Part shown: one piece after another, positions 1 to 64,000 of the stretch | Layout: each line of letters starts with the position of its first letter | How positions within the stretch are numbered: the stretch's first letter is position 1 | From: a virus | Lineage: Duplodnaviria; Heunggongvirae; Uroviricota; Caudoviricetes | DNA length: 64,000 bases | IMG/VR virus record: IMGVR_UViG_3300042691_025398 | Span: 55,814-119,813 of that record | Direction: 5' to 3' (one strand) | Notes under the pieces: model-generated | The model's database searches: none | What the model was told of the DNA's origin: nothing | Seen by the model: the letters and a program-made list of their open reading frames with translations, nothing else | Position numbers and translations under genes: made by a program

Positions 1-46
1 AGAAATTTACGATTATCAAATTGGTCGTTTTGGCTTTGATGGTGAA

Positions 47-3000
47 GTGTTTGATGCACAATACTTTGATCAAGCACCGCAAACTGAAACCAGAAAAATA
101 ATTCAAGGCATCAATGAAGAATTGCTGATTGATGATCTATTGATTGAGCGCAATCGTTTATTGGTTCTGATGTTTAACTTTATACTCACAGAACAACTCA
201 CACCAAATTGGCTCATGAAAACCAGCTTGATTGATGTTGAACACAACATTCGTGAGCTGTTGCCTTATCAGACCTACAGACGAGACAACCAGGACTTTGT
301 TTTGGACTATCTGTCTGAAGTTAAACCTTATCATGTGCAAATACGTGAGTTTAACTTGAAGTATGCTGGTCAAGATTTATACTCGGGTGATATCGCGGAC
401 TTTGATGTTCCTGCTTATTTTAACACAGATTATCAGCAGTATATCAGCCCAATATTATCTGAAGTTGAAGCCGAACCTAGCGACGCTGCCAGCAACAATA
501 TCATATGGCAAACACAGCCTTATGATCAATGGTTTCAAAATTACAAGCTGACACTGAATTCCATAGTGTTGGTGTCCGGTGGGTCAGGATATACCACTGT
601 GCCTAATGTGACCATCACTGGTGTGGCTGTGAGAAATGCCACAGCAGTGGCAGTGATCAACAGTGCAGGTCAAGTGAATAGTATTGTGGTCACTGATCCA
701 GGTGAAGGGTATCTTACAACACCCACAGTGACCATTACTGGTGGTAATGGATCTGGTGCCCTGGCCTATGCAGTGCTTGATAATCTGTTGGTGCGTGGTT
801 TAAAAACCACCATGAAATATGATAGATATCAATATCAAACCACAGTTGAAGAATGGCAGCCAAACATCACTTTTGACAATGGTCAATTGGTAAGCTACGC
901 TGATAGAATTTGGGAAGCCAATAGCCCTGATAGTACCGGTGTGAACACATCTGAATTCATACCTGAAGATTGGATTTTGGTGCCCATTAGCGAACTCAGT
1001 GGTGTTGACCGAACCATGGGTTATTATGTTGCGCTGGCCACTGAGCCAGGTAAAGAACTACCGCTATTGATTTCAGGAGTTGACTATCCGGGTGTGCAGG
1101 TCAAGGGATTGAATTTCAATCAAGACACCGGTTATGCACGTGGACCATTTGACATGACTCCATGGGATAACTTGGACTTTGATGAAAACGGACGTCCTAC
1201 CTATAGCGAAACCATTATTGACAGTGTGTTTGAAAGTGCATTCTTGGATCAATATCTTGGAACCGGCGCTAATGATGTCATAGTCGACGGTGGTGCATTT
1301 GTTGATCCTTACAGCAGTCATGCTCCAGAAGAACTTGTGCCCGGAAGTGAATTTGATACCATGGACTTCAAGGTGTTCACACGACCAGGTAGTGATTGGA
1401 ACGGTCTAGGACATGGCTTTGATATTTTAACCTTGCGTGCTTCGCTGAATCTAGCTGATCCTACAATCAGTTGGGCACAAATAGCACAGTATCAGACAAA
1501 TGAAATCTATCCAGCTGCTATAAGAGTCAGCAATGCAGGACCAAATGGATACAGCCTTACTTCAAGAGATCTAGATCCAAGCGAATACACAGTTGATTGG
1601 GTAAATCAAACTGTGACAATTCTAAGTGGTGCCATTGATGATGACACCATTGTGGTTGAAGTGTTTGAAGTTGGTGGCGGCAATCAACTGCTACGACGCA
1701 ACTACAACGGTGGCGATATTGGTACCGAACTGATCGTTGATGTAAAATTCAGTGAAATTTACGAGTTGGTTTTCTATGTAAACGGACAGCGATTAATCCA
1801 AGGTGTTGACTACACCTATGCTGTTTTGGATACCACTAGAACCTTGGTGACATTTAATGTGATCTTGACCAGTCTTGATGCAGTGAACTTGACTGTGATG
1901 GGTACACAAACACCTCAGTATTCATGGAGTTTGCCTACAGTGCAAACTTTTACAATTCAAGAGCTGTCTCCAAGTGCCACAGCAGTGCTCACTTATCCAT
2001 TGACCAATAGCATGCAGGGATCAAATCCTGACAATGTGTACGTGACTGTGAATGGATTTAGAGCTAGACCCAGTCAAGGCATTGAATGGTATGGCGATGG
2101 TAGCAGTGCAGAATTCCTGTTCCCAGAACGCGGTGGCTACAGCCAAGGTCTAATCGCCGACAACGAAGTTGATGTTTATGTAAATGATGTGCCGCAGGTG
2201 TTAGGCAGTGATTTCACAGTGGTACCCTGGGATGGTTTCAGTAGACGTTCTGTTGTGCTTTCCTATACACCTGACATTGGCGATAGAATTTTGATCTGTA
2301 TCACTACCAAGGCTGATTATCTTGTGTCAGGAAATGAAATCACATTTAGACCAACTGGATCGTTTGGTGTGTTCCCTGGTGATAAAGTGGTTGTTACCAG
2401 CTACAATGACACCCGACAGCAGAGCATTGTGCAAATCGTCTGGGTTGGGCCTATTCAAGTTGGTGCCACAGCCAGCGAAGGTTTTGATTTCCTTCCGTTT
2501 GACAGCGGTGCGGTCAACAATGAATCCGGCAGTTTTGACTTCAGTGAAGGTATTATTGTAAGCGAAAATGACTTTGATTTGAGAAGACCTGAGCAACTGG
2601 CAGAGAGAATGATTGTTTCTCTCAACGGTAGAATTCTCTTCCCTGGTTTGGACTACACTATTATTTCAGAGAATGACACCACATATCTTGAACTTTTGTC
2701 TGGTCCTATCGCAGTAACCGATGTGGTAGTTGCCACTTTGTTTACTAATCAAATAGTTCCAAATGCCATGGCATTCCGTATTTTCCAAGACATGCGTGGT
2801 GTTCAATCAACTTATCGTATCACTGGTGACACAACCACCCGACTGGTGCGTGATCTTGGTGTAAACGATGATGTGATATATGTGGAAAATGCTGAAGCTT
2901 GTGGTCTGCCAAACATTGCGGCCAACTATCTTGGTGTTGTGGTTATAAATGGTGAACGAATAACCTTCAGGGCGAGAGATCTAGTGAACAACACGCTGTC

Positions 3001-3442
3001 AGGGTTAATGAGAGGAACCGCAGGCACTGCTATTGACAGTCATGTAGCAGGTACTCTGGTATATAACATGGGCAGAGAAAACATCCTAGCGGGCGGTGGC
3101 TATCAAGATTATGTGGTTCAAACCACTGTGAAATCCAATGGTTCACAAACCACGTTCACTGCTCCAAATATTAATCTACTGGGCATTGACAGTACTGAAT
3201 GGCTAGAAGCGTTGACCGTTACAGTTGGCGGTATTATACAACCCTATACTGCGTATGCGTTTGTGAGTGCAAGTCCAGCCACTGTGATGTTTTACTCTGC
3301 TCCGCCAGCGGGACGTCTGGTTACTTTAGCAGTAAAACGAGCTCAAAGTTGGTATCAACCAGGTCCGTTTGAACCCAGCGATGGTGTGCCCTTGCAGTTG
3401 CAGAACACAGCAGCAGCTAAATTCTTGAGGAATGATGACTAA
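47..3442 (+). CDS. Large phage structural protein (tail fibre/baseplate-like) with repeated GGSGYTTVPNVTITG Ig-like segments
   Basis: 1131 aa ORF with an internal near-duplicate (SGGSGYTTVPNVTITG / PGEGYLTTPTVTITG). Gly/Thr/Val-rich beta composition is typical of phage fibre and adhesin proteins. Confidence 0.5.
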   Translation: MFDAQYFDQAPQTETRKIIQGINEELLIDDLLIERNRLLVLMFNFILTEQLTPNWLMKTSLIDVEHNIRELLPYQTYRRDNQDFVLDYLSEVKPYHVQIREFNLKYAGQDLYSGDIADFDVPAYFNTDYQQYISPILSEVEAEPSDAASNNIIWQTQPYDQWFQNYKLTLNSIVLVSGGSGYTTVPNVTITGVAVRNATAVAVINSAGQVNSIVVTDPGEGYLTTPTVTITGGNGSGALAYAVLDNLLVRGLKTTMKYDRYQYQTTVEEWQPNITFDNGQLVSYADRIWEANSPDSTGVNTSEFIPEDWILVPISELSGVDRTMGYYVALATEPGKELPLLISGVDYPGVQVKGLNFNQDTGYARGPFDMTPWDNLDFDENGRPTYSETIIDSVFESAFLDQYLGTGANDVIVDGGAFVDPYSSHAPEELVPGSEFDTMDFKVFTRPGSDWNGLGHGFDILTLRASLNLADPTISWAQIAQYQTNEIYPAAIRVSNAGPNGYSLTSRDLDPSEYTVDWVNQTVTILSGAIDDDTIVVEVFEVGGGNQLLRRNYNGGDIGTELIVDVKFSEIYELVFYVNGQRLIQGVDYTYAVLDTTRTLVTFNVILTSLDAVNLTVMGTQTPQYSWSLPTVQTFTIQELSPSATAVLTYPLTNSMQGSNPDNVYVTVNGFRARPSQGIEWYGDGSSAEFLFPERGGYSQGLIADNEVDVYVNDVPQVLGSDFTVVPWDGFSRRSVVLSYTPDIGDRILICITTKADYLVSGNEITFRPTGSFGVFPGDKVVVTSYNDTRQQSIVQIVWVGPIQVGATASEGFDFLPFDSGAVNNESGSFDFSEGIIVSENDFDLRRPEQLAERMIVSLNGRILFPGLDYTIISENDTTYLELLSGPIAVTDVVVATLFTNQIVPNAMAFRIFQDMRGVQSTYRITGDTTTRLVRDLGVNDDVIYVENAEACGLPNIAANYLGVVVINGERITFRARDLVNNTLSGLMRGTAGTAIDSHVAGTLVYNMGRENILAGGGYQDYVVQTTVKSNGSQTTFTAPNINLLGIDSTEWLEALTVTVGGIIQPYTAYAFVSASPATVMFYSAPPAGRLVTLAVKRAQSWYQPGPFEPSDGVPLQLQNTAAAKFLRNDD

Positions 3443-3626
3443 GAAAAGTCAGGGTTTTTTGCCTAACTAAATATACGATCATGGAAACAAAGACAAATAA
3501 CTCAGTGCCTGTGCCAAAACCCAAGGAAAGCAACAAACCTCCCAATGAAAACGGTACGGTTCATGTTGACGAGTTTGTGCGAATACACGATCCAAACACC
3601 AAACAAGTATATCACGAGGGAAGAGC

Positions 3627-4232
3627 ATGATCCAAGGGCAATTCAAAATTGACGGCTTTTTAAAGATTTATGATCCCAAAACACAAGAAGTGTTTTTGGA
3701 CAAGCACAATGCCATTCACTATGAAAACATTTCAGTGGGCATGGCGCAAACGCTGGCAGATAGAAACACTGGTTATATCTATCAAATGGCATTTGGTAAT
3801 GGCGGTAGTTCGGTTGATCCCACTGGCGTGATTACGTATTTGCCCCCTAACACCGTGGGACAAAATGCCAGCCTGTACAACCAAACCTATCAAAAGATTG
3901 TAGACGATGCCAGTACTGACAACACAGACCCGATCAACAACAGAATGTCAGTGTTACATACACCCGGTAAATTCTACACTGATATCCTGGTTACCTGTCT
4001 GTTAGATTACGGTGAACCAGCAGGTCAGCAGGCATTTGACAACTCCACTAATTTCAGTGGCGAATTTGTATTTGATGAACTTGGCTTAAAAACTTGGAAC
4101 GGTAGCGTAGATGATCTACGCTTGATCACTCATGTAGTTTTTCACCCAGTACAAAAAAGTTTGAATCGTCAGATACAAATTGATTACACGCTAAGGATAC
4201 AGACTCTAACCAACCTTAGCAGTAATGCATAA
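3627..4232 (+). CDS. Hypothetical structural-module protein
   Basis: 201 aa ORF between two fibre-like genes. No recognisable catalytic motif. Confidence 0.35.
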   Translation: MIQGQFKIDGFLKIYDPKTQEVFLDKHNAIHYENISVGMAQTLADRNTGYIYQMAFGNGGSSVDPTGVITYLPPNTVGQNASLYNQTYQKIVDDASTDNTDPINNRMSVLHTPGKFYTDILVTCLLDYGEPAGQQAFDNSTNFSGEFVFDELGLKTWNGSVDDLRLITHVVFHPVQKSLNRQIQIDYTLRIQTLTNLSSNA

Positions 4233-4280
4233 ATATTAGCAGTTTAAAGGTGCTAAATATACAAAGGACAGTAGACTAAC

Positions 4281-5663
4281 ATGGCTTATCAGATTAATCT
4301 TACCGACGGTACACCATTTGCAACAATTGCGGACGGTACCATTAATACTTCTAGCAGCATGGTGCTGGTTGGAAAAAACTATGCTGGATATGGTGAATTT
4401 CTAGACACAAACTTTATCCACTTATTAGAAAACTCATCAGCGATTAGCCCCCCTGGTAATCCACTTGCTGGACAACTTTGGTGGGACAAATCAAATAATC
4501 TATTAAAAGTCTACAACGGAACAACTTTTAAAACCATCAGTGCTGCTACAGCGTCTACCACTCAACCAGCTAGTAATGTTACCGGTGACTTGTGGTATGA
4601 TATCACTAATCAGCAGTTGAAAGTTTATAATGGATCAGCATTTATTCTTGTTGGTCCACAGAGCACAGGCGGCGGTGGCACCACTGGTGCTGTGCCAGCA
4701 ACTATTACAGATACCCCGGCTGGTGTAAGCCACACTGTGATTGAATTAACCATTCAAGATGCAGTGGTTGGTATTGTGAGTTCAGATGCTGAATTCACCC
4801 CTGCTGGTGCTGGTATTCCTGGATTTACCACAGTGAAACCTGGTTTGAATCTAGCCAGCACAGTGAACGGACAAACTCCTTTGTTCCAGGGCACAGCAGC
4901 CAACGCAGTGTTGTTGAATGGCGTGGCCAGCACTGGTTTCATTCGCAACAGTGGCACTGGTCAAACCATGAGCACCACCCTAGGCGTATTAACTGACAGC
5001 GGACTCAGTGTTGGTGCAGACAGTGATTTTAGAGTGAGCGTTAGTGGAACTGCTGTTCAAATTGACAATCAAACTCAAGACGGTAACATTGTGTTTAGAG
5101 TAAACGATGGTGGCGTGACCACTGCTGTTCTAACTCTTGATGGTGCTAATGCTGCCGCAGTGTTTTCAGCGTTCTCAACTTCTTCAATTCAAAAATCTGG
5201 TACCAATGCTGTGGGTAATATTGGTTCCGCAAGTAACTATTTTAACCGTGTGTTTGCAACAGCTACCACAGCTTTGTATGCTGACGTTGCAGAACGCTTT
5301 GCTAGTGATACCACTTACGAGCCTGGCACTGTGGTTGAACTGGGCGGTCCTAAAGAAATCACTATCAGTCAAAACGAACTGAGCGAAAATGTGTTTGGTG
5401 TGATAAGTACTCGTGCAGCCTTCTTAATGAACGGCGGCGCAGGCGAAGACGACACTCATCCACCAGTAGCAGTCACAGGACGAGTACCAGTGCGTTGCAC
5501 TGGACTGATCAAAAAAGGTGATCGCCTAGTATCCGCAGGTAATGGTTTGGCTCGTGCAGCTCAACCCGGCGAAGCAACTGCTTTCAACACTATTGGTCGC
5601 GCTCTAGTAGACAAAGAATATTCAGATGAAGGCGTAGTAGAAGCCATCGTAATGATCAAGTAA
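4281..5663 (+). CDS. Tail-fibre-like protein
   Basis: 460 aa, Gly/Thr/Ala-rich. Repeated motif LWWDKSNNLLKVYNGTTF / LWYDITNQQLKVYNGSAF. AGGA-type RBS upstream. Confidence 0.5.
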   Translation: MAYQINLTDGTPFATIADGTINTSSSMVLVGKNYAGYGEFLDTNFIHLLENSSAISPPGNPLAGQLWWDKSNNLLKVYNGTTFKTISAATASTTQPASNVTGDLWYDITNQQLKVYNGSAFILVGPQSTGGGGTTGAVPATITDTPAGVSHTVIELTIQDAVVGIVSSDAEFTPAGAGIPGFTTVKPGLNLASTVNGQTPLFQGTAANAVLLNGVASTGFIRNSGTGQTMSTTLGVLTDSGLSVGADSDFRVSVSGTAVQIDNQTQDGNIVFRVNDGGVTTAVLTLDGANAAAVFSAFSTSSIQKSGTNAVGNIGSASNYFNRVFATATTALYADVAERFASDTTYEPGTVVELGGPKEITISQNELSENVFGVISTRAAFLMNGGAGEDDTHPPVAVTGRVPVRCTGLIKKGDRLVSAGNGLARAAQPGEATAFNTIGRALVDKEYSDEGVVEAIVMIK

Positions 5664-5674
5664 AGGAAGAACAA

Positions 5675-6640
5675 ATGACGTACTCTAGTGGTAGTTTAAT
5701 TGAAGCCACCGATTATAATGGTTTCGTAACTGGAACCGCCAATGCCAATTTAAATGATGTTTGGAGCGTGGGTTCAGGAGACAAAGGCTACGGCGAAAGC
5801 GCAGTGGCAAACGTGAGTGTTGCTGCTACCGTAACCGCTACAAACTGGGCAACGTTAGTTAATCGTATCAGTTCTTTGGGCAGTCACACTGGCACAACAA
5901 TCACATCAAGAAGTGCACCAACAGCAGGCGATCTAGTTCAAGTTCTAGCAAATGTAAACACTGACCTAACCAATATCACAACCAATCGTGGCAATGCAGT
6001 GGCATCAGGTACACAGTACACAGCATGGACAGGCACATCAGGCAAAACAGGTGACACCACAGGCGTAGGCTCAATCACTTTTACTCACACCGTTACTTTT
6101 TCCAGCGCAAATGCAGCTAGATATTTCTGGAACGCAGGTGGTATTATCAAATGGCAAGTTGGCAAAAGCTCAACAGGCAATGATGGTGATCCAGAGTGGA
6201 ATGACCTAGCAGCAACACTGTGCGGAACACTTTTTATAACTGGTAGAGTGGCCGGCCAAACAGCCAACATTGCAGGCACTAGTTATACAGGCACAACCAA
6301 ATCTGGCGGAACAGGTACACCTAACACTCTTTTAACCACCACAGGCTGGTATCAACTCACAACATCCAACACTATCTTATACAAACAGTTTGCAGACACA
6401 GCTCCTTATACCAGCAACTTTATTCAATTGCAAGCCAAAACTGGAAACACAGGCACCACGTTGGATCTCACTACCACATGGAACAATGCAGAAGGTGATA
6501 CCATTTCTGGTGGTACTGCACCGTCTGGCGCATCATTTGGCACATGTCCAACAACTCTAGTAACCTATTTCCCACCAAGTTCAACATATTTGACAAGTGC
6601 AGCGTGGGGAACACCCACAATTGTTGCAGGCGTAGCTTAA
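5675..6640 (+). CDS. Thr/Gly-rich structural (fibre/decoration) protein
   Basis: 321 aa with extreme T/G/S/A composition. Immediately downstream of the fibre gene. Confidence 0.45.
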   Translation: MTYSSGSLIEATDYNGFVTGTANANLNDVWSVGSGDKGYGESAVANVSVAATVTATNWATLVNRISSLGSHTGTTITSRSAPTAGDLVQVLANVNTDLTNITTNRGNAVASGTQYTAWTGTSGKTGDTTGVGSITFTHTVTFSSANAARYFWNAGGIIKWQVGKSSTGNDGDPEWNDLAATLCGTLFITGRVAGQTANIAGTSYTGTTKSGGTGTPNTLLTTTGWYQLTTSNTILYKQFADTAPYTSNFIQLQAKTGNTGTTLDLTTTWNNAEGDTISGGTAPSGASFGTCPTTLVTYFPPSSTYLTSAAWGTPTIVAGVA

Positions 6641-6670
6641 TTTTAGGCATTTTGATCATGTAAAGGGCCA

Positions 6671-7018
6671 TTGGCCCTTTACCTTTATGCAAGTTTATGT
6701 TATAATCTTCCCATGGATACCAATGATCTAGTGGCATACGCCCGTGCTCGTTTTGATCACGAGGCAAACAAACGCCTACTTCAAGAAAAATATGAAGCCA
6801 AATTAACATTCGCATACAAAGGCGGCATGTTTCGAGCTGATCCTGCGATGATTGCTTTTTTAAGCTTGTATGGGGATGAACCAATTGTGATACAGGATCT
6901 CTATCACAATCCCGTACAAATTAATGCACAAGAGCTGCGCACTCTGATGATGCAACGGCATCAGGAACAGATGAATGCCTGGCTAAACGAACACAGCCAA
7001 TCCAGTAGAAATCGATGA
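6671..7018 (+). CDS. Hypothetical protein
   Basis: 115 aa ORF. Start of the co-directional biosynthetic block. Confidence 0.3.
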   Translation: MALYLYASLCYNLPMDTNDLVAYARARFDHEANKRLLQEKYEAKLTFAYKGGMFRADPAMIAFLSLYGDEPIVIQDLYHNPVQINAQELRTLMMQRHQEQMNAWLNEHSQSSRNR

Positions 7019-7812
7019 CAACCGGTGTGTTATTATTTGCATTCAATAATGATCATTTTGATTATTTGCGCATAGCTGCCTGGAACTGCAAACGCATTCA
7101 TGAGTTTTTGAATTTGCCAGTAGCAGTGGTCACCAACGTTCAGGATCATGATCAAATTCACTGCTTTGATCATGTGATTTATAAAGCCAAGCCTGAATCA
7201 GGCAAACGATACTTTGAAGACGTACAAAGCACTGTGTCATGGTACAATCTAGATAGAAGCTCCGCTTGGGAGATTTCTCCATTTGATCGTACCTTGGTGT
7301 TGGATGTTGACTATGTGGTCAATAGTCAACAGTTGCTTTGTCTACTGAACTTGAATCAAGATTTTGTTTGCCACAAGCACGCGATTGATGCCAAGACTGG
7401 AAAAGAATTCAACGCCACATTTGGTCGTTACAACATGCCCATGTATTGGGCCACGGTCATGTGCTATCAACGCAGCAAAAAGGCTGAAACTGTTTTTACC
7501 TTGATGCAAATGATACAAAAACATTGGCAGCACTATAGAGAACTATATCAAATAGACAGACCAACGTTTAGAAATGATCATGCTTTGAGTATTGCTCTGA
7601 ATATTGAATCAGGGCAATTTTTAAATACCACTAACATACCTTGGAGTTTGCTCAGCGTGATGCCTTCAGACAGGCTCAGCCTTATAGACTCGGAAGATTT
7701 TAGAGTTGATTACCAACAAAACAATCGTGATCATTATGTGTTGATCAAAAATCAAGATTTTCATGCCATGGGTAAAAGTTATCTGGAGAACATAATTGCC
7801 AATCATAGCTGA
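7015..7812 (+). CDS. Hypothetical protein (possible nucleotide-sugar transferase)
   Basis: 265 aa. Its start overlaps the upstream stop. Sits in the glycan-synthesis operon. Confidence 0.3.
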   Translation: MTTGVLLFAFNNDHFDYLRIAAWNCKRIHEFLNLPVAVVTNVQDHDQIHCFDHVIYKAKPESGKRYFEDVQSTVSWYNLDRSSAWEISPFDRTLVLDVDYVVNSQQLLCLLNLNQDFVCHKHAIDAKTGKEFNATFGRYNMPMYWATVMCYQRSKKAETVFTLMQMIQKHWQHYRELYQIDRPTFRNDHALSIALNIESGQFLNTTNIPWSLLSVMPSDRLSLIDSEDFRVDYQQNNRDHYVLIKNQDFHAMGKSYLENIIANHS

Positions 7813-8527
7813 ACAGGGCTTTGTTATTCCTGCTTTCAATACCCAGCATGTGGACTATGAATCATGCGCACAGCGATTGAAGAAGTCAATACTGGATTTT
7901 CACAGCACAGCCAACGTGACTATTTTAAGCAATGCTGACTTACCAGTGACCAATCTCACAGGACAGGCATTGGATTGGTTTGCCTACAAGTTAAGTCCCT
8001 ACAGACAAACTATCAAACTAGAAGCCGACATGCTCATGGCCGGGCCTTGTGCGCATTGGTTTGACCTATTACAACATCGTGACATTTGTATCTCAACCGG
8101 TTGCTTGGATTTTTATGGACAGCAGTCTACAAGTAGATTTTATAGAAAATTCATTGACCATAACAATCTACCAGACGTGTATAATGCCATCACTTATTGG
8201 AGAGTGAGTCATGCTGCACATGAGTTTTTTACTTGGTGTAAAAGAATTTTCATGGATTGGGATGAATACCGTAGATTGGTTAAATTTGCAGATGAGGAAC
8301 CCACTACAGATTTTGTTTATGCGATAGCAGCACAAATTCTAGGCCCAGAAACAGTGACCATGCCCTTTGCTAGCTATCCAAAAATCAGACACTTCAAACA
8401 GCATATTCTTAAAACCATGACCAATGATTGGACCAAAGAACTTGTATGGGAAGTTGACCCATTGCGTATTAACACTATGGCACAATGGGGTGCAGTACAT
8501 TATGTGAATAAAACATGGACACCGTAG
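7796..8527 (+). CDS. Hypothetical protein
   Basis: 243 aa, overlapping start/stop with its neighbours. Confidence 0.3.
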   Translation: MPIIAEQGFVIPAFNTQHVDYESCAQRLKKSILDFHSTANVTILSNADLPVTNLTGQALDWFAYKLSPYRQTIKLEADMLMAGPCAHWFDLLQHRDICISTGCLDFYGQQSTSRFYRKFIDHNNLPDVYNAITYWRVSHAAHEFFTWCKRIFMDWDEYRRLVKFADEEPTTDFVYAIAAQILGPETVTMPFASYPKIRHFKQHILKTMTNDWTKELVWEVDPLRINTMAQWGAVHYVNKTWTP

Positions 8528-8859
8528 ATTTTTGGCAACAGGTAGCAGAGTTATTAGAACCAGTTACAAATCATGAGACTCATTATAGAGTGTATTATGA
8601 CTCAACTGGACAAGTGTTATTTTATACCATGGAACACCTTCCAGGTAACTATCTAGACATTGATAGAGAAACCTACGCTCGCGCAGATTCCAAAGCGAGA
8701 GTTCAAAACGGAAAACTTGTAGCAGCAGCCACTCGAGTGAGTAGTAAACTCGTTCCAGACAATCAAGGACAGCCATGTCATCCACAGAATGTTGCTATTG
8801 TAAGTGATTCAGATCAAAACACAAAATGGAAGTTGAAACATTATGACCGAGCTAGTTGA
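8515..8859 (+). CDS. Hypothetical protein
   Basis: 114 aa ORF in the operon. Confidence 0.25.
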   Translation: MDTVDFWQQVAELLEPVTNHETHYRVYYDSTGQVLFYTMEHLPGNYLDIDRETYARADSKARVQNGKLVAAATRVSSKLVPDNQGQPCHPQNVAIVSDSDQNTKWKLKHYDRAS

Positions 8860-9769
8860 TATTGCTGATTTAGACTGTGTATTTTTAACCTATGATGAAC
8901 CTAATGCTGAGGAAAATTGGGTCCGTGTTCGGAACATGGTACCCTGGGCGCGACGAGTGGATGGTATTAAAGGGTCAGACGCCGCCCACAAAGCAGCAGC
9001 GATGGCGTCAACCACTGATCGCTTTGTGCTTATTGACGGGGACAATATCCCTGATGTTGCCTTTTTTGGGTGTACACTGGAGTTGGATGATACTAACCGG
9101 GACGTTGTATATCGCTGGAGGGCTAGGAATAACGTTAATGGATTGATGTATGGCAACGGTGGTATTAGTTGTTGGACACGAGACTTTGTGATGAACATGA
9201 AAACACACGAAGCAAGTGATGGCGCAGATGAAACCGCAGTTGAATTTTGTTTCCATCCAAAGTACTGGGCCATGCATGACTGTTACTCAACCACTTGTAT
9301 CAATACCACAGACTTTCAAGCCTGGCGTGCTGGATTTAGAGAAGGTGTCAAGATGTGCTTGGACCGTGGCCGCAGACCTTCTGTAAGCGAATTTCAAGAA
9401 CGTGTGTATCAACGTAATCTTGACAATCTAACCATATGGCACAACATTGGACGTGATGTTGAAAATGGTGATTGGGCAATCGCTGGTGCACGAATGGGCA
9501 CCTACATGACCATGTTGACCGAATGGAACTACCAATTGGTGCAAGACTTTGACGAACTAATAAAAATTTGGGATACAGTAAGAGATAATCATCCAGATGT
9601 GGTTGCAGGACGGCTTGCTGAAGATCTAAACACACAGCTTGGCCTACCCATGAACAGCACACAGGGCATGGAAAGTGAATTTTTTAAACATCACTATCGT
9701 GCTAACTTTCACAACCGGGGCATCATGACCAAAGAGATTGATGTGATTCAAGCACAGGAAGGCCGGTAA
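8843..9769 (+). CDS. Hypothetical protein, paralogous to the C-terminal domain of ORF 24471-26081
   Basis: Shared motifs GSDAAHKAAAMAST..F / GREAAYKVAAEQSET..F and NVNGLMYGNGGI / NPVNGLEYGAMNI. Confidence 0.35.
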   Translation: MTELVDIADLDCVFLTYDEPNAEENWVRVRNMVPWARRVDGIKGSDAAHKAAAMASTTDRFVLIDGDNIPDVAFFGCTLELDDTNRDVVYRWRARNNVNGLMYGNGGISCWTRDFVMNMKTHEASDGADETAVEFCFHPKYWAMHDCYSTTCINTTDFQAWRAGFREGVKMCLDRGRRPSVSEFQERVYQRNLDNLTIWHNIGRDVENGDWAIAGARMGTYMTMLTEWNYQLVQDFDELIKIWDTVRDNHPDVVAGRLAEDLNTQLGLPMNSTQGMESEFFKHHYRANFHNRGIMTKEIDVIQAQEGR

Positions 9770-10836
9770 TGTCTTATTTTACGCTACCCGCAGGTTACAA
9801 ACATCAATTAGTTTCTAAACCTAGGGGTAGATTACTGTCAACTCCAATACACAATAGTTGTAATGTGCCATATAAAACTGTGGTAGTGGATTACAATTCC
9901 AACTGTTTGATATGTGGTTGCGATGGTTGGCTACCAATTCCAGTAGGACAAGTGCAAGATTTTTTCAGTTTAGAAGATGTATGGAATAGTCCTACCGCAA
10001 AAATCCTGCAACAAGATATTGATGATAAAAAATTTACTTGGTGTGCAGTAGAACACTGTGGGATCAAACATCATAATATAAAACAATCTAGATATGAATT
10101 ATCAATAAACATTGATGAAAGTTGCAATTTACACTGTCCTAGTTGTCGCAGAGAACCAGTTATGCATTTACAAGGCACAGCTTTTGACAAGAAACTACAA
10201 GACATTGAACGCATACTTGGTTGGTTAGAATCCTTTCAACATCCTATACATATTGTGTTGTCGGGCAACGGTGATCCATTAGCCAGTGCAATCATTCGTC
10301 CTCTTATAAAAAAATACAAACCAAAAAGCAATCAGAGTTTTAAATTTTTTACCAATGGATTGTTGATCAAAAAACAACTAACAGACACAGCTATATTCAA
10401 CAATATAACAGAATTTTCAATAAGTGTTGATGCAGGTAGTCAACTAGTTTATGAAAATGTTCGTAGAGGCGGCAGTTGGCCAGTACTATTAGAAAATCTT
10501 GAATATTTAAAATCCATTGGCAAATCCGGATCAACCATCTTGAATTTTGCATTGCAAAAAAGCAATTTTGCTGACTTACAAAATTTTATTGATCTGTGTC
10601 ATTGGTACAATTTTAGCGCATTTGTGCATGGGCTTGACGATTGGGGGACCTGGAACACTAATGATGTGCAAGTACCTGATGCATGGACAATTAAAAACGG
10701 AACATTTAAACAGCACAATGTTTTAGACAGTGCTCATCCTCAATATCAAGAGTGCAAAAACATGATTCAAACAATTATGTCAGCTTCGCCACAGAATGTG
10801 TTCTTTTCTTTCGATTTACAGGCCAAACTTAGATGA
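9769..10836 (+). CDS. Radical SAM enzyme (divergent first member of the array)
   Basis: CX3CX2C motif (ESCNLHCPSC) followed by VLSGNGDPL. N-terminal Cys cluster (CNVPY..CLICGCDGW). Confidence 0.6.
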   Translation: MSYFTLPAGYKHQLVSKPRGRLLSTPIHNSCNVPYKTVVVDYNSNCLICGCDGWLPIPVGQVQDFFSLEDVWNSPTAKILQQDIDDKKFTWCAVEHCGIKHHNIKQSRYELSINIDESCNLHCPSCRREPVMHLQGTAFDKKLQDIERILGWLESFQHPIHIVLSGNGDPLASAIIRPLIKKYKPKSNQSFKFFTNGLLIKKQLTDTAIFNNITEFSISVDAGSQLVYENVRRGGSWPVLLENLEYLKSIGKSGSTILNFALQKSNFADLQNFIDLCHWYNFSAFVHGLDDWGTWNTNDVQVPDAWTIKNGTFKQHNVLDSAHPQYQECKNMIQTIMSASPQNVFFSFDLQAKLR

Positions 10837-12227
10837 CACAAAACAAAGGCGATCAATCAGTTGGAACCAAAAGCCAGTTCTTAAATTCCGCAGAGCAAAT
10901 GCGAGACACACTAGGACCTGCTCGCTGCTATGCTAAATGGAAACAAGTCAGCCTGCATCTCACCACTGGTATGACCAACAGTTGCTATCATCCACCGCTG
11001 CATGAAATAGATACTACACTGCTGGCTGACAACCCCGGTGCATTACACAACACACCTTATAAAAAAGCTCAGCGCAAGATAATGTTGCGCAATGAACGTC
11101 CCACGGAATGTCAGTATTGTTGGAACATGGAAGACCTTGGTGAACTAAGTGATCGTCATTATCGTTCCGGCGAGCCATGGGCAAACATTGATCTTGATGG
11201 ATTAACTGGTGATGAGGATGTGATACCCAGCTACGTGGAAGTGAACTTTAGTAATGTTTGTAATCTCTCTTGCAGTTATTGCAGCCCTCAGTTTAGCAGC
11301 ACCTGGATGGACGAGGCCACTAGGCATGGAGCATATCCCACTAGCAATAAACATAATGATCCTGCACACTTTACCAATCGTAGGCGCCCCATACCAAACC
11401 GTGAACACAACCCTTACCTAGATGCATTTTGGCAGTGGTGGCCTTCTCTTTATCCAAAACTACGACATTTCCGTATGACCGGTGGAGAACCTCTTCTTGA
11501 CAAAAATACCTATAGAGTTTTTGATTATGTTTTGGCTTCCCCTCACCCTGAGTTGCATTTAAATGTCACAAGTAACTTTAGTGTGTCCAATGAAATATTC
11601 GTACGCTACTTGGATTATGTTAGAAAATTATGCGACACTAGGATCGAACACTTTATGCAGTACGTAAGCATTGATACTGGAGACTGGGATCAAGCAGCTT
11701 ATATTCGACGTGGGTTGATGCCAAGTCAATTCATGGTAAATGTAAATCAATATTTAGAAAAAGTTCCAAACCGCAATAGTTTGACATTCATTGTTACTTT
11801 GAATAATCTAAGTGTGTCAGGTCTAGACCAATTGTTCGATTATATCTTAGAATTGCGTTCAAGACACAGTCGTACCTATCAGCGTGTATGGTTTGATACT
11901 CCGGTGTTACGCAACCCTCGTTGGCAAAGTTTACAAATATTACCGGAATCATATCAACGTCGGATGGAGCAACACATTGACTTTATGCGACAGAATCTAA
12001 TGCCCGAAGGCAGTTTTGTCGGATTCAAGGACTACGAGATACAGAGAATGGAACGTGCATTAGCTTGGATGCGTGAACCACAAGATGCTGACATTGTAAA
12101 ACAAGATCGTGCAGACTTCTATCGTTTTTTTAACGAATATGATCAACGTAGTTACCAAAAGTTTTCAAAAGTGTTTCCAGAAATGAACAAGTTTTGGCTA
12201 GAGTGCGAATCTCATGCCAATGCCTAA
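10833..12227 (+). CDS. Radical SAM enzyme, subtype A
   Basis: NVCNLSCSYCSP (CX3CX2C) and GGEPLL. N-terminal motif AKW..GMTNSCYHPP and a CQYCW Cys pair. Start overlaps the upstream stop. Confidence 0.65.
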   Translation: MTQNKGDQSVGTKSQFLNSAEQMRDTLGPARCYAKWKQVSLHLTTGMTNSCYHPPLHEIDTTLLADNPGALHNTPYKKAQRKIMLRNERPTECQYCWNMEDLGELSDRHYRSGEPWANIDLDGLTGDEDVIPSYVEVNFSNVCNLSCSYCSPQFSSTWMDEATRHGAYPTSNKHNDPAHFTNRRRPIPNREHNPYLDAFWQWWPSLYPKLRHFRMTGGEPLLDKNTYRVFDYVLASPHPELHLNVTSNFSVSNEIFVRYLDYVRKLCDTRIEHFMQYVSIDTGDWDQAAYIRRGLMPSQFMVNVNQYLEKVPNRNSLTFIVTLNNLSVSGLDQLFDYILELRSRHSRTYQRVWFDTPVLRNPRWQSLQILPESYQRRMEQHIDFMRQNLMPEGSFVGFKDYEIQRMERALAWMREPQDADIVKQDRADFYRFFNEYDQRSYQKFSKVFPEMNKFWLECESHANA

Positions 12228-13332
12228 CCTTGTGCTCGACGAGTCTTGCGAAGTCACGGCATTGCTTAAACCCTATGCAACCGACACATTTTGGACTTTC
12301 AAGCATCTGAGTTTCGCATCCGACCGCATTTACGTGGTGGGAAGGAAACAGTTCATTGCCAATCTTGATCTTATATCTAAACTGCTAGACAGAGGGATAA
12401 AAATAGTGTATTCTAATCCATTTGAAGGCAGCGAAACTGTGGTCAGCATTTTGACCAAATTAAACTGCCAGCAGTGGTTCTTCGATCGCAAGGTACTGTT
12501 GATAAGTGGAGGAGATATTGGCCTAGAATGGTATAATTTGAGTTATGATCTTTTTCTTACCAAGGTGCACAACTATACCGAAAATCTAGATGTGATTGCA
12601 AAGTGCGATGAGATTTTTACCAAACAACATAAGCCTTACAAATTTCTTTTCTTGAATGGTCGTGGACGAGCGCATAGAAAATACATGATAGAAAAACTAC
12701 ACGCTCTTGGACTTTTAGATCAAAGTTTGTACACTTGGTTGGATCCCATGGCTCCCGAATCTTCATGGATAAATCAAGATATCATGATCACGCCAAGACC
12801 TATTCACATGTTACCAGTACAGTATGAAGTGCAAAGATATCAAGAGCGTGTGAACCTTGAATACAACACCACTGACTATGCCATGATGAAACTGTTTAAC
12901 AACGAGTGGGGAGCCATTTATCTCAATCTGCCCACTTATACAGACACCTACTTTAGCCTAGTAACTGAAACAGTGGCTGATTACCCGTTTAGTTTTCGCA
13001 CAGAAAAAATCTGGAAGCCCGTGGCCATTGGGCACCCTTGGGTATGTGTGGCCAATTCAGGTTTTTACAGAGACATGAGAAATTTAGGATTCCGTACCTT
13101 TAACGGAATCATTGACGAAGCATTTGATGCCATAGAAAACACACAACAACGATTAGATGCTGTGCTAGGTGTGGTTCAAGAAATCTGTGCCAATCCTATT
13201 GAATTCCTTGATGCCAGTAGAGATATCTGTAAATATAACCAAGCTCACATGTGTGCACTTAGAGAAAAAGTCAGTGCAGATTTTCCAAACAGATTTTTCA
13301 AATTTTTAAGAGACTATCAATGGACGACCTAG
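12214..13332 (+). CDS. GT10-like glycosyltransferase (fucosyltransferase-type C-terminal motif), paralog 1
   Basis: C-terminal YFSLVTETVADYPFSFRTEKIWKPVAIGHPWV resembles the GT10 FucT signature (FENS...YxTEKxW). Confidence 0.5.
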   Translation: MPMPNLVLDESCEVTALLKPYATDTFWTFKHLSFASDRIYVVGRKQFIANLDLISKLLDRGIKIVYSNPFEGSETVVSILTKLNCQQWFFDRKVLLISGGDIGLEWYNLSYDLFLTKVHNYTENLDVIAKCDEIFTKQHKPYKFLFLNGRGRAHRKYMIEKLHALGLLDQSLYTWLDPMAPESSWINQDIMITPRPIHMLPVQYEVQRYQERVNLEYNTTDYAMMKLFNNEWGAIYLNLPTYTDTYFSLVTETVADYPFSFRTEKIWKPVAIGHPWVCVANSGFYRDMRNLGFRTFNGIIDEAFDAIENTQQRLDAVLGVVQEICANPIEFLDASRDICKYNQAHMCALREKVSADFPNRFFKFLRDYQWTT

Positions 13333-14654
13333 AATTCAAACACACTGTCCTTGACCAGTTATCGCCAAGCTTTTGTGCAGCAAAGTGGTATAATGCAACC
13401 ATTTGGCTGGGTTCAGGCATGACCACATCCTGCCACCACCCACCGGCTCATTTAGTGGACATTGATAAAGTCCGTGCTAACCCTAGGTTACTGCACAACA
13501 CAGACCAAAAGAAACAAGACCGTGAGATGATGCAACGCGGCGAACGCCCGGCAGGTTGTGAATACTGTTGGAAAATTGAGGACATGAACCGCGACGCTAT
13601 AAGTGATCGTGTGTACAAGTCTAAGATTTACAAAATAGAGGACATAAACTATGCAAGACACACTCCCGCTTCAGGAGACATCAATCTTAAAACTTTGGAG
13701 ATCAGTTTTGATCGGACTTGTCAATTTGCTTGTAGTTATTGCAATCCCGCCTTTAGTAGCACATGGGTACGCGACATATCTAAAAATGGGCCATATGTGG
13801 GATTGGCAAGTGACGGTCGCAATCATTTCACTCATGCTCACAATAGTGCTCAACTTTATAATTTCGGTGAACAAAATCCTTACGTAGATGCTTTTTTTGC
13901 ATGGTGGGAATCAGACCTCCACAGAACTTTAGACGAACTGCGTATCACAGGAGGCGAGCCCTTGATGTCTGGGTATACATGGCAATTGATTGATTGGTTT
14001 AAAAACAATCCTGGCCGCAGTCAAACTCGTCTGGCAATAAATTCAAATCTTGGCATGGACACTGCCAAGATACAAAGACTGCTTGATGCTTGTGAAGGCA
14101 TTGAATTGGATTTGTACACCAGTAATGAAAGCATGGACATTCAGGCAGAGTATATTCGCGATGGCCTGACATGGAAACAATGGGAAGAAAATCTTTCTCT
14201 GTTGATTCGTAGTGGCAGCATAAGAGGACTGCATGTGATGAACACTGTGAATGCACTGTGTTTAGAAAGCCTGCCAGAATTTTTAACTTATCTTCTCACG
14301 TGGAAATCTCAGTATGGCGCTGACTTTCCAAACTTTACCTTGAACATTTTAAGATTCCCCAGTTTCCAGTCTCCCTTGGTACTACCTGAACACATAAGAA
14401 CTCTGCACCGTGATAGACTACAACGTTGGCTTGACACCTGGCATCATCATGTGATGCTGCAAGAACACGAGCGTAATCATATAAAACGCTTGATTGATTA
14501 TCTTGATGTGGTAAAAACTCCGCATTCTGAATCTTTTGATTTGCCTGTTTTACAAAAAGATTTCAAACAGTTTTATCAACAATATGATTTGCGTCGAGGC
14601 AAAAATTTTCAAGATACATTCCCTACATTGAAAGAGTGGTATGCGCAAATCTGA
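13320..14654 (+). CDS. Radical SAM enzyme, subtype A
   Basis: CQFACSYCNP (CX3CX2C) and ITGGEPLM. N-terminal AKWYN..GMTTSCHHPP and CEYCW, paralogous to 10833-12227. Confidence 0.65.
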   Translation: MDDLEFKHTVLDQLSPSFCAAKWYNATIWLGSGMTTSCHHPPAHLVDIDKVRANPRLLHNTDQKKQDREMMQRGERPAGCEYCWKIEDMNRDAISDRVYKSKIYKIEDINYARHTPASGDINLKTLEISFDRTCQFACSYCNPAFSSTWVRDISKNGPYVGLASDGRNHFTHAHNSAQLYNFGEQNPYVDAFFAWWESDLHRTLDELRITGGEPLMSGYTWQLIDWFKNNPGRSQTRLAINSNLGMDTAKIQRLLDACEGIELDLYTSNESMDIQAEYIRDGLTWKQWEENLSLLIRSGSIRGLHVMNTVNALCLESLPEFLTYLLTWKSQYGADFPNFTLNILRFPSFQSPLVLPEHIRTLHRDRLQRWLDTWHHHVMLQEHERNHIKRLIDYLDVVKTPHSESFDLPVLQKDFKQFYQQYDLRRGKNFQDTFPTLKEWYAQI

Positions 14655-15924
14655 GTACAACGATCCCAAGCCAGTAAAAATAGAATTTGATAGCCTAACT
14701 GATAGGCAGAAGTTTCTCTTAACTGAAAGCAAAACCTTTTGCATCTATCCATGGATACACTTGCATGCATATCCCACCGGAGAAGCACATCCCTGTTGCC
14801 ATAGCACCATGTGGCAATCAGTGGGACACTGTAAAAAGAACACTCTAGAAGAAATCTGGAATCAAGCACCCATGCGAGCATTACGCAAAAACATGCTGGA
14901 AGAAAAGCCCAGTGCAGGTTGTGTACGTTGTTATGAACAGGAAAAATCAGGTTTCATGAGTGGTCGTCAAGGTGCTAACAAACATCACGGACATCATATC
15001 AATCGTGTGGATGAAACTGATCATACCGGACATCTCAACAGATTTGAAATGACCTATTGGGATATTAGATTCAGTAATCTGTGCAATCTAAAATGTCGCA
15101 GTTGCGGATTTATTTTTTCTAGTTCTTGGTATGCAGATCAAGTGAAACTCACTGGCCCAGAGTGGCGTGATAAATTCACTGCATTAAACTATGCTGGCCG
15201 TACTGAAATTGACATGTGGGAACAGCTGATGCCTCATCTTGATTATGTTGAACAAATCTACTTTGCTGGCGGCGAACCTTTAATGATGGAAGAGCATTAC
15301 AACATTCTTGAAGAACTAGAACGTCGTGGTAGATTTGATGTTAGACTGATCTATAACACAAACTTTACACAGACCAAATTAAAGAATCGTTCGGTGTTTG
15401 ACTACTGGCGCAAGTTTGACAGTGTGAGCATTGGTGCTAGCCTAGATGCCATGGGTCCAAGAGCTGAATACATTCGCAAAGGCACTGACTGGGACACAGT
15501 TGAAAGAAATCGCAGCATGATGCTTGAAATGTGTCCTAATGTGGACTTTTATATCAGTCCCACACTCAGCTTGATGAATGCCTGGCATCTAACAGATTTT
15601 CACCGTGACTGGGTTGAACGTGGATTCATACGTGCACAAGATCTAAATGTGAACATACTTCAAGATCCTCCACATTTTAGAATTGACGTGGCTTCAGCAC
15701 ACTACAAAGACATGCTAAGACAGAGATTTACAGAACACATTGAGTGGTTAAGACCATTGGATCCTTTAAAACGTGCTAGTCAAGGATTTGAAAGTGCAAT
15801 CACATTCATGGACAGTAACGACAACAGTAACAAGCTAGATGAATTCTGGGCAAAAACACATCAGCTTGATGTGATCCGTGGAGAGAACATTTTTGACGTG
15901 TTACCTGAGTTAAATCAACTATGA
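14641..15924 (+). CDS. Radical SAM enzyme, subtype B
   Basis: NLCNLKCRSCG (CX3CX2C) and FAGGEPLM. N-terminal FCIYPW...G..HPCCHS and CVRCY. Confidence 0.65.
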   Translation: MRKSEYNDPKPVKIEFDSLTDRQKFLLTESKTFCIYPWIHLHAYPTGEAHPCCHSTMWQSVGHCKKNTLEEIWNQAPMRALRKNMLEEKPSAGCVRCYEQEKSGFMSGRQGANKHHGHHINRVDETDHTGHLNRFEMTYWDIRFSNLCNLKCRSCGFIFSSSWYADQVKLTGPEWRDKFTALNYAGRTEIDMWEQLMPHLDYVEQIYFAGGEPLMMEEHYNILEELERRGRFDVRLIYNTNFTQTKLKNRSVFDYWRKFDSVSIGASLDAMGPRAEYIRKGTDWDTVERNRSMMLEMCPNVDFYISPTLSLMNAWHLTDFHRDWVERGFIRAQDLNVNILQDPPHFRIDVASAHYKDMLRQRFTEHIEWLRPLDPLKRASQGFESAITFMDSNDNSNKLDEFWAKTHQLDVIRGENIFDVLPELNQL

Positions 15925-17156
15925 AAGTACCACATGACAAATTTTGTGTGCTGCCCTGGGTAAGTCTAGAAACATCGCCGATTGGCACAGTGCGTCCATG
16001 TTGTTTGGCCAAAGATGAAATCACAGATGACAACGGAAAAAAATTCCAACTTAAAACCTCGAGCTTCGATCAAATACGAAATAGCAGTCACATGCGAGAC
16101 CTCAGGAATCAGTTCTTGGCCCAAGATAAACTTCCGTCCACATGTGAGCGTTGTTGGGCAGTTGAAGACAGCGGAGGCACTAGTAAACGACAGCACAGTC
16201 TTGACAGACTCAAACATGTTATCCAAGAGCAAACCTGGACAGAAGAAGCAAAAGACCTAGTGTTCTTGGATCTAAAGCTGGGCAACATTTGCAACCTAAA
16301 ATGTCGTATATGTGGCCCATGGAGTTCCAGTACCTACGCCAGTGAAGAAGTTGGTCAGATAATGACTCTAGATCGTAAACAGACCTATGCATATCAAATG
16401 TTGCGTGAAGGAAGATGGCCAAGAGAGAGTCCAGACTTCTGGCAAGAACTTGATGCCATTGCAGATCAGCTGCGTTATCTTGAATTCACAGGTGGTGAAC
16501 CATTTATGATCGCAGAGCACTTTGATTTTTTACAAACACTTGTGGATCGTGGCCTTGCTCCCAACATTGAAATTCATTATAATACCAATGGTACACACTA
16601 TCCTGAACGTGGAGTAGAACTATGGCCTCACTTTAAGCTGGTAGAAGTTGCTTTCAGTATTGATGATCTTGAAGATAGATTTGAGTATCAAAGAACTGGT
16701 GCAAAGTGGTCAGAAGTTATGTCTAATCTTGAACTGTTTAGACAACTGCGAGAACAATCTAATAACATTCAATTGCAATTGTGTTGTACCATTAGCATTT
16801 GGAACGTTGTATACTTCAACGAAATTGCTGCCTGGGCTACTGGTTTCCCCTGGGACTTTGTTTATTGGAATTATCTACATGATTCACCGGTGTGGTGTAT
16901 TGCAAACGTTGTTGAACCAGTCAAAAACAACATAGCAAGGTATCTACGCGGTCAACCAATTGTGGATCAACACGCTGATGCTAGGAATCAAATAATTGAT
17001 TTTATGTATTCAAGAGAGGGATGGATGGGTTGTGGACGTGGCGGTACACTGACCTATGAAATTGAACGCTTTGATAGACTGCGCAATCAACGTTTAGGTG
17101 ATGTAGCTCCACTGTTGGCAACCATGATCTACTACAGCGGACCTTATGATGATTAG
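15921..17156 (+). CDS. Radical SAM enzyme, subtype B
   Basis: NICNLKCRICGP and FTGGEPFM. N-terminal FCVLPW...G..RPCCLA and CERCW. Confidence 0.65.
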   Translation: MKVPHDKFCVLPWVSLETSPIGTVRPCCLAKDEITDDNGKKFQLKTSSFDQIRNSSHMRDLRNQFLAQDKLPSTCERCWAVEDSGGTSKRQHSLDRLKHVIQEQTWTEEAKDLVFLDLKLGNICNLKCRICGPWSSSTYASEEVGQIMTLDRKQTYAYQMLREGRWPRESPDFWQELDAIADQLRYLEFTGGEPFMIAEHFDFLQTLVDRGLAPNIEIHYNTNGTHYPERGVELWPHFKLVEVAFSIDDLEDRFEYQRTGAKWSEVMSNLELFRQLREQSNNIQLQLCCTISIWNVVYFNEIAAWATGFPWDFVYWNYLHDSPVWCIANVVEPVKNNIARYLRGQPIVDQHADARNQIIDFMYSREGWMGCGRGGTLTYEIERFDRLRNQRLGDVAPLLATMIYYSGPYDD

Positions 17157-18438
17157 GCCAGAAACACTGTGCATGGCGCCTTGGGTGCATACCTATCTGT
17201 CCCCACAAACTGAACGTCGTATGTGCTGTGCCAGTCGTGAACCTGCGCAGAATTTTCGTCAATACATTGATACCAAAGCAGGCACAGGCAAGTACATACC
17301 CATTACATTGGAAGAACACTGGAACAGTGATCACATGCGCAGTGTGCGGCGTAGGATGCTTGCAGGTGAAACCTTGCCTGAATGTGAAGTGTGCAACGAT
17401 AAACTGCTTAACACTGACGTATATCGTGATTACTTTAATAATCTTTTTGCGCACAAATGGACTGAAGTGTTGGCCACTACAGGACCTAGCGGAGCTACCA
17501 GCATGCAGCCCGTGAGTTGGGACTATAGATTCAGTAATCTTTGCAACTTCAAATGTCGCATGTGTGGTGACATGCTGAGTTCAGCATGGGAAAGCGAACG
17601 CAGACAACATGACCTCATTGACTGGACTGATGCTAGAAACAATTGGATGCAGCCAGAAGTCAAACAAAAAATCACACAGTTTCAAGATTCAGTTATAGAA
17701 CAAGAATTCGCACAGGCAGTTGAACAACATCGTGTGGAAGAAGTATATTGGGTGGGCGGTGAACCTCTCATGTATGAACAACACTGGCGATACATGCGCA
17801 GGATTGTTGAGCTTGGTGATGGTGCAAAAATTTATGCAAGATACAATACCAATCTTTCAAGAATCAACTATCAAGGTATAAATCTTTACAACGACATACT
17901 AGCACATGTTAGAGATTGGCAAATTTGTGCAAGTCTTGACGGCACTGGTACTGTAGGAGAATACATTCGCACAGGGTTGAATTATGATCAGTGGTTAGAT
18001 AACTTTAGGCAAGGACTAGAGCATCAAAAACACCCACGACAGATGCGCATTGACTTTACACTAACACTACCAGGTTTGCTAGAAGTAGTAAACATTGAAC
18101 GATTAAGTCAAGAGCTTGGCTGCGGACTATTGTGCAAAACAGTGTTTGCTTTCAGCCCAGACAACATGTGGAGTCCACTGATACTACCAAGGCCAATTCT
18201 CAATCAAGTGGTTGACTCTCTATTGGCCAAGGTGAGTACATCGGTGGTAAAGGACATGCTCGAACAACTGAAAACTAGATCCACTTTTGAAGAAACATGG
18301 CCGGATCTTTATCCAGACGCTGTGTTAAAAGGTAAACAAACTGTGCTACAATTAGAAAACATCCGCAAGCACTCAACAACCATGTCAGACATACTGGATA
18401 AGGATGTGATACTAGGAAAGTGGTGGAATGACATCTAA
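17146..18438 (+). CDS. Radical SAM enzyme, subtype B
   Basis: NLCNFKCRMCGD and VGGEPLM. N-terminal LCMAPW....RMCCAS and CEVCN. Confidence 0.65.
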   Translation: MMIRPETLCMAPWVHTYLSPQTERRMCCASREPAQNFRQYIDTKAGTGKYIPITLEEHWNSDHMRSVRRRMLAGETLPECEVCNDKLLNTDVYRDYFNNLFAHKWTEVLATTGPSGATSMQPVSWDYRFSNLCNFKCRMCGDMLSSAWESERRQHDLIDWTDARNNWMQPEVKQKITQFQDSVIEQEFAQAVEQHRVEEVYWVGGEPLMYEQHWRYMRRIVELGDGAKIYARYNTNLSRINYQGINLYNDILAHVRDWQICASLDGTGTVGEYIRTGLNYDQWLDNFRQGLEHQKHPRQMRIDFTLTLPGLLEVVNIERLSQELGCGLLCKTVFAFSPDNMWSPLILPRPILNQVVDSLLAKVSTSVVKDMLEQLKTRSTFEETWPDLYPDAVLKGKQTVLQLENIRKHSTTMSDILDKDVILGKWWNDI

Positions 18439-19489
18439 GATTAAAATGATTTTAAGAAATCCAGTACAAAAAAACAGTACCGTGGAAGTGATCATTGACG
18501 TGCATGACACAGTGCTGTCGCAGGATTGGATCACAGCTTTGACACACTTGATACAAAAGCAATACAAAATTGAAAAGAACTTCTGTTTCATGGGATTTCC
18601 TGATGGCGCACGTGACCTTGATTTTTTATGCGCAGAACTCAATCAAGCCGTGGACACAATCAATCAAAGCGATCTAGACTACATCATACATGATCAAGTA
18701 ACACCAGAACAGTTGTTAGAAGACAAGACCATTCTAAATCATGTGCACAATCATTTTGAAATCTTGCAAGGTACTGTAAATCATCTAAGTGATTTTTACA
18801 AACAAGCTGACTATCGCACCAAATATGCCATAAGAGAATTGAACACTGTGTGTCATGAACTGGAAAGTTTGGTGTTGAGTAAACTGCGTCAACGCACTGC
18901 TCCAGAATGGGTAAGGCTCAGTCAAATCAACACCTGGCTGAATGCACCAAGACACAGTCTACTAGATCAACATCGCAGACCCTGGAGCATGGATTGTTAT
19001 GATCGCCATCTAGGCGAAGTGTACATGCATTGGGCACAGATTGGCAAAACTCTGTTTGAAGTATACAGAGATGAAGGTGCTCCAGAACTCACTGAAGCAG
19101 TGTGTGAAGCCATTACTCATCTAGAGTATTACAGTGGTGAATTTGATATTGAATGGGGCAACAATATCAAATACGCAGACCATGAATGGTGGAGATTTGA
19201 AATTGATGGATTTTATGACTGGTTGAATGCCAATGGCCTTGATCATACAGATCCTAAATTGAGTTTGGGATATTTGCCTATTGCTCAAGTTGATCTACGT
19301 GCATCTTTTGGTAGTGAAGATTATCTCCAGATATGGCCCGTGCTCAGTGATCATCTTGATGTATACAAAATTGAAGTTAACGGGCACACAGCTACATACG
19401 ACTACTGTTGGACTGATTCAGATTACAAACAGCAGCAGATTGCACAGTTGCGACCCGGATACGATCACAGCTCTAAGGACCGTGTATGA
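18428..19489 (+). CDS. Hypothetical protein
   Basis: 353 aa ORF overlapping the last radical-SAM stop. No motif recognised. Confidence 0.3.
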   Translation: MTSKIKMILRNPVQKNSTVEVIIDVHDTVLSQDWITALTHLIQKQYKIEKNFCFMGFPDGARDLDFLCAELNQAVDTINQSDLDYIIHDQVTPEQLLEDKTILNHVHNHFEILQGTVNHLSDFYKQADYRTKYAIRELNTVCHELESLVLSKLRQRTAPEWVRLSQINTWLNAPRHSLLDQHRRPWSMDCYDRHLGEVYMHWAQIGKTLFEVYRDEGAPELTEAVCEAITHLEYYSGEFDIEWGNNIKYADHEWWRFEIDGFYDWLNANGLDHTDPKLSLGYLPIAQVDLRASFGSEDYLQIWPVLSDHLDVYKIEVNGHTATYDYCWTDSDYKQQQIAQLRPGYDHSSKDRV

Positions 19490-19660
19490 ATTGGATAACA
19501 AACATTTGGAAAAGAATTGTTTTGGAAATACGATATCGTAGGAAACTGCGCGAACTGAGAAAACGAGATCCATTCATATACAAATGAACTTTTTTATTTT
19601 GAATCTTTATTTCTACTTTGCTATCCTAGCAGCAATCAGGCTAGGTGACTGGCTAGGCAT

Positions 19661-21202
19661 GTGCATTGTGGTAATTGCATACTGGGGTATGCTATCTTGG
19701 TTGGATCTAGAATGACACACATTCTTGGAGTCAGCGGTGGATTTCACGATGGAGCAGTTGCTCTGATCAACACCAATGGTGATATCTTGTATGCAGCGCA
19801 CAGTGAGAGATATAGCAAGTTAAAAAATGATCCAGGCATCAGTCCAGATCTATTACAGTATATAAAAGATTATGACATCCACACCGTGGCCTTTTATGAA
19901 AGACCCTGGTTGCACAATGTTCAACAGTTTGTAAGCGGACAAAAATCATATACACCTTGGACCACCAAGGGAAGGATTAAGGATCTAATACCAAAGATGC
20001 CTTGGACTCCAAGCACAGTAGAGAGTCATCCACATCATTTAAGTCATGCTGCCGCTGCCTTTCAAACTTCTACATTTGACACTGCTGCTGTAGTGGTAAT
20101 TGATGCCATCGGCGAGTTGGACACTATCAGTATCTATAAAGCCAGTTATAACGATCATGGCCAGGCAGTGTATAAACGAGTGTGGCGACATTTGTACCCA
20201 CACAGTATTGGTTTGTTTTACTCTGCTATGACAAAATACGTAGGCCTAAAGCCCATGGAAGATGAATATATCTTGATGGGCATGAGTGCGTATGCAAATA
20301 TAAACAGTCGTTTGGCAAAAACGCATATAAAACAAAATCTAATTGACGACATACACACAGCAACCTTCCTACGCAATCTACACATTGGCATAGAAGAAAA
20401 CGAATTTGCATTATATGAACCAGAAGACCTTGCAGGAGCAGCTCAACGAATCACCGAAGAAATGATATCTTCGATCATGCGCCTGGCACGTACTCTCACA
20501 GGCGAATCCAATCTATGTTATGGTGGAGGAGTGGCATTAAACTGTGTGGCCAACAGCCGACTGGGGGGATATTTTGATAAGATATGGATTATGCCTAATC
20601 CTGGTGATGCTGGAGCCAGTCTTGGCGCAGCCGCATTGAGTTATGGGCGTAAACTCAACTGGAAAAATGCTTATCTTGGTCATTTTATCAATGGCGACTA
20701 TCCTGTAAAATTTTTACTTGATGAACTAATCAAAAATCAAATAGTTGGTGTGGCAAGTGGCCGCGCTGAGTTTGGTCCACGTGCGCTTGGCAATAGAAGT
20801 TTATTGGCTGATCCACGTGGACATGATATAAAGGATCGTGTAAATGAAATCAAACGCAGACAAAAGTTTCGACCATTCGCACCTGTCGTACTGGAAGAAA
20901 TGGCTGATCAGTACTTTGATTTCAGCCCTGGGTGGAGTGATAGCCGTTATATGCAGTCAGTCGCTCGTTGTAGGAATCCTGACTTGTTTCCTGCTATCTG
21001 CCATGTTGATGGGACCAGTAGAGTACAAACGGTACCAAAAGACAGTTCAGGAATTAGAGAACTCCTAGAAAAATGGTTTGTAATGACTGGATGTCCAATG
21101 TTGTTGAATACTTCTTTAAACATTCGTGGTGAGCCAATGGTTAATGATCGTTATGATGCTCGGCGATTCTCCGAGCTGTATGGCATTAAAGTTTTCACTT
21201 AA
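19661..21202 (+). CDS. Carbamoyltransferase (NodU/CmcH/TobZ family)
   Basis: N-terminal HILGVSGGFHDGAVALINTNGDILYAAHSERYSKLKND is the Kae1/YgjD-like ASKHA start of O-carbamoyltransferases. Length 513 aa. Confidence 0.75.
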   Translation: MHCGNCILGYAILVGSRMTHILGVSGGFHDGAVALINTNGDILYAAHSERYSKLKNDPGISPDLLQYIKDYDIHTVAFYERPWLHNVQQFVSGQKSYTPWTTKGRIKDLIPKMPWTPSTVESHPHHLSHAAAAFQTSTFDTAAVVVIDAIGELDTISIYKASYNDHGQAVYKRVWRHLYPHSIGLFYSAMTKYVGLKPMEDEYILMGMSAYANINSRLAKTHIKQNLIDDIHTATFLRNLHIGIEENEFALYEPEDLAGAAQRITEEMISSIMRLARTLTGESNLCYGGGVALNCVANSRLGGYFDKIWIMPNPGDAGASLGAAALSYGRKLNWKNAYLGHFINGDYPVKFLLDELIKNQIVGVASGRAEFGPRALGNRSLLADPRGHDIKDRVNEIKRRQKFRPFAPVVLEEMADQYFDFSPGWSDSRYMQSVARCRNPDLFPAICHVDGTSRVQTVPKDSSGIRELLEKWFVMTGCPMLLNTSLNIRGEPMVNDRYDARRFSELYGIKVFT

Positions 21203-22229
21203 GATAGTCCTCTAGTCCACCTGAGCGTCGCACGTCCTGAGTGCAACAACTGATACCACCATCCCAGAAGTAACTGTGTCTTAGTTCACAAATCACTGGA
21301 GTGATATTATGCTTTTCGCAAAAGTCAAACACTGTTTTGTTGTATGCAGAAAATATCACTGTTTCTTCGTCTAGCACAAGACAGTTTACATCAAACACAG
21401 TTTCCGCTACATAACCTGTCCATTTGGTAAGATATGTGTTTACATACTCAGTGAATTCTGGTGTGGGTGTTTGTCCTTGTACGTACCAGGCACCTGGACT
21501 CTCTTCGTATCTGAACTTGCCCACTTCCATGGCGGCCCATATACTACTATCCCAGATTTTACACACATCCCAACCAGGAAAATCTTTGGCTAGATCAAGA
21601 TTCACATCATGTTTACTGGACAGTATCACTCCTGGTTTCAATATAGCAAACACAGCATCGCCGTGGCCATCAGTCACGGCTTCGTGAACACGATAATCAG
21701 ATCCCAGCACATTGTTTACAATCCACGCTGTTTGTTCTGGACGCAGGAAGTCGCTGTTGTCAAAGAAGATATCACGCCCCACACGCACAATGCAGCTTGC
21801 ACTGGCGCCATTAAGAACACAGTCAGGATCCCAGGGCAGATCGCCATGTGGGTTGATTACCGCATCACCATAGGCAGCACAGATATCATTGAGTTCATGA
21901 ATGGGCAAGATTCTCAAGAGTTTCTGTCCAAGAGTGATTTGCCAATCTCTTGGAGTCAACGGTGGAAGCGGAACCCCTTCTGCTCTGATTTGATTGTTTT
22001 GAAACCAATGTTTGTCAGGTAGATTGGGTCTTCTAACCACAGCACCATACTGTTCAATAGTGCGCTGAAGTATGTCAAGATCTTCAGCAGTTTCTGCTAG
22101 TATCTGCTGCAATTGATTTCTCACTTGCGCATTGTCTATGAAGTCAAAATAATCTGGATCATAGGCACGGCCAACTATCACCTCTTCAAGAGGTTGCCAA
22201 CTGGTAAAGGAATTAACTAATGGAATCAT
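21195..22229 (-). CDS. Amidinotransferase-family protein (GATM/StrB1 fold), paralog 1
   Basis: N-terminal SWQPLEEVIVGRAYDP matches the NEWDPLEEVIVG start of glycine/inosamine amidinotransferases. YRVHEAV..HGD..F and the C-terminal ISCCTQDVRRSGGLEDYL match the GGFHCWTCDVRRRG active-site Cys region. Confidence 0.7.
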   Translation of the reverse strand: MIPLVNSFTSWQPLEEVIVGRAYDPDYFDFIDNAQVRNQLQQILAETAEDLDILQRTIEQYGAVVRRPNLPDKHWFQNNQIRAEGVPLPPLTPRDWQITLGQKLLRILPIHELNDICAAYGDAVINPHGDLPWDPDCVLNGASASCIVRVGRDIFFDNSDFLRPEQTAWIVNNVLGSDYRVHEAVTDGHGDAVFAILKPGVILSSKHDVNLDLAKDFPGWDVCKIWDSSIWAAMEVGKFRYEESPGAWYVQGQTPTPEFTEYVNTYLTKWTGYVAETVFDVNCLVLDEETVIFSAYNKTVFDFCEKHNITPVICELRHSYFWDGGISCCTQDVRRSGGLEDYLK

Positions 22230-23403
22230 ATAATTGTCGAGTAAGGTTATTTAATCTGTCAGACTTTGATGATAGAAAGTTCTGTTGGTTATACACAGCA
22301 TCCTCTTCACACTGTTGAGCCCATCTAAATAGATCCAAGGATAACAATGATTGCACTGTCATTTGAGCATGCAAGTATCGTTGTGTGTTGTCTGTTATGC
22401 TGTCATATACATTTGAAATTTGAGCATCGTAAGTTCTGTATCCGAGCTCTCTTAATGTAGCCAGACTACCCGCTGGTGCAAACAGCACAAAAGGTTGTGC
22501 ATGTTTGATTGGCTTGAAAGTTTTTTCAGTTAAAAATGTACCGGTGCTTTGATCTGCATCAAACATGGTTTCAAGTACGATGTTGAAATAACTTTCTTGA
22601 AAATGTTCTGGTACCAGAGTATGATGCTGATTGTGTTCTTGTGCTGAGAGACTATCACAGGTGTAAGGTGCACCGGCAACAAATTTATCAACTGATTCAG
22701 CCAGTCCTGGAAACCAAGCCAGCTCAATTGGATTGTCTTCGGGTTGATCACTTACATCAAGCAAATTGTAACTAAAGAAACTATTATCAAGAGACCCACG
22801 TCTTTGTAGGTCGGCCAACACAGTTGCTCTCCACCATTTGTGTGTGCGACTAAGCAGTGTGAACTGACAGTTTCTTGGTGCTGGATTCCATGACAAGGCT
22901 GTTTGTTTTTTATTTGCTCTCCAATAAAACAATTCATGGTCGGCGAAATACACAAAGTTGCTCACATCACGTGCTGCGGTATTGCCACTAACAAATCTAT
23001 AACATTCAATGCTGAGACTGTGTTTTTTACACAATTCATCAAGCCTTACTTTTTCTTGCACAGGGTTGTCACCTTCGTGATAATAAAACAGCACTGTCAC
23101 TAGATTTTTCCTAACAAGATCTAACACCAACTGCGGTATTAATTCAAAGTAATCAATTGAGAAGTTGAAAAAGCCCAGTCCAATAGGATAAAAACACACA
23201 TCAGGTAATTGATCTTGCAAGCGATAAGTTTGATAAGGCACTGCATGATCTTCAACATAATACAGCAGACGCAGCGGCACCACATATGGGAAAGCACTAC
23301 CAATGTCTCCATAGCCCTGACTGAGATCACTCAGAGGCATGAGATTGGGATATGGTTTGTTGTTAATCCAACGATCAAACAAAAAGTTCAGTTTGTATAT
23401 CAT
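22213..23403 (-). CDS. GT10-like glycosyltransferase, paralog 2
   Basis: YFNIVLETMFDA...FLTEKTFKPIKHAQPFVL, same family as 12214-13332. Confidence 0.5.
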   Translation of the reverse strand: MIYKLNFLFDRWINNKPYPNLMPLSDLSQGYGDIGSAFPYVVPLRLLYYVEDHAVPYQTYRLQDQLPDVCFYPIGLGFFNFSIDYFELIPQLVLDLVRKNLVTVLFYYHEGDNPVQEKVRLDELCKKHSLSIECYRFVSGNTAARDVSNFVYFADHELFYWRANKKQTALSWNPAPRNCQFTLLSRTHKWWRATVLADLQRRGSLDNSFFSYNLLDVSDQPEDNPIELAWFPGLAESVDKFVAGAPYTCDSLSAQEHNQHHTLVPEHFQESYFNIVLETMFDADQSTGTFLTEKTFKPIKHAQPFVLFAPAGSLATLRELGYRTYDAQISNVYDSITDNTQRYLHAQMTVQSLLSLDLFRWAQQCEEDAVYNQQNFLSSKSDRLNNLTRQLYDSIS

Positions 23404-24472
23404 GTAGTACAGATTCTAATTCCTGCCATAGTCGGGCTTCAAAGCCGCCATTGTAAAAGTGATTGTAATTGTGCATCACAATGTCTTGACATTGCTGGTG
23501 TATTTTTTGTTTGTCTGTGTGTTCTAGCTCTCGCAACAACTCGGCTATTCGTTGCATACGCATGTGATCATCAGTTTCTGTATCATAACTTTCATCCCAA
23601 ACCGAATGAAATGTTTCAAAGCCATATTTTCTAAGATAACCAAGACTGTGTGCAGTACTGGCCAACACAAATGGCATTTGCATGCATATGGGTTGGAAAG
23701 TTTTTTCAGTAAGATGTTGTCTTATTCCGGATCCAACTGTTTCATTAACCACATATACCAAGCATTCACTACTTTGAGTCTGGAGACTCAGTGTGGCACT
23801 GGCATAGCTGGGTACCACCTGAGTTTCTAACTGCAAGGGCAACGGTACTTGAGCGAACACTTGATGTATGTCTGGATAACTTGAAAGCAAGGTTTCACTG
23901 GCCTGATACACTGTGACATTTTCTGCGGGACAGATCAAGGGAAAACTAATTCTATTGTGTGCTAGATCGTTTTTCACCAAATGATACATCAAGATCAATC
24001 TATGCAATCTTTCACCTGCAATAATGCGATTGGGTGATATGAAAGTGTGTTTGATAGTTCTATCTGCATAGGGTTCCAGCAAATAGGATCTATTGTAACC
24101 TCTAAACCAATCCAATGCAGCCCATCCATTGTAAAAGTAATAGAAGGATTTCCAGTTGTTCAAAGCACACAATCTAGCAACTGTGGCACTGTTGTATTCA
24201 CTGGTGATGATTGCTCCAGTGCCAGGTGCAAGGTTAGTTGACTCTTCACACTGTACAATATGGTCAATAATTGGACGTAATCTACTGATCTCAACTGGTT
24301 CTTGATCAAAGGCCAAAACATAGTTGAATTCTCCTCCTGGTGGAGCATACGACCTTAAATATTCAATGCCAACATGCCCTGGTGGATCTAAAAACCAAAA
24401 CCTAGTTCGCGGAACATAACGGCGAATATAGGCCCATAATGTATTGGCATAAATCTCCTCTATTCTAATCAT
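23375..24472 (-). CDS. GT10-like glycosyltransferase, paralog 3
   Basis: LVYVVNETVGSG...HLTEKTFQPICMQMPFVL. Confidence 0.5.
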   Translation of the reverse strand: MIRIEEIYANTLWAYIRRYVPRTRFWFLDPPGHVGIEYLRSYAPPGGEFNYVLAFDQEPVEISRLRPIIDHIVQCEESTNLAPGTGAIITSEYNSATVARLCALNNWKSFYYFYNGWAALDWFRGYNRSYLLEPYADRTIKHTFISPNRIIAGERLHRLILMYHLVKNDLAHNRISFPLICPAENVTVYQASETLLSSYPDIHQVFAQVPLPLQLETQVVPSYASATLSLQTQSSECLVYVVNETVGSGIRQHLTEKTFQPICMQMPFVLASTAHSLGYLRKYGFETFHSVWDESYDTETDDHMRMQRIAELLRELEHTDKQKIHQQCQDIVMHNYNHFYNGGFEARLWQELESVLHDIQTELFV

Positions 24473-26081
24473 GTTTGATGTATTTTATTTTGGTAACAAA
24501 CCTAACCTGTTCGCACACGAACGTAGAATCAACAGTTTAGATCAAGCAAGGCAATTGTGTAACACTAGGTTTTTTTGGATTGTTGATTACTTAGTGGATT
24601 ACTCCGGCTTTGACTTTCTTTATGAACCCGTGCCTTGGCAGCAGCATCAAAGGCATGTGTGGCCCAGTCAATGGCAGTGCGACAGCGGTACCTGGTTGGT
24701 CCCAAATCATGATTGGTCAGAATCCAATTATCAGCATCCAGTGGTCACACGCACGCCTTTCAAGGACGTGATTTATATTGATCACGGCAACAGCAATAAG
24801 CCAACAGTTGAACACCAGCGACGTACTAGATTTGTTGAAAGTTATTTAAAAACTCTAGCTCGCATAGTATCTAATCTAGATCAAGAATATGCATGGGTGT
24901 GTAGCAGTGTGTGTGATTATTCCAACTTTGATTTCAGTTGGCACCCTGAACCATGGCAAAACACCATGATACATGTGTTTGCTAGTGGCAAACAAAAGTT
25001 TGGTGACACTTTCTATATACATGTGCCTTCTGCTCAAGAACAACTTAAAAAAGTTGAACTTCTAGATTGGGCCAACGTAAACTTTGTTGAATCTATCAGT
25101 GTGCCTAGGCATCATATGCCTGTGAATTTTCATTACAAAGACAGTCACATAGAACCAATACAAAGTCATGAGTTCACAGCACCTTTAGAAATTTTTACCA
25201 GCGTTAACATTGACAACATAGATATACCAGAAATTTGTTTGTGGAGAGATCAAACCAAAACTATCACTCCCTTGAGCAAAGGTGCGTCCACGGTGATAGT
25301 TCCGCAACAGGCAGCTCCGTATATCAAAAAGCAGTTGTATGATTATGCTTACATAAACAAATCTCAAAATGATCTTGTAATTGATCAAGAGCAAGATGTG
25401 ATTTTTATCAGCAACAATGAACCCATGAGCGAACGAAACTGGGAGATATTGAAATCTCATTGTCCTAGAGCCCGACGTAGTTCAAATGTTCATGGACGTG
25501 AAGCTGCATACAAAGTCGCAGCAGAACAGAGTGAAACTCCTTGGTTCTTTGCTGTGTTTGCCAAGACCGAAGTGCTGTCTTCGTTTGATTTCAGTTTTCA
25601 ACCTGATCGCATGCAACAGCCCAAGCACTATATTTTTCACAGTCGTAATCCCGTGAATGGTCTTGAATATGGTGCCATGAACATAAATTTGTACAATCGT
25701 CAACTGGTATTGGACACAGTTCCTGGGTTGGATTTCACGCTCAGTGCCTTGCACACAGTGGTACCTGTGTGTGCAAGCATATCAAGATTTAATACTGACC
25801 CTTGGATCACTTGGCGCAGTGCTTTTAGAGAAACCATGAAACTGCAAAGGGAAGTCGAGCTAGGTGCTGATATTGAAATAGAACACAGACTTCACGTGTG
25901 GTGCACTCAAGCACAGGGAGAAAATGCTGATCATTGTCTTCAAGGAGCTCTTGACGGAGTTGAATATTATAAGTCGGTTAATGGTGACTATGATGCACTG
26001 TGTTTGAGTTTTGATTGGCAGTGGTGCCAGGATTGGTATTACAACAAGTATAAAAAACAGCCTTGGTTAGAATCGCAGTAG
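24471..26081 (+). CDS. Repeat-domain protein (three SxFDFxxxPxPWQ repeats plus a C-terminal domain paralogous to 8843-9769)
   Basis: Internal repeats SGFDFLYEPVPWQ / SNFDFSWHPEPWQ / SSFDFSFQPDRMQ. Confidence 0.4.
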   Translation: MFDVFYFGNKPNLFAHERRINSLDQARQLCNTRFFWIVDYLVDYSGFDFLYEPVPWQQHQRHVWPSQWQCDSGTWLVPNHDWSESNYQHPVVTRTPFKDVIYIDHGNSNKPTVEHQRRTRFVESYLKTLARIVSNLDQEYAWVCSSVCDYSNFDFSWHPEPWQNTMIHVFASGKQKFGDTFYIHVPSAQEQLKKVELLDWANVNFVESISVPRHHMPVNFHYKDSHIEPIQSHEFTAPLEIFTSVNIDNIDIPEICLWRDQTKTITPLSKGASTVIVPQQAAPYIKKQLYDYAYINKSQNDLVIDQEQDVIFISNNEPMSERNWEILKSHCPRARRSSNVHGREAAYKVAAEQSETPWFFAVFAKTEVLSSFDFSFQPDRMQQPKHYIFHSRNPVNGLEYGAMNINLYNRQLVLDTVPGLDFTLSALHTVVPVCASISRFNTDPWITWRSAFRETMKLQREVELGADIEIEHRLHVWCTQAQGENADHCLQGALDGVEYYKSVNGDYDALCLSFDWQWCQDWYYNKYKKQPWLESQ

Positions 26082-27035
26082 GTAAGGTTGTTTTAAAAAC
26101 CAGTCAAGATATTCTTCAATGCCTTGTTCAATATCCACAGAGGGTCGCCAGCCAGTAACCGCTGTGAGTTTTGAACTGTCAAGTGTGTCACGATTTGGAT
26201 AAAAACTATCAGCGGGTGCATATTCTACTCTACACAGAATTCTACGTTGAATAATTTCAGCTGCTTCGCCAATGGTACGTCCATTACCTCTAGTACAGTT
26301 AAAAATTTCGTTAGCAGCATCTGGGTGTAATGTAGCAGCAGCAAACGCCGCAGCAACATCGGTGACAAAACTGAAGTCCAGTCGGTTATCTGGACCGTTC
26401 ACTGTGATCACATGATCAATCATGGCGTCCACGGTCATTTTTGAAATCACACGTACTACCATATCGCGTGGTCCATACAGTGCACTGGGTCTAAGAATGG
26501 TGTAATTAAGTCCGTATTCTTTGTGCCATATTTTGCACATGCGTTCTGCTTGTAATTTATAACTGCCATAAAGGGTCAAAGGATCACATTCACTTTGCTC
26601 ATTTGGCTGACCGTCAAACTTGCCAAAATCTCCGTATACCATGGAACTGCTGGCCAGCACAAATCTGTCAACCTTGAATTGCACACACAATTCCAGTGCT
26701 AGCGCAGTTGCCGCTACCATATTAACAGTAGCATCCACAACATTTTTCTTTACCATTCTAGCATTTGGGTATGTAGCAAGATCTACCACTCGCTCTGGCT
26801 GCACTTCCAAGAATACTCTGTGCATGAAATCTTTATCAGTGACATCACCAAACCAAATTGCATGATCACCAATATAATCCACACGCTGTTTCATTACTGT
26901 ATCAAACTCCCACTGTGGATATTCGCTATAGTCATGGTGACAATCTACCACATGCACTTCATGGCCTTGATCAAGTAACATACGTGAAAGATTGTGGCCA
27001 ATGAATCCATGTCCACCTAGAATTAAGATTTTCAT
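26067..27035 (-). CDS. NAD-dependent epimerase/dehydratase (extended SDR)
   Basis: MKILILGGHGFIGHNL Rossmann GxxGxxG at the N-terminus. Length 322 aa. Confidence 0.8.
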   Translation of the reverse strand: MKILILGGHGFIGHNLSRMLLDQGHEVHVVDCHHDYSEYPQWEFDTVMKQRVDYIGDHAIWFGDVTDKDFMHRVFLEVQPERVVDLATYPNARMVKKNVVDATVNMVAATALALELCVQFKVDRFVLASSSMVYGDFGKFDGQPNEQSECDPLTLYGSYKLQAERMCKIWHKEYGLNYTILRPSALYGPRDMVVRVISKMTVDAMIDHVITVNGPDNRLDFSFVTDVAAAFAAATLHPDAANEIFNCTRGNGRTIGEAAEIIQRRILCRVEYAPADSFYPNRDTLDSSKLTAVTGWRPSVDIEQGIEEYLDWFLKQPYLLRF

Positions 27036-28075
27036 TTTAATGCCTTTGCAATTTGTTCAACTTCTTCGTCGGTTAGGGTGTGTTGATTGGGTACTGTAAA
27101 TGATTTTTGGCAGAGTTCTCTACTGCGAGCTAGCACAGCGTCTCTGTGATAAAGTGGCTCATCGTTGATCAACGGCAAATAGTGTATGGTAGTTGCTACG
27201 CCGTGGTCATATAGGTGCTGGATATAACCTGATTGATCGTTGGTTTGAAAAACCAATTTTTGAAAGCCGTTTCTTTCTATATCAAAGTCTGTGGCGCATG
27301 TGATTTTGGTACTACAAGCAAGATATCTTGCAATGTGTTCGCGACGACGATGCCAGCTGTCTGCCCGATCAAGACATGTCCAAATAGCAGCCGCTTCAAA
27401 ACTGTTGATCATGCTGTTAAGGCCAGTATGATGTGCTGCATGTTTTGAATGATATTTGCCGTGCAAGCGTAATGCTCTAGCCCTAGCAGCCACTTGGATG
27501 TCATCGGTAAACAGAGCTCCACCACTACCCCAACTGGATATGGGTTTACTTGGACTAAAACTCACACAACTTATATCACCGCACTTGACACTCCATGTGC
27601 CATTGCGGCTTTCCATGCTCTGTGCAGCATCATTAATGATAGGAATTCCCAGCTTGTCTAACTCTGACCAGTTGCTCATGTTGCCAAACATATCAGCTAC
27701 TACCACAGCACGAGCGTCAGCAGGTATTTGCGTGGGATCAATACAATAGTTGTGATTTACGTCCACTGTGTGCACTTGATACCCAGCTCTTCGTATGGCA
27801 TGTGCAGTGGCAATAAAAGTGTAGTTTGTCACTGCCACCAATGCACCTTGAGGCAAATTAAGACAAATTAATGCGATAATCAATGCATCAGTGCAACTGG
27901 CAGTGGTAACGCAATGACCACGACCGTATTGTTCTGCTAGTCTAGATTCTAGTCTCTGTACCAATCGAGTGTTTTGAGCCAACCCATTGGCATTGTCCTC
28001 ATCAACCAATTGCCAAACATTCTCGCGAATGTCTTGCCAATTCCGATTGTTTTGAAACAGAGCTATGTTATTCAT
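27032..28075 (-). CDS. DegT/DnrJ/EryC1/StrS-family PLP sugar aminotransferase
   Basis: CVSFSPSKPISSWGSGGALFTDD matches the conserved SFHxxKxxxxGEGGxxxTND block of sugar aminotransferases. Confidence 0.75.
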   Translation of the reverse strand: MNNIALFQNNRNWQDIRENVWQLVDEDNANGLAQNTRLVQRLESRLAEQYGRGHCVTTASCTDALIIALICLNLPQGALVAVTNYTFIATAHAIRRAGYQVHTVDVNHNYCIDPTQIPADARAVVVADMFGNMSNWSELDKLGIPIINDAAQSMESRNGTWSVKCGDISCVSFSPSKPISSWGSGGALFTDDIQVAARARALRLHGKYHSKHAAHHTGLNSMINSFEAAAIWTCLDRADSWHRRREHIARYLACSTKITCATDFDIERNGFQKLVFQTNDQSGYIQHLYDHGVATTIHYLPLINDEPLYHRDAVLARSRELCQKSFTVPNQHTLTDEEVEQIAKALK

Positions 28076-28697
28076 AGCTGCTGACTAGATTAAAAGTTTC
28101 TGCATATCGCGCACCAATTTTTGAAGCCGCGTATTGATTAGATATGCTTATGTCTTGAATCTCTCTCATGCCAAGATAACTGCTATAACATTCTAACAAC
28201 TGCAATTTAAACTTCCAGTGTTCACTGATGTCTATGGTAATCTGCGGACGAACAGTATGCCAGTGTTCGTATGGCCAATGATTCATGGTCCAAATTTCTC
28301 GTGCACGATTTTTCAATAAGGGCAGCACAAGACTGTAGGTGTTTCTATGATCTTGGTGACTGTCTTCGGGATTGGGCAGTATAGCAAGATCGCAATCCGC
28401 GACATAGTCAGACAGTCTTGACATGGTGACATTGTCACATACTAGATTTGGACGACCACTTCCGTGTGTGTCTGTGTTAAACAACAAGCAGTTCCAACCA
28501 CTGATGTCATAACTGCGATGCAGTTCATTAAGCACAGATTGTCTTGTGCGTTTGCGATCATCTTTCTCACTGGGTCTTACAGTGATAATACTGAATATCT
28601 CCGCACCTTCTTGTTGCCAACGGCGTAGAGATCCTGCACAACCTATCTCTAAGTCGTCAGGATGAGCTGAGAATACCATTATCTTTTTTCTGGCCAT
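28068..28697 (-). CDS. PIG-L/LmbE-family N-acetyl-sugar deacetylase
   Basis: IMVFSAHPDDLEIGCAG matches the AHPDDE motif of LmbE-like deacetylases. Confidence 0.7.
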   Translation of the reverse strand: MARKKIMVFSAHPDDLEIGCAGSLRRWQQEGAEIFSIITVRPSEKDDRKRTRQSVLNELHRSYDISGWNCLLFNTDTHGSGRPNLVCDNVTMSRLSDYVADCDLAILPNPEDSHQDHRNTYSLVLPLLKNRAREIWTMNHWPYEHWHTVRPQITIDISEHWKFKLQLLECYSSYLGMREIQDISISNQYAASKIGARYAETFNLVSSYE

Positions 28698-28924
28698 CTT
28701 AAAAAATATTCTGTAATTTTTTTAGCATCCTTGATCTCACCAGTTACTTGTACTTTGAAACCAAAACTGTTAACATCTGGATAACACTGCCATGTCAAAT
28801 CATCAGCATGTTTTCCTACCCATTTGCCATGTTCGGTTTGTTGCCACTTCCAAATTGGATCTTCTGCATACAGTTGAGGATCCTCTACATCGCCCAAGTT
28901 GAATGATAAAAATTGTATTTTCAC
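28679..28924 (-). CDS. Hypothetical small protein
   Basis: 81 aa ORF, translationally coupled with its neighbours. Confidence 0.3.
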   Translation of the reverse strand: MKIQFLSFNLGDVEDPQLYAEDPIWKWQQTEHGKWVGKHADDLTWQCYPDVNSFGFKVQVTGEIKDAKKITEYFLRWPEKR

Positions 28925-29565
28925 TTGATCAATTCAATAAATTTATCGGCCATGGCCTGATGTTGTTGTGGTCCAGGGTGCAATTGATCACTGCCTAGGT
29001 CAAGCCACTGTTGTGGACTTTGACACATCTGATGATAGTTAGGAATGTCATAAAGTTTTGCTGCGTTTTCCACATCGTAAAGCACACTCATTACAATCAG
29101 GTTAGCGCCTATACGAGTGCAAAAGTTATTGGCTCTACGTATGGCCTGTATGTTATGATACATGAGAGTTGGGTGCAAAAGCAAGTCAATTGGAAATTGT
29201 TTATCAATGCTTTTGTCATAAGCATACTCTCCAGGTGTTAAATGAAACAATGACAGTTGCTTGATCACTGGCAATCTAGGAGGAACTGTGAGAGCCCATA
29301 GCACCAGATCACCTTGCATGATCTCACTTTGACAGATTTGGTCGCTTTGCCATATCACACTGCTGCCTTCTGCACTAAGATCGCTGTAAGGCAGTTGGAT
29401 AGTTCTGCTGACTATTTCCTTCCAGGTTTGGTGGGTGTCAACACCAACACCCATAGTGACGCTACAACCCGCAGCCCAAAATTGTTTGGTGGCTTTTCTT
29501 GGTTGGCCGGATCGTATGGCAGCTAGTTGTTCTAGCTCTTGAAAGCCCGGCCCTGTGATAGGCAT
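28921..29565 (-). CDS. SGNH/GDSL-like hydrolase (tentative)
   Basis: N-terminal block AAGCSVTMGVG and C-terminal DQLHPGPQQH resemble SGNH blocks I and V (GDSxxxG ... DGxHP). Confidence 0.4.
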   Translation of the reverse strand: MPITGPGFQELEQLAAIRSGQPRKATKQFWAAGCSVTMGVGVDTHQTWKEIVSRTIQLPYSDLSAEGSSVIWQSDQICQSEIMQGDLVLWALTVPPRLPVIKQLSLFHLTPGEYAYDKSIDKQFPIDLLLHPTLMYHNIQAIRRANNFCTRIGANLIVMSVLYDVENAAKLYDIPNYHQMCQSPQQWLDLGSDQLHPGPQQHQAMADKFIELIK

Positions 29566-29574
29566 GAAAAATCC

Positions 29575-30228
29575 TTAGGTGGTATGATCAATCAAGGGAA
29601 AAATCTTGGCAATCACACCAGCGCAGGCCAAGGCAATTTCTTGATGTTCTTTTTGGGTGCCATGTGCACGGCGTAGTTCAATATAATGTACCCATGATCG
29701 CAAGGTACCATTCATGTACAAACGACTTTCAGTAAGACCTTCTGGCAGCACAACACGAGCCTGTTCTTTGGCAATGCCATTTTCTATAGCCCAAACGTAT
29801 GCCTGTTTAGCAGCTTCGATCACAAAACGCTGTCTAGCTGCCCATGTTTCATGTAAGTCTTCATTGTCTGTTTCAATGCTGTTCTGTCTGTTTTTGGGAT
29901 CTTGCAATCTTGCTTCTCTATACACAAAGTTCAAATCCTTGGTTGGATCAGCATAACGTTGACTGAATTCTTGAAAACTAAAGCTTCTATGTCGTAGCAT
30001 CTGTCTAGCAATGTCACGTGTGGTTGTGATTTCAAGACAAGCTGACACCATTTCAAGTGGACTCCAATGTTGATGCTTGATAAGATAGCGTATTAATTTT
30101 TCACTGGTCTCGGTATTGGTCTGATTATTTGGATTACTCACACGAGCACAAAACGCAATTAGTTCTTGTGCATTATCCACCCCAGGAATATCCACAGGTT
30201 GGCTATAGCTGATCAATTTTATAGTCAT
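29575..30228 (-). CDS. thyX: Flavin-dependent thymidylate synthase ThyX
   Basis: RHRSFSFQEFSQRY matches the ThyX signature RHRxxSxxxxSxRY. Length 217 aa. Confidence 0.8.
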   Translation of the reverse strand: MTIKLISYSQPVDIPGVDNAQELIAFCARVSNPNNQTNTETSEKLIRYLIKHQHWSPLEMVSACLEITTTRDIARQMLRHRSFSFQEFSQRYADPTKDLNFVYREARLQDPKNRQNSIETDNEDLHETWAARQRFVIEAAKQAYVWAIENGIAKEQARVVLPEGLTESRLYMNGTLRSWVHYIELRRAHGTQKEHQEIALACAGVIAKIFPLIDHTT

Positions 30229-30533
30229 TTAAGTCTGTTTAGAATCTTGTTGGTATGAGGTTGAACCATTTCAGCAACTGCTGGAATGTCAAGCACGAAT
30301 TCCACATCGTGAACATCGTCTGACAGTTCAGCAAGTTGTCGAGTTATGATTGCTTCTATTTCGTCTAGTGCCAGACCCTGTTTTTTCAAGGTCTGGAAGT
30401 TGATAGTTTTACGGCGGCGACCATCTAGACGTATGACCACTTTTTTAATGCATTCTAATGGTATTGCTGTTTTTTCATCAATACCGGATATGATATGCTC
30501 CCACCGTTCGAAGAAATCATCACTGAGATTCAT
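30225..30533 (-). CDS. Hypothetical protein
   Basis: 102 aa ORF. Confidence 0.3.
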   Translation of the reverse strand: MNLSDDFFERWEHIISGIDEKTAIPLECIKKVVIRLDGRRRKTINFQTLKKQGLALDEIEAIITRQLAELSDDVHDVEFVLDIPAVAEMVQPHTNKILNRLK

Positions 30534-31242
30534 GTGCCACTGCTACCTGTTTTTTTGGTCGTCCCACGGGACGTGGCTTGGTAGATGTGTCTTGTGCGAT
30601 CTCCTTTGGGAAGGCATTTGGATATAATGCTTCGGCTTCTTTTTTCATTCGTCTTGCTTCGGCAATCATGGTCTGTGCTTCACCTTCCATGCGTTTGGCC
30701 TGTGCCAACATGTTGTTGGCTAGATCTTGATCGCTTAGAGCTGAACTAGAATTAGCCTGTAGTTGACTGTTGATTGCCGCTTGTTTGGCCGCGCGATCTG
30801 CTTTGTAATCAGCTTCAGCTGCACGTTTGGTCACAGCATCCACAAGGCCTCGATTGGCATCTTCTGCTGCGAGTTTTTTCCTTGCATCTTCACCAGTCTT
30901 GAGATCTGCCAGAATTTTATTGAGCTCATCAAGTCTAACTGTGCTGCTGGTGCTAGGTGTCATGATAACCTGCTCGGTGTTGACCTTTTTTAACATACCT
31001 TCTCTATGCAGAGTTTCTAGAATGTTCCTACCATCGGGCAGTAGGTTTCTATGTAGTGCATCTGCAAACTCATCGGCCTGTTGACCAACGTCGCTTTCCA
31101 GAACTTTCATAATTGAATCGTGCCAGTGTGCTGGCAAGATTTCTGGATAGATTACCAAGCACATGTGGTCCATGCCCGGGATGGTACGAAACACAACTGC
31201 TACTTTGCGATCGTTGTGTTTGCCAATGTGTTTTATAAACAT
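30520..31242 (-). CDS. Hypothetical protein with basic C-terminal AT-hook-like tail (RPVGRPKK)
   Basis: 240 aa. Coiled-coil and charged middle region. Confidence 0.3.
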   Translation of the reverse strand: MFIKHIGKHNDRKVAVVFRTIPGMDHMCLVIYPEILPAHWHDSIMKVLESDVGQQADEFADALHRNLLPDGRNILETLHREGMLKKVNTEQVIMTPSTSSTVRLDELNKILADLKTGEDARKKLAAEDANRGLVDAVTKRAAEADYKADRAAKQAAINSQLQANSSSALSDQDLANNMLAQAKRMEGEAQTMIAEARRMKKEAEALYPNAFPKEIAQDTSTKPRPVGRPKKQVAVAHESQ

Positions 31243-31243
31243 T

Positions 31244-31528
31244 TTATTCTCCTTGTTGTGATTCTACTGGAACAGATTCATGGCCAATACCGTCCGCTTT
31301 GGTAGTTAAATCTTGTGGGGTTTCCACATATTTTAAAAAGGCGTCTAGTTTGTCAAAAGCCTTGCCAACGTTCTGCATTTCTTCGGCACGAAATGCGCCT
31401 CGCTGTGCAGCCACTTGTATACAGGATCGCAGTACAATCAAGTCTTGCACGTTGATAGATGGCAATTCAGGGGTTTCCTGTTCAGTTGCGTTTTGGGGTA
31501 GTGTATTTTCCATAGTAGTGTTTTCCAT
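31244..31528 (-). CDS. Hypothetical protein
   Basis: 94 aa ORF. Confidence 0.3.
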   Translation of the reverse strand: MENTTMENTLPQNATEQETPELPSINVQDLIVLRSCIQVAAQRGAFRAEEMQNVGKAFDKLDAFLKYVETPQDLTTKADGIGHESVPVESQQGE

Positions 31529-31539
31529 ACGGATATTTA

Positions 31540-31576
31540 CTCAAGAAAAACCCGCAGATTAAAAATATCTGCGGGG
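31540..31576. terminator. Bidirectional rho-independent terminator
   Basis: cccgcagat-loop-atctgcggg hairpin flanked by A-run and T-run. Confidence 0.55.
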
Positions 31577-31594
31577 TTTTGGGCAAATTGACTG

Positions 31595-32395
31595 TTATTT
31601 GTTTATCATCAATCCAGTCATGTTGCTGGGTACAATAATAGTCTGTACTCGACCGTTCTTGATGCCTTCGGAAATGTTTAGAGCAGCTTGTGCATTCATG
31701 TAAGCAATCGAACTTGCTGATTGTGCACTGAGAGCCTGCATCCTACGTGACTCAGCTTCGGCTGTTTTTACTTCCACTTCTTTCTGCTTGAATTCATTCT
31801 TGGCACGTACTAGAGCATTAGCTGACTCAACAACTGAATCCGCAGGTACAATGTTACGAACTAGCACTTGATTGATAGTGATTGCACCATCTAACTTTTC
31901 ATCAGCTAGAGTACGCTGAATGGTTTCACGTACCCGTTGCTCAATGGCAGCACGGTTGTCATTCATATCCAGTGCTTCATACTCACGTGCAGATTTGTAC
32001 ACAGCATTTCGAGCACTTTGAACAATGTAGTTATACATCAGATAGGTATCACCGTTGTGCTGAGCATGAAATGCCTTGCTCTTTTGGCTGTATAGTTCAC
32101 TGACCTGGCCTTGATTGATGTTGTAGATCACAACTGCATCAAAGTCTTTCATGGTGCTGTTGTCTTTGGCCAACGGAGTCATGTCATTGATAGTGACATT
32201 AACATCCTTGATTGGAAAGGTCAATACATCACCAATCAAGGTTTGATTAAAGCTACCTGGTAATAGTTCACCTTGTTGGATCTGTTTGTCAAATCCAATA
32301 CGCACACCCACTTCGCCGGTTTCAATACGAGTACAACCACCTCCCATGACAGCCAATGCAAAAATCAAAAACACAGTAAATGAAAAAATCCTCAT
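31595..32395 (-). CDS. SPFH/band-7 (stomatin/prohibitin-like) lipoprotein
   Basis: Signal peptide with a lipobox-like GGGC, then the SPFH core (EVGV...DVN...DAVVIYNI). Confidence 0.6.
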   Translation of the reverse strand: MRIFSFTVFLIFALAVMGGGCTRIETGEVGVRIGFDKQIQQGELLPGSFNQTLIGDVLTFPIKDVNVTINDMTPLAKDNSTMKDFDAVVIYNINQGQVSELYSQKSKAFHAQHNGDTYLMYNYIVQSARNAVYKSAREYEALDMNDNRAAIEQRVRETIQRTLADEKLDGAITINQVLVRNIVPADSVVESANALVRAKNEFKQKEVEVKTAEAESRRMQALSAQSASSIAYMNAQAALNISEGIKNGRVQTIIVPSNMTGLMINK

Positions 32396-32580
32396 GATGC
32401 CCTCTTAAAAAACAGTAACAATTACAAAAAGTGTCAGCAGAGCTAACACACTAAACAACATTGCAAATCCAACAGTTTTCAACAAACTTAGTCGTTCTTG
32501 GCCAGTGTATCTACTGATAGTGGTTATAGTCAAGCCAAACAGGATGCTTAGAAGCAAATAGATCAAGATTGCTTTGATCA

Positions 32581-33840
32581 TCACGTGGTTGCCTTTTCAT
32601 AATATGCATATTGTCCCCAGGGAGGTACAATTTCTTTGGTACCGTGTATGATCCACAGAGTGTCAGAGTAGTTTTCATCGCCCCACGAACCAAACGGATA
32701 ACCGTCTGTGAACACAACCAATCGCTTGGGTTCAATCTGTTCCTTTTTCAAGTAATCAAACACACAGTCAAAGTCGGTACCACCGCCTCCGGTGATTTCG
32801 TAATCGCATATGGTATCCAAATTGTCCGAAGTGTAGGTTACTGGATTGTATGCTTCTGTGTCAAATGTGACCACATGGATACGAAACTGTTGAAACTGAT
32901 CCATGATGCCCTGTACTTCACTCAAAAAGTCCTTGAGCATTTTCTCACTTATGGACCCTGATGCGTCAATTGCGATAGCAATATCAATCTGTTCGTCGTT
33001 GCGCATGCCAGGCATGATAGCATCCATGTGCCAGCCTCTACGACTGGCTCGCATCCAACTGAAATCACTCTTGATCGTGCTCTCCAAGTTCAACCTTAGC
33101 AGTTCGCGCCAGTTCAACGCTGGTTCAGTAAGATCTTTGATCAGCCTACGCACACCCAATGGGATGTTACCTGCTTCGCTGGTTGACGCTGCATTTAGTA
33201 TGGCTTCTTTGATTTCGTCGCGGATCTTTGCACGTTCTTCGTCAGTGATTTTAGGACGGTTACCATCTTCATCTTGGTCACCATCGCCGTCCATGTGTTC
33301 GTCGAGTATGCGTTCTACCAACTGGTCTATGTCGAGCTTTTCTGCATTTTCATACAGATAATCGTAAACCTGTTCGCTACTCCAGCCTTCGTATTTCTGA
33401 TCGTAAAGGCAAGGCACAGTGGTAATAAACTGGCCTACATGATGTTTTCTAAGATCTGCATTCACACAATAGTCATTGGCCACGTTCCACAACTGCGGAT
33501 CACGCGATCCACGACGTCCAAAGTGATCATATACACAGTGCAATACTTCATGTCCAAACAAGAATTCTAGTTCTCGAGGTTCGAGCATTTTAATAAACTT
33601 GGAATTGAAGTAGAAGTTTCTTCCATCTGTGGCAGCGGTGCTGCACCATTCATCAGCAGGCACCAGTTTGAGCCTTGTGGCTAGATTGCCAAAGAAACTG
33701 CTCTTGAGCAACAGTCCAATTCGCGCAGTTCTCAACTGTTCAATAACATTTTCAAGCTCGCGTCCTTGAGGACTTGGGCCAATCAAGTTTTGGAATTTTT
33801 TCGCAAGTTCTTTTGTATTCTCAGTTGTGTTATTTGACAT
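32581..33840 (-). CDS. VWA-domain protein (CobT-like partner of the AAA+ ATPase), with an HExxH motif
   Basis: VWA MIDAS-like DIAIAIDASGSIS and HEVLHCVYDH. Confidence 0.55.
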   Translation of the reverse strand: MSNNTTENTKELAKKFQNLIGPSPQGRELENVIEQLRTARIGLLLKSSFFGNLATRLKLVPADEWCSTAATDGRNFYFNSKFIKMLEPRELEFLFGHEVLHCVYDHFGRRGSRDPQLWNVANDYCVNADLRKHHVGQFITTVPCLYDQKYEGWSSEQVYDYLYENAEKLDIDQLVERILDEHMDGDGDQDEDGNRPKITDEERAKIRDEIKEAILNAASTSEAGNIPLGVRRLIKDLTEPALNWRELLRLNLESTIKSDFSWMRASRRGWHMDAIMPGMRNDEQIDIAIAIDASGSISEKMLKDFLSEVQGIMDQFQQFRIHVVTFDTEAYNPVTYTSDNLDTICDYEITGGGGTDFDCVFDYLKKEQIEPKRLVVFTDGYPFGSWGDENYSDTLWIIHGTKEIVPPWGQYAYYEKATT

Positions 33841-33883
33841 AGCAGCTCCTTGTTAGCATATCAATATTATACATGATCTGTCT

Positions 33884-34423
33884 TTATTGGTCAAGCGGAC
33901 TAGATAATGTAAAAAAAGCAACTTCTTTTTCTGAAGCACAGTATATGCGGTATTCTGTTCCGGTTTTACCATTGGTCCAACTCCAAGTGGGATTCAAAAT
34001 ATCTTTGTTTTCAAAACCGGTCAAATCTTTTATAGTCTGTCGTTTACGCCAACCCGAAAGAGTGTGTTGCAATTCACAGTGAGCCAGTATTTGACACCAT
34101 GCACGTATTTCAGCACTCCATCCATATGTTTTCTCAAACCATTTTTGAGCCTTGATAAATGTCAATGCGTCGGAACCCCGGGTACTGGTTCTGTGAAAAC
34201 TGATGTAGTACTCAAAGTGCTCATGATAATTGAATCTATGATCAAGTTTTTGTATTTTATACGGTGTCTGTTTCATATGACTTCTCGGGAAACTTAAGGT
34301 TGAAAATTGTGATATCTCGTGGATCAGTAAAATAAAAGTTAATGGTCCATATTTCATCAGGGCCAATCTTTTGATCCACCGGTACCATAAAGTGCCAGCG
34401 TTTGATAACACCTGGATTACCAA
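33884..34423 (-). CDS. Hypothetical protein
   Basis: 179 aa ORF. Confidence 0.3.
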   Translation of the reverse strand: MVIQVLSNAGTLWYRWIKRLALMKYGPLTFILLIHEISQFSTLSFPRSHMKQTPYKIQKLDHRFNYHEHFEYYISFHRTSTRGSDALTFIKAQKWFEKTYGWSAEIRAWCQILAHCELQHTLSGWRKRQTIKDLTGFENKDILNPTWSWTNGKTGTEYRIYCASEKEVAFFTLSSPLDQ

Positions 34424-34530
34424 ATGTCCGCCTTACCCCTGCGAGCAACTCACTGATGTACGTGTGATTATAACGCACTGTTCGTCTAACATTATGTAAT
34501 TGTTTCATGTTGAGAGTTTAAATAACATTA

Positions 34531-35478
34531 ATGTTTTCAATTAATAAACCTTGGGATCGATTACACACCGCGGTTGTGGGTAGTGCATACAGCACGGGCA
34601 GATTTGATTGGATAGAGTACACTGATATTCGACGTGAGTTAGAAATCATTGCACAGGAAACCCAAGAAGATCTTGACCACCTTGCCCACATACTTACATC
34701 ATTTGATGTACAAGTTCTACGCCCAGATATAAACCTGGTGCCTGCGCAGACCTTGCCTCCAGTGGCGCCGCGTGATGATCTGTTGATGTTACAAGATGTC
34801 ATGTATGTGTTAAACAATGATCGTGCAAGCGGTTACGAATCTATAGTTGCACATGTTAGATCTCAAAATAACTTGGTACACACGCATGATCAACCGGACA
34901 ATCACGGAGCCAATGTGTACGACATGGGTGATATGGTTTATTATAGCGTGGATCATATCGAAGACTTGCATAAATCGGAAACATGGTTCACTCGATTTTG
35001 TGACCAAAGGCCCAGACGCCGTTACTATAATGTTGGTCATTTGGACGGTTGGTGGTGTGCACCTACTCCGGGTGTGATAGCTGCCAGCCGTGATCATGAA
35101 CGTTTTGCATTTCAACAACTGTTTTTTCAACATCATTTTCCAGGTTGGCAAGTGCATTATCTTAATGAGACCTTTCAAGGACTAGACCAGCGTGCATGGC
35201 ACAGTGAAACTCATCCACCCGACAGTGAGTTTGCACGTTGGGTTAACAGTCATATACCGCACTGGCTTGGCTGTGCCAGTGAAACAGTTTTTGAAATCAA
35301 CATACTAGTGATTGACCATGAGCTGTGCATAACCGGACAAGATCATCCTGTGTTGCGCGATTCTCTTAAACAAAAAGGGTGCCACCTTGTGGTAGCACCC
35401 TTGCGCCATCAAACCTTTTGGGATCTAGGCATACACTGCGCCACGTCTGACCTGCATCGTGTTAGGAATTCGAACTAG
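34531..35478 (+). CDS. Amidinotransferase-family protein, paralog 2
   Basis: N-terminal WDRLHTAVVGSAY plus C-terminal GIHCATSDLHRVRNS (the Cys-containing active-site end). Collinear with 21195-22229. Confidence 0.6.
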   Translation: MFSINKPWDRLHTAVVGSAYSTGRFDWIEYTDIRRELEIIAQETQEDLDHLAHILTSFDVQVLRPDINLVPAQTLPPVAPRDDLLMLQDVMYVLNNDRASGYESIVAHVRSQNNLVHTHDQPDNHGANVYDMGDMVYYSVDHIEDLHKSETWFTRFCDQRPRRRYYNVGHLDGWWCAPTPGVIAASRDHERFAFQQLFFQHHFPGWQVHYLNETFQGLDQRAWHSETHPPDSEFARWVNSHIPHWLGCASETVFEINILVIDHELCITGQDHPVLRDSLKQKGCHLVVAPLRHQTFWDLGIHCATSDLHRVRNSN

Positions 35479-36553
35479 CAGTCAGAATGTACTTGCCGTA
35501 ACGCTCATGGAACTCATCAAAGTTCTTGAGCTTGCTGGGCTGGAAGGGCAAGTCATATGTGGTCAGTGCAACACGAGCACCCATCACAACAATTTCTGTT
35601 TCGAAGTTATCCATCATGAAACGGAAGAAGTTATCAGCCATGCTGTTAAAAGTCTTTTCGTCCATGCCGTTTTCGTGTGCATCCTTCAGCTCGTAGCACA
35701 TGGAAGTGACCAAGGAATACATGGCACTGACTTCTTTCACCTTTAGTTCTTTCACCTTGCCTGCAAGGATATCTTCTGGCTTGGGCATCTTGGCAGCAAC
35801 CTTGCGATGTGCTGCAAATTTCACTGCAAGACCTTCGCCCACGGTACCTGCAATCAAGTTGGTCGCAGTGTCATCATCAAGGTCTTCATCAGCAAGAATT
35901 TCGCTTACGAAACTCCAGGTACGTGGTGTTGCAAAAGCACGACTTGCACTCTTGCTGTCGAAGTCATACAGGTCCTGCTTGGCAAAACTCAGATAACCAA
36001 TCACGTCTTTGTGAATCTTGTGTTCAACAGCCCACTCTTGCCAGCATGCAAAGTCTTGCTTGAGCTCTTGGTGAATAAAACGATTTGCCAACGGTGTAGG
36101 CATACGATATGTTACACCTTTGTCACTTTCGCGATTGCCTGCTGCAATCATCACCACGTTGTCTGGCAAGTGATATTTGCCAATGCGTCGATTAAGAATC
36201 AATTGATAGGCAGCTGCCTGTACTGCTGGTGCCGCAGAATTCATTTCGTCCATGAATAACACGATTATAGGATACTGGTCGGCCAGTTCTTGATCAGGCA
36301 GCTCAATAGGAGGAGCCCAATCCATCTTGCCAATTTCCTTGTTGTAATATGGAATACCGCGAATGTCAGTAGGCTCCATCTGACCCAGTCGCAGATCGAT
36401 CATGAAACCGCCCATGTCTTCGGTTACCTGAGCTACCACATCACTCTTGCCAATACCAGGAGGACCCCACAAGAACAGCGGACGCTTTACCGCGAATGCC
36501 TTGTTAATGCTCTTACGAGCTTGCTTGATTGTTACTGTGCGTGAATCTGACAT
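35462..36553 (-). CDS. cobS: CobS-like AAA+ ATPase (MoxR/CobS family)
   Basis: Walker A LWGPPGIGKSD. Length and architecture fit phage CobS homologues. Adjacent VWA partner. Confidence 0.7.
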   Translation of the reverse strand: MSDSRTVTIKQARKSINKAFAVKRPLFLWGPPGIGKSDVVAQVTEDMGGFMIDLRLGQMEPTDIRGIPYYNKEIGKMDWAPPIELPDQELADQYPIIVLFMDEMNSAAPAVQAAAYQLILNRRIGKYHLPDNVVMIAAGNRESDKGVTYRMPTPLANRFIHQELKQDFACWQEWAVEHKIHKDVIGYLSFAKQDLYDFDSKSASRAFATPRTWSFVSEILADEDLDDDTATNLIAGTVGEGLAVKFAAHRKVAAKMPKPEDILAGKVKELKVKEVSAMYSLVTSMCYELKDAHENGMDEKTFNSMADNFFRFMMDNFETEIVVMGARVALTTYDLPFQPSKLKNFDEFHERYGKYILTASSNS

Positions 36554-36624
36554 TGTAGCTCCTAGAAAAATTTTATTACAGTCGTCAACTAAACATTACA
36601 GCATGTATTATACGAATATTTGAT

Positions 36625-37284
36625 TTACTGGTCAAGCACTGTGACTCTGTTCAACTGGGTACTTTTGTTCCTAAATCCTTTTATAGTGCCTTTGATTTTG
36701 GACTCTTGTCCAGTTGTCATGTTGTTCTTGTAACTAAAGAACACAAGATGTTTACAAGATGTTAACGCAGTGATAAACCAGCAGTTATAATTGTTGCTAT
36801 AGATTGATTTAACCACATGCACCTGAGCATGAACACGTTGACCTACATCTGCTAATGGTTGATTAACAATATCGGCGCTCATTTTTTCTTCATACACACC
36901 GCGACGCCATGCACTGATTTGACTGGCCACAAGAGCCATTTCTGATGCATGCGTGTCTCTGAAACTAGAGAACGCAAGCACTTCACCTAGCCTTTTTTCA
37001 AACCCGTTAGCAGTGCCTTTGAGTGCCTTGATAACAGATGCTTTGCGTAACCATTGCAATGCTTGATGTCCAACCTCACGATCGGCGTCCGTAAGCATTT
37101 CTGGATGCCTTAGTGCATCACGCATGATTTCTTTGTTAGACTTGCGCTTTTCTCGAACAACCTTGTGGTCGTCCTCCATGTAAGCTTCTAGCCATTCCGT
37201 GGCTCGCAGATATTCGCCACTGTTCATCCTATCAGCCAAGGCAGCAGCAGCCCAAACAGATTCAGCAGACCATGTGGTGCTCAT
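36625..37284 (-). CDS. Hypothetical protein
   Basis: 219 aa ORF. Confidence 0.3.
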   Translation of the reverse strand: MSTTWSAESVWAAAALADRMNSGEYLRATEWLEAYMEDDHKVVREKRKSNKEIMRDALRHPEMLTDADREVGHQALQWLRKASVIKALKGTANGFEKRLGEVLAFSSFRDTHASEMALVASQISAWRRGVYEEKMSADIVNQPLADVGQRVHAQVHVVKSIYSNNYNCWFITALTSCKHLVFFSYKNNMTTGQESKIKGTIKGFRNKSTQLNRVTVLDQ

Positions 37285-37285
37285 T

Positions 37286-37507
37286 TTATTCAGCCTCGGT
37301 AGCTTGTACAGCCATCTTCTTTACAGCTCGCTCCGCGTCTTCTCGTGCGTTGGTAAAAGCATAATCACAAGACAAGGAGTTGTGTCCACTAAACAGTTTC
37401 CATTCACCATCTTGCATCCATTCTACACGGATGTCGTATGCCCGAGACATTGGATCACCGTCATAGACGATACGAACCGTGCCAAAATCGTGTGCCACTC
37501 GCATCAA
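37286..37507 (-). CDS. Hypothetical small protein
   Basis: 73 aa. Confidence 0.3.
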   Translation of the reverse strand: MMRVAHDFGTVRIVYDGDPMSRAYDIRVEWMQDGEWKLFSGHNSLSCDYAFTNAREDAERAVKKMAVQATEAE

Positions 37508-37518
37508 TTCCTCCTTGA

Positions 37519-37824
37519 CTATTGTTTGTTTCGAATTCTTTCAATAACCGTGTCAGCACTATCAAAATCATCCACTGAGTCTAATAAGCTGAGTCGCATC
37601 AACTCGATAAGTGTGTTACAGGTATTTTGATCGTTAACTGGCAGTGTGCTGATGAAACTTTCCACACCTTCCATGGTTTCTATAGCCCACATTATTTCAC
37701 AAAAGGCCATTTGCTTTTCTGTAAGGCCGTGTAGTTCTATGATCATACAAGCTCCTGTACTAGTTAGGCTGCCTTTTTGGAAGTAAAACGATCGCCCACC
37801 AAGGCTTCTTGTTTGGCCCACCAT
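37519..37824 (-). CDS. Hypothetical protein
   Basis: 101 aa. Confidence 0.3.
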   Translation of the reverse strand: MVGQTRSLGGRSFYFQKGSLTSTGACMIIELHGLTEKQMAFCEIMWAIETMEGVESFISTLPVNDQNTCNTLIELMRLSLLDSVDDFDSADTVIERIRNKQ

Positions 37825-38162
37825 TGCTGCATAAACTCTTCTGGATCTTGTCCTTTGCGCGGCGCATCGCCTACACGTTTGACTTTCGCAACAGGAGTTG
37901 CTACTTTTGCAACAGTTGCCTTTTTAGCAGGCTTAGCAGACTGTGCAATTTTAGCAGCACGACGCCATCCAGCAGTGATGCCTTGTGAGGTGAGCCAATC
38001 TATTGCTTCGTCCTTGCCCATTGCAAACGGCAGTTTGATCATGTTTACGTCTTTAGCACCAAGTTTTTCTAGTACCGCAGCACGACCTGCATCATTTGCA
38101 AATTTGTAAACAGTTACATTATCAACAACACATGTGCCCGCAAAAGTGAAAGTTTTGGACAT
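37764..38162 (-). CDS. Lys/Ala-rich histone-H1-like DNA-binding protein (tentative)
   Basis: C-terminal AKIAQSAKPAKKATVAKVATPVAKVKRVGDAPRKG low-complexity basic tail. Confidence 0.35.
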   Translation of the reverse strand: MSKTFTFAGTCVVDNVTVYKFANDAGRAAVLEKLGAKDVNMIKLPFAMGKDEAIDWLTSQGITAGWRRAAKIAQSAKPAKKATVAKVATPVAKVKRVGDAPRKGQDPEEFMQQWWAKQEALVGDRFTSKKAA

Positions 38163-38239
38163 TTACAACTCCTTATCAGTTACTATACCAATATTATATG
38201 AAAATGGGAATAATTGGCCAACCGTTTTTATGTTGCTAA

Positions 38240-38434
38240 TCAAGCAACTTTTTCGTAACGAGCACGGAAGAAGTTATCAGGATCACCGGGCGGGTTGTTA
38301 TAATTGTAACAGAATTGTTCAGCTTCTTGTTCTGTTGTAAAATACTTAACACCCATCGGACGCTGTCCATAACCGCGTTCATACTCAGTCATTGTTACTT
38401 TATACAGAGGACCAGGGCTTTTGACTTCGGGCAT
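38240..38434 (-). CDS. Hypothetical small protein
   Basis: 64 aa. Confidence 0.25.
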   Translation of the reverse strand: MPEVKSPGPLYKVTMTEYERGYGQRPMGVKYFTTEQEAEQFCYNYNNPPGDPDNFFRARYEKVA

Positions 38435-38591
38435 GTTAATCTCCTTTAGGGCGACTTACAATCCAAATAATAATTGCTAAAACAATAAGAAACCAAAACA
38501 TCATGTGTCTCCTGTCAACTGCTACAATTACAGTATAAAGGAACTGGATTTTTTGGTCAAGGAGTGCAAGTGCGCGATGGCACTTGCAATT

Positions 38592-39881
38592 TTAATAACG
38601 GTATGTTTCTGGTTTGAAGGGACCTTGCACAGGTACATTGATGTACTCTGCTTGGGCATCAGTGAGGGTGGTAAGTTCTGCGCCCACATGTGCCAAATGA
38701 AGTCTAGCCACTTCTTCATCCATGTGCTTGGGCAGTAAATAAATCTGTCCAGGTTGATACCGGTCAGAATGTTGCCAAAGTTCAATCTGCGCCAACACCT
38801 GGTTGGTAAAACTGTTTGACATCACATAGCTTGGATGTCCTGTAGCACAGCCAAGGTTTACCAATCGTCCTTTAGCTAACACTATAATCTTAATACCGTC
38901 AGGTCGGGTAACATGATCAACCAAGGGCTTGATTTCTTGCCAATGCCACGATTGAATGCCGGCAATGTCAATCTCGCTGTCAAAGTGACCAATGTTACAC
39001 ACAATAGCATTGTTTTTCATGCGCAGCATATGATCACGATTGATCACATTGATGTTGCCTGTGGCAGTAACAAAGATATCTGCATGTTCGGCCGCATAGT
39101 CCATTGTGACCACACGATAGCCTTCCATGGCCGCTTGTAAAGCACAGATAGGGTCAATTTCAGTGATCCATACCTGTGCTGACAACGCACGTAATGCCTG
39201 AGCTGAACCCTTGCCTACATCACCATAGCCTGCTACCACAGCTATCTTGCCTGCGATCATGACATCAGTTGCACGTTTGATAGCATCAACAAGACTTTCG
39301 CGACAACCATACAGATTGTCAAACTTGGCCTTGGTCACTGAATCATTTACATTGATAGCTGGTAACTTTAGTGTGCCTGCTTGGACTCGTTCCACTAGTT
39401 TGTGAATACCAGTAGTGGTTTCCTCACTAACACCTACTATGCCAGGCAGCAGTTCTGGATGACGATCATGTACCCATGCTGTGAGATCGTGACCGTCGTC
39501 AAGCAGCATGTTGGGCAACCATCCATCAGGGCCTGACAGTGTTTGTTCAATACACCACCAGTATTCTTCTTCGGTTTCACCTTTCCATGCAAACACAGGA
39601 ATTCCACGAGCAGCTAAAGCCGCAGCCGCATGATCCTGTGTGCTGAAAATATTGCAAGAACTCCAGCGCACTTCGGCACCCAACTCAACCAAGGTTTCAA
39701 CTAGCACAGCAGTTTGAATGGTCATGTGCAAGCTGCCAGCAATGCGAGCACCTGCTAATGGTTTGGCATCACGGTATTTGTCTCGAACACTTATCAGTCC
39801 GGGCATTTCGTGTTCAGCAATGGCTATTTCTCTACGACCCCAGTCTGCTAGACCAATGTCTGCTATGCGATAATCTGTCAT
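38592..39881 (-). CDS. ahcY: S-adenosyl-L-homocysteine hydrolase
   Basis: N-terminal [26 protein letters not shown] is the canonical AhcY start. NAD-binding [10 protein letters not shown] block present. Length 429 aa. Confidence 0.9.
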
Positions 39882-40047
39882 TTATGAAAGTCCTTACGTT
39901 CGTTTCTGTTTGCTCTAGGTGGTGCCATTCTAGATTGCATTTCTGCTTGTACCATGCTGCTGATAAAATGGTGACGCTTGTTGGCATCAATAATCGTAGC
40001 GGCCTGCATTTTGCTGGGTTTGGATAGTTTAAAATGTTTGTTGGCTT

Positions 40048-40311
40048 TCATCGGCGTCCTTTGTTCCTTGAATTAGTTTCGGGCGGTTCACGCAGCAACC
40101 AGGATCTATTGACCTTGCCTGCTTGTATTTCATGCATGGTAGTGCTCAATGGTGTATTGCCTTGATTTACCATTGGTGCATGTCCGGATTTGATTTCTCT
40201 AATGCGTTGACTTAAAACTAACACAGCGTCAAACTGGTTACCCAATTTGTGCACTGTGTCCTCACTGCTTAAACTGATTGCATCTCTCTGTGGTAAATTA
40301 GACATTTTCAC
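40048..40311 (-). CDS. Hypothetical protein
   Basis: 87 aa. Confidence 0.3.
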   Translation of the reverse strand: MKMSNLPQRDAISLSSEDTVHKLGNQFDAVLVLSQRIREIKSGHAPMVNQGNTPLSTTMHEIQAGKVNRSWLLREPPETNSRNKGRR

Positions 40312-40394
40312 TCCAATTGTTTAGTTATGATTATAACACGGAAATGTCTTTCTCACAACAGATATGATAAACCCGCCACTAGGGCGGGTCAGGA

Positions 40395-42313
<1,919 letters not shown>

Positions 42314-42423
42314 CGTTGCCTTCTCCTTTAAAAATAAGCAAGAAAGTATGCACAGTCTCACCTGAGCACTGTGCAAAGGTTATTTATAACATTTTAATCA
42401 TGTGCAAAGCAAGTTTTTTGGAT

Positions 42424-42446
42424 AAAAAAAGCCCTTGCGGGCTTTT
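42424..42446 (-). terminator. Rho-independent terminator after the pstS-porin operon
   Basis: gcccgcaagggc hairpin followed by a U-run on the minus strand. Confidence 0.55.
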
Positions 42447-42487
42447 GCGGGTTACGAGTTCCCGCAGCACTCTATGCTTGTGCTCGA

Positions 42488-43897
42488 TTAGAAACTCAAT
42501 TGACCTCTTAGCATCACTGCTCGATCGCCGTTCACACGACCACCTGACGAGCCAACTGCACTGTCAAATTTGGTGTCAACATAGTTCAACAAGAAACGCA
42601 CATTATCGTTCCAGAACCAGGTCACACCATAGGTCATTGCAGTTGCACGATTGGCTTTGCCTGCTGCTACTGTGATATCACTGGCGTCAAACTCGCTGGC
42701 ACGTACACCCACTTGCCAAGCACCTGTGCCACCTGCTGTGACTGCGGTGTTTGGTTTGATCCAGTTGAACACACCATTACGATAGTTGTGATTTTCACCA
42801 GTCAGGTTGTACACTGCTTGCACATAGTTACCTTGGATTTCACGATCAACACCAGTGGTGGGATCATATTTGAAGTTGAACATTTCACCTTGTACCTTGA
42901 GAGCACGATAGGCAAATGCAGCCTCTAGTCCTTGGCGTGTGCGTTCGGTCTCACCACTTAATGCACTGCCAGTGAACCAGCCACTGTGCAATCTTGCTTC
43001 AGTGCGGCCACTTGCTGGAGTTACGCCACCTTTGATGCTGCCTTGACTGTAAGCACCGCCTAGATGCACGACCATGTCTTTGTTCTGAATGATTTCTGCA
43101 ACGTTGGTAGTTAAACGACCAATTAAATCAACACCGTCAACTGTGGCATCCTTGTTGGCACGACCACGGCTGGCTGCAAGTGCATAGGTAAAGCCCACAG
43201 CAGGCACACCATGAATCATCACACCAGTTTCTTTAGCAGGAATAAACTCACCATCAGTGTTGCCCACTAGACTGCGTTCCATGAAGTCTATATTATTAGA
43301 GCTGGTTAATTGCTCAAGACTGAATGGCATCTTGAATGTACCAAACTGCAATTGTGCAGCTGGATTGGCATCATAGTTGACCCAGAACTCATCAATGGTT
43401 GTGGAGGTTGAACCAGCGCCTACATCATTGCCAAAGTTTGCCAGCAGCTGATATTTGAAGTCCTTGGCAATTTGTCCACGAATACCAAAACGTCCACGAC
43501 GCATTTCCATGGTGTTTGCGTAAGAGTCAGTGGTTTGACCTGTAGCGTAGTCTGGGCTGTAGTTTCTATAGTCCATGTGGATACGACCAGTGAACTGAGC
43601 AGTGGTGTTTCCATCCTTGCTCTTGATGCCAAGTCCATTCTCTAGAACTGAACCATCGTTGGCCTTGCTCACACGATAGTTGTTGTTGTCGCGAATGTCT
43701 TTGTCAATTCTTGACTGGTTGAACTGTTTATTTTCTTGCTTGTCACGATAGGTTTCTAGTTTAGAATCATATTCCTTCTGTGACAGAATGCCTTTTTCTC
43801 GCAAGATATTCAGAGTATCAACATACTCATCTGCGTGTGCTGCGCCAAAACAAAAACTCAAAGCGATAGCAACACTTAGTTTTTTAAGATTTTTCAT
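42488..43897 (-). CDS. Outer-membrane porin, likely phosphate-selective (OprO/OprP-like)
   Basis: Signal peptide. Alternating beta-strand composition. C-terminal aromatic residue (…RGQLSF). Co-directional and adjacent to pstS. Confidence 0.5.
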   Translation of the reverse strand: MKNLKKLSVAIALSFCFGAAHADEYVDTLNILREKGILSQKEYDSKLETYRDKQENKQFNQSRIDKDIRDNNNYRVSKANDGSVLENGLGIKSKDGNTTAQFTGRIHMDYRNYSPDYATGQTTDSYANTMEMRRGRFGIRGQIAKDFKYQLLANFGNDVGAGSTSTTIDEFWVNYDANPAAQLQFGTFKMPFSLEQLTSSNNIDFMERSLVGNTDGEFIPAKETGVMIHGVPAVGFTYALAASRGRANKDATVDGVDLIGRLTTNVAEIIQNKDMVVHLGGAYSQGSIKGGVTPASGRTEARLHSGWFTGSALSGETERTRQGLEAAFAYRALKVQGEMFNFKYDPTTGVDREIQGNYVQAVYNLTGENHNYRNGVFNWIKPNTAVTAGGTGAWQVGVRASEFDASDITVAAGKANRATAMTYGVTWFWNDNVRFLLNYVDTKFDSAVGSSGGRVNGDRAVMLRGQLSF

Positions 43898-43906
43898 TGT
43901 TTGTCC

Positions 43907-44932
43907 TTATTTCCAAATAGGCTGACCGTCGGCACCTTTTAACTGAGCCTTCCAGTTGTCCTGTACCAATTTTACTACACTATTTGGCAAATGTACATAC
44001 TCAAGTTCTTCACTCATCTTGCTGCCATTTTTAAATGACCAATCAAAGAATTTAAGAATAGCACGACCTGTTACAGCATCCGCTTGCTGACGGTGCATGA
44101 TGATGAAACTTGCACCTGTGGCTGGCCAAGCATCTTTACCTGTTTGCCAAGTTAGCAATTGATAAAAGCCAGGAGCATTTGCCCAATCAGCACCTGCTGC
44201 TGCGGCTTTAAATGTACTGTCATCTGGTTGTACAAAGTTACCATCACGATTTTTCAATTGTGCATGGGCAATTTTGTTTTTCTTAGCGTAGGCATATTCA
44301 ATGTAACCAAACGCACCTTTGATACGCTGCACCTGTGCAGCAACACCTTCGTTGCCTTTACCGCCTACACCAGTTGGCCATTTAACTGCTGTGCCTTCGC
44401 CAACTGCTTTTTGAAAATCAGCATTGGCCTTGCTCAAATAGTTGGTCCAAATGAATGTAGTACCTGAACCATCTGCACGATGTACCACAGTGATATTCAA
44501 AGCAGGAAGACTCACACCAGGATTTAGATCTGCTATTGCACGATCATTCCATTTTGTAATTTTACCAAGGTGAATGTTGGCAATCACGTCACTGGTTAGT
44601 TTAAGTTGCCCTGCCTCGATTCCTTCAAGATTCACTACAGGCACAACGCCTCCAATGATAGCTGGGAACTGCATCAAGCCTTCTTTGTCTAGTTCTTCAA
44701 TTTTCAATGGCATGTCTGATGCGCCAAAGTCCACGGTCTTGGCCTTGATTTGACGAATACCACCACCTGATCCAATTGATTGATAATTCAGGCCAATGCC
44801 TGTGGCTGCTTTATATGATTCAGCCCATTTTGAATAGATAGGATAGGGGAAAGTTGCACCTGCTCCAGTTAAATCAGCAGCTGATGCTGAAATAGCCAAA
44901 GAAGTTGCCAATAGTGCGAGTAATTTTTTCAT
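43907..44932 (-). CDS. pstS: Periplasmic phosphate-binding protein PstS
   Basis: Signal peptide, then GAGATFPYPIYSKWAESY...GSGGGI PstS signature. Confidence 0.85.
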   Translation of the reverse strand: MKKLLALLATSLAISASAADLTGAGATFPYPIYSKWAESYKAATGIGLNYQSIGSGGGIRQIKAKTVDFGASDMPLKIEELDKEGLMQFPAIIGGVVPVVNLEGIEAGQLKLTSDVIANIHLGKITKWNDRAIADLNPGVSLPALNITVVHRADGSGTTFIWTNYLSKANADFQKAVGEGTAVKWPTGVGGKGNEGVAAQVQRIKGAFGYIEYAYAKKNKIAHAQLKNRDGNFVQPDDSTFKAAAAGADWANAPGFYQLLTWQTGKDAWPATGASFIIMHRQQADAVTGRAILKFFDWSFKNGSKMSEELEYVHLPNSVVKLVQDNWKAQLKGADGQPIWK

Positions 44933-45003
44933 ACTGTAATCTCCAATTTATGTGCAATGCACAATATATTTAAACACAGAAGTATTACAGCAGTGTTACA
45001 AAT

Positions 45004-46002
45004 TTAATGTAATTTCACCAAATTATTGCGGAAAATTTCCCAAGCAGATTCCCAGCTCCATCTGTGACTACCTTGCCATACCTGATGCCTATCCAACATG
45101 AAAGCATCTTTTACTGCTTGTTTTAGGTCAGTGTTCATACAGCCAGTGATGCCCTCATCAATCACATCTTCTGGTCCTTGACAAGGAAACGCTGCCACTG
45201 GTGTTCCACAGGCCATGGCTTCTATCATGACAATGCCAAAGGTTTCCCATTGACTAGGAAACACAAACACATCGGCATTGGCATAATATTTGGCCAAGTC
45301 AATACCAGTTTTGTATCCTGTAAAATGCACTTCGGGATACTGTTTACGATAGGTCTCCAGCATGGGGCCATCACCTACCATGATTTTTTTGTAGCCTCTA
45401 TAATCAAGCTCAAAAAATCTTTCAAGATTTTTTTCCTTGCTCACACGACTTACACACAACAGATAAGGTTCGTGTGAGCTATTTCTATGCCCTGGATGAA
45501 AAATCTCACGATCTACACCGCGTGTCCATGAAATAATTTCGCCATCAAAACCATGTTCCTTCAATTCTTTAACCATGGTGTCTGTGGTAGTTAAAACCTT
45601 ACCCGAGTGTTTGTGAAACCATCGCACTAAAGGCCAAGTAACTGCTTCAGGGATACCAAACAGTTTTCTAAGTCCTTCTGGAAACTTAGTATGATAAGCA
45701 GTGTTGTACCTATAATTGTGTTTGTCAAGATATTGTCTAACACGCAGACCCAAAGGACCTTCGGTGGCGATATGGATATGATCCGGATTGATCTCCTCAA
45801 GTATCTCGCCCACTTTCCTGGGAAAGGCAATCTTGACTTCGTTGTAGCCAGGGCAACTAACATAGCTGAACCGCCCGGGATCAAGATATACAACACGATA
45901 GTTGTCCCGAACCGCAAGCGTCTCAATATTCTTATAGGTCGTAACCACACCATTGATCTGCTCCGGTAAATTGTCTGTGACTATTAAAATTGTTTTTTGC
46001 AT
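45004..46002 (-). CDS. Glycosyltransferase family 1 (GT4-like)
   Basis: C-terminal E-x7-E type region FPSQWETFGIVMIEAMACGTPVAA. Confidence 0.75.
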   Translation of the reverse strand: MQKTILIVTDNLPEQINGVVTTYKNIETLAVRDNYRVVYLDPGRFSYVSCPGYNEVKIAFPRKVGEILEEINPDHIHIATEGPLGLRVRQYLDKHNYRYNTAYHTKFPEGLRKLFGIPEAVTWPLVRWFHKHSGKVLTTTDTMVKELKEHGFDGEIISWTRGVDREIFHPGHRNSSHEPYLLCVSRVSKEKNLERFFELDYRGYKKIMVGDGPMLETYRKQYPEVHFTGYKTGIDLAKYYANADVFVFPSQWETFGIVMIEAMACGTPVAAFPCQGPEDVIDEGITGCMNTDLKQAVKDAFMLDRHQVWQGSHRWSWESAWEIFRNNLVKLH

Positions 46003-46098
46003 TCTGCTACCACCTTAAAGGATTCAAATTTTACCCAATATGCGAGACTGCTTTTTGCACGTTCGCATGCCTGCTGAGTTTCAAACTCCATTTGCACC

Positions 46099-46932
46099 CT
46101 AGCCGGAATGTCTTTTGGATCGTTTAGGTGCACTGCTATCAATATCATCAACCACACTGTCGCTCTCCTGAGTCCAGCTTATGATTTCCCACGTCCCATT
46201 GTGATGTTCAACCAAGGCTGTGCAACTTTCAACCCAGTCACCATCGTTCATATATGTAACACCGTCTATTTCTTTGATTTCAGCATGATGTATGTGTCCG
46301 CATATCACGCCGTCAAAGCCACGCTTCTTACAATATGCGGCTAGATTTCGTTCAAACTGGAATATAAAGTCTATTGCTCTTTTGACTCTATGCTTGAGGA
46401 AAAAAGAAAGGCTCCAATAGCCAAAACCAAGCCTATGGCGCAACCAATTAAATCTGCTGTTAAGGCCAAGAATGAAATCGTATGCTTTATCTCCTAATAT
46501 ACTAAGCCAAGGCGCCAGTCTTGTAATACCATCAAACAAGTCACCGTGGGTAACCAGATAATGTTTGCCATCTGCTCCAATGTGTTCGCATTGGTTGGTC
46601 ATTTCTATCATGCCAAAGTTTAGATTGTAATTTAAAAATGGTCTTAGAAATTCATCATGGTTGCCTAGAACGTAAATCACTCGAGTGTCTCGTTTGGCAT
46701 GTCCTAGTACACGGCGCACCACATTGGTATGACTCTGTTTCCAACGCCATTTGTTCTGCTTGATTTTCCAAGCATCGATGATGTCGCCCACGAGATACAA
46801 TGTTTGGCAGGAGTTGTGTTTGAGAAAATTGTTGAGTTGTTCAGCCTTGCAGTCCTTGGTACCTAGGTGAACGTCGGATATAAAAATTGTGCGATAGGTT
46901 TTCATTTTATTTTTATTTAAACACAGTAACAT
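46099..46932 (-). CDS. Calcineurin-like metallophosphoesterase (LpxH-like)
   Basis: ISDVHLG ... LVGDIIDAW ... GNHD ... GHIH motifs. Confidence 0.6.
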   Translation of the reverse strand: MLLCLNKNKMKTYRTIFISDVHLGTKDCKAEQLNNFLKHNSCQTLYLVGDIIDAWKIKQNKWRWKQSHTNVVRRVLGHAKRDTRVIYVLGNHDEFLRPFLNYNLNFGMIEMTNQCEHIGADGKHYLVTHGDLFDGITRLAPWLSILGDKAYDFILGLNSRFNWLRHRLGFGYWSLSFFLKHRVKRAIDFIFQFERNLAAYCKKRGFDGVICGHIHHAEIKEIDGVTYMNDGDWVESCTALVEHHNGTWEIISWTQESDSVVDDIDSSAPKRSKRHSG

Positions 46933-46965
46933 TACAATCCTATTACAATTTTGAAAATATTTTCA

Positions 46966-47290
46966 TGAAAAAGCCCGCCGAAGCGGGCTTACTATTTTGG
47001 GTGACAAGGCATAGTTGCCTCGGAGGTTAGGCTGCTAGAGCGAAAACCTCGTCGTTAGCTGCGTTTGCAGTTACTATTTTGCTTGGATTACGTCCATCGC
47101 CTTTCGTGTTGCCTTCTCTACTATCTCACCCTGTCGAAACCTTGACTGGCCCATCAAAAGCATACTTGGAAGATTTATTAACCGCTGACTCTTACTCTTC
47201 CCCAGCGTCACTATAGTATGCTTTTGGTGGACCAGGCGGGAGTCGAACCCGCGTCCAGAATGCCTTCGCTTTGAAGGAATTACAACAATA
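46966..47290 (-). ncRNA. ssrA: Circularly permuted (two-piece) tmRNA
   Basis: The tRNA-like 3' end GGACGCGGGTTCGACTCCCGCCTGGTCCACCA (reverse complement of 47225-47260) lies upstream of the coding piece. The coding piece starts GGGCCAGTCAAGGTTTCGACAGGG at about 47153 and carries the tag reading frame ..GCAAACGCAGCTAACGACGAGGTTTTCGCTCTAGCAGCCTAA (ANAANDEVFALAA*). A terminator hairpin lies at 46968-46990. The 5' boundary is approximate. Confidence 0.7.
46968..46990 (-). terminator. Rho-independent terminator of tmRNA
   Basis: aagcccgcttcggcgggctt hairpin plus U-run on the minus strand. Confidence 0.6.
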
Positions 47291-47648
47291 CTTGAATTTT
47301 ACATTTATTTTTGCAGCATGTCAAATTACTCAACCTAGTATTAATCTTCATCTATTTTATGATGGTAAGTTTCATACCATAGTGCAAATAACACACCAAG
47401 CAAGCATCCCGTAAATATGGATCCTAAAAGAACTCCAATGATAAAATACAATTGTTCTGTGCCCATTGTTATTTTTCTACCAATCTTTGTTCACAACGAG
47501 CTTGAATTTTATCTTCTCTGTGATGAATCAATACTGGCAGTATTTCTTCACATTCTTCTCTGCGAGCAAAAGATTTCCAATCACGCCATTCGCCATCTGC
47601 TGCTACTAAAACAACAAGAACCCAGACGTATGATCCCACATAAGTTTC

Positions 47649-48233
47649 CTAAAATGCTGCGTGTATTCTTGCTAGTATTGTGTCCACCACTTGACTACTC
47701 AACACCACTTCATAATGATTAAAAGGCAGCTCAAGTAATTCTATATCTGATCTTTGACGCATGCTTTTGATAGTGACCACGCCATCATTTGGTTCTTTGA
47801 TCCAGGGACTTTCACCCGCTGTGGTTACTATTTGCGTCCAGTTTTTTGGCGAAGCAATTTGTCTAGCGTCTACCATGGGCATGCTCATGGTACCAATATC
47901 TTTCATTAACCTATTAAACGGTAAAAAATATTTAGCAAAATCTGCTTGTTCGCTGCCACCATAAGGTGTGCTTAGACTTACGCCGCCTCGTGTGGTTTCT
48001 TTATAGTAGTCTGCTAGATATAAACTGTAGATGCCACCCAGGCTGTGGCTGATAAAGAACAAACGTTCTGCATCATCAAGACGGCCCTTCATTAGGGCTA
48101 GATTGTTGTCAAAGCCGTTGTCACTGCGGTACTCAAGCATGATGTCAGGTTCCTCAAATTCATCCCTGACAAATTGCCTTATGAAGCTGAAGCTTTCAGC
48201 TGTGGCACTGGCTCCGTGTATGTAAACAATCAT
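47649..48233 (-). CDS. Alpha/beta-hydrolase (lipase/esterase-like)
   Basis: GxSxG nucleophile elbow ISHSLGG. 194 aa. Confidence 0.55.
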   Translation of the reverse strand: MIVYIHGASATAESFSFIRQFVRDEFEEPDIMLEYRSDNGFDNNLALMKGRLDDAERLFFISHSLGGIYSLYLADYYKETTRGGVSLSTPYGGSEQADFAKYFLPFNRLMKDIGTMSMPMVDARQIASPKNWTQIVTTAGESPWIKEPNDGVVTIKSMRQRSDIELLELPFNHYEVVLSSQVVDTILARIHAAF

Positions 48234-48236
48234 GAC

Positions 48237-48464
48237 TCACTTGGCACCTTTATTGTTATTGGAGTTGGTGTTGTTTTTTTCCAGTTCTTCTTTGGCATAG
48301 TAACGCATGCTGGTTTCATCATAGGGGTTGATACGCCAGCCCCAGGATTTCCAATATTTTGAAATCAGGTTATTGATTATAAGAACAGCGCCAACAAGCA
48401 CTATACTGCTGATAGCCAGCAGTATTGAAGAAGCTAAAAAAACAGCAGTTTGATCCATGTTCAT
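48237..48464 (-). CDS. Small membrane protein
   Basis: 75 aa with one hydrophobic helix. Confidence 0.3.
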   Translation of the reverse strand: MNMDQTAVFLASSILLAISSIVLVGAVLIINNLISKYWKSWGWRINPYDETSMRYYAKEELEKNNTNSNNNKGAK

Positions 48465-48622
48465 CTGGTTATGCCTTTTGTGAATAATTTATTTAAGAGA
48501 AAAGTATGATATTATCTGTCGTTACGCAACACAATCCAGGCGATTATTTTACATGTAAAATAACCACCCACTGCTGTGATCAAGAGTGCTATTGGGCCTT
48601 TGAAAATAGATACCAATTCCAT

Positions 48623-49093
48623 TCAATATTTAATCTCGGGCAGGCTGTACAACACAAAGTTGTGCACCACCGGATTGTATCTAATCTTGAACACACAAAC
48701 ACCTGGTTCGTCTAGGTATCCATAAGTGCGTTTTACGCCACCGGACTTCAAACGATACACAGAATAATGATCTAAATCCGCCAAAGGCTCGTTATCCAAT
48801 TCCACACGTTCCACTATCACAGCACTTTCATGATCTGATCTTTCAAGAATTTCTATTCCAATCTGTGAGATTGATCTGGGGTCATGTTCAAAATCAAAAC
48901 GTTCTGTGTCTATGTTGACTTTTTCTCGATAGACATAGTCTCCGAGAATCAACCATTTGACGTTCTCGGGGGTGCCCTTATATTTTACGTAAAACGAAAG
49001 TTTTTGCAAGTTTTTTGGCTTGGACATATTGATCATAAACCTCTTGTTGTTCACGCAACATGCGCTCGGCCTCTTGGCCATCTCTATCACCAA
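48623..49093 (-). CDS. Hypothetical protein (start uncertain because it overlaps the upstream gene)
   Basis: 156 aa ORF. Overlaps the end of the B12-radical-SAM gene by about 115 nt, so an internal start is likely. Confidence 0.3.
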   Translation of the reverse strand: MVIEMAKRPSACCVNNKRFMINMSKPKNLQKLSFYVKYKGTPENVKWLILGDYVYREKVNIDTERFDFEHDPRSISQIGIEILERSDHESAVIVERVELDNEPLADLDHYSVYRLKSGGVKRTYGYLDEPGVCVFKIRYNPVVHNFVLYSLPEIKY

Positions 49094-50525
49094 AGCCCAA
49101 TTCGTGCTGTAGCTCTAGAAATCTTTTATATCTATTGAATCGAGTTTGATAGTTGTTGTCTGGATTGGTTGGAGTGTTCCAAAAGATATGACTCCATCCC
49201 TTGACCACATGCTCTCGCTCAAATTGATAATGATCACGCAGTCGATCGTCATTGGTCAGTGGCACTTGATCGCCTAGAGTGAACGGACTGGATATGCTCA
49301 CACTCAACAGTCCATCATGTGCCCAATGCCGATATCGGCGCAGTAGATCCAGTGTTTGTTCAAAATCTTGTTCAGTCTCCATGGGATAGCCGGCCATGAA
49401 CAACCAAATTTGCTTTATACCATTGTCATGTAACTGATGTGCAGTATAATCAATGTCAGCGTTGCTGAATTTTTTACGCATGTCATAGCGCACACGCTCG
49501 CTTCCGCTCTCAACTCCAATTATCCATTCCTGACATCCAGCTTCAGCCGCAAGAGCAAAATCTCTAGGCGGTTGATTTTCTCGTCCGCGAAAGATAGCGT
49601 AGCCACTGTAACGCAAGGTTCTTGGCAAATGATCAGCCAGATATTGATTCATTTTACGATAGTTTGGTATACTACCGTTTATCAAGTTACCGCTGAATCT
49701 AAAAAAGTCAATGCCTGTGCGTTCATGGCTTGCAATCATCTCTTTGGCCAGCAGTTCTCCGTCTTTGAATATGTACTTGGGCCATAGATGTTCCACATCG
49801 CAAAATGTACAGCGACGTACACAACCTTTGCTGTCAGTGATCAAGAGATACCTGTCACCAGGATTGAATCTTTGGTAAAGATCAAAATCATAATTGTGCC
49901 AGTCTGGAATAGGCACTGCATTGAGATCCGCGGAAGTCTGCGGAGGTGAATCAACCAGTCCATACATGTCCTGTTTAATCACATCAATGATAAAGCTTTC
50001 AGCATCGCCTGTAACCGCACAGTCAATCATGCCGCGTTCTACCAACCAACGAGCTCTTGAACCTGTGGCGTGTGTATCACCGGTGTACTCACCTTGAGTC
50101 AAGATTTCTAGACCACGGCCACCTGCTAGAATCTTCACACCAGGCAACCAACGTCTAATGCTATAACACATGAGTGTGAGATAGGTTTCACTCATGACAC
50201 TGAACACACTTAGACCAATCACTTCTGGATCAAACCGATCTCGGATGGCCAGCAGTTGTTTACGGTTCCATTTTAAAATGTCTATGAGTACTCTTCTTGG
50301 CAGCTTGCGTTCATTGCTGGGACCTTGACTGATATAAAACAGCAGTTCAGGCCAGTATGGTTTATCAATAAATTCCGCAGTGAATTCTGCCGCAAGGTCT
50401 ACTGGCACAGCAGCAATGCCTGCTTGATTAAGACAGGAACTGAGCAGTGCAGGAGCAGTGGCTGGCCAACCCGGAGTCTGATATGGCAAGCTGACTATTA
50501 CAATGTGTCGCTTGTCACTGGTCAT
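48978..50525 (-). CDS. Cobalamin-binding-domain radical SAM enzyme (class B-like)
   Basis: N-terminal Rossmann-like B12-binding region (HIVIVSLPYQ...) and radical SAM CX3CX2C (GCVRRCTFCDV). 515 aa. Confidence 0.6.
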   Translation of the reverse strand: MTSDKRHIVIVSLPYQTPGWPATAPALLSSCLNQAGIAAVPVDLAAEFTAEFIDKPYWPELLFYISQGPSNERKLPRRVLIDILKWNRKQLLAIRDRFDPEVIGLSVFSVMSETYLTLMCYSIRRWLPGVKILAGGRGLEILTQGEYTGDTHATGSRARWLVERGMIDCAVTGDAESFIIDVIKQDMYGLVDSPPQTSADLNAVPIPDWHNYDFDLYQRFNPGDRYLLITDSKGCVRRCTFCDVEHLWPKYIFKDGELLAKEMIASHERTGIDFFRFSGNLINGSIPNYRKMNQYLADHLPRTLRYSGYAIFRGRENQPPRDFALAAEAGCQEWIIGVESGSERVRYDMRKKFSNADIDYTAHQLHDNGIKQIWLFMAGYPMETEQDFEQTLDLLRRYRHWAHDGLLSVSISSPFTLGDQVPLTNDDRLRDHYQFEREHVVKGWSHIFWNTPTNPDNNYQTRFNRYKRFLELQHELGFGDRDGQEAERMLREQQEVYDQYVQAKKLAKTFVLRKI

Positions 50526-51468
50526 GGTTTAAATGGTAAACTAATGTGTAAAAATCAAAAACATTGCCTTCGGTTGTGGCAGCGAAAGGAGACTGTAAAC
50601 GAGTCAAGTGATGTTTGCGTAGTGAGTAATCAAAGTCCTGCATCACAGCATCAAACCAAGCCTGATTCGGGCAGCCCACTCTGATTAGTGTGTCTGTAGC
50701 ATGATAGGCTTTCCAAGACACCTGTGTGTTTTCCTGCCACCAATAAACCAGAGGATCCAAACTATGCACAATGTTTTGCGGGCACCAGTTTTGTATGATT
50801 ACAGCAGTTGGACGATGGTGCGTGACTGCTCTCATGATACCATAATGATCAGTAACAATGTTCATGATTGCTGGCAGTATCACAGTGTCAATGTCCGTAC
50901 ATAATTGTTGAGTGTGTGATAGGTCATTGATATCACTTTTTATAGTTTGAAAACGCTTTTTATCCGGATCAATTAGAGAACACATTTCCTGCGCTATACC
51001 CAATCCAGATTCTTTAACATCTGTCAAGGTCACCCACGATGCTCCGTGGTGCAAGCACAGCGCACCAAACAATCCTATGTGTGTGGCAAAATCAATCACT
51101 GACTTGTTCTGTATTGCATCAAGATTATCTAGAATTGCTAATTGTAATCTCGTACGGTCAAAATCGTCCAGCTGCCAAGTACTATCACTTTCAAATTGAT
51201 CAAACGGAATATCTAGATCCAACCAATGATCCGCGCTGAAGTTATGCATGGTCATGCATTCTTGTTTGATAAAATCTGGCAGCAGATCAAAGTCTTTGGG
51301 TTGGTTGCAATCGGGCCAAGATTGGTCACGTATGTTTGCATAACTGCGCTGCCAACTTAGAATATTACGTTGGTCATACACAGGATCTTTGCCCACATTA
51401 TTGCGTTCTAACAAATAGGCTTTGCGAGCTGCGTATTCGTAGATTTTCAAATCAAACATATTTTGCAT
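50515..51468 (-). CDS. Class I SAM-dependent methyltransferase-like protein
   Basis: Motif I-like VIDFATHIGLFGA followed by an acidic residue (LTDV). Translationally coupled to the B12-radical-SAM gene. Confidence 0.45.
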   Translation of the reverse strand: MQNMFDLKIYEYAARKAYLLERNNVGKDPVYDQRNILSWQRSYANIRDQSWPDCNQPKDFDLLPDFIKQECMTMHNFSADHWLDLDIPFDQFESDSTWQLDDFDRTRLQLAILDNLDAIQNKSVIDFATHIGLFGALCLHHGASWVTLTDVKESGLGIAQEMCSLIDPDKKRFQTIKSDINDLSHTQQLCTDIDTVILPAIMNIVTDHYGIMRAVTHHRPTAVIIQNWCPQNIVHSLDPLVYWWQENTQVSWKAYHATDTLIRVGCPNQAWFDAVMQDFDYSLRKHHLTRLQSPFAATTEGNVFDFYTLVYHLNHDQ

Positions 51469-51508
51469 GTGGACTATTTACTGTACCACATGCGCAGATA
51501 GAAATTTG

Positions 51509-51832
51509 CTATCGGCCAGCAGAATGTGGTTTAAGATCTTGTCCCACCTGCACTAGACAGAACTGCTCGTCGTTCCACTTTTCAATTAAACTGTAGGATC
51601 CGGTATTTTTATTAGCAAACAAAATTGACTGCACCATGACTTCTTGATTGTCTATCCTACGCAAAGCAGTCATCTGCAACATGGGTTGCTCATGATAACT
51701 GGATAACATGGCATTTATAGAGTCCCAATTTGAACAATTGGTCAAAGTTGTCACAGTGAAAATTTCTTGTGCCTGCACAGATAGAGCCGCAAACAGTACC
51801 GCCGCGCCTAGGATTTTCATGATGGGTTCCAA
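51509..51832 (-). CDS. Small secreted protein
   Basis: Signal peptide MKILGAAVLFAALSVQA. Confidence 0.35.
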   Translation of the reverse strand: MEPIMKILGAAVLFAALSVQAQEIFTVTTLTNCSNWDSINAMLSSYHEQPMLQMTALRRIDNQEVMVQSILFANKNTGSYSLIEKWNDEQFCLVQVGQDLKPHSAGR

Positions 51833-51889
51833 AATTATATTTATAGGTACCCAAGAAAAAAGGCTGTGTCACTAAGGACACAGCCCGGT

Positions 51890-52453
51890 TCAACTTACAC
51901 CATGATTTCCATTTTGAAAACCCACTGACCCACCTTCTGCTTCTATACGTTTGATCACATCTTCAAACAGGATAGGGGCAAAGTCTGTTTGTTCTACGCA
52001 GACGCAATGATATCTAACGTCAACTGCACCATCTTTCATAACTCTGTTAGCATGAAGATGACCGTGTATGTTGGTACCAAAGCGACCCAGACTTTCTTCG
52101 TGTATGGGAATATGACTTAGTATCATTCCGTTCATAACATGGTATGCACGTAGTTCACGGAAGTGCTCTCTATATTCTGTGTCACGAAAGATATCGTGGT
52201 TACCACGTATCAGCACCTTGTCGCCGTTTAAACGAGAAAGTGTGGACAGAGCTCTGCGGTTGATAACAACATCACCTAGGTGATAGACTTTGTCGTTAGG
52301 CCGAACACGTTCGTTCCAAGCCTTGACCATAAACTCGTCCATCTCCTCGGGGTCGTCCCAAGGTCGCAGTTTTGTCACACCATCGTTGCGCATGAAGCGG
52401 CAAACGCCAGCGTGACCAAAATGCGTGTCACTGACTAAAAACACTGCTGGCAT
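51890..52453 (-). CDS. Calcineurin-like metallophosphoesterase
   Basis: FLVSDTHFGH ... HLGDV ... GNHD motifs. Confidence 0.65.
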   Translation of the reverse strand: MPAVFLVSDTHFGHAGVCRFMRNDGVTKLRPWDDPEEMDEFMVKAWNERVRPNDKVYHLGDVVINRRALSTLSRLNGDKVLIRGNHDIFRDTEYREHFRELRAYHVMNGMILSHIPIHEESLGRFGTNIHGHLHANRVMKDGAVDVRYHCVCVEQTDFAPILFEDVIKRIEAEGGSVGFQNGNHGVS

Positions 52454-52471
52454 CTGGTTCTCCTTGTAATA

Positions 52472-52897
52472 TTATGCTACTGACAATTCAGTAGCTGGGT
52501 AAGTAATCTTACCTTCGTACTCCAATTGACTACGTTCAAACTCAGTTAGGTAATCATCTGCTACTACTTCCCAACCAATAGCAGTCTCACGGAAGTAATC
52601 GTTGTCGCACTCGATCTTGGGTTTGACTTCTGCTAGTATCTTAAGAGCATTCTGGAAGTCAGCCTCGGTCTTCCATGAAATGTTCTTGACCACGTAGTCG
52701 TTGCCACCTTTGGCCTTCCAGTAGGCGTCATCGCCCTTGCCGATAGTGCCGTCTTCGCGCCATGCGTAGTTTTCGTAGACTTGGGTTGTAATCAGCAGTT
52801 TAGACATTGTCGACTCCTTGTTATTCACTATACTTGTATTATATAGAATTGAGAATAATTGGTCAACCAAAAAAGTTGCTAGAATTGCAATTAGCAA
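52472..52897 (-). CDS. Hypothetical protein
   Basis: 141 aa. Confidence 0.3.
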   Translation of the reverse strand: MLIAILATFLVDQLFSILYNTSIVNNKESTMSKLLITTQVYENYAWREDGTIGKGDDAYWKAKGGNDYVVKNISWKTEADFQNALKILAEVKPKIECDNDYFRETAIGWEVVADDYLTEFERSQLEYEGKITYPATELSVA

Positions 52898-52908
52898 ATC
52901 TGCAACAA

Positions 52909-53322
52909 TCAGTTGTCAAGCGTCAGAGCTTGCAGCATGCGGTTCTTGACCAAGAGATTGGGCGCTCTATATCCTTCAGTATCTTGAAAGCCCATGATCA
53001 CGCCAACTTCGCAAACAGCTCCACTGCGACAAACTCCAGCATGACAGTGCACAATCACGTTCATGCTTTGATCCAAGGCATGCTTCAAAAGTTTTACCAA
53101 CTGATTGGCCTGAAGCTCGCTGCATCGCCACTCCTCGTTGATGCTGTAATCATTGGCTTCGATGTCAAGAAAACAAAACTGATGTGTTTCACGAAACTGA
53201 TACTTGGGCGTTGGGAATTCCACTCCAGGATCCACGATTTGAATCAACATGCTGTTTATGCCAGCATCGTAGTGCCAACCTTGTTGAATTTCCTTTAATG
53301 ATATGTTTTGAATCCAGGGCAT
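52909..53322 (-). CDS. Dual-specificity/tyrosine protein phosphatase (CX5R)
   Basis: VIVHCHAGVCRSGA P-loop. Confidence 0.75.
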   Translation of the reverse strand: MPWIQNISLKEIQQGWHYDAGINSMLIQIVDPGVEFPTPKYQFRETHQFCFLDIEANDYSINEEWRCSELQANQLVKLLKHALDQSMNVIVHCHAGVCRSGAVCEVGVIMGFQDTEGYRAPNLLVKNRMLQALTLDN

Positions 53323-53547
53323 GACGCTTCCTTAAAATAATGAAATTCACGAGCAGTGATTAAAAAAAATCTGCATATGATCTTGGTTATCTGTTGTTAT
53401 AATCTTGATACATACTAGTGCAGTATGTTAATTTTAATCAAGGAGAACTAACATGGCATGGACTACACCAGCAGCTCAAGATATGCGTTTTGGTTTTGAA
53501 ATCACAATGTACATCGCAAATCGTTAATATTGAAAATGTAAAAAAGA

Positions 53548-53572
53548 AAGCCCGCACCGTGCGGGCTTTTTT
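53548..53572. terminator. Bidirectional terminator at the distal end of the tRNA array
   Basis: gcccgcaccgtgcgggc hairpin flanked by A-runs and T-runs. Confidence 0.55.
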
Positions 53573-53574
53573 AT

Positions 53575-53652
53575 TGGTACCCCCTCTCCGATTCGAACGG
53601 AGAAAACTGCTCCTTTTGAGAGAGCCGACTTTACCAATTTGTCCAAGGGGGC
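53575..53652 (-). tRNA. tRNA, anticodon CAA but short variable arm (atypical), CCA encoded
   Basis: Cloverleaf. Acceptor GCCCCCT/AGGGGGT. Anticodon stem GCTCT/GGAGC. Loop CTCAAAA. T-loop TTCGAAT. Confidence 0.55.
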
Positions 53653-53654
53653 AT

Positions 53655-53733
53655 TGGTCTCTCTGGCTGGATTCGAACCAGCGATCTCTGGTCCCCCAGA
53701 CCAGCACTCTAGACCAGACTGAGCCACAGAGAG
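53655..53733 (-). tRNA. tRNA-Pro (GGG)
   Basis: Anticodon stem CTGGT/ACCAG. Loop CTGGGGG. T-loop TTCGAAT. CCA encoded. Confidence 0.6.
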
Positions 53734-53734
53734 A

Positions 53735-54109
53735 TTAACGTAAACATCTAGCTCGTGCTTCGATCATGTGATCAACATTGCCTTTAACCACTACATTGGT
53801 ATAGGTATCAACAGTGCCACTAGCATGATCATACACTCGGTTATCCACTGCATGATAGGTACGCACACGTTCGTCACTGGCACGATAGCGTTCGGTGTCT
53901 TTGTGAAAGTGCCGCTCTACTCTAGCGCGACACACTGCTAGCGCATTTTTTCGATTGTCTTCTCTGCTGCGACTAGCAGTGCCATTGGCCTGTATGCCTG
54001 TGGGTTCATGGATACAACGGCAACAATTCTGATGTTTGTTTCGATGTTGACCACCACCACCGGTGCTGGAGAACCATTCAAATCTAAATTGGTCTTCTGT
54101 GATTTTCAT
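53735..54109 (-). CDS. arfB: ArfB-like peptidyl-tRNA hydrolase (GGQ motif, RF-1 domain protein)
   Basis: FSSTGGGGQHRNKHQNCCRCIHEPTGIQANG...SRSREDNRKNA parallels the release-factor/ArfB GGQ catalytic loop (GPGGQHVNKT..AVRLTH.PTGI...ERSQ..N). Basic C-terminal tail. Start trimmed to the internal Met MKITEDQF. The ORF track extends to 54211. Confidence 0.65.
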   Translation of the reverse strand: MKITEDQFRFEWFSSTGGGGQHRNKHQNCCRCIHEPTGIQANGTASRSREDNRKNALAVCRARVERHFHKDTERYRASDERVRTYHAVDNRVYDHASGTVDTYTNVVVKGNVDHMIEARARCLR

Positions 54110-54384
54110 TATAGATTCCTCATGCTCAACAGCAGTGCAGTTAAGTATTTTTCTTCTCGAAATGCAATAAAATGTCTGTGATCTTTCTTGGGCATGGTGT
54201 ACCATCCCCATACAGGATTTTGTATTCTATCCTGATTCCAGATAGACCAACCTTCGCCATGCTCCCAATATAATTTGTGACGCAGCTCTACAGATTTTAT
54301 CACTTCCCAACGCCAGGTTAATGCATAGATTAATCCTGCACGACCCAATTGATATCTTTTGTCTAGCTTGATAATCTTCATCAC
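54109..54384 (-). CDS. Hypothetical protein
   Basis: 91 aa. Its stop overlaps the arfB-like start. Confidence 0.3.
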   Translation of the reverse strand: MMKIIKLDKRYQLGRAGLIYALTWRWEVIKSVELRHKLYWEHGEGWSIWNQDRIQNPVWGWYTMPKKDHRHFIAFREEKYLTALLLSMRNL

Positions 54385-54395
54385 TTCCTCTATCT

Positions 54396-54480
54396 TGGTG
54401 CGACTAGCCGGAATCGAACCAGCACGACCGAAGTCGGGAGATTTTAAGTCTCCTGTGTCTACCTATTTCACCATAGTCGC
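54396..54480 (-). tRNA. tRNA-Leu (UAA), type II
   Basis: Anticodon loop CTTAAAA. Long variable arm. CCA encoded. Confidence 0.7.
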
Positions 54481-54485
54481 ATGTT

Positions 54486-54562
54486 TGGTGCGCCAGAGGG
54501 GAGTCGAACCCCTAAAATCCAGTTTCTAAGACTGACACGTATACCAGTTCCGTCACCGGCGC
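54486..54562 (-). tRNA. tRNA with anticodon UAG and short variable arm (atypical)
   Basis: Anticodon stem TCAGT/ACTGG. Loop CTTAGAA. T-arm AGGGG-TTCGACT-CCCCT. CCA encoded. Confidence 0.55.
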
Positions 54563-54568
54563 AATGTT

Positions 54569-54644
54569 TGGTGCCAACTCCCGGGATCGAACCAGGTTCC
54601 ATGCGTCTTCAGCGCACCGCAATGACCACATTTGCTAAGTTGGC
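54569..54644 (-). tRNA. tRNA-Phe (GAA)
   Basis: Loop CTGAAGA. T-loop TTCGATC. CCA encoded. Confidence 0.65.
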
Positions 54645-54645
54645 T

Positions 54646-54720
54646 TGGTGCATCGTGAGAGGGTTGAACTCCCGACCTTGGCCTTGTAAGGGCCCTGCTC
54701 TACCACTGAGCTAACGATGC
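54646..54720 (-). tRNA. tRNA-Val (UAC)
   Basis: Loop CTTACAA. Acceptor GCATCGT/ACGATGC. CCA encoded. Confidence 0.6.
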
Positions 54721-54724
54721 AGAA

Positions 54725-54958
54725 TTATTTCCAAGTGAGCACAAACAAACAACGATCTTTATCCCATTTGAATGCAACACCTAGATGATAGTATTCACCA
54801 CTATCGTTCCATGCCCATGAAGCATGATGTGAACCAACATGACGCTCTAGCCAGGACTGCACAAGATCTACACCTTGTATCCAATCCAGCTGAGGTAAAG
54901 AAGCAGTTGGCCACGGTATAGTGGCAGTATAGACAAAAGCATGTCGATCAACCAGCAT
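54725..54958 (-). CDS. Hypothetical small protein
   Basis: 77 aa ORF between tRNAs. Confidence 0.3.
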   Translation of the reverse strand: MLVDRHAFVYTATIPWPTASLPQLDWIQGVDLVQSWLERHVGSHHASWAWNDSGEYYHLGVAFKWDKDRCLFVLTWK

Positions 54959-54970
54959 GCTTGTATTTAA

Positions 54971-55049
54971 TGGTCTCGAAGGTGGGATTCGAACTCACGA
55001 TCTCCTGCTCCCAAAGCAGGCGCTTTAAGCCAGACTAAGCTACTCCGAG
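54971..55049 (-). tRNA. tRNA-Pro (UGG)
   Basis: Anticodon stem CCTGC/GCAGG. Loop TTTGGGA. Confidence 0.6.
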
Positions 55050-55132
55050 ATTAACTGTTTTGATGTATGTGATACAGAAATAAAAATACCATTACGATAA
55101 CTATGATTGCCCCATGATAGTTCTCCTTGTAT

Positions 55133-55207
55133 TGGTAGGGGATGAGGGACTCGAACCCCCGCATGGCGGAATCAAAATCCGCTGCCTTACCAACTTGGCG
55201 AATCCCC
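55133..55207 (-). tRNA. tRNA-Gln (UUG)
   Basis: Stem GCGGA/TCCGC. Loop TTTTGAT. Confidence 0.65.
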
Positions 55208-55215
55208 AACTGCTC

Positions 55216-55290
55216 TGGCCCGACCGGCAGGAATCGAACCCACATTCTGGAGGTAGAAGCTCCATGTCCTATCCATTGAACGACGGTCGG
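55216..55290 (-). tRNA. tRNA-Arg (UCU)
   Basis: Stem TGGAG/CTCCA. Loop CTTCTAC. Confidence 0.65.
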
Positions 55291-55364
55291 TTAAATCGAG
55301 AAGTCTTGACCTTGTGTTAAACATGATTCAGTGGCCTAACAACAGCGGGACAAGACATATTACT

Positions 55365-55440
55365 TGGAGCGGGTGAACAGGTTCGAACTGTCGACATTCT
55401 GCTTGGAAGGCAGACGCTCTACCAACTGAGCTACACCCGC
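55365..55440 (-). tRNA. tRNA-Gly (UCC)
   Basis: Stem TCTGC/GCAGA. Loop CTTCCAA. Confidence 0.65.
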
Positions 55441-55447
55441 ATTACTC

Positions 55448-55522
55448 TGGAGCGGATAGTCAGGTTCGAACTGACGACCTACACGTTGGCAACGTGTCGC
55501 ACTACCACTGTGCTATATCCGC
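55448..55522 (-). tRNA. tRNA-Gly (GCC)
   Basis: Stem ACACG/CGTGT. Loop TTGCCAA. Confidence 0.65.
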
Positions 55523-55528
55523 TTATAT

Positions 55529-55996
55529 CTACAATGCACCATTGGCTATTCGGTCTGCTGCATAACTTGCAGCAAATGCCCGAGGTTTCACCAAGGGAAT
55601 CACATTACATGTGCCACGAATGTAACCAATAGCTTGACTGATCACACAGCTAGAACCATGCTCTTCATTGGGGTTGATATCCAAGTGCACTTCTACTGGA
55701 AAGTCTCCCATGATTGGTGCTAGACGTTGAAACATGTCACTCACACGATACACTTCATTCATCAATCGCATGGCTGGCTTACTGGCCTTTTGATCGTAAT
55801 CGCGTTCCTTGGTGATTTCACCAAAGATTTTACAACCATTGTTGCCATTCACATGCACTACCACTGCCACGGTGTATTCTGCAAACCATACACCTTTTTC
55901 TCTAAATCGCACACTGTCTGCGCCAAGATAAACTTTTGTACCCGGACCGCAGTTGTCGATATATTGTTTTACTTCATGTAAGTTTATCTTAGGCAT
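55529..55996 (-). CDS. Hypothetical protein within the tRNA array
   Basis: 155 aa ORF. No confident motif. Confidence 0.35.
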   Translation of the reverse strand: MPKINLHEVKQYIDNCGPGTKVYLGADSVRFREKGVWFAEYTVAVVVHVNGNNGCKIFGEITKERDYDQKASKPAMRLMNEVYRVSDMFQRLAPIMGDFPVEVHLDINPNEEHGSSCVISQAIGYIRGTCNVIPLVKPRAFAASYAADRIANGAL

Positions 55997-56003
55997 TGTT
56001 TCC

Positions 56004-56078
56004 TCTCTTGGTTGGCCGGTCCGGAGAGATTCGAACTCCCGACAGCTGGTTTCGAAGACCAGAACTCTTCCGCTGAGC
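56004..56078 (-). tRNA. tRNA-Arg (UCG)
   Basis: Stem CTGGT/ACCAG. Loop CTTCGAA. Confidence 0.65.
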
Positions 56079-56085
56079 TACGGAC

Positions 56086-56173
56086 CGAATTTTTTGGCGG
56101 AGAGTATAGGATTCGAACCTATGCGCCCATTTCTGAACGACAGTTTAGCAAACTGCTGCCTTAACCACTCGGC
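56086..56173 (-). tRNA. tRNA-Ser (GCU), type II
   Basis: Loop TTGCTAA. Long variable arm. Confidence 0.65.
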
Positions 56174-56219
56174 CAACTCTCCATTTGTTTTATTTTACTA
56201 CGATGATCATTATTGATCA

Positions 56220-56293
56220 AGAATTACTTGGTGCCCCCTGACAGAATCGAACTGCCAATCCCGGGTTACAAAGCCGGTGTTATACCATTTAAC
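56220..56293 (-). tRNA. tRNA-Thr (UGU)
   Basis: Loop TTTGTAA. Confidence 0.55.
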
Positions 56294-56299
56294 TAAGGG

Positions 56300-56389
56300 G
56301 GCAAAAACTGGCGGAAGCGGTGAGATTCGAACTCACGGAGCATTTCTACTCGTCTGTTTTCAAGACAGGTGCAATCAACCGGACTCTGC
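56300..56389 (-). tRNA. tRNA-Ser (UGA), type II
   Basis: Loop CTTGAAA. Long variable arm. Confidence 0.6.
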
Positions 56390-56398
56390 CACACTTCC

Positions 56399-56605
56399 TT
56401 AACTGGGAATTATTTTTGGAATATAGGGTACATTGCGCGGCCCATGCCGCTGTTCGAATAACTGTCGTGCTTCGGTTAGATCTCGAGCATACACTCGATC
56501 TTTTACTTCACCTTGCGGTGTTCTTACTGTGGTTTCATACATTGGCATCATAATCTCCTTTGGTGCTGATGGTGGGGATTGAACCCACGGCTTCCGCCTT
56601 ACCAA
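56399..56605 (-). CDS. Hypothetical small protein
   Basis: 68 aa ORF between tRNAs. Confidence 0.3.
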   Translation of the reverse strand: MVRRKPWVQSPPSAPKEIMMPMYETTVRTPQGEVKDRVYARDLTEARQLFEQRHGPRNVPYIPKIIPS

Positions 56606-56635
56606 GGCGGTACTCTACCACTGAGTTACATCAGC
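56561..56635 (-). tRNA. tRNA-Thr (GGU)
   Basis: Stem CCGCC/GGCGG. Loop TTGGTAA. Confidence 0.65.
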
Positions 56636-56636
56636 A

Positions 56637-56711
56637 TGGTGGTGATAATTGGTAATGATCCAATCTCCTCGCCTTATGAAGGCGGTGCGCATCCATCTAC
56701 GCCATATCACC
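56637..56711 (-). tRNA. tRNA-Met/Ile2 (CAU)
   Basis: Loop TTCATAA. Unusual T-loop ATCATTA. Confidence 0.5.
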
Positions 56712-56717
56712 AGAATT

Positions 56718-56792
56718 TGGTAGCGAGTAGTGGGATTGAACCACTGACCAATGCGTTATCAACACACTGCTCTTCCGCTGAGCTAACTCGCC
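56718..56792 (-). tRNA. tRNA-Ile (GAU)
   Basis: Loop TTGATAA. Confidence 0.6.
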
Positions 56793-56794
56793 AT

Positions 56795-56868
56795 TGGCGC
56801 CGGAGGAGGGAATCGAACCCCCACTAACGGTTTTGGAGACCGCCGCACTGCCATTATACTACTCCGAC
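56795..56868 (-). tRNA. tRNA-Trp (CCA)
   Basis: Stem GCGGT/ACCGT. Loop CTCCAAA. Confidence 0.6.
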
Positions 56869-56884
56869 TTTAAACTATGTTAAT

Positions 56885-56962
56885 TGGAGCATCGGGCTGG
56901 ATTCGAACCAGCGAATCGAAGGTTTTGCAGACCCCGCCATTAGGCCTCTCTGGTACCGATGC
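56885..56962 (-). tRNA. tRNA-Cys (GCA) (tentative)
   Basis: Loop CTGCAAA. T-loop TTCGAAT. Confidence 0.5.
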
Positions 56963-56965
56963 ATG

Positions 56966-57259
56966 TTAATCTTCTTCGTCGTCAAACTCACCTGAGTTAT
57001 GACAATAGCCTTTCAATGTACCTACGAGCATTTCTCGATCTGTGATTACAAACACATTGTATTCACTCCGACGAAAAGGTTTCATTTTAGGAGGTGGTCG
57101 ACGACTATCTGTATCATAAGGCAAAGGTTCAACTTTGACATTACCTGAATCTTCGTATGTCTGTGCCACACGCCCTATGATAATTCTATTGTTATGACAG
57201 GTCAATACAGTGGAACCTGTTTGAATAGTTGTTCCTAAAATGTCTTTTAAGCCTGTCAC
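56966..57259 (-). CDS. Hypothetical protein
   Basis: 97 aa. Confidence 0.3.
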   Translation of the reverse strand: MTGLKDILGTTIQTGSTVLTCHNNRIIIGRVAQTYEDSGNVKVEPLPYDTDSRRPPPKMKPFRRSEYNVFVITDREMLVGTLKGYCHNSGEFDDEED

Positions 57260-57287
57260 AAAACCTCCATTAAAGTTTTGGTTATGT

Positions 57288-57363
57288 TGGGGTGACTGAA
57301 GGGAGTCGAACCCTCACTGTACGGAATCACAATCCGGGGCACTACCATTATGCTACAGTCACC
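57288..57363 (-). tRNA. tRNA-His (GUG)
   Basis: Loop TTGTGAT. Extra 5' G(-1). C73 discriminator. Confidence 0.65.
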
Positions 57364-57364
57364 A

Positions 57365-57629
57365 TCAAATTTTGTCAAGTGGAATTTCTTTCACTGGACT
57401 GTCAATTTTGCTCTCTACTACAAAGACATCAAACATTGTGTCATCTTCTGGATGACATATTTCTTCTAAAAAAGTTTCATTAAACTTTGTACGCCAGTGT
57501 AGAAATTTCTGTTTGTCAGCATCCCACCTGGCCACACTGGCATTGCGACATCTTCCTGCATAATATGCACCATGCTCAAGTTCAGACTTGGCAATTTTAG
57601 AAGTGTAATTGTATGGACTATGAATCATA
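57365..57629 (-). CDS. Hypothetical protein (trimmed so it does not overlap tRNA-Ala)
   Basis: The ORF track extends to 57832, through the tRNA at 57645-57720. The internal start MIHSPYNY avoids the overlap. Confidence 0.3.
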
Positions 57630-57644
57630 ACATTTCCTTGTAAG

Positions 57645-57720
57645 TGGTGGAGGTTATCGGACTCGAACCGATCACCCTCTGCTTGCAAAGCAGATGCTCT
57701 CCCAGATGAGCTAAACCCCC
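57645..57720 (-). tRNA. tRNA-Ala (UGC)
   Basis: Loop TTTGCAA. G3:U70 identity pair in the acceptor GGGGGTT/AACCTCC. Confidence 0.7.
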
Positions 57721-58211
57721 GTTTGAATAATTGTACGCAATTGATCAAGACTTTGATCAACATCACCATGGTGTAATATACCATGACCTCCGGCTGCCTG
57801 CCATTGCTCGATGTTGCTGCGACGGTCATCAATCAAGATATCACCAGGCCGAGCCCAAAGCTGTTTGTCATGACTGTAAGGACCAAACCAGATGGGTATG
57901 TCACCAAAATGTCTTTGCTTCCATGTGACCTTGTCCTGGAATGCCCAGGGAAAATCATTGTCTTGTGGCACAGCAGTTAAGAATCTAACATCTCGGTTGG
58001 TTTGATCTGCAAGATCCAACACTGTGGCTACCAAGCGCCTGGCATCAGGCATTAGTGGCAAGTCACGATAAAATCTTGGAAAGGCACGTAACTTGATCCA
58101 GTCATGATCCGGCCAACGTTCATTGGCCGAATGACTGCGTCCAATAATCTTTGATGCTTCTGCATCAAAGTCGGCTACCACACCATCCATGTCTAGATAG
58201 ATTGTTTGCAT
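57711..58211 (-). CDS. HAD-superfamily 5'(3')-nucleotidase-like hydrolase
   Basis: IYLDMDGVVADF motif I. 166 aa. The 3' end overlaps the tRNA-Ala 5' end by about 10 nt. Confidence 0.5.
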   Translation of the reverse strand: MQTIYLDMDGVVADFDAEASKIIGRSHSANERWPDHDWIKLRAFPRFYRDLPLMPDARRLVATVLDLADQTNRDVRFLTAVPQDNDFPWAFQDKVTWKQRHFGDIPIWFGPYSHDKQLWARPGDILIDDRRSNIEQWQAAGGHGILHHGDVDQSLDQLRTIIQTGV

Positions 58212-58225
58212 ACTTTCCTTTTGAT

Positions 58226-58301
58226 TGGCTCCAGCGGTTGGGATCGAACCAACGACAAACGGATTAACAGTCCGCTGCTTCTACCTCTGAGCTACGCTGG
58301 A
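58226..58301 (-). tRNA. tRNA-Asn (GUU)
   Basis: Loop CTGTTAA. Confidence 0.65.
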
Positions 58302-58308
58302 ATTGATT

Positions 58309-58401
58309 TGGTGGGTGTCCACGGATTCGAACCGCGAATGTTTACCACGAGGGACCGGATTTACAGTCCGGTGTAGCACACGCCATAGCTACAAGACACC
58401 C
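58309..58401 (-). tRNA. tRNA-Tyr (GUA), type II
   Basis: Loop CTGTAAA. Long variable arm. Confidence 0.65.
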
Positions 58402-58406
58402 AAATA

Positions 58407-58772
58407 TTATTTTTTCATTGCTTCCATGTCGGCCAGCAAGCTGGCCCACTGAATCTCTGGATTTGCACCTTTATCGAATCCATGCAAGGCCACAAGAGTT
58501 TGATCTGCACCTTCTGGTACTTTGAAATAGATGCTGGCATAGGTACAGTCAAAGTCGTCGTCTGTGTCATGTGAATACCAGGGATGACTTGTTACCCATG
58601 CAGGAAAATAATCTTCCCGATTGCCGCCACCATTGCGGGTGTAAACTACAATGTAGCCATCTTCCATGTAGACATTTCTAAAACGACCAAAATCCGCACG
58701 AGTGGCGCCAAGAATTTCCAATAAACGATCAGTGTCTGGGTTCATACCGAACACAGTGTTGTACAAGCTCAT
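58407..58772 (-). CDS. Hypothetical protein
   Basis: 121 aa. Confidence 0.3.
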   Translation of the reverse strand: MSLYNTVFGMNPDTDRLLEILGATRADFGRFRNVYMEDGYIVVYTRNGGGNREDYFPAWVTSHPWYSHDTDDDFDCTYASIYFKVPEGADQTLVALHGFDKGANPEIQWASLLADMEAMKK

Positions 58773-58790
58773 GTTGCCTCCAGATTGCTG

Positions 58791-59204
58791 TTATTTGAGA
58801 TCTTTGGAATCCACACAGGTGCCGCCTTTGAACACATAGATATCTGAGTCTATGCGGATTTGTTCAAACACGTGATTGTTCACACAAATATATGGATCTT
58901 TGTAATTTTGAGTCCAAGAATACACTCCAAAACCTATACCAGCCAGCACCATGAGTATGGGAATATACTTTAGATACTTTACTATTTCTGGCATCGCACT
59001 CAGTATTTGAGGCAGATTTTTGAGCAATTCTTTCATGCTCTTATTTACTACTTTTGGCGGTCCCAAGGGGTAACGATCCCCTTCTTTCAGCGTGACAGGC
59101 TGATGTGCGTCCATGAACACTTTGGAACCTGTGTCTGGTGCTCTGCGTCCCGCGGCGGTAATTATAGTCTGTAGTAACACCCACCGACCCTCCACCCGCT
59201 CCAC
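58791..59204 (-). CDS. Hypothetical membrane protein (start uncertain)
   Basis: 137 aa. A hydrophobic segment. The 5' part lies in a GC-rich spacer that may be non-coding. Confidence 0.3.
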   Translation of the reverse strand: MERVEGRWVLLQTIITAAGRRAPDTGSKVFMDAHQPVTLKEGDRYPLGPPKVVNKSMKELLKNLPQILSAMPEIVKYLKYIPILMVLAGIGFGVYSWTQNYKDPYICVNNHVFEQIRIDSDIYVFKGGTCVDSKDLK

Positions 59205-59318
59205 AACCGGGACCGTTCTCGCATTGCCAGCGCACTTTCGGTTTGAAGTGTACCACCCGTGCTTGTCAAGGCACTTCTCATCCTCCGGGTCAGAGTATCC
59301 AGTGACGCTGGAACGTTT

Positions 59319-59394
59319 GGTACACCGTACGGGATTCGAACCCGTCTTTACGCCTTGAAAGGGCGTTGTCCTAACCGGATAGACGAACGGTGCA
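59319..59394 (-). tRNA. tRNA-Glu (UUC)
   Basis: Stem ACGCC/GGCGT. Loop CTTTCAA. Confidence 0.65.
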
Positions 59395-59701
59395 TAAAAT
59401 TAATGCTAACAAGGAACTGACTGTTACATGATGCCGAAGTCATGGTCGCATCAAACCCTTGCTGAACCCTTGAGGGACGATCCGCATTTGATCGTTTTAT
59501 TCTAAATTTTGAATCAGCCACTTGTTTTCCACTCAAGCCCTGAAACTGAGTTGTTACCCTGTCCATCCCTTTTATTCTCTGTCTGTGTGCAGAGGGATAC
59601 TGCCTATCAGATTCTGGGTTACCCCGCTAACGGTTTTCTGCCACCGGACCTCTATCGCTAGTCAAACGCTACTTTTAGGAGAGTAGTAACCGGAACTGGT
59701 T

Positions 59702-59773
59702 GCGGGAAACAGGAATCGAACCTGATGTCTTTGGCTTATGAGACCAACGAGTAAACCGTTTCTCCCTCCCGCC
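59702..59773 (-). tRNA. tRNA-like gene with CAU anticodon (Met/Ile2-like, atypical D-arm)
   Basis: Acceptor GCGGGAG/TTCCCGC. Anticodon stem TTGGT/GCCAA. Loop CTCATAA. T-loop TTCGATT. D-arm irregular. Confidence 0.45.
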
Positions 59774-59824
59774 ATTGTTTTGCAATATTTCTAGTGTAAC
59801 AAAAAGAATTTTATTGGTCAACCA

Positions 59825-59897
59825 TATAAAAACACACTATCCTAGATAACCTCTTTGGGACGGACCTTAACCGTTCAAAATGTGTTTTTATATGGTG
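59825..59897. repeat. Long-stem hairpin element, copy 1 (CCATATAAAAACACAC ... GTGTTTTTATATGG)
   Basis: 14-bp inverted arms flank about 44 nt. The right arm abuts the CCA end of tRNA-Lys. Confidence 0.6.
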
Positions 59898-59969
59898 GGG
59901 CCACTGAGATTCGAACTCAGGCCTGACGGATTAAAAGTCCGCTGTCTTAACCGCTTGACTATAGCCCCA
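59894..59969 (-). tRNA. tRNA-Lys (UUU)
   Basis: Stem GCGGA/TCCGT. Loop CTTTTAA. Confidence 0.65.
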
Positions 59970-60009
59970 TTATCTTATCACTCTTGTCACTGTCCATGAT
60001 GGACTCTCC

Positions 60010-60237
60010 TTATAATGTTTTACCTAGTCCCATCCAGATAAGTTGGTCTAGATCTGCTTGGTAATCTTTGCCTAATCTACGTTTTTCGTAGATGGCTTTT
60101 AATATGACCTGACCATCGCCGTAGTCAGTGGTGCCTGCTCCACGACGCTCTAGCTCTAAAACCAGTTCGTCTGTGTCAAAGTCTTCCATATCAATGTCAA
60201 CATCAACTTCTTTTGATACAGTTATATAACGACTCAT
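60010..60237 (-). CDS. Hypothetical small acidic protein
   Basis: 75 aa. Confidence 0.3.
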   Translation of the reverse strand: MSRYITVSKEVDVDIDMEDFDTDELVLELERRGAGTTDYGDGQVILKAIYEKRRLGKDYQADLDQLIWMGLGKTL

Positions 60238-60458
60238 GGTATTTTTCCTTTATAGATTGTAAGGCCACCTTGTCCCCAAGGCCCCTCACTGAGTTGTTAC
60301 CCTGTCCGCACATTTGTACTTGTGGCTAGAGCGTGGACTCCACCTACGTTTTTTCTATCACCCATATATTGGGCTTTGAGGCTATCAACGTAAGAGCCCT
60401 GGCATTGTGGTGAAGCCAATTTACCCCCATGACTAACGAAGATGGGACTCCGGGATAC

Positions 60459-60530
60459 CATATTGAAACACACTACAAAACGCTGTCACGCTCAGAGTTC
60501 GTCCATTAGCGAAGCAATGTGCTTCAATAT
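60459..60530. repeat. Long-stem hairpin element, copy 2 (CCATATTGAAACACAC ... GTGCTTCAATATGG)
   Basis: Inverted arms flank about 45 nt. Abuts a tRNA-like T-arm/CCA fragment at 60531. Confidence 0.6.
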
Positions 60531-60562
60531 GGTGGACCGCGGGGATTCGAACCCTATACTAG
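60531..60562 (-). other. tRNA-like 3' fragment (T-arm plus acceptor 3' strand plus CCA), resembling the tmRNA 3' end
   Basis: Reverse complement reads GGGTTCGAATCCCCGCGGTCCACCA. No matching 5' acceptor strand was found nearby. Confidence 0.4.
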
Positions 60563-60634
60563 TTACCTAGCATATTTTCTCTCTGCGACTTCGGGTGATC
60601 ACTCCCTAGCCGGCAACCATTGCCATTACAGCCC

Positions 60635-60696
60635 ATATTGAAACACACTATGCCACGCTCTGAACCTGGACTCTTAGTAATGTGCTTCAATATGGC
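60635..60696. repeat. Long-stem hairpin element, copy 3
   Basis: CCATATTGAAACACAC - 33 nt - GTGCTTCAATATGG. Confidence 0.6.
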
Positions 60697-60796
60697 AACA
60701 ATGTTGACTACCCTTCTAGCCCACGGTCAAGTTCTGCTAGTCGCTTTAGGGTCACCGGTAGTTCTGTCGCGCAACAGGTTACCGATCATTGTTTAC

Positions 60797-60891
60797 CATA
60801 TTGAAACACACTTAGGAATTGAACCTTTTTCAGCGAGCATCGCCTGTCTACCAAGACACCCTTTCGAACGGGTCAAATGTGTTTTAATATG
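60797..60891. repeat. Long-stem hairpin element, copy 4
   Basis: CCATATTGAAACACAC - about 65 nt, containing a GGAATTGAACC T-loop-like segment - GTGTTTTAATATGG. Confidence 0.6.
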
Positions 60892-61072
60892 GCCCAACAA
60901 TTAGCAGTATATACTGCCGCCAATTATTGGTCAACCATATTGTTGGGGTCGACACCCCAACCAGGAGTCTTACTGATCGCGTTACCGCCGCGTCTTCATG
61001 TGTCCTGTCCGCCCGTTTGCAGTTTTTTGTGAACTGCTGGTCCTCGTTACCTTAAACACTACGACAATTAGC

Positions 61073-61228
61073 TAGAGTATAACTTAAACTCTTGTGATTG
61101 TCTATAGCCTTGATGCATCAGCCTTGCACGTTCTAGCTTGTCTTCAATCAGCTTGGCCACCTGTTCGGCTGTTAGTACATGTTCGTTAAACTGATGCAAT
61201 CTTGTTTCATCTTTCTTTTCTTTCATAT
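61073..61228 (-). CDS. Possible small protein (about 52 aa, MKEKKDETRLHQFNEHV...)
   Basis: Unannotated short ORF read on the minus strand. Below the ORF-track length cutoff. Confidence 0.2.
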
Positions 61229-61235
61229 CACCTTA

Positions 61236-61275
61236 TAAAAACAAAAACCCTGGAGTGTTTAGTTCCAGGGTCCTA
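61236..61275 (-). terminator. Rho-independent terminator
   Basis: ccctggagtgtttagttccaggg hairpin followed by a U-run on the minus strand. Confidence 0.45.
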
Positions 61276-61537
61276 GTAGAATGTTGCTAGACATTTGTCG
61301 ATCTACTCGGACCCTCCACGATCACTATTCTCATTCGCACGGGTATATCCAAACTGGAGCCATGATGTTAGCCCGCCCATGACAATACATGGGTGTTGTT
61401 TGGATAAGGGCGATGTCGTGTAAGTCTTCATAGCGTCTATTGTATGCTTTTATTTATACCAGGTCAATGTAAATTTTGAATTATTCAACAGCAATTTTGC
61501 CAAAATATCTTAATAAGTTTGCAACTCAGTTGTGATT

Positions 61538-61921
61538 TCAATAACTTTTTGGCAAATGGTCTACATAGTTATTAAAATTACCAAACAAGGCCATCATCAT
61601 GGCTTCTTTGCTGCCAAAAAAAGTAATACGATTCTTTCGATCAATGTGATAGGGCCATGTGTGTCCTCGATCCAAGCGTAACAGTGCACCACGAGAAATC
61701 TGCTGTTTTCTTGGAATTTCAAATTCATGACATTCTAGTTCAGCCAAATCGCGGAACACATGCAGACCTTGGTCAGTTAAAGCCAAGCCGCCTTGCGTTC
61801 TTAAATTACGCCACCAGGTTTGCATGGCTGTGTCAAAACTACACCGCTGACTATCTGGCAGTAGTTCTAGAATCTTTTTTGTGATTTCAGCTTTGCGATT
61901 CACTGGGATAGACCTGATCAC
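61538..61921 (-). CDS. Hypothetical protein
   Basis: 127 aa. Confidence 0.3.
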   Translation of the reverse strand: MIRSIPVNRKAEITKKILELLPDSQRCSFDTAMQTWWRNLRTQGGLALTDQGLHVFRDLAELECHEFEIPRKQQISRGALLRLDRGHTWPYHIDRKNRITFFGSKEAMMMALFGNFNNYVDHLPKSY

Positions 61922-62189
61922 CAGCTTGCAGTAGGACTACCGTGAATTTGTTTGTTTTGAATTGTGTGTTGAGCTTTTTGGCTAGATTTATCGCATGTCC
62001 AGGATTGCTAAAGCTGACTTTTTTGTACTTGGGACCTGGGAACTGCTGCAACATGTTGGAAGTTTTTAGATTGATAGGAGCGCCATCAAAGAACACTGCC
62101 CAGATCCCTTCACTGGCCAACACCTGCTCTGTGCGATAGGTTACTTTATCAGTGAGTTCTACTAGAATTTTTGGCTTTGGTCTTGACAC
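61887..62189 (-). CDS. Hypothetical protein
   Basis: 100 aa. Confidence 0.3.
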   Translation of the reverse strand: MSRPKPKILVELTDKVTYRTEQVLASEGIWAVFFDGAPINLKTSNMLQQFPGPKYKKVSFSNPGHAINLAKKLNTQFKTNKFTVVLLQAGDQVYPSESQS

Positions 62190-62235
62190 AGCTTCTCCTT
62201 GCTTCTATCAAATATTTATGCCAAAAACCATGTAG

Positions 62236-62436
62236 TTATTTAAAGTTGCCGCCTGTGAATTCCAGCTCTATTACCTGTGCGTCCTGTGCTTGAGCTTGCT
62301 GCAAGTCCTGTAACTGCATGAGCAGCTTGGTGATTTCAGCGTGTAGATCTCGAGCATCCTGCAAAGGCATCACAAAGTCTTTGGCTGCCCGCAGTTCATG
62401 AGCTTTTAGTCTATCCACAAATCTATTGATATGCAT
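62236..62436 (-). CDS. Hypothetical small protein
   Basis: 66 aa. Confidence 0.25.
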   Translation of the reverse strand: MHINRFVDRLKAHELRAAKDFVMPLQDARDLHAEITKLLMQLQDLQQAQAQDAQVIELEFTGGNFK

Positions 62437-62438
62437 GC

Positions 62439-62873
62439 TTATTCCGCTTCCTGTTGATTATGAAATGGTCCTTGATACGGATATCTTTGTAAAGTGATCA
62501 GCTTGGGGTTCCGCATCACTCGCCACTGTTTGTTCTGTTGCACACGATACCATCCAGCTGCATACCAACTCTTGCTTTTACGAGTCTTGGTAAACAGCGG
62601 CAACTGACGTCTTACTTCATAGATACCGTTGTATGCGGCACAGCCGGTGTCAAACCCATGCACTTGATTTGAGGGTTTTCGATTGGTCTTGAGAGCTGGT
62701 TCAAAGTCAATGCCCACACGTTGTTTGATCATGCGTACATTTTTAAAACTTTCCACTTGGCCACCAATGGTCACAGCAAATCCTGCGTCAGTGGCCTGAA
62801 TGTTTCCTACTTTTTGATCATCTTGTTTGAGAATCCAAAAACGATCAGGTATTACAGGTTTGGCTACTATCAT
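62439..62873 (-). CDS. Hypothetical protein
   Basis: 144 aa. Confidence 0.3.
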   Translation of the reverse strand: MIVAKPVIPDRFWILKQDDQKVGNIQATDAGFAVTIGGQVESFKNVRMIKQRVGIDFEPALKTNRKPSNQVHGFDTGCAAYNGIYEVRRQLPLFTKTRKSKSWYAAGWYRVQQNKQWRVMRNPKLITLQRYPYQGPFHNQQEAE

Positions 62874-63867
62874 TCAATACTCCTTGATAAACGGTGTTCA
62901 ACCAGTTGGCATATTGATCTGCCTGATCACTGATTTTTTGCAAGTCAAATTTGCCACAAAAACGCATGAAGCGGACACCAACTTGACCAATGTCCTTGTG
63001 TGCTACTTGTTCTTTAATAGCAGTGTCCACTTTGTGTTTGATATCGTCTGGTTGTGCGTTTAGATCAATCAAGTGACGATTTCGATTATAATCATCAAGC
63101 ACCCGGTGTTCAGCACCATTATGATCAGTCCAACGCTGCAACATCAGGTTGTTCCACGCATAACCACGATTGTGTCTGTCTTCAAACGCTTCAGTAAGTC
63201 CCACTTTGTTTTTAGTACCCTTGGTACGCACACCCGGATATGCAGAAAACACATTGTCAGATGCATCACCTCGCATGCATTTTTCAAACAGCAACCATTC
63301 TGGGTCAGGGATTAGTTTGGGTTCTTTGGTTTTTTTATCAACTACTTCGCGCCCGCGAGCATCAAAAATACCTTCTAGCGTGATAAGTTCATCTTGGATA
63401 CCGTTGAATTGATTTACATTGGTTGCAATCAACTGTACAAAATCAGTGTCACTGCTCACAATAGTATGATGATCGCCAGGATGTAAATGTATCCATCTAG
63501 CAATGATATCATCAGCTTCGGCTTCTGGATGACGTATTACCGAGCAGTTTGTGCCCTGCTCCAAGTATTTAGTAAACTGATCATATGTGTCCCAGAACAA
63601 GCGATCTTCTTCTTGTTCTGCTTCAGTCAAAGCAGCTCTGGACGCAGCACGATTGGCTTTGTAGGGTTTGTAAAAGTCCTTGCGCCATGAACGTCCTTCC
63701 AGTGCGAAAATCACATGGTCAGCTGAGAATTTACGAGCAACCTTGTTGATCGCGCTAAGAGTGATGTGTAGGGCATAGCCCACTTTTTCATCAGCTGAAC
63801 TTGCACGGTGGGCTACGTGTCTAGCCCGGAAAAACATATTCGCGGTATCAATCAAAAGATAGTGCAT
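62845..63867 (-). CDS. rnh: 5'-3' exonuclease / flap endonuclease (T4 RNase H-like, FEN family)
   Basis: N-terminal MHYLLIDTANMFFRARH matches the LLxDGxxxxxRAxxA start of 53EXO/FEN nucleases. Acidic clusters (DTDF, EADD) are consistent with metal-binding sites. Confidence 0.7.
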   Translation of the reverse strand: MHYLLIDTANMFFRARHVAHRASSADEKVGYALHITLSAINKVARKFSADHVIFALEGRSWRKDFYKPYKANRAASRAALTEAEQEEDRLFWDTYDQFTKYLEQGTNCSVIRHPEAEADDIIARWIHLHPGDHHTIVSSDTDFVQLIATNVNQFNGIQDELITLEGIFDARGREVVDKKTKEPKLIPDPEWLLFEKCMRGDASDNVFSAYPGVRTKGTKNKVGLTEAFEDRHNRGYAWNNLMLQRWTDHNGAEHRVLDDYNRNRHLIDLNAQPDDIKHKVDTAIKEQVAHKDIGQVGVRFMRFCGKFDLQKISDQADQYANWLNTVYQGVLNDSSQTCNT

Positions 63868-64000
63868 GATTCACCTAGATGTTGTGAGAGTGAATGTATT
63901 GTAGCACAAAGTTCGCCCAAAAGCAATGGGCTTCGGCACCAAAATGCCAACTGTGATTGTTAACAGTTTTGTAACCATTTTCACGCAGCACTGAATCATA

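Follow-up and report, generated by a model that had tools for sequence, protein, structure and literature searches.

The window, by which we mean the whole 64,000-nucleotide stretch of viral DNA analysed here, carries on its minus strand a complete betaproteobacterial-type circularly permuted ssrA gene that, judged by its sequence, looks functional. A preliminary description made from the letters alone had proposed a phage-borne, circularly permuted, two-piece tmRNA at 46966-47290, and this proposal is borne out by ARAGORN and Rfam, by covariation among relatives and by the viral gene context. Both kinds of search that it recommended, an ARAGORN run and a covariance-model scan, detect a permuted tmRNA. 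Specifically, ARAGORN applied to the window calls a permuted gene (‘tmRNA*’) at 46936-47317 on the minus strand with the tag peptide ANAANDEVFALAA, and the Rfam model RF01850 (beta_tmRNA) aligns over its full length (model positions 1-331) to 47338-46966 with 163.2 bits against a gathering score of 84 (E 1.5e-50). A second Rfam model, RF04321 (tmRNA_permuted), aligns through model positions 1-213 to 47287-47027 with 141.8 bits against a gathering score of 47 (E 7.4e-28). These scores are far beyond chance.

The Rfam search lists only the best member of a clan, which in this case comprises beta_tmRNA together with the standard, alpha and cyanobacterial tmRNA models. Because RF01850 is the best-scoring model of its clan and exceeds its threshold, the tmRNA is assigned to the third, betaproteobacterial-type lineage rather than to the alphaproteobacterial or cyanobacterial lineages to which its gene order had initially been compared. 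This type corresponds to the ‘third lineage’ of Sharkady and Williams 2004, as that work is cited in PMC9004378.

All elements of the gene are given here in minus-strand order. The interval 46966-47290 spans the transcribed gene, and a predicted sigma-70-like promoter lies just upstream at 47324-47296, consisting of TTGACA (47324-47319), a 17-nt spacer and TAAAAT (47301-47296). This element matches at 11 of 12 positions in a promoter scan, is separated by 8 nt from the start of the acceptor piece, and falls on the promoter columns in the alignment to the Rfam beta_tmRNA model. The TTGACA-17-TAAAAT arrangement is also present upstream of the tmRNA gene in two syntenic viral contigs (L125 and L122), and similar elements precede the gene in L009 and L123. 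At the opposite end, the expected intrinsic terminator is apparent in the sequence as GCCCGC-UUCG-GCGGGC-UUUUU (46988-46968), and a terminator scan places a hairpin at the same position, reported on the plus strand. The promoter and terminator bracket a predicted precursor of about 320 nt.

The permuted order is evident from the two tRNA-like ends, since the encoded CCA (47227-47225) precedes G1 (47152) on the same strand with 72 nt between them. The acceptor piece (47287-47225) is approximately 63 nt long, and its 5′ end at 47287 is placed from the promoter and from the position at which the RF04321 alignment starts. It contains the P2 5′ strands (UGUUG at 47287-47283 and CAUUCUG at 47262-47256), a T arm (47252-47236) with a GGUUCGA-type loop, the acceptor 3′ strand CUGGUCC (47235-47229), a discriminator A (47228) and the CCA. 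The coding piece (47152-46966), delimited by the Rfam alignments at approximately 185 nt, begins with the acceptor 5′ strand GGGCCAG (47152-47146), which pairs with CUGGUCC to complete a 7-bp acceptor stem whose third pair is G3:U70. This wobble pair is an alanine identity element. Further along are the invariant GGUUUCGAC (47141-47133), which serves as the D-loop analogue of the tRNA-like domain, and the P2 3′ strands (47133-47127 and 47111-47107). The sequence elements quoted in the preliminary description are all found on the minus strand, with GGACGCGGGTTCGACTCCCGCCTGGTCCACCA at 47256-47225 and GGGCCAGTCAAGGTTTCGACAGGG at 47152-47129, and the acceptor pairing it anticipated forms over the full 7 bp.

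Between the two pieces lies an intervening segment of 72 nt (47224-47153), delimited from the sequence and its minimum free energy (MFE) fold, which is predicted to be excised in maturation. At its base, a perfect 10-bp stem (AAAGCAUACU/AGUAUGCUUU) is stacked beneath the acceptor stem, and a near-invariant UGAU leader separates this 10-bp stem from G1.

The mRNA-like portion of the coding piece follows. A putative pseudoknot, PK1 (47107-47084), is located 5′ of the resume codon and can be drawn from P3 (ACG/CGU) and P4 (UGGA/UCCA), as read from the sequence and its alignment. The tag ORF (47068-47027) has 13 codons that encode ANAANDEVFALAA. It opens at the alanine resume codon GCA (47068-47066) without an AUG, reads GCA AAC GCA GCT AAC GAC GAG GTT TTC GCT CTA GCA GCC (47068-47030), and closes with a hydrophobic ALAA end and a TAA stop codon (47029-47027). 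Downstream is an H-type pseudoknot (47021-46991) formed by S1 (GAGGC/GCCUU; 47021-47017 with 47010-47006) and S2 (ACUAU/AUAGU; 47015-47011 with 46995-46991), whose loop GUCACCCAAA agrees with CCUUGuuACcaAA, the consensus of beta_tmRNA. A single 3′ pseudoknot with a CCUUGU.ACC.AA loop, followed by the terminator, is a trait of the beta type.

Folding of the acceptor and coding pieces had been suggested as a check on the pairing. The MFE fold of the precursor (-107 kcal/mol, z = -2.9) recovers the acceptor stem, the T arm, the intervening stem and the terminator, but not the long-range P2 helix or the pseudoknots. These omissions reflect a limit of single-sequence folding, and we therefore do not count them against the structure.

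A further view of the structure comes from relatives, which are common in viral metagenomes. A single degenerate pattern (T loop, CCA, 60-90 nt, GGTTTCGAC) retrieves at least 120 loci from IMG/VR, the exact 5′ 24-mer finds 17 further stretches, and ARAGORN calls a permuted tmRNA in approximately 128 of 133 IMG/VR loci. When 104 distinct sequences are aligned and pairs are counted for a named structure, no sequence breaks the acceptor stem or the T arm (100% paired), G3:U70 is present in 104 of 104 sequences and GGTTTCGAC is invariant. The long-range P2 helix that joins the two pieces is likewise maintained: P2a (7 bp) is 98.9% paired with six of its seven pairs changed on both sides, and pairing in the distal P2 (5 bp) reaches 95.2%. 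For the middle of P2 there are two equal alternatives, a local hairpin in the acceptor piece and an inter-piece helix, CCUUC:GAAGG, which forms without mismatch in the window but is paired in only 55% of cases family-wide. The intervening stem is 86-92% paired with 10 of 10 pairs changed on both sides, and this conserved stem and the UGAU leader fit the predicted processing. Overall, the covariation score is 0.463, compared with 0.166 for shuffled alignments (0 of 500 reach the observed value) and at most 0.093 for slid partners.

PK1 is less uniform among relatives. The PK1 pairs are formed in 63-73% of the family because several PK1 architectures coexist and are mixed in the count, and P3 has 3 bp in the window versus 4-5 bp in many relatives. 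Among relatives with the window's PK1 design, P4 covaries clearly, appearing as UGGA:UCCA in the window and as CGGA:UCCG (L044), AGGA:UCCU (L010), CUGA:UCAG (L125) and CUGC:GCAG (L024) elsewhere. Among 19 sequences aligned through the 3′ region, S1 is 95.8% paired, S2 is 84.2% paired with four of five pairs changed on both sides, and the terminator stem is 82.5% paired with five of six pairs changed on both sides; the covariation score for the 3′ pseudoknot and terminator is 0.463 versus 0.202. Furthermore, the tag frame and its ALAA end are kept in relatives, as in ANAANDEIFALAA (L125), ATAANDEIFALAA (L122) and ANAANDEVYALAA (L022). Pairing, compensatory change and tag conservation together indicate that this is an RNA under selection for the full tmRNA structure and not a fragment.

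Separately, a subfamily of these genes has extended tags of 28-31 residues, for example ANANTFDFSAMSFTGNTVRGAANESRFALAA.

A partner protein for this RNA was sought in the same viral sequences. No SmpB was found among the window ORFs scanned with Pfam, and tblastn with an E. coli SmpB query finds no smpB in the whole window or in 132 viral tmRNA loci. The same query detects smpB beside 106 bacterial ssrA loci, which serve as a positive control. Because smpB is found neither in the window, which is only part of the genome, nor beside the viral loci, the phage tmRNA probably uses host SmpB, along with host AlaRS, EF-Tu, RNase P and proteases. This leads to the clean prediction that phage tmRNAs must work with host SmpB.

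Such dependence could also be read as competition. If the phage RNA has no smpB next to its gene and must compete for the host protein, it might act as a decoy that titrates SmpB (or AlaRS or EF-Tu) and thereby shuts down host trans-translation. Molecules that consist only of the tRNA-like domain are reported to inhibit tmRNA (PMC4131195, PMC11915505), and this role has been proposed for the tmRNA of mycobacteriophage DS6A, which has only this domain. However, a decoy needs nothing beyond the tRNA-like domain, whereas the phage family retains, with covariation, the resume region, the 13-codon ALAA tag, the stop codon, the 3′ pseudoknot and the putative PK1. With the whole mRNA-like half conserved, we judge an inhibitory decoy to be improbable and continue to favour a working tmRNA.

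The surroundings of the gene identify the window as part of a large, uncultured, jumbo- or myophage-like genome, as we conclude from several features. An array of 28 tRNA genes representing all 20 amino acids (59968-53575, minus strand; ARAGORN and Rfam tRNA matches) lies 6.3 kb upstream of the tmRNA gene on the same strand, and its single-copy genes are interspersed with phage ORFs. The exonuclease encoded at 62845-63867 is approximately 50% identical to homologues in PA5oct, in 350-kb Erwinia, Yersinia and Serratia phages, and in XaC1, and the protein encoded at 4281-5663 has matches among the virion and baseplate proteins of PA5oct and also in Atu_ph07 and Phosso. Gene order is common to the window and IMG/VR contigs of up to 136 kb; in this longest contig (L125) GroEL is 91% and the porin 80% identical to the window proteins at the amino-acid level, and L122 shares the tRNA array. 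Related tmRNAs are carried on IMG/VR contigs of 355-383 kb. A DNA search of cultured phages yields no close relative of the tmRNA gene or of the surrounding 20 kb, and the only matches are 82 nt to XacN1 and some tRNAs.

Genes neighbouring the tmRNA gene encode a phosphoesterase resembling LpxH, a GT4 glycosyltransferase, a PstS-like protein, a phosphate porin and GroES/GroEL, as well as SAH hydrolase, radical-SAM enzymes and a protein similar to the omega subunit of RNA polymerase. We infer a Gram-negative host from the porin, PstS and LpxH-like genes. Several of these neighbours (GroES/GroEL, PstS, the phosphate porin, SAH hydrolase and the LpxH-like protein) look cellular, and large plasmid-like elements are reported to carry similar translation genes (Al-Shayeb et al., PMC7162821), such that the sequence could in principle derive from the chromosome or a large plasmid of a bacterium, or from chimeric assembly, with the tmRNA being simply a host gene. 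Yet the virion- or baseplate-type proteins and the exonuclease are nearest to those of jumbo phages, the 28-tRNA array is single-copy with phage ORFs interspersed, and the gene order recurs in IMG/VR viral contigs. Unlike at bacterial ssrA loci, smpB was not found. Moreover, the same genes occur on contigs from several independent metagenomes; the LpxH-like protein, which shares 49% identity with a Pelagibacter phage Mosig protein, recurs unchanged in sequence on contigs of several JGI and ENA metagenomes. A cellular origin therefore has very little probability in our assessment.

It is important to consider also that tmRNA genes are frequent integration sites and that their fragments are found in prophages (PMC4383910, PMC9004378). 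By this account the viral copy would be an attP-type remnant that restores the host gene upon integration rather than a working gene in its own right. In contrast to a remnant, the gene in the window extends in full from its promoter to its terminator, and many related viral contigs carry it at a corresponding position. No integrase domain was found among the window ORFs scanned, and phages of the jumbo myophage-like type with a large tRNA array are typically virulent. Given a complete gene at a conserved position and the failure to find an integrase among the scanned ORFs, an origin in integration is highly unlikely. The jumbo-phage virion and exonuclease homologues, the synteny with IMG/VR contigs and the tRNA array, in a window where neither smpB nor an integrase was found, all argue that the tmRNA gene is phage-encoded.

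Two other features of the window deserve mention in their own right. The ORF-poor stretch at 59970-61540 contains no known RNA family according to an Rfam search that included a permissive threshold. A copy of a hairpin cassette is located at 60633-60697 on the minus strand. In this cassette an 18-bp stem is capped by 27 nt that are nearly invariant (-27.2 kcal/mol, z = -4.6), and the 18-nt core of the cassette is present in 53 IMG/VR contigs. Pairing in the stem amounts to 93.6% across copies, and 11 of its pairs show changes on both sides. No Rfam family matches the cassette, even at a permissive threshold. The core is preceded, at a distance of exactly 19 nt, by the CCA end of a tRNA in 15 of 55 copies, and in 16 copies it is followed within 45 nt by the start of a tRNA, with 21-22 nt as the commonest spacing. 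Six copies fall inside permuted tmRNA genes as called by ARAGORN, eight constitute the intervening segment of viral tmRNA genes as judged from their sequence contexts, and in three contigs the cassette lies directly 3′ of a GOLLD RNA. From these placements, the cassette looks like a portable element that occupies the junctions between a CCA and the next 5′ end in phage stable-RNA arrays, and it appears not to have been described so far. If this assessment is correct, the cassette might be a dedicated end-processing element, or a released small RNA, of such arrays.

The second feature is a 158-codon ORF inside the tRNA array (54211-53735, minus strand) that encodes a small GGQ-domain protein (Pfam RF-1 domain, E 1.4e-14). 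The protein aligns to the C-terminal third of RF1 (approximately residues 205-345) and is without the codon-recognition domains; its matches to the NCBIfam prfA, prfB and prfH models are partial, and comparison with RF1 chains in the PDB places its GGGGQ on AGGQ. An assignment as an ArfB-like rescue factor was considered and rejected, as the protein aligns with RF1 domains 3-4 and has no obvious basic tail of the ArfB type. A homologue with 36% identity abuts the tmRNA gene in L123, and the GGQ protein is possibly linked to the tmRNA by function.

The tmRNA gene itself has a mosaic make-up. Its segments are 91-97% identical to those of relatives whose flanking genes are only 73-80% identical to those of the window. 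Compared with L008, the acceptor piece is 94%, the intervening segment 93% and the 5′ coding part 87% identical to the window, whereas L125 is only 77%, 55% and 79% identical through these same parts and yet matches the window at 97.6% in the tag ORF and 96.8% in the 3′ part. Furthermore, the LpxH-like and GT4 genes, which lie between the tmRNA and PstS-like genes in the window, are absent from L125 and L122. The 5′ half thus matches one lineage (87-94%) and the tag and 3′ half match another (97%), and modules of this gene may recombine between phages. A broader and distinctly tentative proposal, which we would at present sooner doubt than adopt, is that beta-type permuted tmRNAs in large aquatic and soil phages might form a phage-maintained modular family with recombining modules, rather than being recent acquisitions from hosts, and that the intervening segment might be an exchangeable slot, filled in at least eight viral contigs by the portable hairpin cassette.

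Taken together, it is probable that the window encodes a complete, independently transcribed, working permuted beta-type ssrA of a large, tRNA-rich phage. The structure and signals are read from sequence, and the steps of processing, charging and tagging are modelled on the known two-piece tmRNA of Caulobacter and on trans-translation generally. Transcription from the gene's own promoter would yield a precursor in which the T arm, acceptor 3′ strand and CCA are followed by the 72-nt hairpin and then by the acceptor 5′ strand and the mRNA-like part. Host RNase P would cut 5′ of G1 (47152) and host 3′ processing would expose the CCA (47225), such that the intervening hairpin would be released to leave a base-paired, two-piece RNA of approximately 63 nt and 185 nt. 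Host AlaRS would then charge this RNA with alanine, and host SmpB and EF-Tu would bring it to ribosomes that have come to a halt at the 3′ end of a broken mRNA. Translation would resume at GCA (47068), add ANAANDEVFALAA and terminate at UAA, and the ALAA-ended product would be delivered to host proteases of the ClpXP type.

The phage may profit from such a system when host mRNAs and tRNAs are being degraded during infection, and we conjecture that the likely benefit is the recycling of ribosomes and amino acids. The tmRNA gene and the 28 tRNAs might then act as one translation-support module. Published alternatives for the benefit include the sensing of host state and the selective tagging of host proteins. 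The suggestion, made in the preliminary description, that the phage manipulates trans-translation is plausible; neither smpB nor a gene for any other dedicated partner was found adjacent to the tmRNA gene.

It had also been suggested that the virus-borne copy hints at the host range, but the value of this hint is weak. XacN1, a Xanthomonas phage, has a beta-type permuted tmRNA (ARAGORN tag ANANTFDYALAA; beta_tmRNA, 107.8 bits). Xanthomonas lies outside the former Betaproteobacteria, and its own ssrA is one-piece. Similarly, the phage Melnitz carries an alpha-type tmRNA that mismatches its host, which is not an alphaproteobacterium (Buchholz et al. 2022, PMC9004378). The 5′ 24-mer was also considered as a lineage-diagnostic motif and rejected, because ordinary one-piece tmRNAs of Lachnospiraceae (Firmicutes) share it: the matches listed in a scan of bacterial genomes for the 24-mer come from this family, and ARAGORN calls them as one-piece genes. 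On the basis of the XacN1 and Melnitz cases and of these Lachnospiraceae tmRNAs, the type is a weak host marker that follows phage lineage at least as much as host. Therefore, tmRNA type alone should not serve for host prediction.

Among known systems, the closest counterpart is the bacterial beta-type two-piece tmRNA represented by RF01850. The window gene has the same permuted order, promoter position, tRNA-like domain and P2, as well as a single putative PK1 before the tag, a tag of the AN(D/E)E.FALAA kind, one 3′ pseudoknot (loop CCUUGU.ACC.AA) and a terminator. In contrast, the window copy is phage-borne, its acceptor stem is GGGCCAG/CUGGUCC instead of the model consensus GGGggUG/CAccUCC, its P3 is short, and its tag has three extra N-terminal residues (ANA-ANDEVFALAA). 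The jumbo phage XacN1 (AP018399) offers a parallel in a cultured virus, as it is also tRNA-rich and has a beta-type permuted tmRNA whose tag is of the form ANAN...ALAA and whose acceptor piece is 81% identical to that of the window. However, XacN1 differs in its longer intervening segment (114 nt rather than 72 nt) and in its tag, ANANTFDYALAA; directly upstream of its tmRNA there is a tRNA-like T arm in place of a sigma-70 promoter, and a GOLLD RNA adjoins the tmRNA. The XacN1 tmRNA is listed as ‘Permuted’ in Table S1 of PMC9004378, although it is absent from the annotation of the GenBank record and from the phage's own paper, and the XacN1 GOLLD RNA is likewise unannotated in GenBank. Annotation pipelines evidently miss genes of this kind.

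Other phages provide more distant comparisons. Marine phages, including the Methylophilales phage Melnitz, pelagimyophages and cyanophages, also carry a complete permuted ssrA (PMC9004378). The tmRNA of Melnitz differs in being of the alphaproteobacterial type with a glutamine riboswitch in its 3′ domain (PMC9004378), whereas no riboswitch family was detected in the window with Rfam. The one-piece tmRNAs of huge phages and mycobacteriophages are similar in belonging to a translation toolkit with many tRNAs (PMC7162821, PMC4131195), but they are mostly unpermuted, and some huge phages encode SmpB (Al-Shayeb et al. 2020, PMC7162821). Lists of phage tmRNAs date back to 2014 (Hudson et al. 2014, PMC4131195), and of the 133 unique phage tmRNAs in a survey with ARAGORN, 53 are two-piece forms, mostly aquatic (Buchholz et al. 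2022, PMC9004378). Our side observations, which include the mosaic gene, the truncated GGQ protein resembling a release factor and the portable hairpin cassette, may outweigh the tmRNA in importance. Given these published two-piece forms (PMC9004378), the phage two-piece tmRNA is an already catalogued kind of gene, to which the window adds one further, fully dissected example.

A conserved hairpin cassette recurs beside stable RNAs of phages. The cassette consists of an 18-bp stem supported by covariation and topped by a nearly invariant part of 27 nt (CUAAGAGUCCAGGUUCAGAGCGUGGCA). One copy lies on the minus strand of the window at 60633-60697 and another at 2603-2665 of L122, an IMG/VR contig syntenic with the window, while the 18-nt core is contained in 53 IMG/VR contigs. 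No matching family exists for this element in Rfam. Some copies are immediately preceded by the CCA of a tRNA, and the next tRNA begins 21-22 nt downstream. In the permuted tmRNA genes of eight viral contigs (L106, L292, L265, L301, L302, L263, L260 and L280), the intervening segment between the acceptor and coding pieces is the hairpin cassette itself, and in three others (L286, L293 and L272) the cassette follows a GOLLD RNA. A role in end processing within phage stable-RNA arrays is possible, or the cassette may be released from them as a small RNA.

The window copy is located in an ORF-poor stretch of ~1.57 kb (59970-61540) that adjoins the tRNA array. Two blocks of this stretch, 61485-60876 and 60476-60258, share 76-77% identity with blocks of L122 that adjoin each other there, and between them the window carries the hairpin cassette and its flanks. 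A search of 59970-61540 against Rfam gave no match. The stretch might be a region of non-coding RNA not described before.

Xanthomonas phage XacN1 (L001, AP018399) carries a permuted tmRNA (2976-3396) and a GOLLD RNA (4345-4758; 227 bits), which are adjacent to one another in its tRNA region. Both RNAs are unannotated in the GenBank record and unmentioned in the phage's own paper; the XacN1 tmRNA is included in Table S1 of PMC9004378.

Within the tRNA array of the window, the minus strand at 53735-54211 encodes a small protein that corresponds to no more of release factor 1 (RF1) than its GGQ peptidyl-tRNA hydrolase domain and C-terminal part, aligning to RF1 residues ~205-345. The codon-recognition domains are absent. 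The protein may serve as a codon-independent ribosome-release factor. A homologue with 36% identity directly adjoins the tmRNA gene of a 363-kb viral contig (L123).

Elsewhere in the window, large radical-SAM/SPASM proteins that are paralogues of one another are encoded in a row at 9769-18438. The five ORFs scanned there match radical-SAM models, and two more ORFs of comparable size lie at 15921-18438. A B12-binding radical-SAM methyltransferase-like protein (48978-50525) is encoded near the tmRNA gene. A host-like gene block on the minus strand (38592-46932) encodes SAH hydrolase, an RNA polymerase omega-like protein, GroEL, GroES, a phosphate-selective porin O/P, a PstS-like phosphate-binding protein, a GT4 glycosyltransferase and an LpxH-like phosphoesterase. 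This block suggests functions in phosphate uptake and in the envelope of a Gram-negative host. Its LpxH-like and glycosyltransferase genes (46932-45004), which come after the tmRNA gene, are absent in L122 and in L125, a second syntenic contig.

The tmRNA gene itself (46966-47287) is a mosaic with respect to the viral relatives L008/L068 and L125/L122. The 5' half shares 87-94% identity with one phage lineage, and for the tag and 3' half the match is to another lineage, at 97%; identity in the flanking genes is only 73-80%. In a subfamily of phage permuted tmRNAs (L008, L018, L026, L057, L064, L068, L071, L080, L098, L126-L131 and others) the encoded tag is unusually long, at 28-31 residues; one such tag is ANANTFDFSAMSFTGNTVRGAANESRFALAA. 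These tags resemble that of the window in their ANA start and their FALAA or VALAA end. The first 24 nt of the window's coding piece (GGGCCAGTCAAGGTTTCGACAGGG) are identical in the one-piece tmRNAs of many Lachnospiraceae, among the bacterial genome matches listed (L134-L253), and at such loci smpB adjoins ssrA. Because GGGCCAGTCAAGGTTTCGACAGGG also begins these ordinary one-piece tmRNAs, the 5' motif is common to very distant lineages.

Follow-up and report, generated by a model that had tools for sequence, protein, structure and literature searches.

Short-armed leucine tRNAs in a phage tRNA array and their probable charging by the host leucyl-tRNA synthetase

Two tRNA genes in the 64,000-nucleotide stretch of phage DNA analysed here (the window) carry the leucine anticodons CAA and UAG on a type I-like body. 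Judging from sequence, we consider it probable, at roughly 85%, that both are functional phage leucine tRNAs in which the long arm has been cut to a loop of 5-6 nt and which would be charged by the host LeuRS; leucine is most likely the amino acid that both carry. [quoted passage not shown] Among phages it is not: short-armed tRNA-Leu, although real, is not new and occurs commonly among them, coliphage T5 relatives included.

The tRNA array and its leucine tRNAs

The features discussed here are listed in Table 1. All 28 genes of the array lie on one strand, with small ORFs in between, and together they cover all 20 amino acids; CCA is encoded by 27 of them. A terminator-like hairpin begins 5 nt past the CCA of tRNA-Leu(CAA) and consists of a 10-bp stem with 6 G-C pairs followed by a T run. 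At this predicted terminator the tRNA transcription unit reaches its 3' end. The RF-1-domain ORF is flanked by tRNA-Leu(UAA) on one side and by tRNA-Pro(GGG) and tRNA-Leu(CAA) on the other, and it was used as a syntenic marker to retrieve related phage contigs, yielding 254 related stretches in IMG/VR. When cultured phages were searched by megablast with 3 kb of the array, isolated tRNA matches only were returned and no DNA-level relative was seen; searches for close cultured-phage relatives with the GroEL and RF-1-domain proteins likewise gave distant matches only.

Table 1. Positions of the leucine tRNA genes and neighbouring features in the window
Feature	Position	Strand	Evidence
Intrinsic-terminator-like hairpin	53547..53569	-	Consensus scan and sequence inspection
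tRNA array, 28 genes	53575..59968	-	ARAGORN, Rfam, per-gene table
tRNA-Leu(CAA), type I-like, 78 nt including encoded CCA	53575..53652	-	ARAGORN; Rfam RF00005, 50.2 bits
RF-1-domain ORF, 158 aa	53735..54211	-	Pfam PF00472, 57.1 bits; PHROGs
tRNA-Leu(UAA), canonical type II, 85 nt	54396..54480	-	ARAGORN; Rfam RF00005, 56.4 bits
tRNA-Leu(UAG), type I-like, 77 nt including encoded CCA	54486..54562	-	ARAGORN; Rfam RF00005, 57.5 bits

The coordinates, anticodons and anticodon loops (CTCAAAA and CTTAGAA) that the earlier note had given for the short genes were called identically by ARAGORN. Its clean type I cloverleaves were also recovered, with variable regions of 6 nt (CAA) and 5 nt (UAG), and Rfam agrees; neither program produced a different anticodon or a pseudogene call, and the normal type II tRNA-Leu(UAA) that it had placed alongside is present. 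Against RF00005, which has a gathering score of 29, the three tRNA-Leu genes gave E values of 2e-9 to 4e-11, well outside what chance would produce. ViennaRNA minimum-energy folds were the ARAGORN cloverleaves or near them; the z-scores were weak (-1.2 to -2.0), as is usual for tRNAs, and were given no weight as evidence. An Rfam 'gathering' run over 15 kb skipped tRNA-Leu(CAA) despite the 50.2 bits obtained in a smaller search, because of a filter effect and not because the tRNA is a poor one.

It can be seen from the ARAGORN structure of tRNA-Leu(CAA) that it has a G1.U72 pair, a D arm with a 3-bp stem (GAC/GUC) and an 11-nt loop (AAAUUGGUAAA), the anticodon loop CUCAAAA, the variable loop AGUUUU and A73. 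Its positions 3:70 are C:G, and the anticodon context, A36-A37-A38, is the same as in UUR-reading tRNA-Leu. In tRNA-Leu(UAG) the D stem is ACG/CGU with the 11-nt loop GAACUGGUAUA, the anticodon loop is CUUAGAA, the variable loop is AUUUU, A73 is again present and positions 3:70 are G:C; position 37 is A rather than G, as in most phage type II tRNA-Leu(UAG). The type II tRNA-Leu(UAA) has a 13-nt variable arm with a 4-bp stem and UUCG loop, A73, and the D arm GUG AAAUAGGUAGA CAC, an architecture common to both short tRNAs.

Leucine identity elements and conservation

The requirements of E. coli LeuRS, as stated in PMC9976931, are A73 and the tertiary core formed by the D and T loops, the long arm being dispensable. 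A73 is present in both short tRNAs and invariant in 65 members of the UAG family and 68 of the CAA family, and sequence together with ARAGORN structures places in both the core U8:A14, A15:U48 (the Levitt pair), G18G19, A20a and U54:A58, with G18G19 lying in the 11-nt D loop on the 3-bp D stem. The T loop of phage short tRNA-Leu is UUCGAAU or UUCGACU, CCA is encoded in nearly all members of both families, and the invariant tRNA positions are kept in both. The long variable arm of the class II architecture is absent, as are the features of tRNA-Ala and tRNA-Ser: neither G3:U70 nor a long arm is seen, and A73 stands where tRNA-Ser has G73. The inspection of identity elements that the earlier note had suggested accordingly gives, for both short tRNAs, A73, a Leu-type D arm and no G3:U70. 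Broken stems, lost invariant bases and lack of conservation, the features of a pseudogene, were found in neither.

Comparison with the tRNAs of related phages, also suggested earlier, placed both short tRNAs in conserved phage families. The UAG family is defined by a signature of 77 nt with CCA, the D arm RYGGAAYUGGYAUACRU, the variable loop RUUYU (5 nt) and A73, and it includes at least 120 IMG/VR contigs and 55 cultured-phage records. tRNA-Leu(UAG) fits this signature exactly and aligns without gaps to the cultured-phage members. Pairing is kept at 99.6% of stem positions among 65 distinct sequences, with changes on both sides at 19 of the 20 pairs, and the covariation was equalled by none of 500 shuffles. 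In a comparison with the variable region taken out and the anticodon masked, type II Leu accounted for 37 of the 50 tRNAs closest to tRNA-Leu(UAG). Type II Leu also supplied 27 of its 40 nearest D arms, and identity between short members and the type II tRNA-Leu(UAG) of related phages reaches 90-93%.

tRNA-Leu(CAA) lies outside the UAG-family signature and belongs to a second, separate family, likewise present in at least 120 IMG/VR contigs, whose 102 unique IMG/VR sequences have variable regions measuring 5-10 nt. Here 99.8% of stem positions are paired (68 distinct sequences), with both-side changes at 15 of 20 pairs; blastn against cultured phages gave no match, and the family is without a cultured-phage member. 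All 50 nearest neighbours of tRNA-Leu(UAA) were type II tRNA-Leu. Over its whole body tRNA-Leu(CAA) resembles type II Leu weakly, with 16 Thr, 16 Val and 6 Leu tRNAs among the nearest 50, while its nearest D arms were from type II tRNA-Leu in 18 of 40 cases. Its assignment to leucine is accordingly based on the D arm, A73, U48, the anticodon and the elimination of other synthetases.

Features shared by long and short tRNA-Leu were evident in a first set of loci, in which all 92 unique tRNA-Leu had A73, CCA, A14-A15 and a U as the last base of the variable region. Their D arms were 16 or 17 nt in all but two, which were 18 nt, and were drawn by ARAGORN for most of the 92 with a stem of 3 bp and a loop of 10 or 11 nt. 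Variable regions were counted on contigs chosen via a protein and not via a tRNA. On these contigs the region was 7 nt or shorter in 28 of 84 unique tRNA-Leu, at least 15 nt in all 45 unique tRNA-Ser and at least 12 nt in all 25 unique tRNA-Tyr, and the last base of the variable loop was U in every short tRNA-Leu. The lengths are bimodal, with no smooth decay, and intermediate regions of 8-12 nt occur in relatives. The type I Leu scaffold is combined with every Leu anticodon (tag 66, taa 16, caa 14, gag 4, aag 1), as expected for the substrate of an anticodon-blind LeuRS. The short families span T5-like, Felix O1-like and jumbo phages, some of which (OSYSP, L022 and L002) have short tRNA-Leu only; among 185,579 species genomes there were 6 matches, located in tRNA arrays or small MAG contigs.

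A plausible course of events is that the short tRNAs were built from, or are long descended from, type II tRNA-Leu and retain the bacterial LeuRS determinants, A73 and the tertiary core. LeuRS is blind to the anticodon and, in E. coli, to the long arm, so the host enzyme should be able to charge them. They would be transcribed at the 3' end of the array, with their mature 3' ends pre-encoded as CCA. The CAA tRNA is predicted to read UUG and the UAG tRNA CUA and CUG, possibly all CUN, which with tRNA-Leu(UAA) would give the phage its own coverage of leucine codons. In the window ORFs TTG is the most frequent Leu codon (26%) and CTN codons total 59%. SerRS and bacterial TyrRS need the long variable arm, and because of this dependence loss of the arm would be tolerated in tRNA-Leu only; relaxed constraint together with streamlining of the phage genome is the presumed default cause. 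The tRNA-Ser and tRNA-Tyr genes, without any arm loss, provide a natural experiment that matches the known rules of synthetase recognition.

Alternative explanations

The possibility that the genes are really type II, or are not tRNAs at all, and have been wrongly folded (the 'mis-folded calls' of the earlier note) is negligible: ARAGORN, Infernal and ViennaRNA agree, two independent tools and the family covariation yield the same type I cloverleaf, and there is no room for an arm because the 77- and 78-nt genes with CCA abut neighbouring tRNAs or the terminator. Nothing was found in its favour. That they are decaying pseudogenes left after deletion of the arm is hardly credible. Arms do erode, as the intermediates in relatives show, but stem pairing is near perfect and compensatory changes are found across the distinct sequences of both families; no variation is seen in A73, the T loop, G18G19 or the encoded CCA; the families are retained in a range of phage groups that includes T5-like, Felix O1-like and jumbo phages; and the pair are the phage's sole tRNAs for CUN codons, with the CAA tRNA a dedicated UUG tRNA. 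The earlier term 'degenerate Leu isoacceptors' holds for the lost variable arm but not for the rest of the molecule, which is under strong purifying selection, and so we regard the short tRNAs as streamlined and not decaying. A different amino-acid identity, in which another synthetase charges tRNAs that read Leu codons, causing recoding or deliberate mistranslation, had also been raised. The type I body, atypical of bacterial tRNA-Leu, and the many Thr and Val tRNAs among the neighbours of tRNA-Leu(CAA) would be in keeping with it. It is nevertheless very unlikely, since the AlaRS determinant G3:U70 and the long arm for SerRS are absent, the anticodon bases that most other synthetases recognise are not present in CAA and UAG, conservation extends to A73 and to the Leu-type D arm with A15:U48, and the same type I scaffold is seen with all Leu anticodons. 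TTG and CTN codons are abundant and ordinary in the window ORFs, so that recoding would be very costly, and for a member of the same tRNA family insertion of leucine in E. coli has been reported (2026 preprint).

A further proposal addresses why the arm is short and not whether leucine is carried. The arm-less tRNA-Leu might be a selected, phage-specific class, still chargeable by host LeuRS, in which the short arm hides the tRNA from a factor targeting type II tRNAs through their long arm; candidates are a host defence tRNase and a nuclease induced by the phage during takeover to deplete host tRNA-Leu. Phage leucine decoding would then outlast the destruction of host type II tRNA-Leu. Host tRNA-Leu1 is cleaved during T-even infection, which would favour such a role; the literature searched yielded no report of such cleavage induced by T4. 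The short families are old and closely conserved and are carried overwhelmingly by phages (at least 120 IMG/VR contigs, compared with 6 matches in species genomes), their lengths are bimodal where erosion would give a continuum, and some phages have only the short form. Phage tRNAs have been proposed or shown to evade host tRNases (PMC10264068; PARIS and Schlafen papers), and human SLFN11 and SLFN14 are described as cleaving type II tRNAs selectively. However, no bacterial nuclease that acts specifically on the long arm of tRNA-Leu turned up in the literature searched, many phages, including that of the window, retain type II tRNA-Leu beside the short ones, and the arms of tRNA-Ser and tRNA-Tyr are kept, as relaxed constraint alone predicts. 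Selection for escape is thus in our view an unlikely cause of arm loss. Bacterial Schlafen was considered as a type II-specific threat and set aside, as the one characterised bacterial enzyme cuts type I tRNAs (Lys, Ala and Met; PMC13056530).

We therefore retain functional, leucine-accepting tRNAs as the preferred reading, under which the phage would have three working leucine tRNAs, two of them arm-less, and no pseudogene or recoding flag is needed.

Comparison with known short-armed leucine tRNAs

The rule that bacterial tRNA-Leu is type II fails for phage-borne tRNAs: about one third of the tRNA-Leu genes in this jumbo-phage clade are type I, as are both tRNA-Leu genes of the T5-like coliphage OSYSP; no description of phage type I tRNA-Leu as a class was found in the literature searched. 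[quoted passage not shown] Enterobacterial LeuRS is predicted to charge a natural type I tRNA-Leu, in conflict with a 2019 literature statement. The short tRNAs would also be compact, anticodon-independent leucine scaffolds of a kind already used in genetic-code engineering.

The type I tRNA-Leu(CAA) of S. coelicolor is comparable to the phage tRNAs: in it the anticodon CAA is combined with a variable loop of 5 nt, it coexists with type II tRNA-Leu, and it is charged by the single LeuRS (PMC6614811). Compared by description, it differs in that A73 is no identity element and in having the variable loop ACAGC and C48, where the phage tRNAs have A73 and A15:U48. Recognition of this type is independent of A73, dependent on C74 and associated with a specialised leucine-specific domain of LeuRS. 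E. coli LeuRS does not charge the S. coelicolor tRNA (PMC6614811), so type I tRNA-Leu is not accepted universally; a member of the phage UAG family, in contrast, is reported to be functional in E. coli. Constructs of E. coli tRNA-Leu from which the long arm was removed (Larkin et al. 2002; Asahara et al.; summarised in PMC9976931), on the other hand, are charged by LeuRS if A73 and the D/T-loop core are intact, and the phage tRNAs show the same set of features; those are laboratory constructs, whereas the phage tRNAs are natural and evolutionarily stable, with a defined 5-6-nt loop. Animal mitochondrial type I tRNA-Leu likewise has a short variable loop, with A73 and A14 as determinants, but its D and T loops are reduced and non-canonical and it has a dedicated LeuRS, while G18G19 and the T loop of the phage tRNAs are canonical.

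The closest counterpart is the 77-nt tRNA-Leu1 (UAG) of the T5-like coliphages BF23 and OSYSP. The BF23 gene, tRNAL1, is 100% identical to the tRNA-Leu(UAG) of OSYSP, which has just two tRNA-Leu genes, both type I and 77 nt. Such 77-nt tRNA-Leu genes are present in 286 cultured-phage records, and homologues occur in Felix O1-like (Ounavirinae) and Seunavirus (Vequintavirinae) phages. The note to GenBank AJ604530.1 states that BF23 tRNAL1 with a CUA anticodon is an effective amber suppressor, and a tRNA-Leu(CGA) derived from one of the two OSYSP genes (MF402939.1) is reported in the 2026 preprint to decode TCG with leucine in E. coli. The tRNA-Leu(CAA) of the window is unlike tRNA-Leu1 in that its D arm differs (GACAAAUUGGUAAAGUC), its loop is 6 nt long and it has no cultured-phage counterpart. 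Its tRNA-Leu(UAG), in contrast, equals tRNA-Leu1 in length and cloverleaf, and both have a 3-bp D stem with the loop GAAYUGGYAUA, the variable loop RUUUU, A73, CCA and CUUAGAA. 4MG, TrudiRoth and other related members match tRNA-Leu(UAG) at 80-83% over positions 8-77. Overall identity to the BF23/OSYSP tRNA is just 69% (53/77) because the stems differ by compensated changes; 32 of the 37 unpaired positions are identical.

Leucine tRNAs of the window and their array

On the minus strand of the window, ARAGORN identified a tmRNA and 28 tRNA genes. The tRNAs serve all 20 amino acids, 27 of the 28 encode CCA, and their discriminator bases are those expected for bacteria (His has C73, Cys and Gly have U73, and Ser, Asp, Asn and Trp have G73). 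Both short tRNA-Leu were drawn as textbook cloverleaves with stems of 7 bp (acceptor), 3 bp (D), 5 bp (anticodon) and 5 bp (T), an 11-nt D loop, T loop UUCGAAU or UUCGACU, discriminator A73 and encoded CCA. The variable region is 6 nt (AGUUUU) in tRNA-Leu(CAA) and 5 nt (AUUUU) in tRNA-Leu(UAG); in tRNA-Leu(UAA) it is an arm of 13 nt, with a stem of 4 bp. Minimum-energy folds were consistent with these structures, and a hidden arm is impossible in the short genes because they abut other tRNAs or a terminator. A strong terminator-like hairpin begins 5 nt past the CCA of tRNA-Leu(CAA), which therefore closes the transcription unit. An earlier note had described the CAA and UAG tRNAs as clean type I cloverleaves beside a normal type II tRNA-Leu(UAA); its coordinates and anticodon loops are those called by ARAGORN, and the Rfam scores, the folds and the 13-nt arm bear the description out.

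Features discussed, with strand and supporting evidence
Feature	Sequence	Position	Strand	Evidence
tRNA-Leu(caa)	window	53575-53652	-	ARAGORN; Rfam tRNA model 50.2 bits
tRNA-Leu(tag)	window	54486-54562	-	ARAGORN; Rfam tRNA model 57.5 bits
tRNA-Leu(taa)	window	54396-54480	-	ARAGORN; Rfam tRNA model 56.4 bits
tmRNA	window	46936-47338	-	betaproteobacterial tmRNA model 163 bits; permuted tmRNA model 142 bits
RF-1-domain ORF, 158 aa	window	53735-54211	-	Pfam PF00472, 57 bits
tRNA-Met(CAT)	window	59701-59772	-	Rfam 43 bits
Small-enzyme ORF	window	52909-53322	-	
Small-enzyme ORF	window	55529-55996	-	
Small-enzyme ORF	window	57711-58211	-	
Small-enzyme ORF	window	46099-46932	-	
Leu slots syntenic with window 53575-54562	L005	9827-10540		
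Long-armed 'tRNA-Ile' call	L205	3805	-	ARAGORN
Long-armed 'tRNA-Ile' call	L001	2270-2358	-	ARAGORN

When Rfam was run at its gathering threshold over 15 kb (window 46000-61000), 25 of the 28 ARAGORN tRNAs were recovered, and Leu(CAA) at 53575, Tyr at 58309 and Asp at 59055 were absent. Since Leu(CAA) reached its tabulated score when the search covered just 1.4 kb, we attribute the misses to filter effects.

By its virion-protein matches, GroEL, carbamoyltransferase and HNH endonuclease the window reads as phage-like; no close DNA-level relative was found among cultured phages. The tmRNA is of the permuted, two-piece beta type and has the tag peptide ANAANDEVFALAA. The RF-1-domain ORF lies within the tRNA array; its product may be a peptidyl-tRNA hydrolase or a protein of ribosome-rescue type, and at least 254 IMG/VR stretches carry homologues, mostly adjoining tRNA genes. 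Together, tmRNA, full tRNA set and RF-1-domain protein suggest a translation-support module, and this grouping perhaps indicates a betaproteobacterial host. Four small-enzyme ORFs within or around the tRNA island are dual-specificity-phosphatase-like (a weak match), RNaseH_like (PF04308), 5'-nucleotidase NT5C and calcineurin-like phosphoesterase. The tabulated tRNA-Met(CAT), one of two CAT genes, is the sole array tRNA without encoded CCA and has the lowest Rfam score in the array. As ATA makes up 24% of Ile codons, either CAT gene may in fact encode a lysidine-dependent tRNA-Ile2.

Short-armed families under structural selection

The signature of the window tRNA-Leu(UAG) (D arm RYGGAAYUGGYAUACRU, G26 and variable loop AUUUU) was found exactly in at least 120 IMG/VR contigs, and six times among 185,579 species genomes (loci L204, L205, L206, L207 from Aquimarina, L208 from a Leptolyngbya MAG, and L209). 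Five of the six cellular matches lie in dense tRNA arrays, on small MAG contigs or both, one being a 22-kb Leptolyngbya contig with 31 tRNAs within 2.7 kb as well as short Leu(caa) and Leu(taa); in the sixth (Marinicella) the tRNA-Leu stands alone on a 499-kb scaffold. The array setting suggests that these genomes contain tRNA arrays that are mobile or of phage origin. The window gene also matches 55 INPHARED records, from Seunavirus, T5-like, Aeromonas, Vibrio and Leptolyngbya phages. We conclude that the short-armed tRNA-Leu type is common among phages and all but missing from cellular genomes. The D arm of tRNA-Leu(CAA), GACAAAUUGGYAAAGUC, together with its anticodon loop, was likewise found in at least 120 IMG/VR contigs. 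Among 102 unique sequences of the matches listed, variable regions were 5-10 nt (6 nt in 70) and none was 11 nt or longer; at its long end the family passes into members with a mini-arm of 10 nt, AGUAUAAUAU. No member of the CAA family was found in cultured phages, and this second arm-less family is so far visible in metagenomic phage contigs only.

Alignments of 65 distinct UAG and 68 distinct CAA sequences were scored for fit to the type I cloverleaf. Conservation cannot be claimed for columns that the search patterns fixed; the stems, A73 and T loop, and in the CAA family also U48, lay outside such columns. Stem positions were paired in 99.6% (UAG) and 99.8% (CAA) of cases, with 19/20 and 15/20 pairs, respectively, changed on both sides. 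The observed pairing or covariation score was reached by 0/500 shuffles in either family, the CAA-family count of further pair types by 6/500, and pairing collapsed in both when partners were slid by 1-3 columns. Both families are thus functional RNAs under structural selection; the stem pairing and two-sided changes rule out pseudogenes. The option of mis-folded calls, raised in the earlier note, is opposed by this covariation as well as by the ARAGORN and Rfam calls; the tools gave no other anticodons and no pseudogene call, outcomes that the note had named as refuting its observation.

With the RF-1-domain protein as a tRNA-independent probe, 80 IMG/VR loci on contigs of up to 374 kb were retrieved and passed through scripted ARAGORN. 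Variable regions of the 84 unique tRNA-Leu were ≤7 nt in 28, 8-10 nt in six and ≥11 nt in 50; all 45 unique tRNA-Ser had ≥15 nt and all 25 unique tRNA-Tyr ≥12 nt. Arm loss in these RF-1-selected loci is therefore frequent and, among Leu, Ser and Tyr, confined to leucine tRNAs. Four 'tRNA-Tyr' calls in loci L084-L209 have variable regions of just 4-6 nt, all other tRNA-Tyr there having ≥11 nt; they could be type I tRNA-Tyr of some phages, or miscalls. ARAGORN also made long-armed calls of other isotypes: 'tRNA-Ile' (90-96 nt, variable regions 21-25 nt) in L205, L001 and other related loci (anticodon tat in one example), an 89-nt 'tRNA-Asn' in phage 4MG and an 86-nt 'tRNA-Gln'. These calls pair a type II body with an anticodon for an amino acid other than Leu, Ser or Tyr, and may reflect misregistered anticodons, introns or genuine oddities.

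A first locus set, which takes in three cultured phages and the window, gave 92 unique tRNA-Leu. All 92, long and short, have A73, encoded CCA, A14-A15 and a U at the end of the variable region, so that an A15:U48 pair is possible. The D arm is 16 or 17 nt in all except two (18 nt), and most were drawn with a 3-bp D stem and a 10- or 11-nt loop. In L004-L008, the closest relatives, the syntenic Leu slots are occupied otherwise than in the window: the variable region is 9 nt in Leu(tag), whose D arm is type II-like, and 7 nt in Leu(caa), and Leu(taa) is short and bears the D arm of the UAG family. Long and short versions thus differ between near relatives, and seem to be swapped or converted inside arrays.

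Probable leucine identity and loss of the arm

Nearest neighbours were sought among 3,307 phage tRNAs after cutting out the variable region and masking the anticodon. For the window UAG tRNA, 37 of 50 were type II tRNA-Leu, and short UAG-family members reach 90-93% identity with type II tRNA-Leu(UAG) of related phages. The whole body of the CAA tRNA gave a weak signal (Thr 16, Val 16, Leu 6 of 50); its D arm is closest to that of type II tRNA-Leu (Leu in 18/40 nearest). The short UAG-type scaffold is found with all the leucine anticodons (tag 66, taa 16, caa 14, gag 4, aag 1), exactly as an anticodon-blind synthetase predicts. Every listed element of the leucine identity set (as in PMC9976931) is present in both short tRNAs, which retain that set except for the arm. 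The 3:70 pair is C:G in the CAA and G:C in the UAG tRNA rather than G3:U70; without that pair, a long arm or G73, the other anticodon-independent identities are excluded. A different amino-acid identity, another option raised earlier, is thereby disfavoured. Degenerate Leu isoacceptors, also proposed, fits in that the variable arm is reduced to 5-6 nt, but not in that stems and A73 are kept throughout the families.

Host LeuRS would then charge both short tRNAs with leucine, and they would decode UUG and CUA/CUG, perhaps all CUN. Codon demand suggests that they matter to the phage: in 43 long window ORFs TTG supplies 26% and CTN 59% of leucine codons, and tRNA-Leu(UAG) is the sole CUN reader of the phage.

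The long arm is reported to be dispensable for E. coli LeuRS but is required by SerRS and TyrRS, and for this reason we take relaxed constraint with streamlining as the default explanation of arm loss. Adaptive escape from an arm-dependent nuclease is possible; however, no such bacterial nuclease was found in the literature searched, and the single bacterial Schlafen studied cleaves type I tRNAs (PMC13056530).

Comparison with cultured phages and known LeuRS

We found no description of type I tRNA-Leu as a phage class in the literature searched; such genes are already annotated routinely as tRNA-Leu, and one is in experimental use. Phage OSYSP (MF402939.1) has exactly two tRNA-Leu genes, each of 77 nt with variable loop GUUUU. 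Its UAG-family copy matches 286 INPHARED records, including BF23, many T5-like and Felix O1-like phages, and the identical 77-nt gene is annotated in the BF23 GenBank record as tRNAL1, 'codon recognized: CUA', which becomes an 'effective amber suppressor' when its anticodon is replaced by CUA. A 2026 preprint describes a 'bacteriophage-derived (GenBank ID MF402939.1) tRNALeu(CGA)' with which recoded E. coli translates TCG as leucine. The translation system of E. coli therefore makes use of a natural type I tRNA-Leu from a phage, and E. coli LeuRS very likely charges it. The BF23/OSYSP and window tRNA-Leu(UAG) are of equal length and share 32 of 37 unpaired positions and 53 of 77 overall, so the window gene adds a member to a family long present in sequenced coliphages. 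In Aquifex aeolicus arm orientation affects leucylation. E. coli LeuRS failed to charge the Streptomyces coelicolor type I tRNA-Leu(CAA), and the authors of that study considered that among prokaryotic LeuRS the Streptomyces one alone can charge both types (PMC6614811). It is the leucine-specific arm loss, together with the conflict between the phage tRNAs and this 2019 statement, that makes the short-armed tRNA-Leu worth following.

Follow-up and report, generated by a model that had tools for sequence, protein, structure and literature searches.

We analyzed a 64,000-nucleotide stretch of DNA (the window) from a large uncultured freshwater phage and centered the work on a minus-strand ORF of 124 codons plus a stop codon, which we term mini-RF, for mini release factor. 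Its 124-aa translation (53735..54109, minus strand) begins MKITEDQFRFEWFSSTGGGGQHRNKHQNCCRCIHEPTGIQANGTASRSREDNRKNA and contains all three motifs from which an initial annotation had recognized a GGQ hydrolase: TGGGGQHRNK, IHEPTGI, and SRSREDNRKNA. The gene is the final ORF of a tRNA array and is followed by two tRNAs and a terminator-like hairpin. ARAGORN predicted 28 tRNAs, of which Rfam confirmed 25, and one tmRNA, in agreement with the setting first described (a tmRNA and about 27 tRNAs). The features of the locus are the following.

46936..47338, minus strand: permuted (two-piece) tmRNA of betaproteobacterial type with the tag ANAANDEVFALAA (ARAGORN; Rfam RF01850, 163 bits; RF04321, 142 bits)
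51890..52453, minus strand: calcineurin-like metallophosphoesterase, a recurrent neighbor of mini-RF (Pfam)
52909..53322, minus strand: DSP/PTP-type phosphatase (Tc-R-P / PTP-SAK-like), a recurrent neighbor of mini-RF (Pfam)
53547..53569, minus strand: hairpin resembling an intrinsic terminator, with a 10-bp stem containing 6 GC pairs and a T-run, closing the tRNA/mini-RF unit (hairpin prediction)
53575..53652, minus strand: tRNA-Leu(CAA), the final gene of the array (ARAGORN; below the Rfam gathering score)
53575..59968, minus strand: array of 28 tRNAs that together serve all 20 amino acids and share the strand of mini-RF (ARAGORN; Rfam)
53655..53733, minus strand: tRNA-Pro(GGG), starting 1 nt past the mini-RF stop codon (ARAGORN; Rfam tRNA, 62 bits)
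53735..54109, minus strand: mini-RF (ORF; Pfam RF-1; RF1 model; PDB alignments; AF2; Foldseek)
53738..53872, minus strand: domain 4 region, residues ~80–124, with strands at 83–86 and 91–94 and helices at 103–108 and 113–123 (AF2; aligns with RF1 ~320–356)
53900..54109, minus strand: domain 3 region, residues 1–70, with three strands, the GGQ loop, and a long helix at 49–68 (AF2 secondary structure; alignment with RF1 domain 3)
54047..54055, minus strand: GGQ catalytic motif, residues 19–21 (read from the sequence; homolog conservation)
54109..54384, minus strand: 91-aa ORF whose stop codon overlaps the mini-RF start (ATGA) (ORF list)
54117..54121, minus strand: Shine-Dalgarno sequence GAGGA, 7 nt before the mini-RF ATG at 54109 (read from the sequence)

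A longer mini-RF product of 158 aa, initiated at an ATG at 54211, is mechanically possible, but 104 of 127 fetched homologs share the start methionine of the shorter reading and measure exactly 124 aa. We considered a split, two-component release factor made up of mini-RF and the product of the overlapping upstream ORF and rejected it. The 91-aa ORF was confined to four identical contigs (L001–L004) and had no Pfam or PHROG match, and a relative with 84% identity (L010) carries a tRNA-Leu directly upstream of mini-RF in its place. This ORF is strain-specific and no conserved partner of mini-RF.

The Pfam RF-1 profile (PF00472), the check put forward in the initial annotation, scored 56.6 bits, well over its gathering score of 35 (E = 3e-15; profile positions 6–115 of 116), and phmmer searches of the PDB matched 45 chains of release factors, with 3e-13 for the top match; chance is thus far exceeded by the RF-1 assignment. 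By sequence, profile, and fold alike, RF1 and RF2 matched best along the full length of the protein, which aligns end to end with their domains 3 and 4, corresponding to positions ~210–337 of 347 in the NCBIfam RF1 model and to RF1 233–356 in the PDB alignment of the whole protein. Shared elements include the GGQ loop, the HxPTGI strand, the RSQxxN helix start, and the RTYxxxxxRVxDH motif of domain 4; the C-terminal 45 residues constitute an RF1/RF2 domain 4 in the PDB alignment (ERVRTYHAVDNRVYDHASG aligned with ERIRTYNFPQNRVTDHRIG). NCBIfam scores over the whole of mini-RF were 65 bits for RF1 and 54 bits for RF2, below the equivalog cutoffs of 400 and 370 bits, respectively. Unlike RF1/RF2, mini-RF has neither domain 1, which interacts with RF3, nor domain 2, which reads stop codons, and the PxT/SPF codon-reading tripeptide that marks membership in RF1/RF2 is consequently absent; no PCRF domain was detected with Pfam. 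The connector between the domains (helix 7/switch loop) is ~11 residues shorter than in RF1 in the PDB alignment, and, again unlike RF1/RF2, the gene is phage-encoded and embedded among tRNAs. The DNA upstream of mini-RF among relatives is either tRNA or an unrelated ORF, and because tRNA lies only 10–25 nt upstream, these relatives do not possess a hidden domain 2.

Structure prediction agreed with this assignment. An AF2 model built from a 45-sequence alignment reached a pLDDT of 92 (an earlier, shallow alignment gave 72) and displayed a domain-3 fold, with the GGQ loop between strands 1 and 2 as in release-factor domain 3, followed by a small alpha/beta domain. All top Foldseek matches to the model were RF1 or RF2, and the matches include the ArfA-RF2 and BrfA-RF2 complexes and RF1-PrmC (2b3t). 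The family profile behaved similarly, scoring 117 bits for RF1 (over RF1 191–325), 107 for RF2, 73 for PrfH, 65–68 for C12orf65, and 41 for ArfB. We conclude that mini-RF is an RF1/RF2-derived protein cut to domains 3 and 4 with a shortened connector and that, as read from its motifs and profile matches, it belongs to the release-factor GGQ (RF-1 domain) superfamily as a free-standing protein whose GGQ is intact.

Homologs of mini-RF numbered 474, mostly of 124 aa, and more than 100 clusters are of exactly this length. Approximately 100 short representatives of clusters formed at 50% identity span the whole query, delimiting a family of 120- to 145-aa proteins that align over their full length and derive from viral contigs, as mini-RF itself does. 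G19, G20, and Q21 are invariant across 20 close homologs; in 45 diverse homologs, G20 remains invariant, and G19 and Q21 are at least 90% conserved. Residues R83, Y85, and D94 of domain 4 are invariant in diverse homologs down to 28% identity. Comparison with the 84%-identical relative yielded a dN/dS of 0.17. For more distant relatives, dS had reached saturation at a dN of just 0.19–0.29; on the strength of these values, we take mini-RF to be a real gene under purifying selection. Relatives occurred 396 times in IMG/VR viral contigs as opposed to three MAG contigs in 185,579 species genomes, both counts resting on motifs of the close subfamily (close alignment), and capsid, portal, and terminase genes adjoin distant members. 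The mini-RF family is phage-specific.

Longer relatives also exist. Several (P0153 and others) are RF1-like, retain the PxT motif, and are missing only domain 1. We entertained and rejected a PrfH ancestry for the relatives of 180–232 aa, which scored 185 bits with RF1 against 50 with PrfH and are RF1-like proteins without domain 1; some of them may be gene fragments. Certain huge phages encode full-length release factors.

Within the close subfamily, mini-RF is typically squeezed among tRNAs, with 10–25 nt separating it from the one upstream and 0–8 nt from the one downstream. A tRNA lay within 60 nt at 23 of 36 dereplicated close loci and on both sides at 16, and all flanking tRNAs were on the same strand as mini-RF. 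This linkage is confined to the close subfamily, being found at none of 21 distant loci, and it is in part synteny inherited among related phages, as opposed to a series of independent events. The phage tmRNA lies 6.4 kb from mini-RF behind unrelated genes, and a tblastn search of the window, a weak test with approximate E. coli sequences as queries, detected neither SmpB nor Pth; the proposal of a self-contained ribosome-rescue module was thus overstated. Such RF-1 genes have been linked before to tRNA arrays, Pth, and tmRNA: in mycobacteria, one class of tRNA array has an RF-1-domain gene as its core CDS, and Pth and tmRNA occur there too (PMC5966550).

Among protein-coding neighbors, a homolog of the DSP/PTP-type phosphatase lay within 6 kb of mini-RF at 29 of 94 loci, and a homolog of the metallophosphoesterase was present at 20 of the 94. 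In dereplicated close loci, raw counts without a background control were 6/33 for AAA_33 kinase, 6/33 for DSP/PTP-SAK phosphatase (DSPc), and 4/33 for Metallophos. Another mini-RF lineage has an RNA ligase (PF09414) as a neighbor, and distant loci carry HAD_SAK_2 and RlaP. The recurrence of genes with an RNA-repair flavor near mini-RF is suggestive, with the neighbor counts again to be read as raw values lacking a background control.

This neighborhood recalls PrfH (RFH), a codon-independent release-factor paralog coupled to RNA repair (PMC9304027) and associated with settings of both conflict and RNA repair (PMC9304027, PMC6514570). PrfH resembles mini-RF in having lost domain 1, in not reading stop codons, and in keeping the GGQ domain together with a portion of domain 4, and genes for RtcB, an RNA ligase, a kinase, or a phosphatase are found at some mini-RF loci. 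The two differ in that PrfH keeps an rRNA-recognition domain derived from domain 2 (residues 2–98), which mini-RF lacks, and in that PrfH has a conserved operon with RtcB, whereas RtcB lay within 2.5 kb of mini-RF in only 1 of 33 dereplicated relatives and was absent from the region of the window that was scanned. The PrfH equivalog model (TIGR03072) matched mini-RF at 47.4 bits against a cutoff of 166.65 and only over model positions 102–181, the GGQ domain, to which the family-profile match with PrfH chains was likewise restricted.

Hydrolysis by GGQ proteins is ribosome dependent, as established for RF1/2, ArfB, and PrfH. Because mini-RF has no stop-codon-reading domain and is located inside a phage tRNA array, a role as a codon-independent peptidyl-tRNA hydrolase or rescue factor is a reasonable proposal from the sequence. 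We lean, with moderate confidence, toward a ribosome-dependent, codon-independent hydrolase that is coexpressed with the phage tRNAs and performs rescue of the ArfB/PrfH kind, although it would stand outside both families. In this scheme, mini-RF would be cotranscribed with the tRNAs and its mRNA released from the precursor through tRNA processing. The protein would enter the ribosomal A site without reading a codon, its GGQ loop would reach the peptidyl-transferase center as that of RF1/RF2 does, and domain 4 would replace the missing anchor near the decoding center. Peptides could in this way be freed during infection from ribosomes with a vacant or unreadable A site, such as might arise when host nucleases deplete tRNAs or cut mRNA or rRNA, and ribosomes and peptidyl-tRNAs would be restored alongside the phage's own tRNA supply. 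An observation that counts against such a mechanism is that neither domain 2 nor an ArfB tail is present for ribosome binding. Moreover, because the connector is ~11 residues shorter, domain 4 may not reach the decoding center when the GGQ occupies the peptidyl-transferase center, and codon-independent release, if unregulated, could prove toxic.

We also put forward, tentatively and as a possibility that we consider doubtful, a broader version in which mini-RF represents a phage-only class of release factor. Domains 3 and 4 alone would release peptides from ribosomes that are stalled at sense codons or have damaged decoding sites, and the gene, carried on a tRNA-punctuated transcript, would belong to a counter-defense island of tRNAs and RNA end-healing and -sealing enzymes that neutralizes host immunity based on cleavage of tRNA, mRNA, or rRNA. 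To our knowledge, every characterized bacterial-type GGQ factor has a device for choosing its ribosomes, be it domain 2 in RF1/2, the rRNA-recognition domain in PrfH, or the basic tail in ArfB/ICT1. The mini-RF family has none of these known devices and is nonetheless abundant and conserved, with ties to tRNA arrays. Were such a phage-only class to exist, it would bring the architectures of bacterial-type GGQ factors to five and would select its substrate ribosomes in a new manner. If mini-RF is active, the question becomes what minimal determinant places a GGQ domain in the peptidyl-transferase center, and a translation-rescue arm would be added to the emerging view of phage tRNA arrays as countering tRNA-targeting defense. 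At 124 aa, the protein is small enough to suit reconstituted release assays and cryo-EM, and it is a potential tool for codon-independent release. If it is inactive or redundant, mini-RF would be a commonplace auxiliary gene, wrongly labeled "peptide chain release factor 1" by today's annotation pipelines.

Other readings of the same protein must be weighed against a self-sufficient hydrolase. In RF1/2, the edge of the domain 4 beta-sheet is covered by domain 2; in mini-RF, this edge would be exposed, and a partner of host or phage origin might bind it and sense stalled ribosomes, comparable to the way in which ArfA and BrfA extend the RF2 sheet. The retention and strong conservation of domain 4 despite the loss of its partner, domain 2, and the presence of the ArfA-RF2 and BrfA-RF2 complexes among the structural matches are consistent with such an adaptor. 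However, the neighborhood offers no conserved adjoining partner gene: the overlapping 91-aa ORF is strain-specific, and the immediate neighbors in relatives are tRNAs, with the commonest protein neighbor, DUF2828/DUF7788, at just 8 of 33 loci. Dependence on an adaptor is therefore, in our estimation, unlikely. A search of the literature on DUF2828 found nothing informative.

Action on split subunits would dispense with decoding altogether. Mini-RF might hydrolyze peptidyl-tRNA trapped on the 50S and thereby recycle tRNAs, as mtRF-R (C12orf65) does with MTRES1. C12orf65 is likewise a short GGQ protein without a codon reader, its match to the family profile (65–68 bits) is appreciable, and the linkage to tRNA genes would fit tRNA recycling. 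Yet over its full length mini-RF is nearer to RF1/RF2 than to C12orf65, which works on large subunits after splitting, bears a basic extension at its C-terminus, and possesses no release-factor domain 4. Mini-RF keeps this domain, for which we know of no role on the 50S alone, and neighborhood scans found no RqcP/MTRES1-like partner. These points make a 50S-restricted function improbable.

That mini-RF modulates termination instead of rescuing ribosomes is more improbable still. It might act as a decoy or competitor in the A site, titrate PrmC, or interfere with host RF1/RF2, altering termination or shutting off host translation. Truncated mimics of host factors are a frequent feature of phage genomes, the GGQ domain recognized by PrmC is retained, and RF1-PrmC figures among the structural matches. 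Strict conservation of the catalytic Q and the surrounding release-factor motifs nevertheless points to catalysis, and nothing in the genomic context points specifically to shut-off.

The initial annotation had called the protein ArfB-like, and part of that call stands: mini-RF is a free-standing GGQ protein about the size of ArfB, has an RF-1 domain and no codon reader, and lies in a tRNA array. As in ArfB (YaeJ)/ICT1, hydrolysis of peptidyl-tRNA would be codon independent and ribosome dependent. The likeness does not extend to sequence or architecture. The NCBIfam ArfB equivalog (NF006718), with a cutoff of 100 bits, scored only 12.4 (E = 0.09) and covered no more than residues 2–27, and ArfB matched the family profile solely over the GGQ loop (profile positions 9–35). 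Mini-RF has an uninterrupted RF1/2-type IHxPTGI...RSxxxN segment, and pairwise alignment requires a gap of ~27 residues in mini-RF opposite the ArfB/ICT1-type insertion in the GGQ domain. Also missing are the flexible linker and the basic helix with which the ArfB C-terminus probes the mRNA channel, a feature whose presence the annotation had proposed as a check. The last 40 residues carry a net charge of 0, with a mean of −1.5 among 115 close homologs, and none of 99 distant short homologs has a C-terminal charge of +8 or more; the corresponding charge of E. coli ArfB is ~+13, an approximate comparison. In place of a basic linker and helix, the mini-RF C-terminus is predicted to form a folded alpha/beta domain with pLDDT >90, a release-factor domain 4. 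On this evidence, mini-RF is not ArfB-like in sequence or predicted architecture. ArfB requires its C-terminal tail for ribosome binding, and the targeting mechanism of mini-RF is probably unlike that of ArfB. We accordingly give very little credence to a true ArfB-type factor whose C-terminus senses the empty mRNA channel of non-stop ribosomes and complements the phage tmRNA, even with that tmRNA in the same 13-kb region.

Least credible of all is a pseudogene, a decaying fragment of a former full-length phage RF1 gene such as the domain-1-less relatives and the full-length factors of some huge phages might suggest, since the conservation data already contradict it: mini-RF has its own Shine-Dalgarno sequence and start codon, a low dN/dS, a high-confidence predicted fold, numerous clusters of identical length, and a diverse family of similarly short proteins.

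Mini-RF has counterparts among other RF-1 proteins of phages and mobile elements, which are truncated, phage-borne GGQ proteins annotated without characterization. These include members of PHROG 3122 and PHROG 20323, to which mini-RF has weak matches (E = 5e-5 and 2e-6, respectively), the GGQ-only proteins of 64–83 aa in Acinetobacter phages 133 and Henu6, an RF-1 protein of Mycobacterium phage Phabba, and the RF-1-domain gene of the mycobacterial G1 tRNA array. Many of them consist of domain 3 only, whereas the mini-RF family has a fixed combination of domains 3 and 4. Our literature search found no paper describing a phage mini release factor composed of these two domains, and phages go unmentioned in Burroughs and Aravind (2019). 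Among 50,697 GenBank phage records, there was no close relative of mini-RF in a cultured phage; tblastn matches were at most 33% identical and all full-length release factors. Megablast matched nothing but a tRNA-Leu of PA5oct-like phages. A plasmid search for relatives, in which the mycobacterial tRNA-array genes were sought, was uninformative, returning only full-length release factors and one match at 40% identity. The latter is unannotated and lies on a Bosea megaplasmid, beside CRISPR genes.

The mini-RF gene is the last ORF of a tRNA array in a large uncultured phage. The ORF was located exactly where the initial annotation had placed it, and the context described there, about 27 tRNAs plus a phage tmRNA, was borne out by a 163-bit match to RF01850 and by ARAGORN, which called 28 tRNAs for all 20 amino acids (53575-59968, all on the minus strand). 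The array ends in the order tRNA-Leu(UAA), 91-aa ORF, mini-RF, 1-nt spacer, tRNA-Pro(GGG), tRNA-Leu(CAA), terminator.

Features in and near the end of the array
53735-54109, minus strand: mini-RF ORF, 124 aa, containing TGGGGQHRNK, IHEPTGI and SRSREDNRKNA
54047-54055, minus strand: GGQ motif, mini-RF residues 19-21
54109-54384, minus strand: 91-aa ORF between tRNA-Leu(UAA) and mini-RF, no family matches
53569-53547, minus strand: strong terminator hairpin after tRNA-Leu(CAA)
46936-47338, minus strand: permuted (two-piece) betaproteobacterial-type tmRNA, tag ANAANDEVFALAA

The start codon, an ATG at 54109, overlaps the stop of the upstream 91-aa ORF (ATGA) and has a Shine-Dalgarno sequence, GAGGA, 7 nt 5' of it. 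A longer reading of 158 aa, extended to 54211, is mechanically possible but is countered by the 104 of 127 fetched homologues that are exactly 124 aa with the same start Met. Mini-RF is a real gene under selection, with a dN/dS of 0.17 against its 84%-identical relative; against more distant relatives dN is 0.19-0.29 and synonymous sites are saturated. The 91-aa ORF was rejected as a partner because it is confined to contigs identical to this phage and is missing from the 84%-identical relative.

Every model-based comparison concurs that mini-RF consists of domain 3 and domain 4 of RF1/RF2 and is not an ArfB. The Pfam RF-1 search proposed with the initial annotation (PF00472) was positive (56.6 bits; gathering score 35), and the NCBIfam models scored 65 bits for RF1 (model positions 210-337 of 347), 54 for RF2, 47 for PrfH (GGQ domain only) and 12.4 for ArfB, whose cutoff is 100. 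A 45-sequence family profile matched RF1 at 117 bits, RF2 at 107, PrfH at 73, C12orf65 at 68, ArfB at 41 (confined to profile positions 9-35) and ICT1 at 22. In a phmmer search of the PDB, mini-RF residues 6-118 aligned to S. mutans RF1 233-356, pairing the domain-4 motif ERVRTYHAVDNRVYDHASG with ERIRTYNFPQNRVTDHRIG and showing mini-RF to be shorter at two places, by 6 and by 5 residues, across helix 7 and the switch-loop segment. The AlphaFold2 model built from the 45-sequence alignment is confident (pLDDT 92.1) and runs from three strands, the GGQ loop and a 20-residue helix through a 14-residue connector to a small alpha/beta domain. Its best 45 Foldseek matches in the PDB are RF1/RF2 or mitochondrial mtRF1/mtRF1a chains, PrfH comes in at rank 46, and the best 50 contain neither ArfB nor ICT1 chains; a second run was alike. 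The GGQ catalytic motif is conserved, and R83, Y85 and D94 of domain 4 are invariant in homologues down to 28% identity. Domains 1 and 2 are absent and Pfam finds no PCRF match, so mini-RF is without the PxT/SPF codon reader; nor is domain 2 hidden upstream, since in relatives a tRNA lies there, its end 10-25 nt from the start codon.

The ArfB-like label fails on further grounds. The GGQ domain is without the ArfB-type insertion of about 27 residues, and the basic C-terminal helix is absent too: the last 40 residues carry a net charge of 0, versus about +13 in E. coli ArfB. Close homologues, 115 in number, average -1.5, and all 99 distant short homologues stay below +8. Mini-RF tests as neither ArfB, PrfH nor RF1/RF2 and belongs to the RF-1 domain superfamily only. 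The pipeline name of its relatives, "peptide chain release factor 1", is misleading. In mode of action it is probably similar to ArfB and PrfH.

Cys29, Cys30, Cys32 and Cys60 (window about 53930-54025; motif HQNCCRCIH) are invariant in the close subfamily, as are His 22, 26, 34, 67, 69, 86 and 95, whereas distant members keep the set only in part. At these strand positions RF1 carries Ala, Val and Ile. A metal or redox site is possible.

A homologue search returned 474 homologues; among the matches listed, 69-100% identical, almost all are 124 aa, and their metagenomic contigs reach 170-375 kb. Exhaustive HMMER searching gave 2,408 matches (cluster representatives at 50% identity), the best 100 or so being mostly stand-alone proteins of 120-145 aa that span the whole query, with full-length RFs entering only near E of about 1e-10. 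A few relatives of 180-232 aa share the signature WFSGTGxGGQHRNxxxCCR with the mini-RF family; they are RF1-like (185 bits, versus 50 for PrfH), lack domain 1 and keep the PxT motif, which suggests that mini-RF descends from an RF1 lineage that lost domains step by step. A number of these longer relatives may be fragments of genes. In essence the close subfamily is confined to phages, with 396 confirmed loci in IMG/VR and three contigs, all MAG-derived, in genomes representing 185,579 species (one per species). Capsid, portal and terminase genes adjoin distant members. GenBank phage records hold no close relative, and PHROGs contains weakly similar families named "RF-1 domain peptide chain release factor". 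BFVD already includes truncated, uncharacterised phage RF-1-domain proteins of several architectures: a 164-aa domain 3 + domain 4 protein (uncultured phage), GGQ-only proteins of 64-83 aa (Acinetobacter phages 133 and Henu6), a 131-aa protein (Pseudomonas phage phiPsa347) and an RF-1 protein (Mycobacterium phage Phabba). We found no description in the literature of a phage mini-RF of domain 3 plus domain 4; a survey of the RF family leaves phages unmentioned (PMC6514570), and mycobacterial elements have tRNA arrays associated with an RF-1-domain gene, Pth and tmRNA, a link that has been recorded descriptively (PMC5966550).

Dereplication below 88% protein identity left 36 close-subfamily loci. 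In these, tRNAs are present in 30, lie within 60 nt of mini-RF in 23 and stand on both sides of it in 16, a signal that in part reflects shared ancestry and not independent events. Typical gaps are 10-25 nt upstream and 0-8 nt downstream (window 53733-53737; relatives' contigs L007, L010, L021, L024, L029, L034, L065 and others), and flanking tRNAs share the strand of mini-RF in every case; none of 21 distant loci has this arrangement. The ORF is "tRNA-punctuated", from which we infer co-transcription with the array and a near-leaderless-tail mRNA freed by tRNA processing. RNase P cleavage would yield an mRNA ending almost at its own stop codon.

GGQ hydrolysis by RF1/2, ArfB and PrfH is ribosome-dependent, with the GGQ in the peptidyl-transferase centre, and by analogy mini-RF would act likewise. 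Having no domain 2, mini-RF is unable to read codons and would have to act independently of them. Our best guess, held with slight preponderance, is that during infection it acts on idling ribosomes whose A site is vacant or unreadable and releases their peptides. Domain 4 would be its minimal anchor close to the decoding centre, and mini-RF would complement the tRNAs supplied by the phage against host defences directed at tRNA, mRNA or rRNA. Rather improbable is an adaptor-dependent factor, its exposed domain-4 sheet used as ArfA and BrfA do with RF2; somewhat less probable still is action on split 50S subunits in the manner of mtRF-R. We give little credence to a decoy or modulator of host termination or PrmC, and marginally less to a genuine ArfB-type channel sensor. 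A pseudogene is hardly credible, and off-ribosome Pth-like activity is unlikely, as GGQ domains are not known to be autonomous hydrolases.

The GGQ ORF reported in the initial annotation is confirmed; its self-contained rescue module, like its ArfB label, is not. The module claim is too strong because the tmRNA lies 6.4 kb downstream of mini-RF, with a DSP-type phosphatase, a metallophosphoesterase and a radical-SAM gene among those in between, and tblastn, a weak test, detected no SmpB or Pth in the window. The 84%-identical relative, L010, carries the same tmRNA with the same tag.

Protein-coding neighbours were counted within 2.5 kb of mini-RF at 33 dereplicated loci.

Neighbours of mini-RF (loci of 33; no background control)
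DUF2828+DUF7788: 8
AAA_33 kinase: 6
DSPc/Tc-R-P/PTP-SAK phosphatase: 6
Metallophos: 4
RNaseH_like: 3
HNH: 3
Tad3: 2
RtcB: 1

HAD_SAK_2 and RlaP "RNA repair" domains occur at distant loci. The neighbourhoods are suggestive of RNA end-healing, sealing and anti-defence, from counts that carry no background control. The coupling of PrfH with RtcB is established (PMC9304027). The commonest neighbour, a DUF2828 + DUF7788 protein of about 473 aa, occurs at L021 4462-5883, in seven other relatives and at L012 1-722. An RtcB ligase lies near mini-RF at L022 8823-10010 (E=7e-126), and another lineage has an Rnl-type RNA ligase (PF09414) and an AAA_33 kinase (L012 3020-4033, 6004-6474). At L005 7171-7785, a TilS-like PP-loop ATPase is directly upstream of the tRNA pair preceding mini-RF.

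Within the array, an RNaseH_like (PF04308) gene (55529-55996, minus strand) is also kept inside several relatives' arrays (14 of 94 loci). ARAGORN tRNAs Leu-CAA (53575-53652), Tyr (58309-58401) and Asp (59055-59129), all on the minus strand, fall below the Rfam tRNA gathering score, and the Leu(CAA) and Leu(UAG) genes are just 77-78 nt, short for class II leucine tRNAs.

Other window products are GroEL, a phosphate porin, a PstS-like binding protein, AdoHcy hydrolase, a carbamoyltransferase, a radical-SAM enzyme and a 5'-3' exonuclease. The GroEL is 70% identical to proteobacterial GroEL, which together with the betaproteobacterial-type tmRNA points to a betaproteobacterial host. The auxiliary GroEL, S-adenosylhomocysteine hydrolase, carbamoyltransferase and radical-SAM genes lie at 38592-42017 (minus), 19661-21202 (plus) and 48978-50525 (minus), and the 515-aa radical-SAM protein is kept beside the array in relatives. 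A phosphate-selective porin O/P (469 aa) and a PstS-like periplasmic binding protein (341 aa) stand side by side at 42488-44932 (minus), a host-like phosphate-acquisition pair also conserved in L010.
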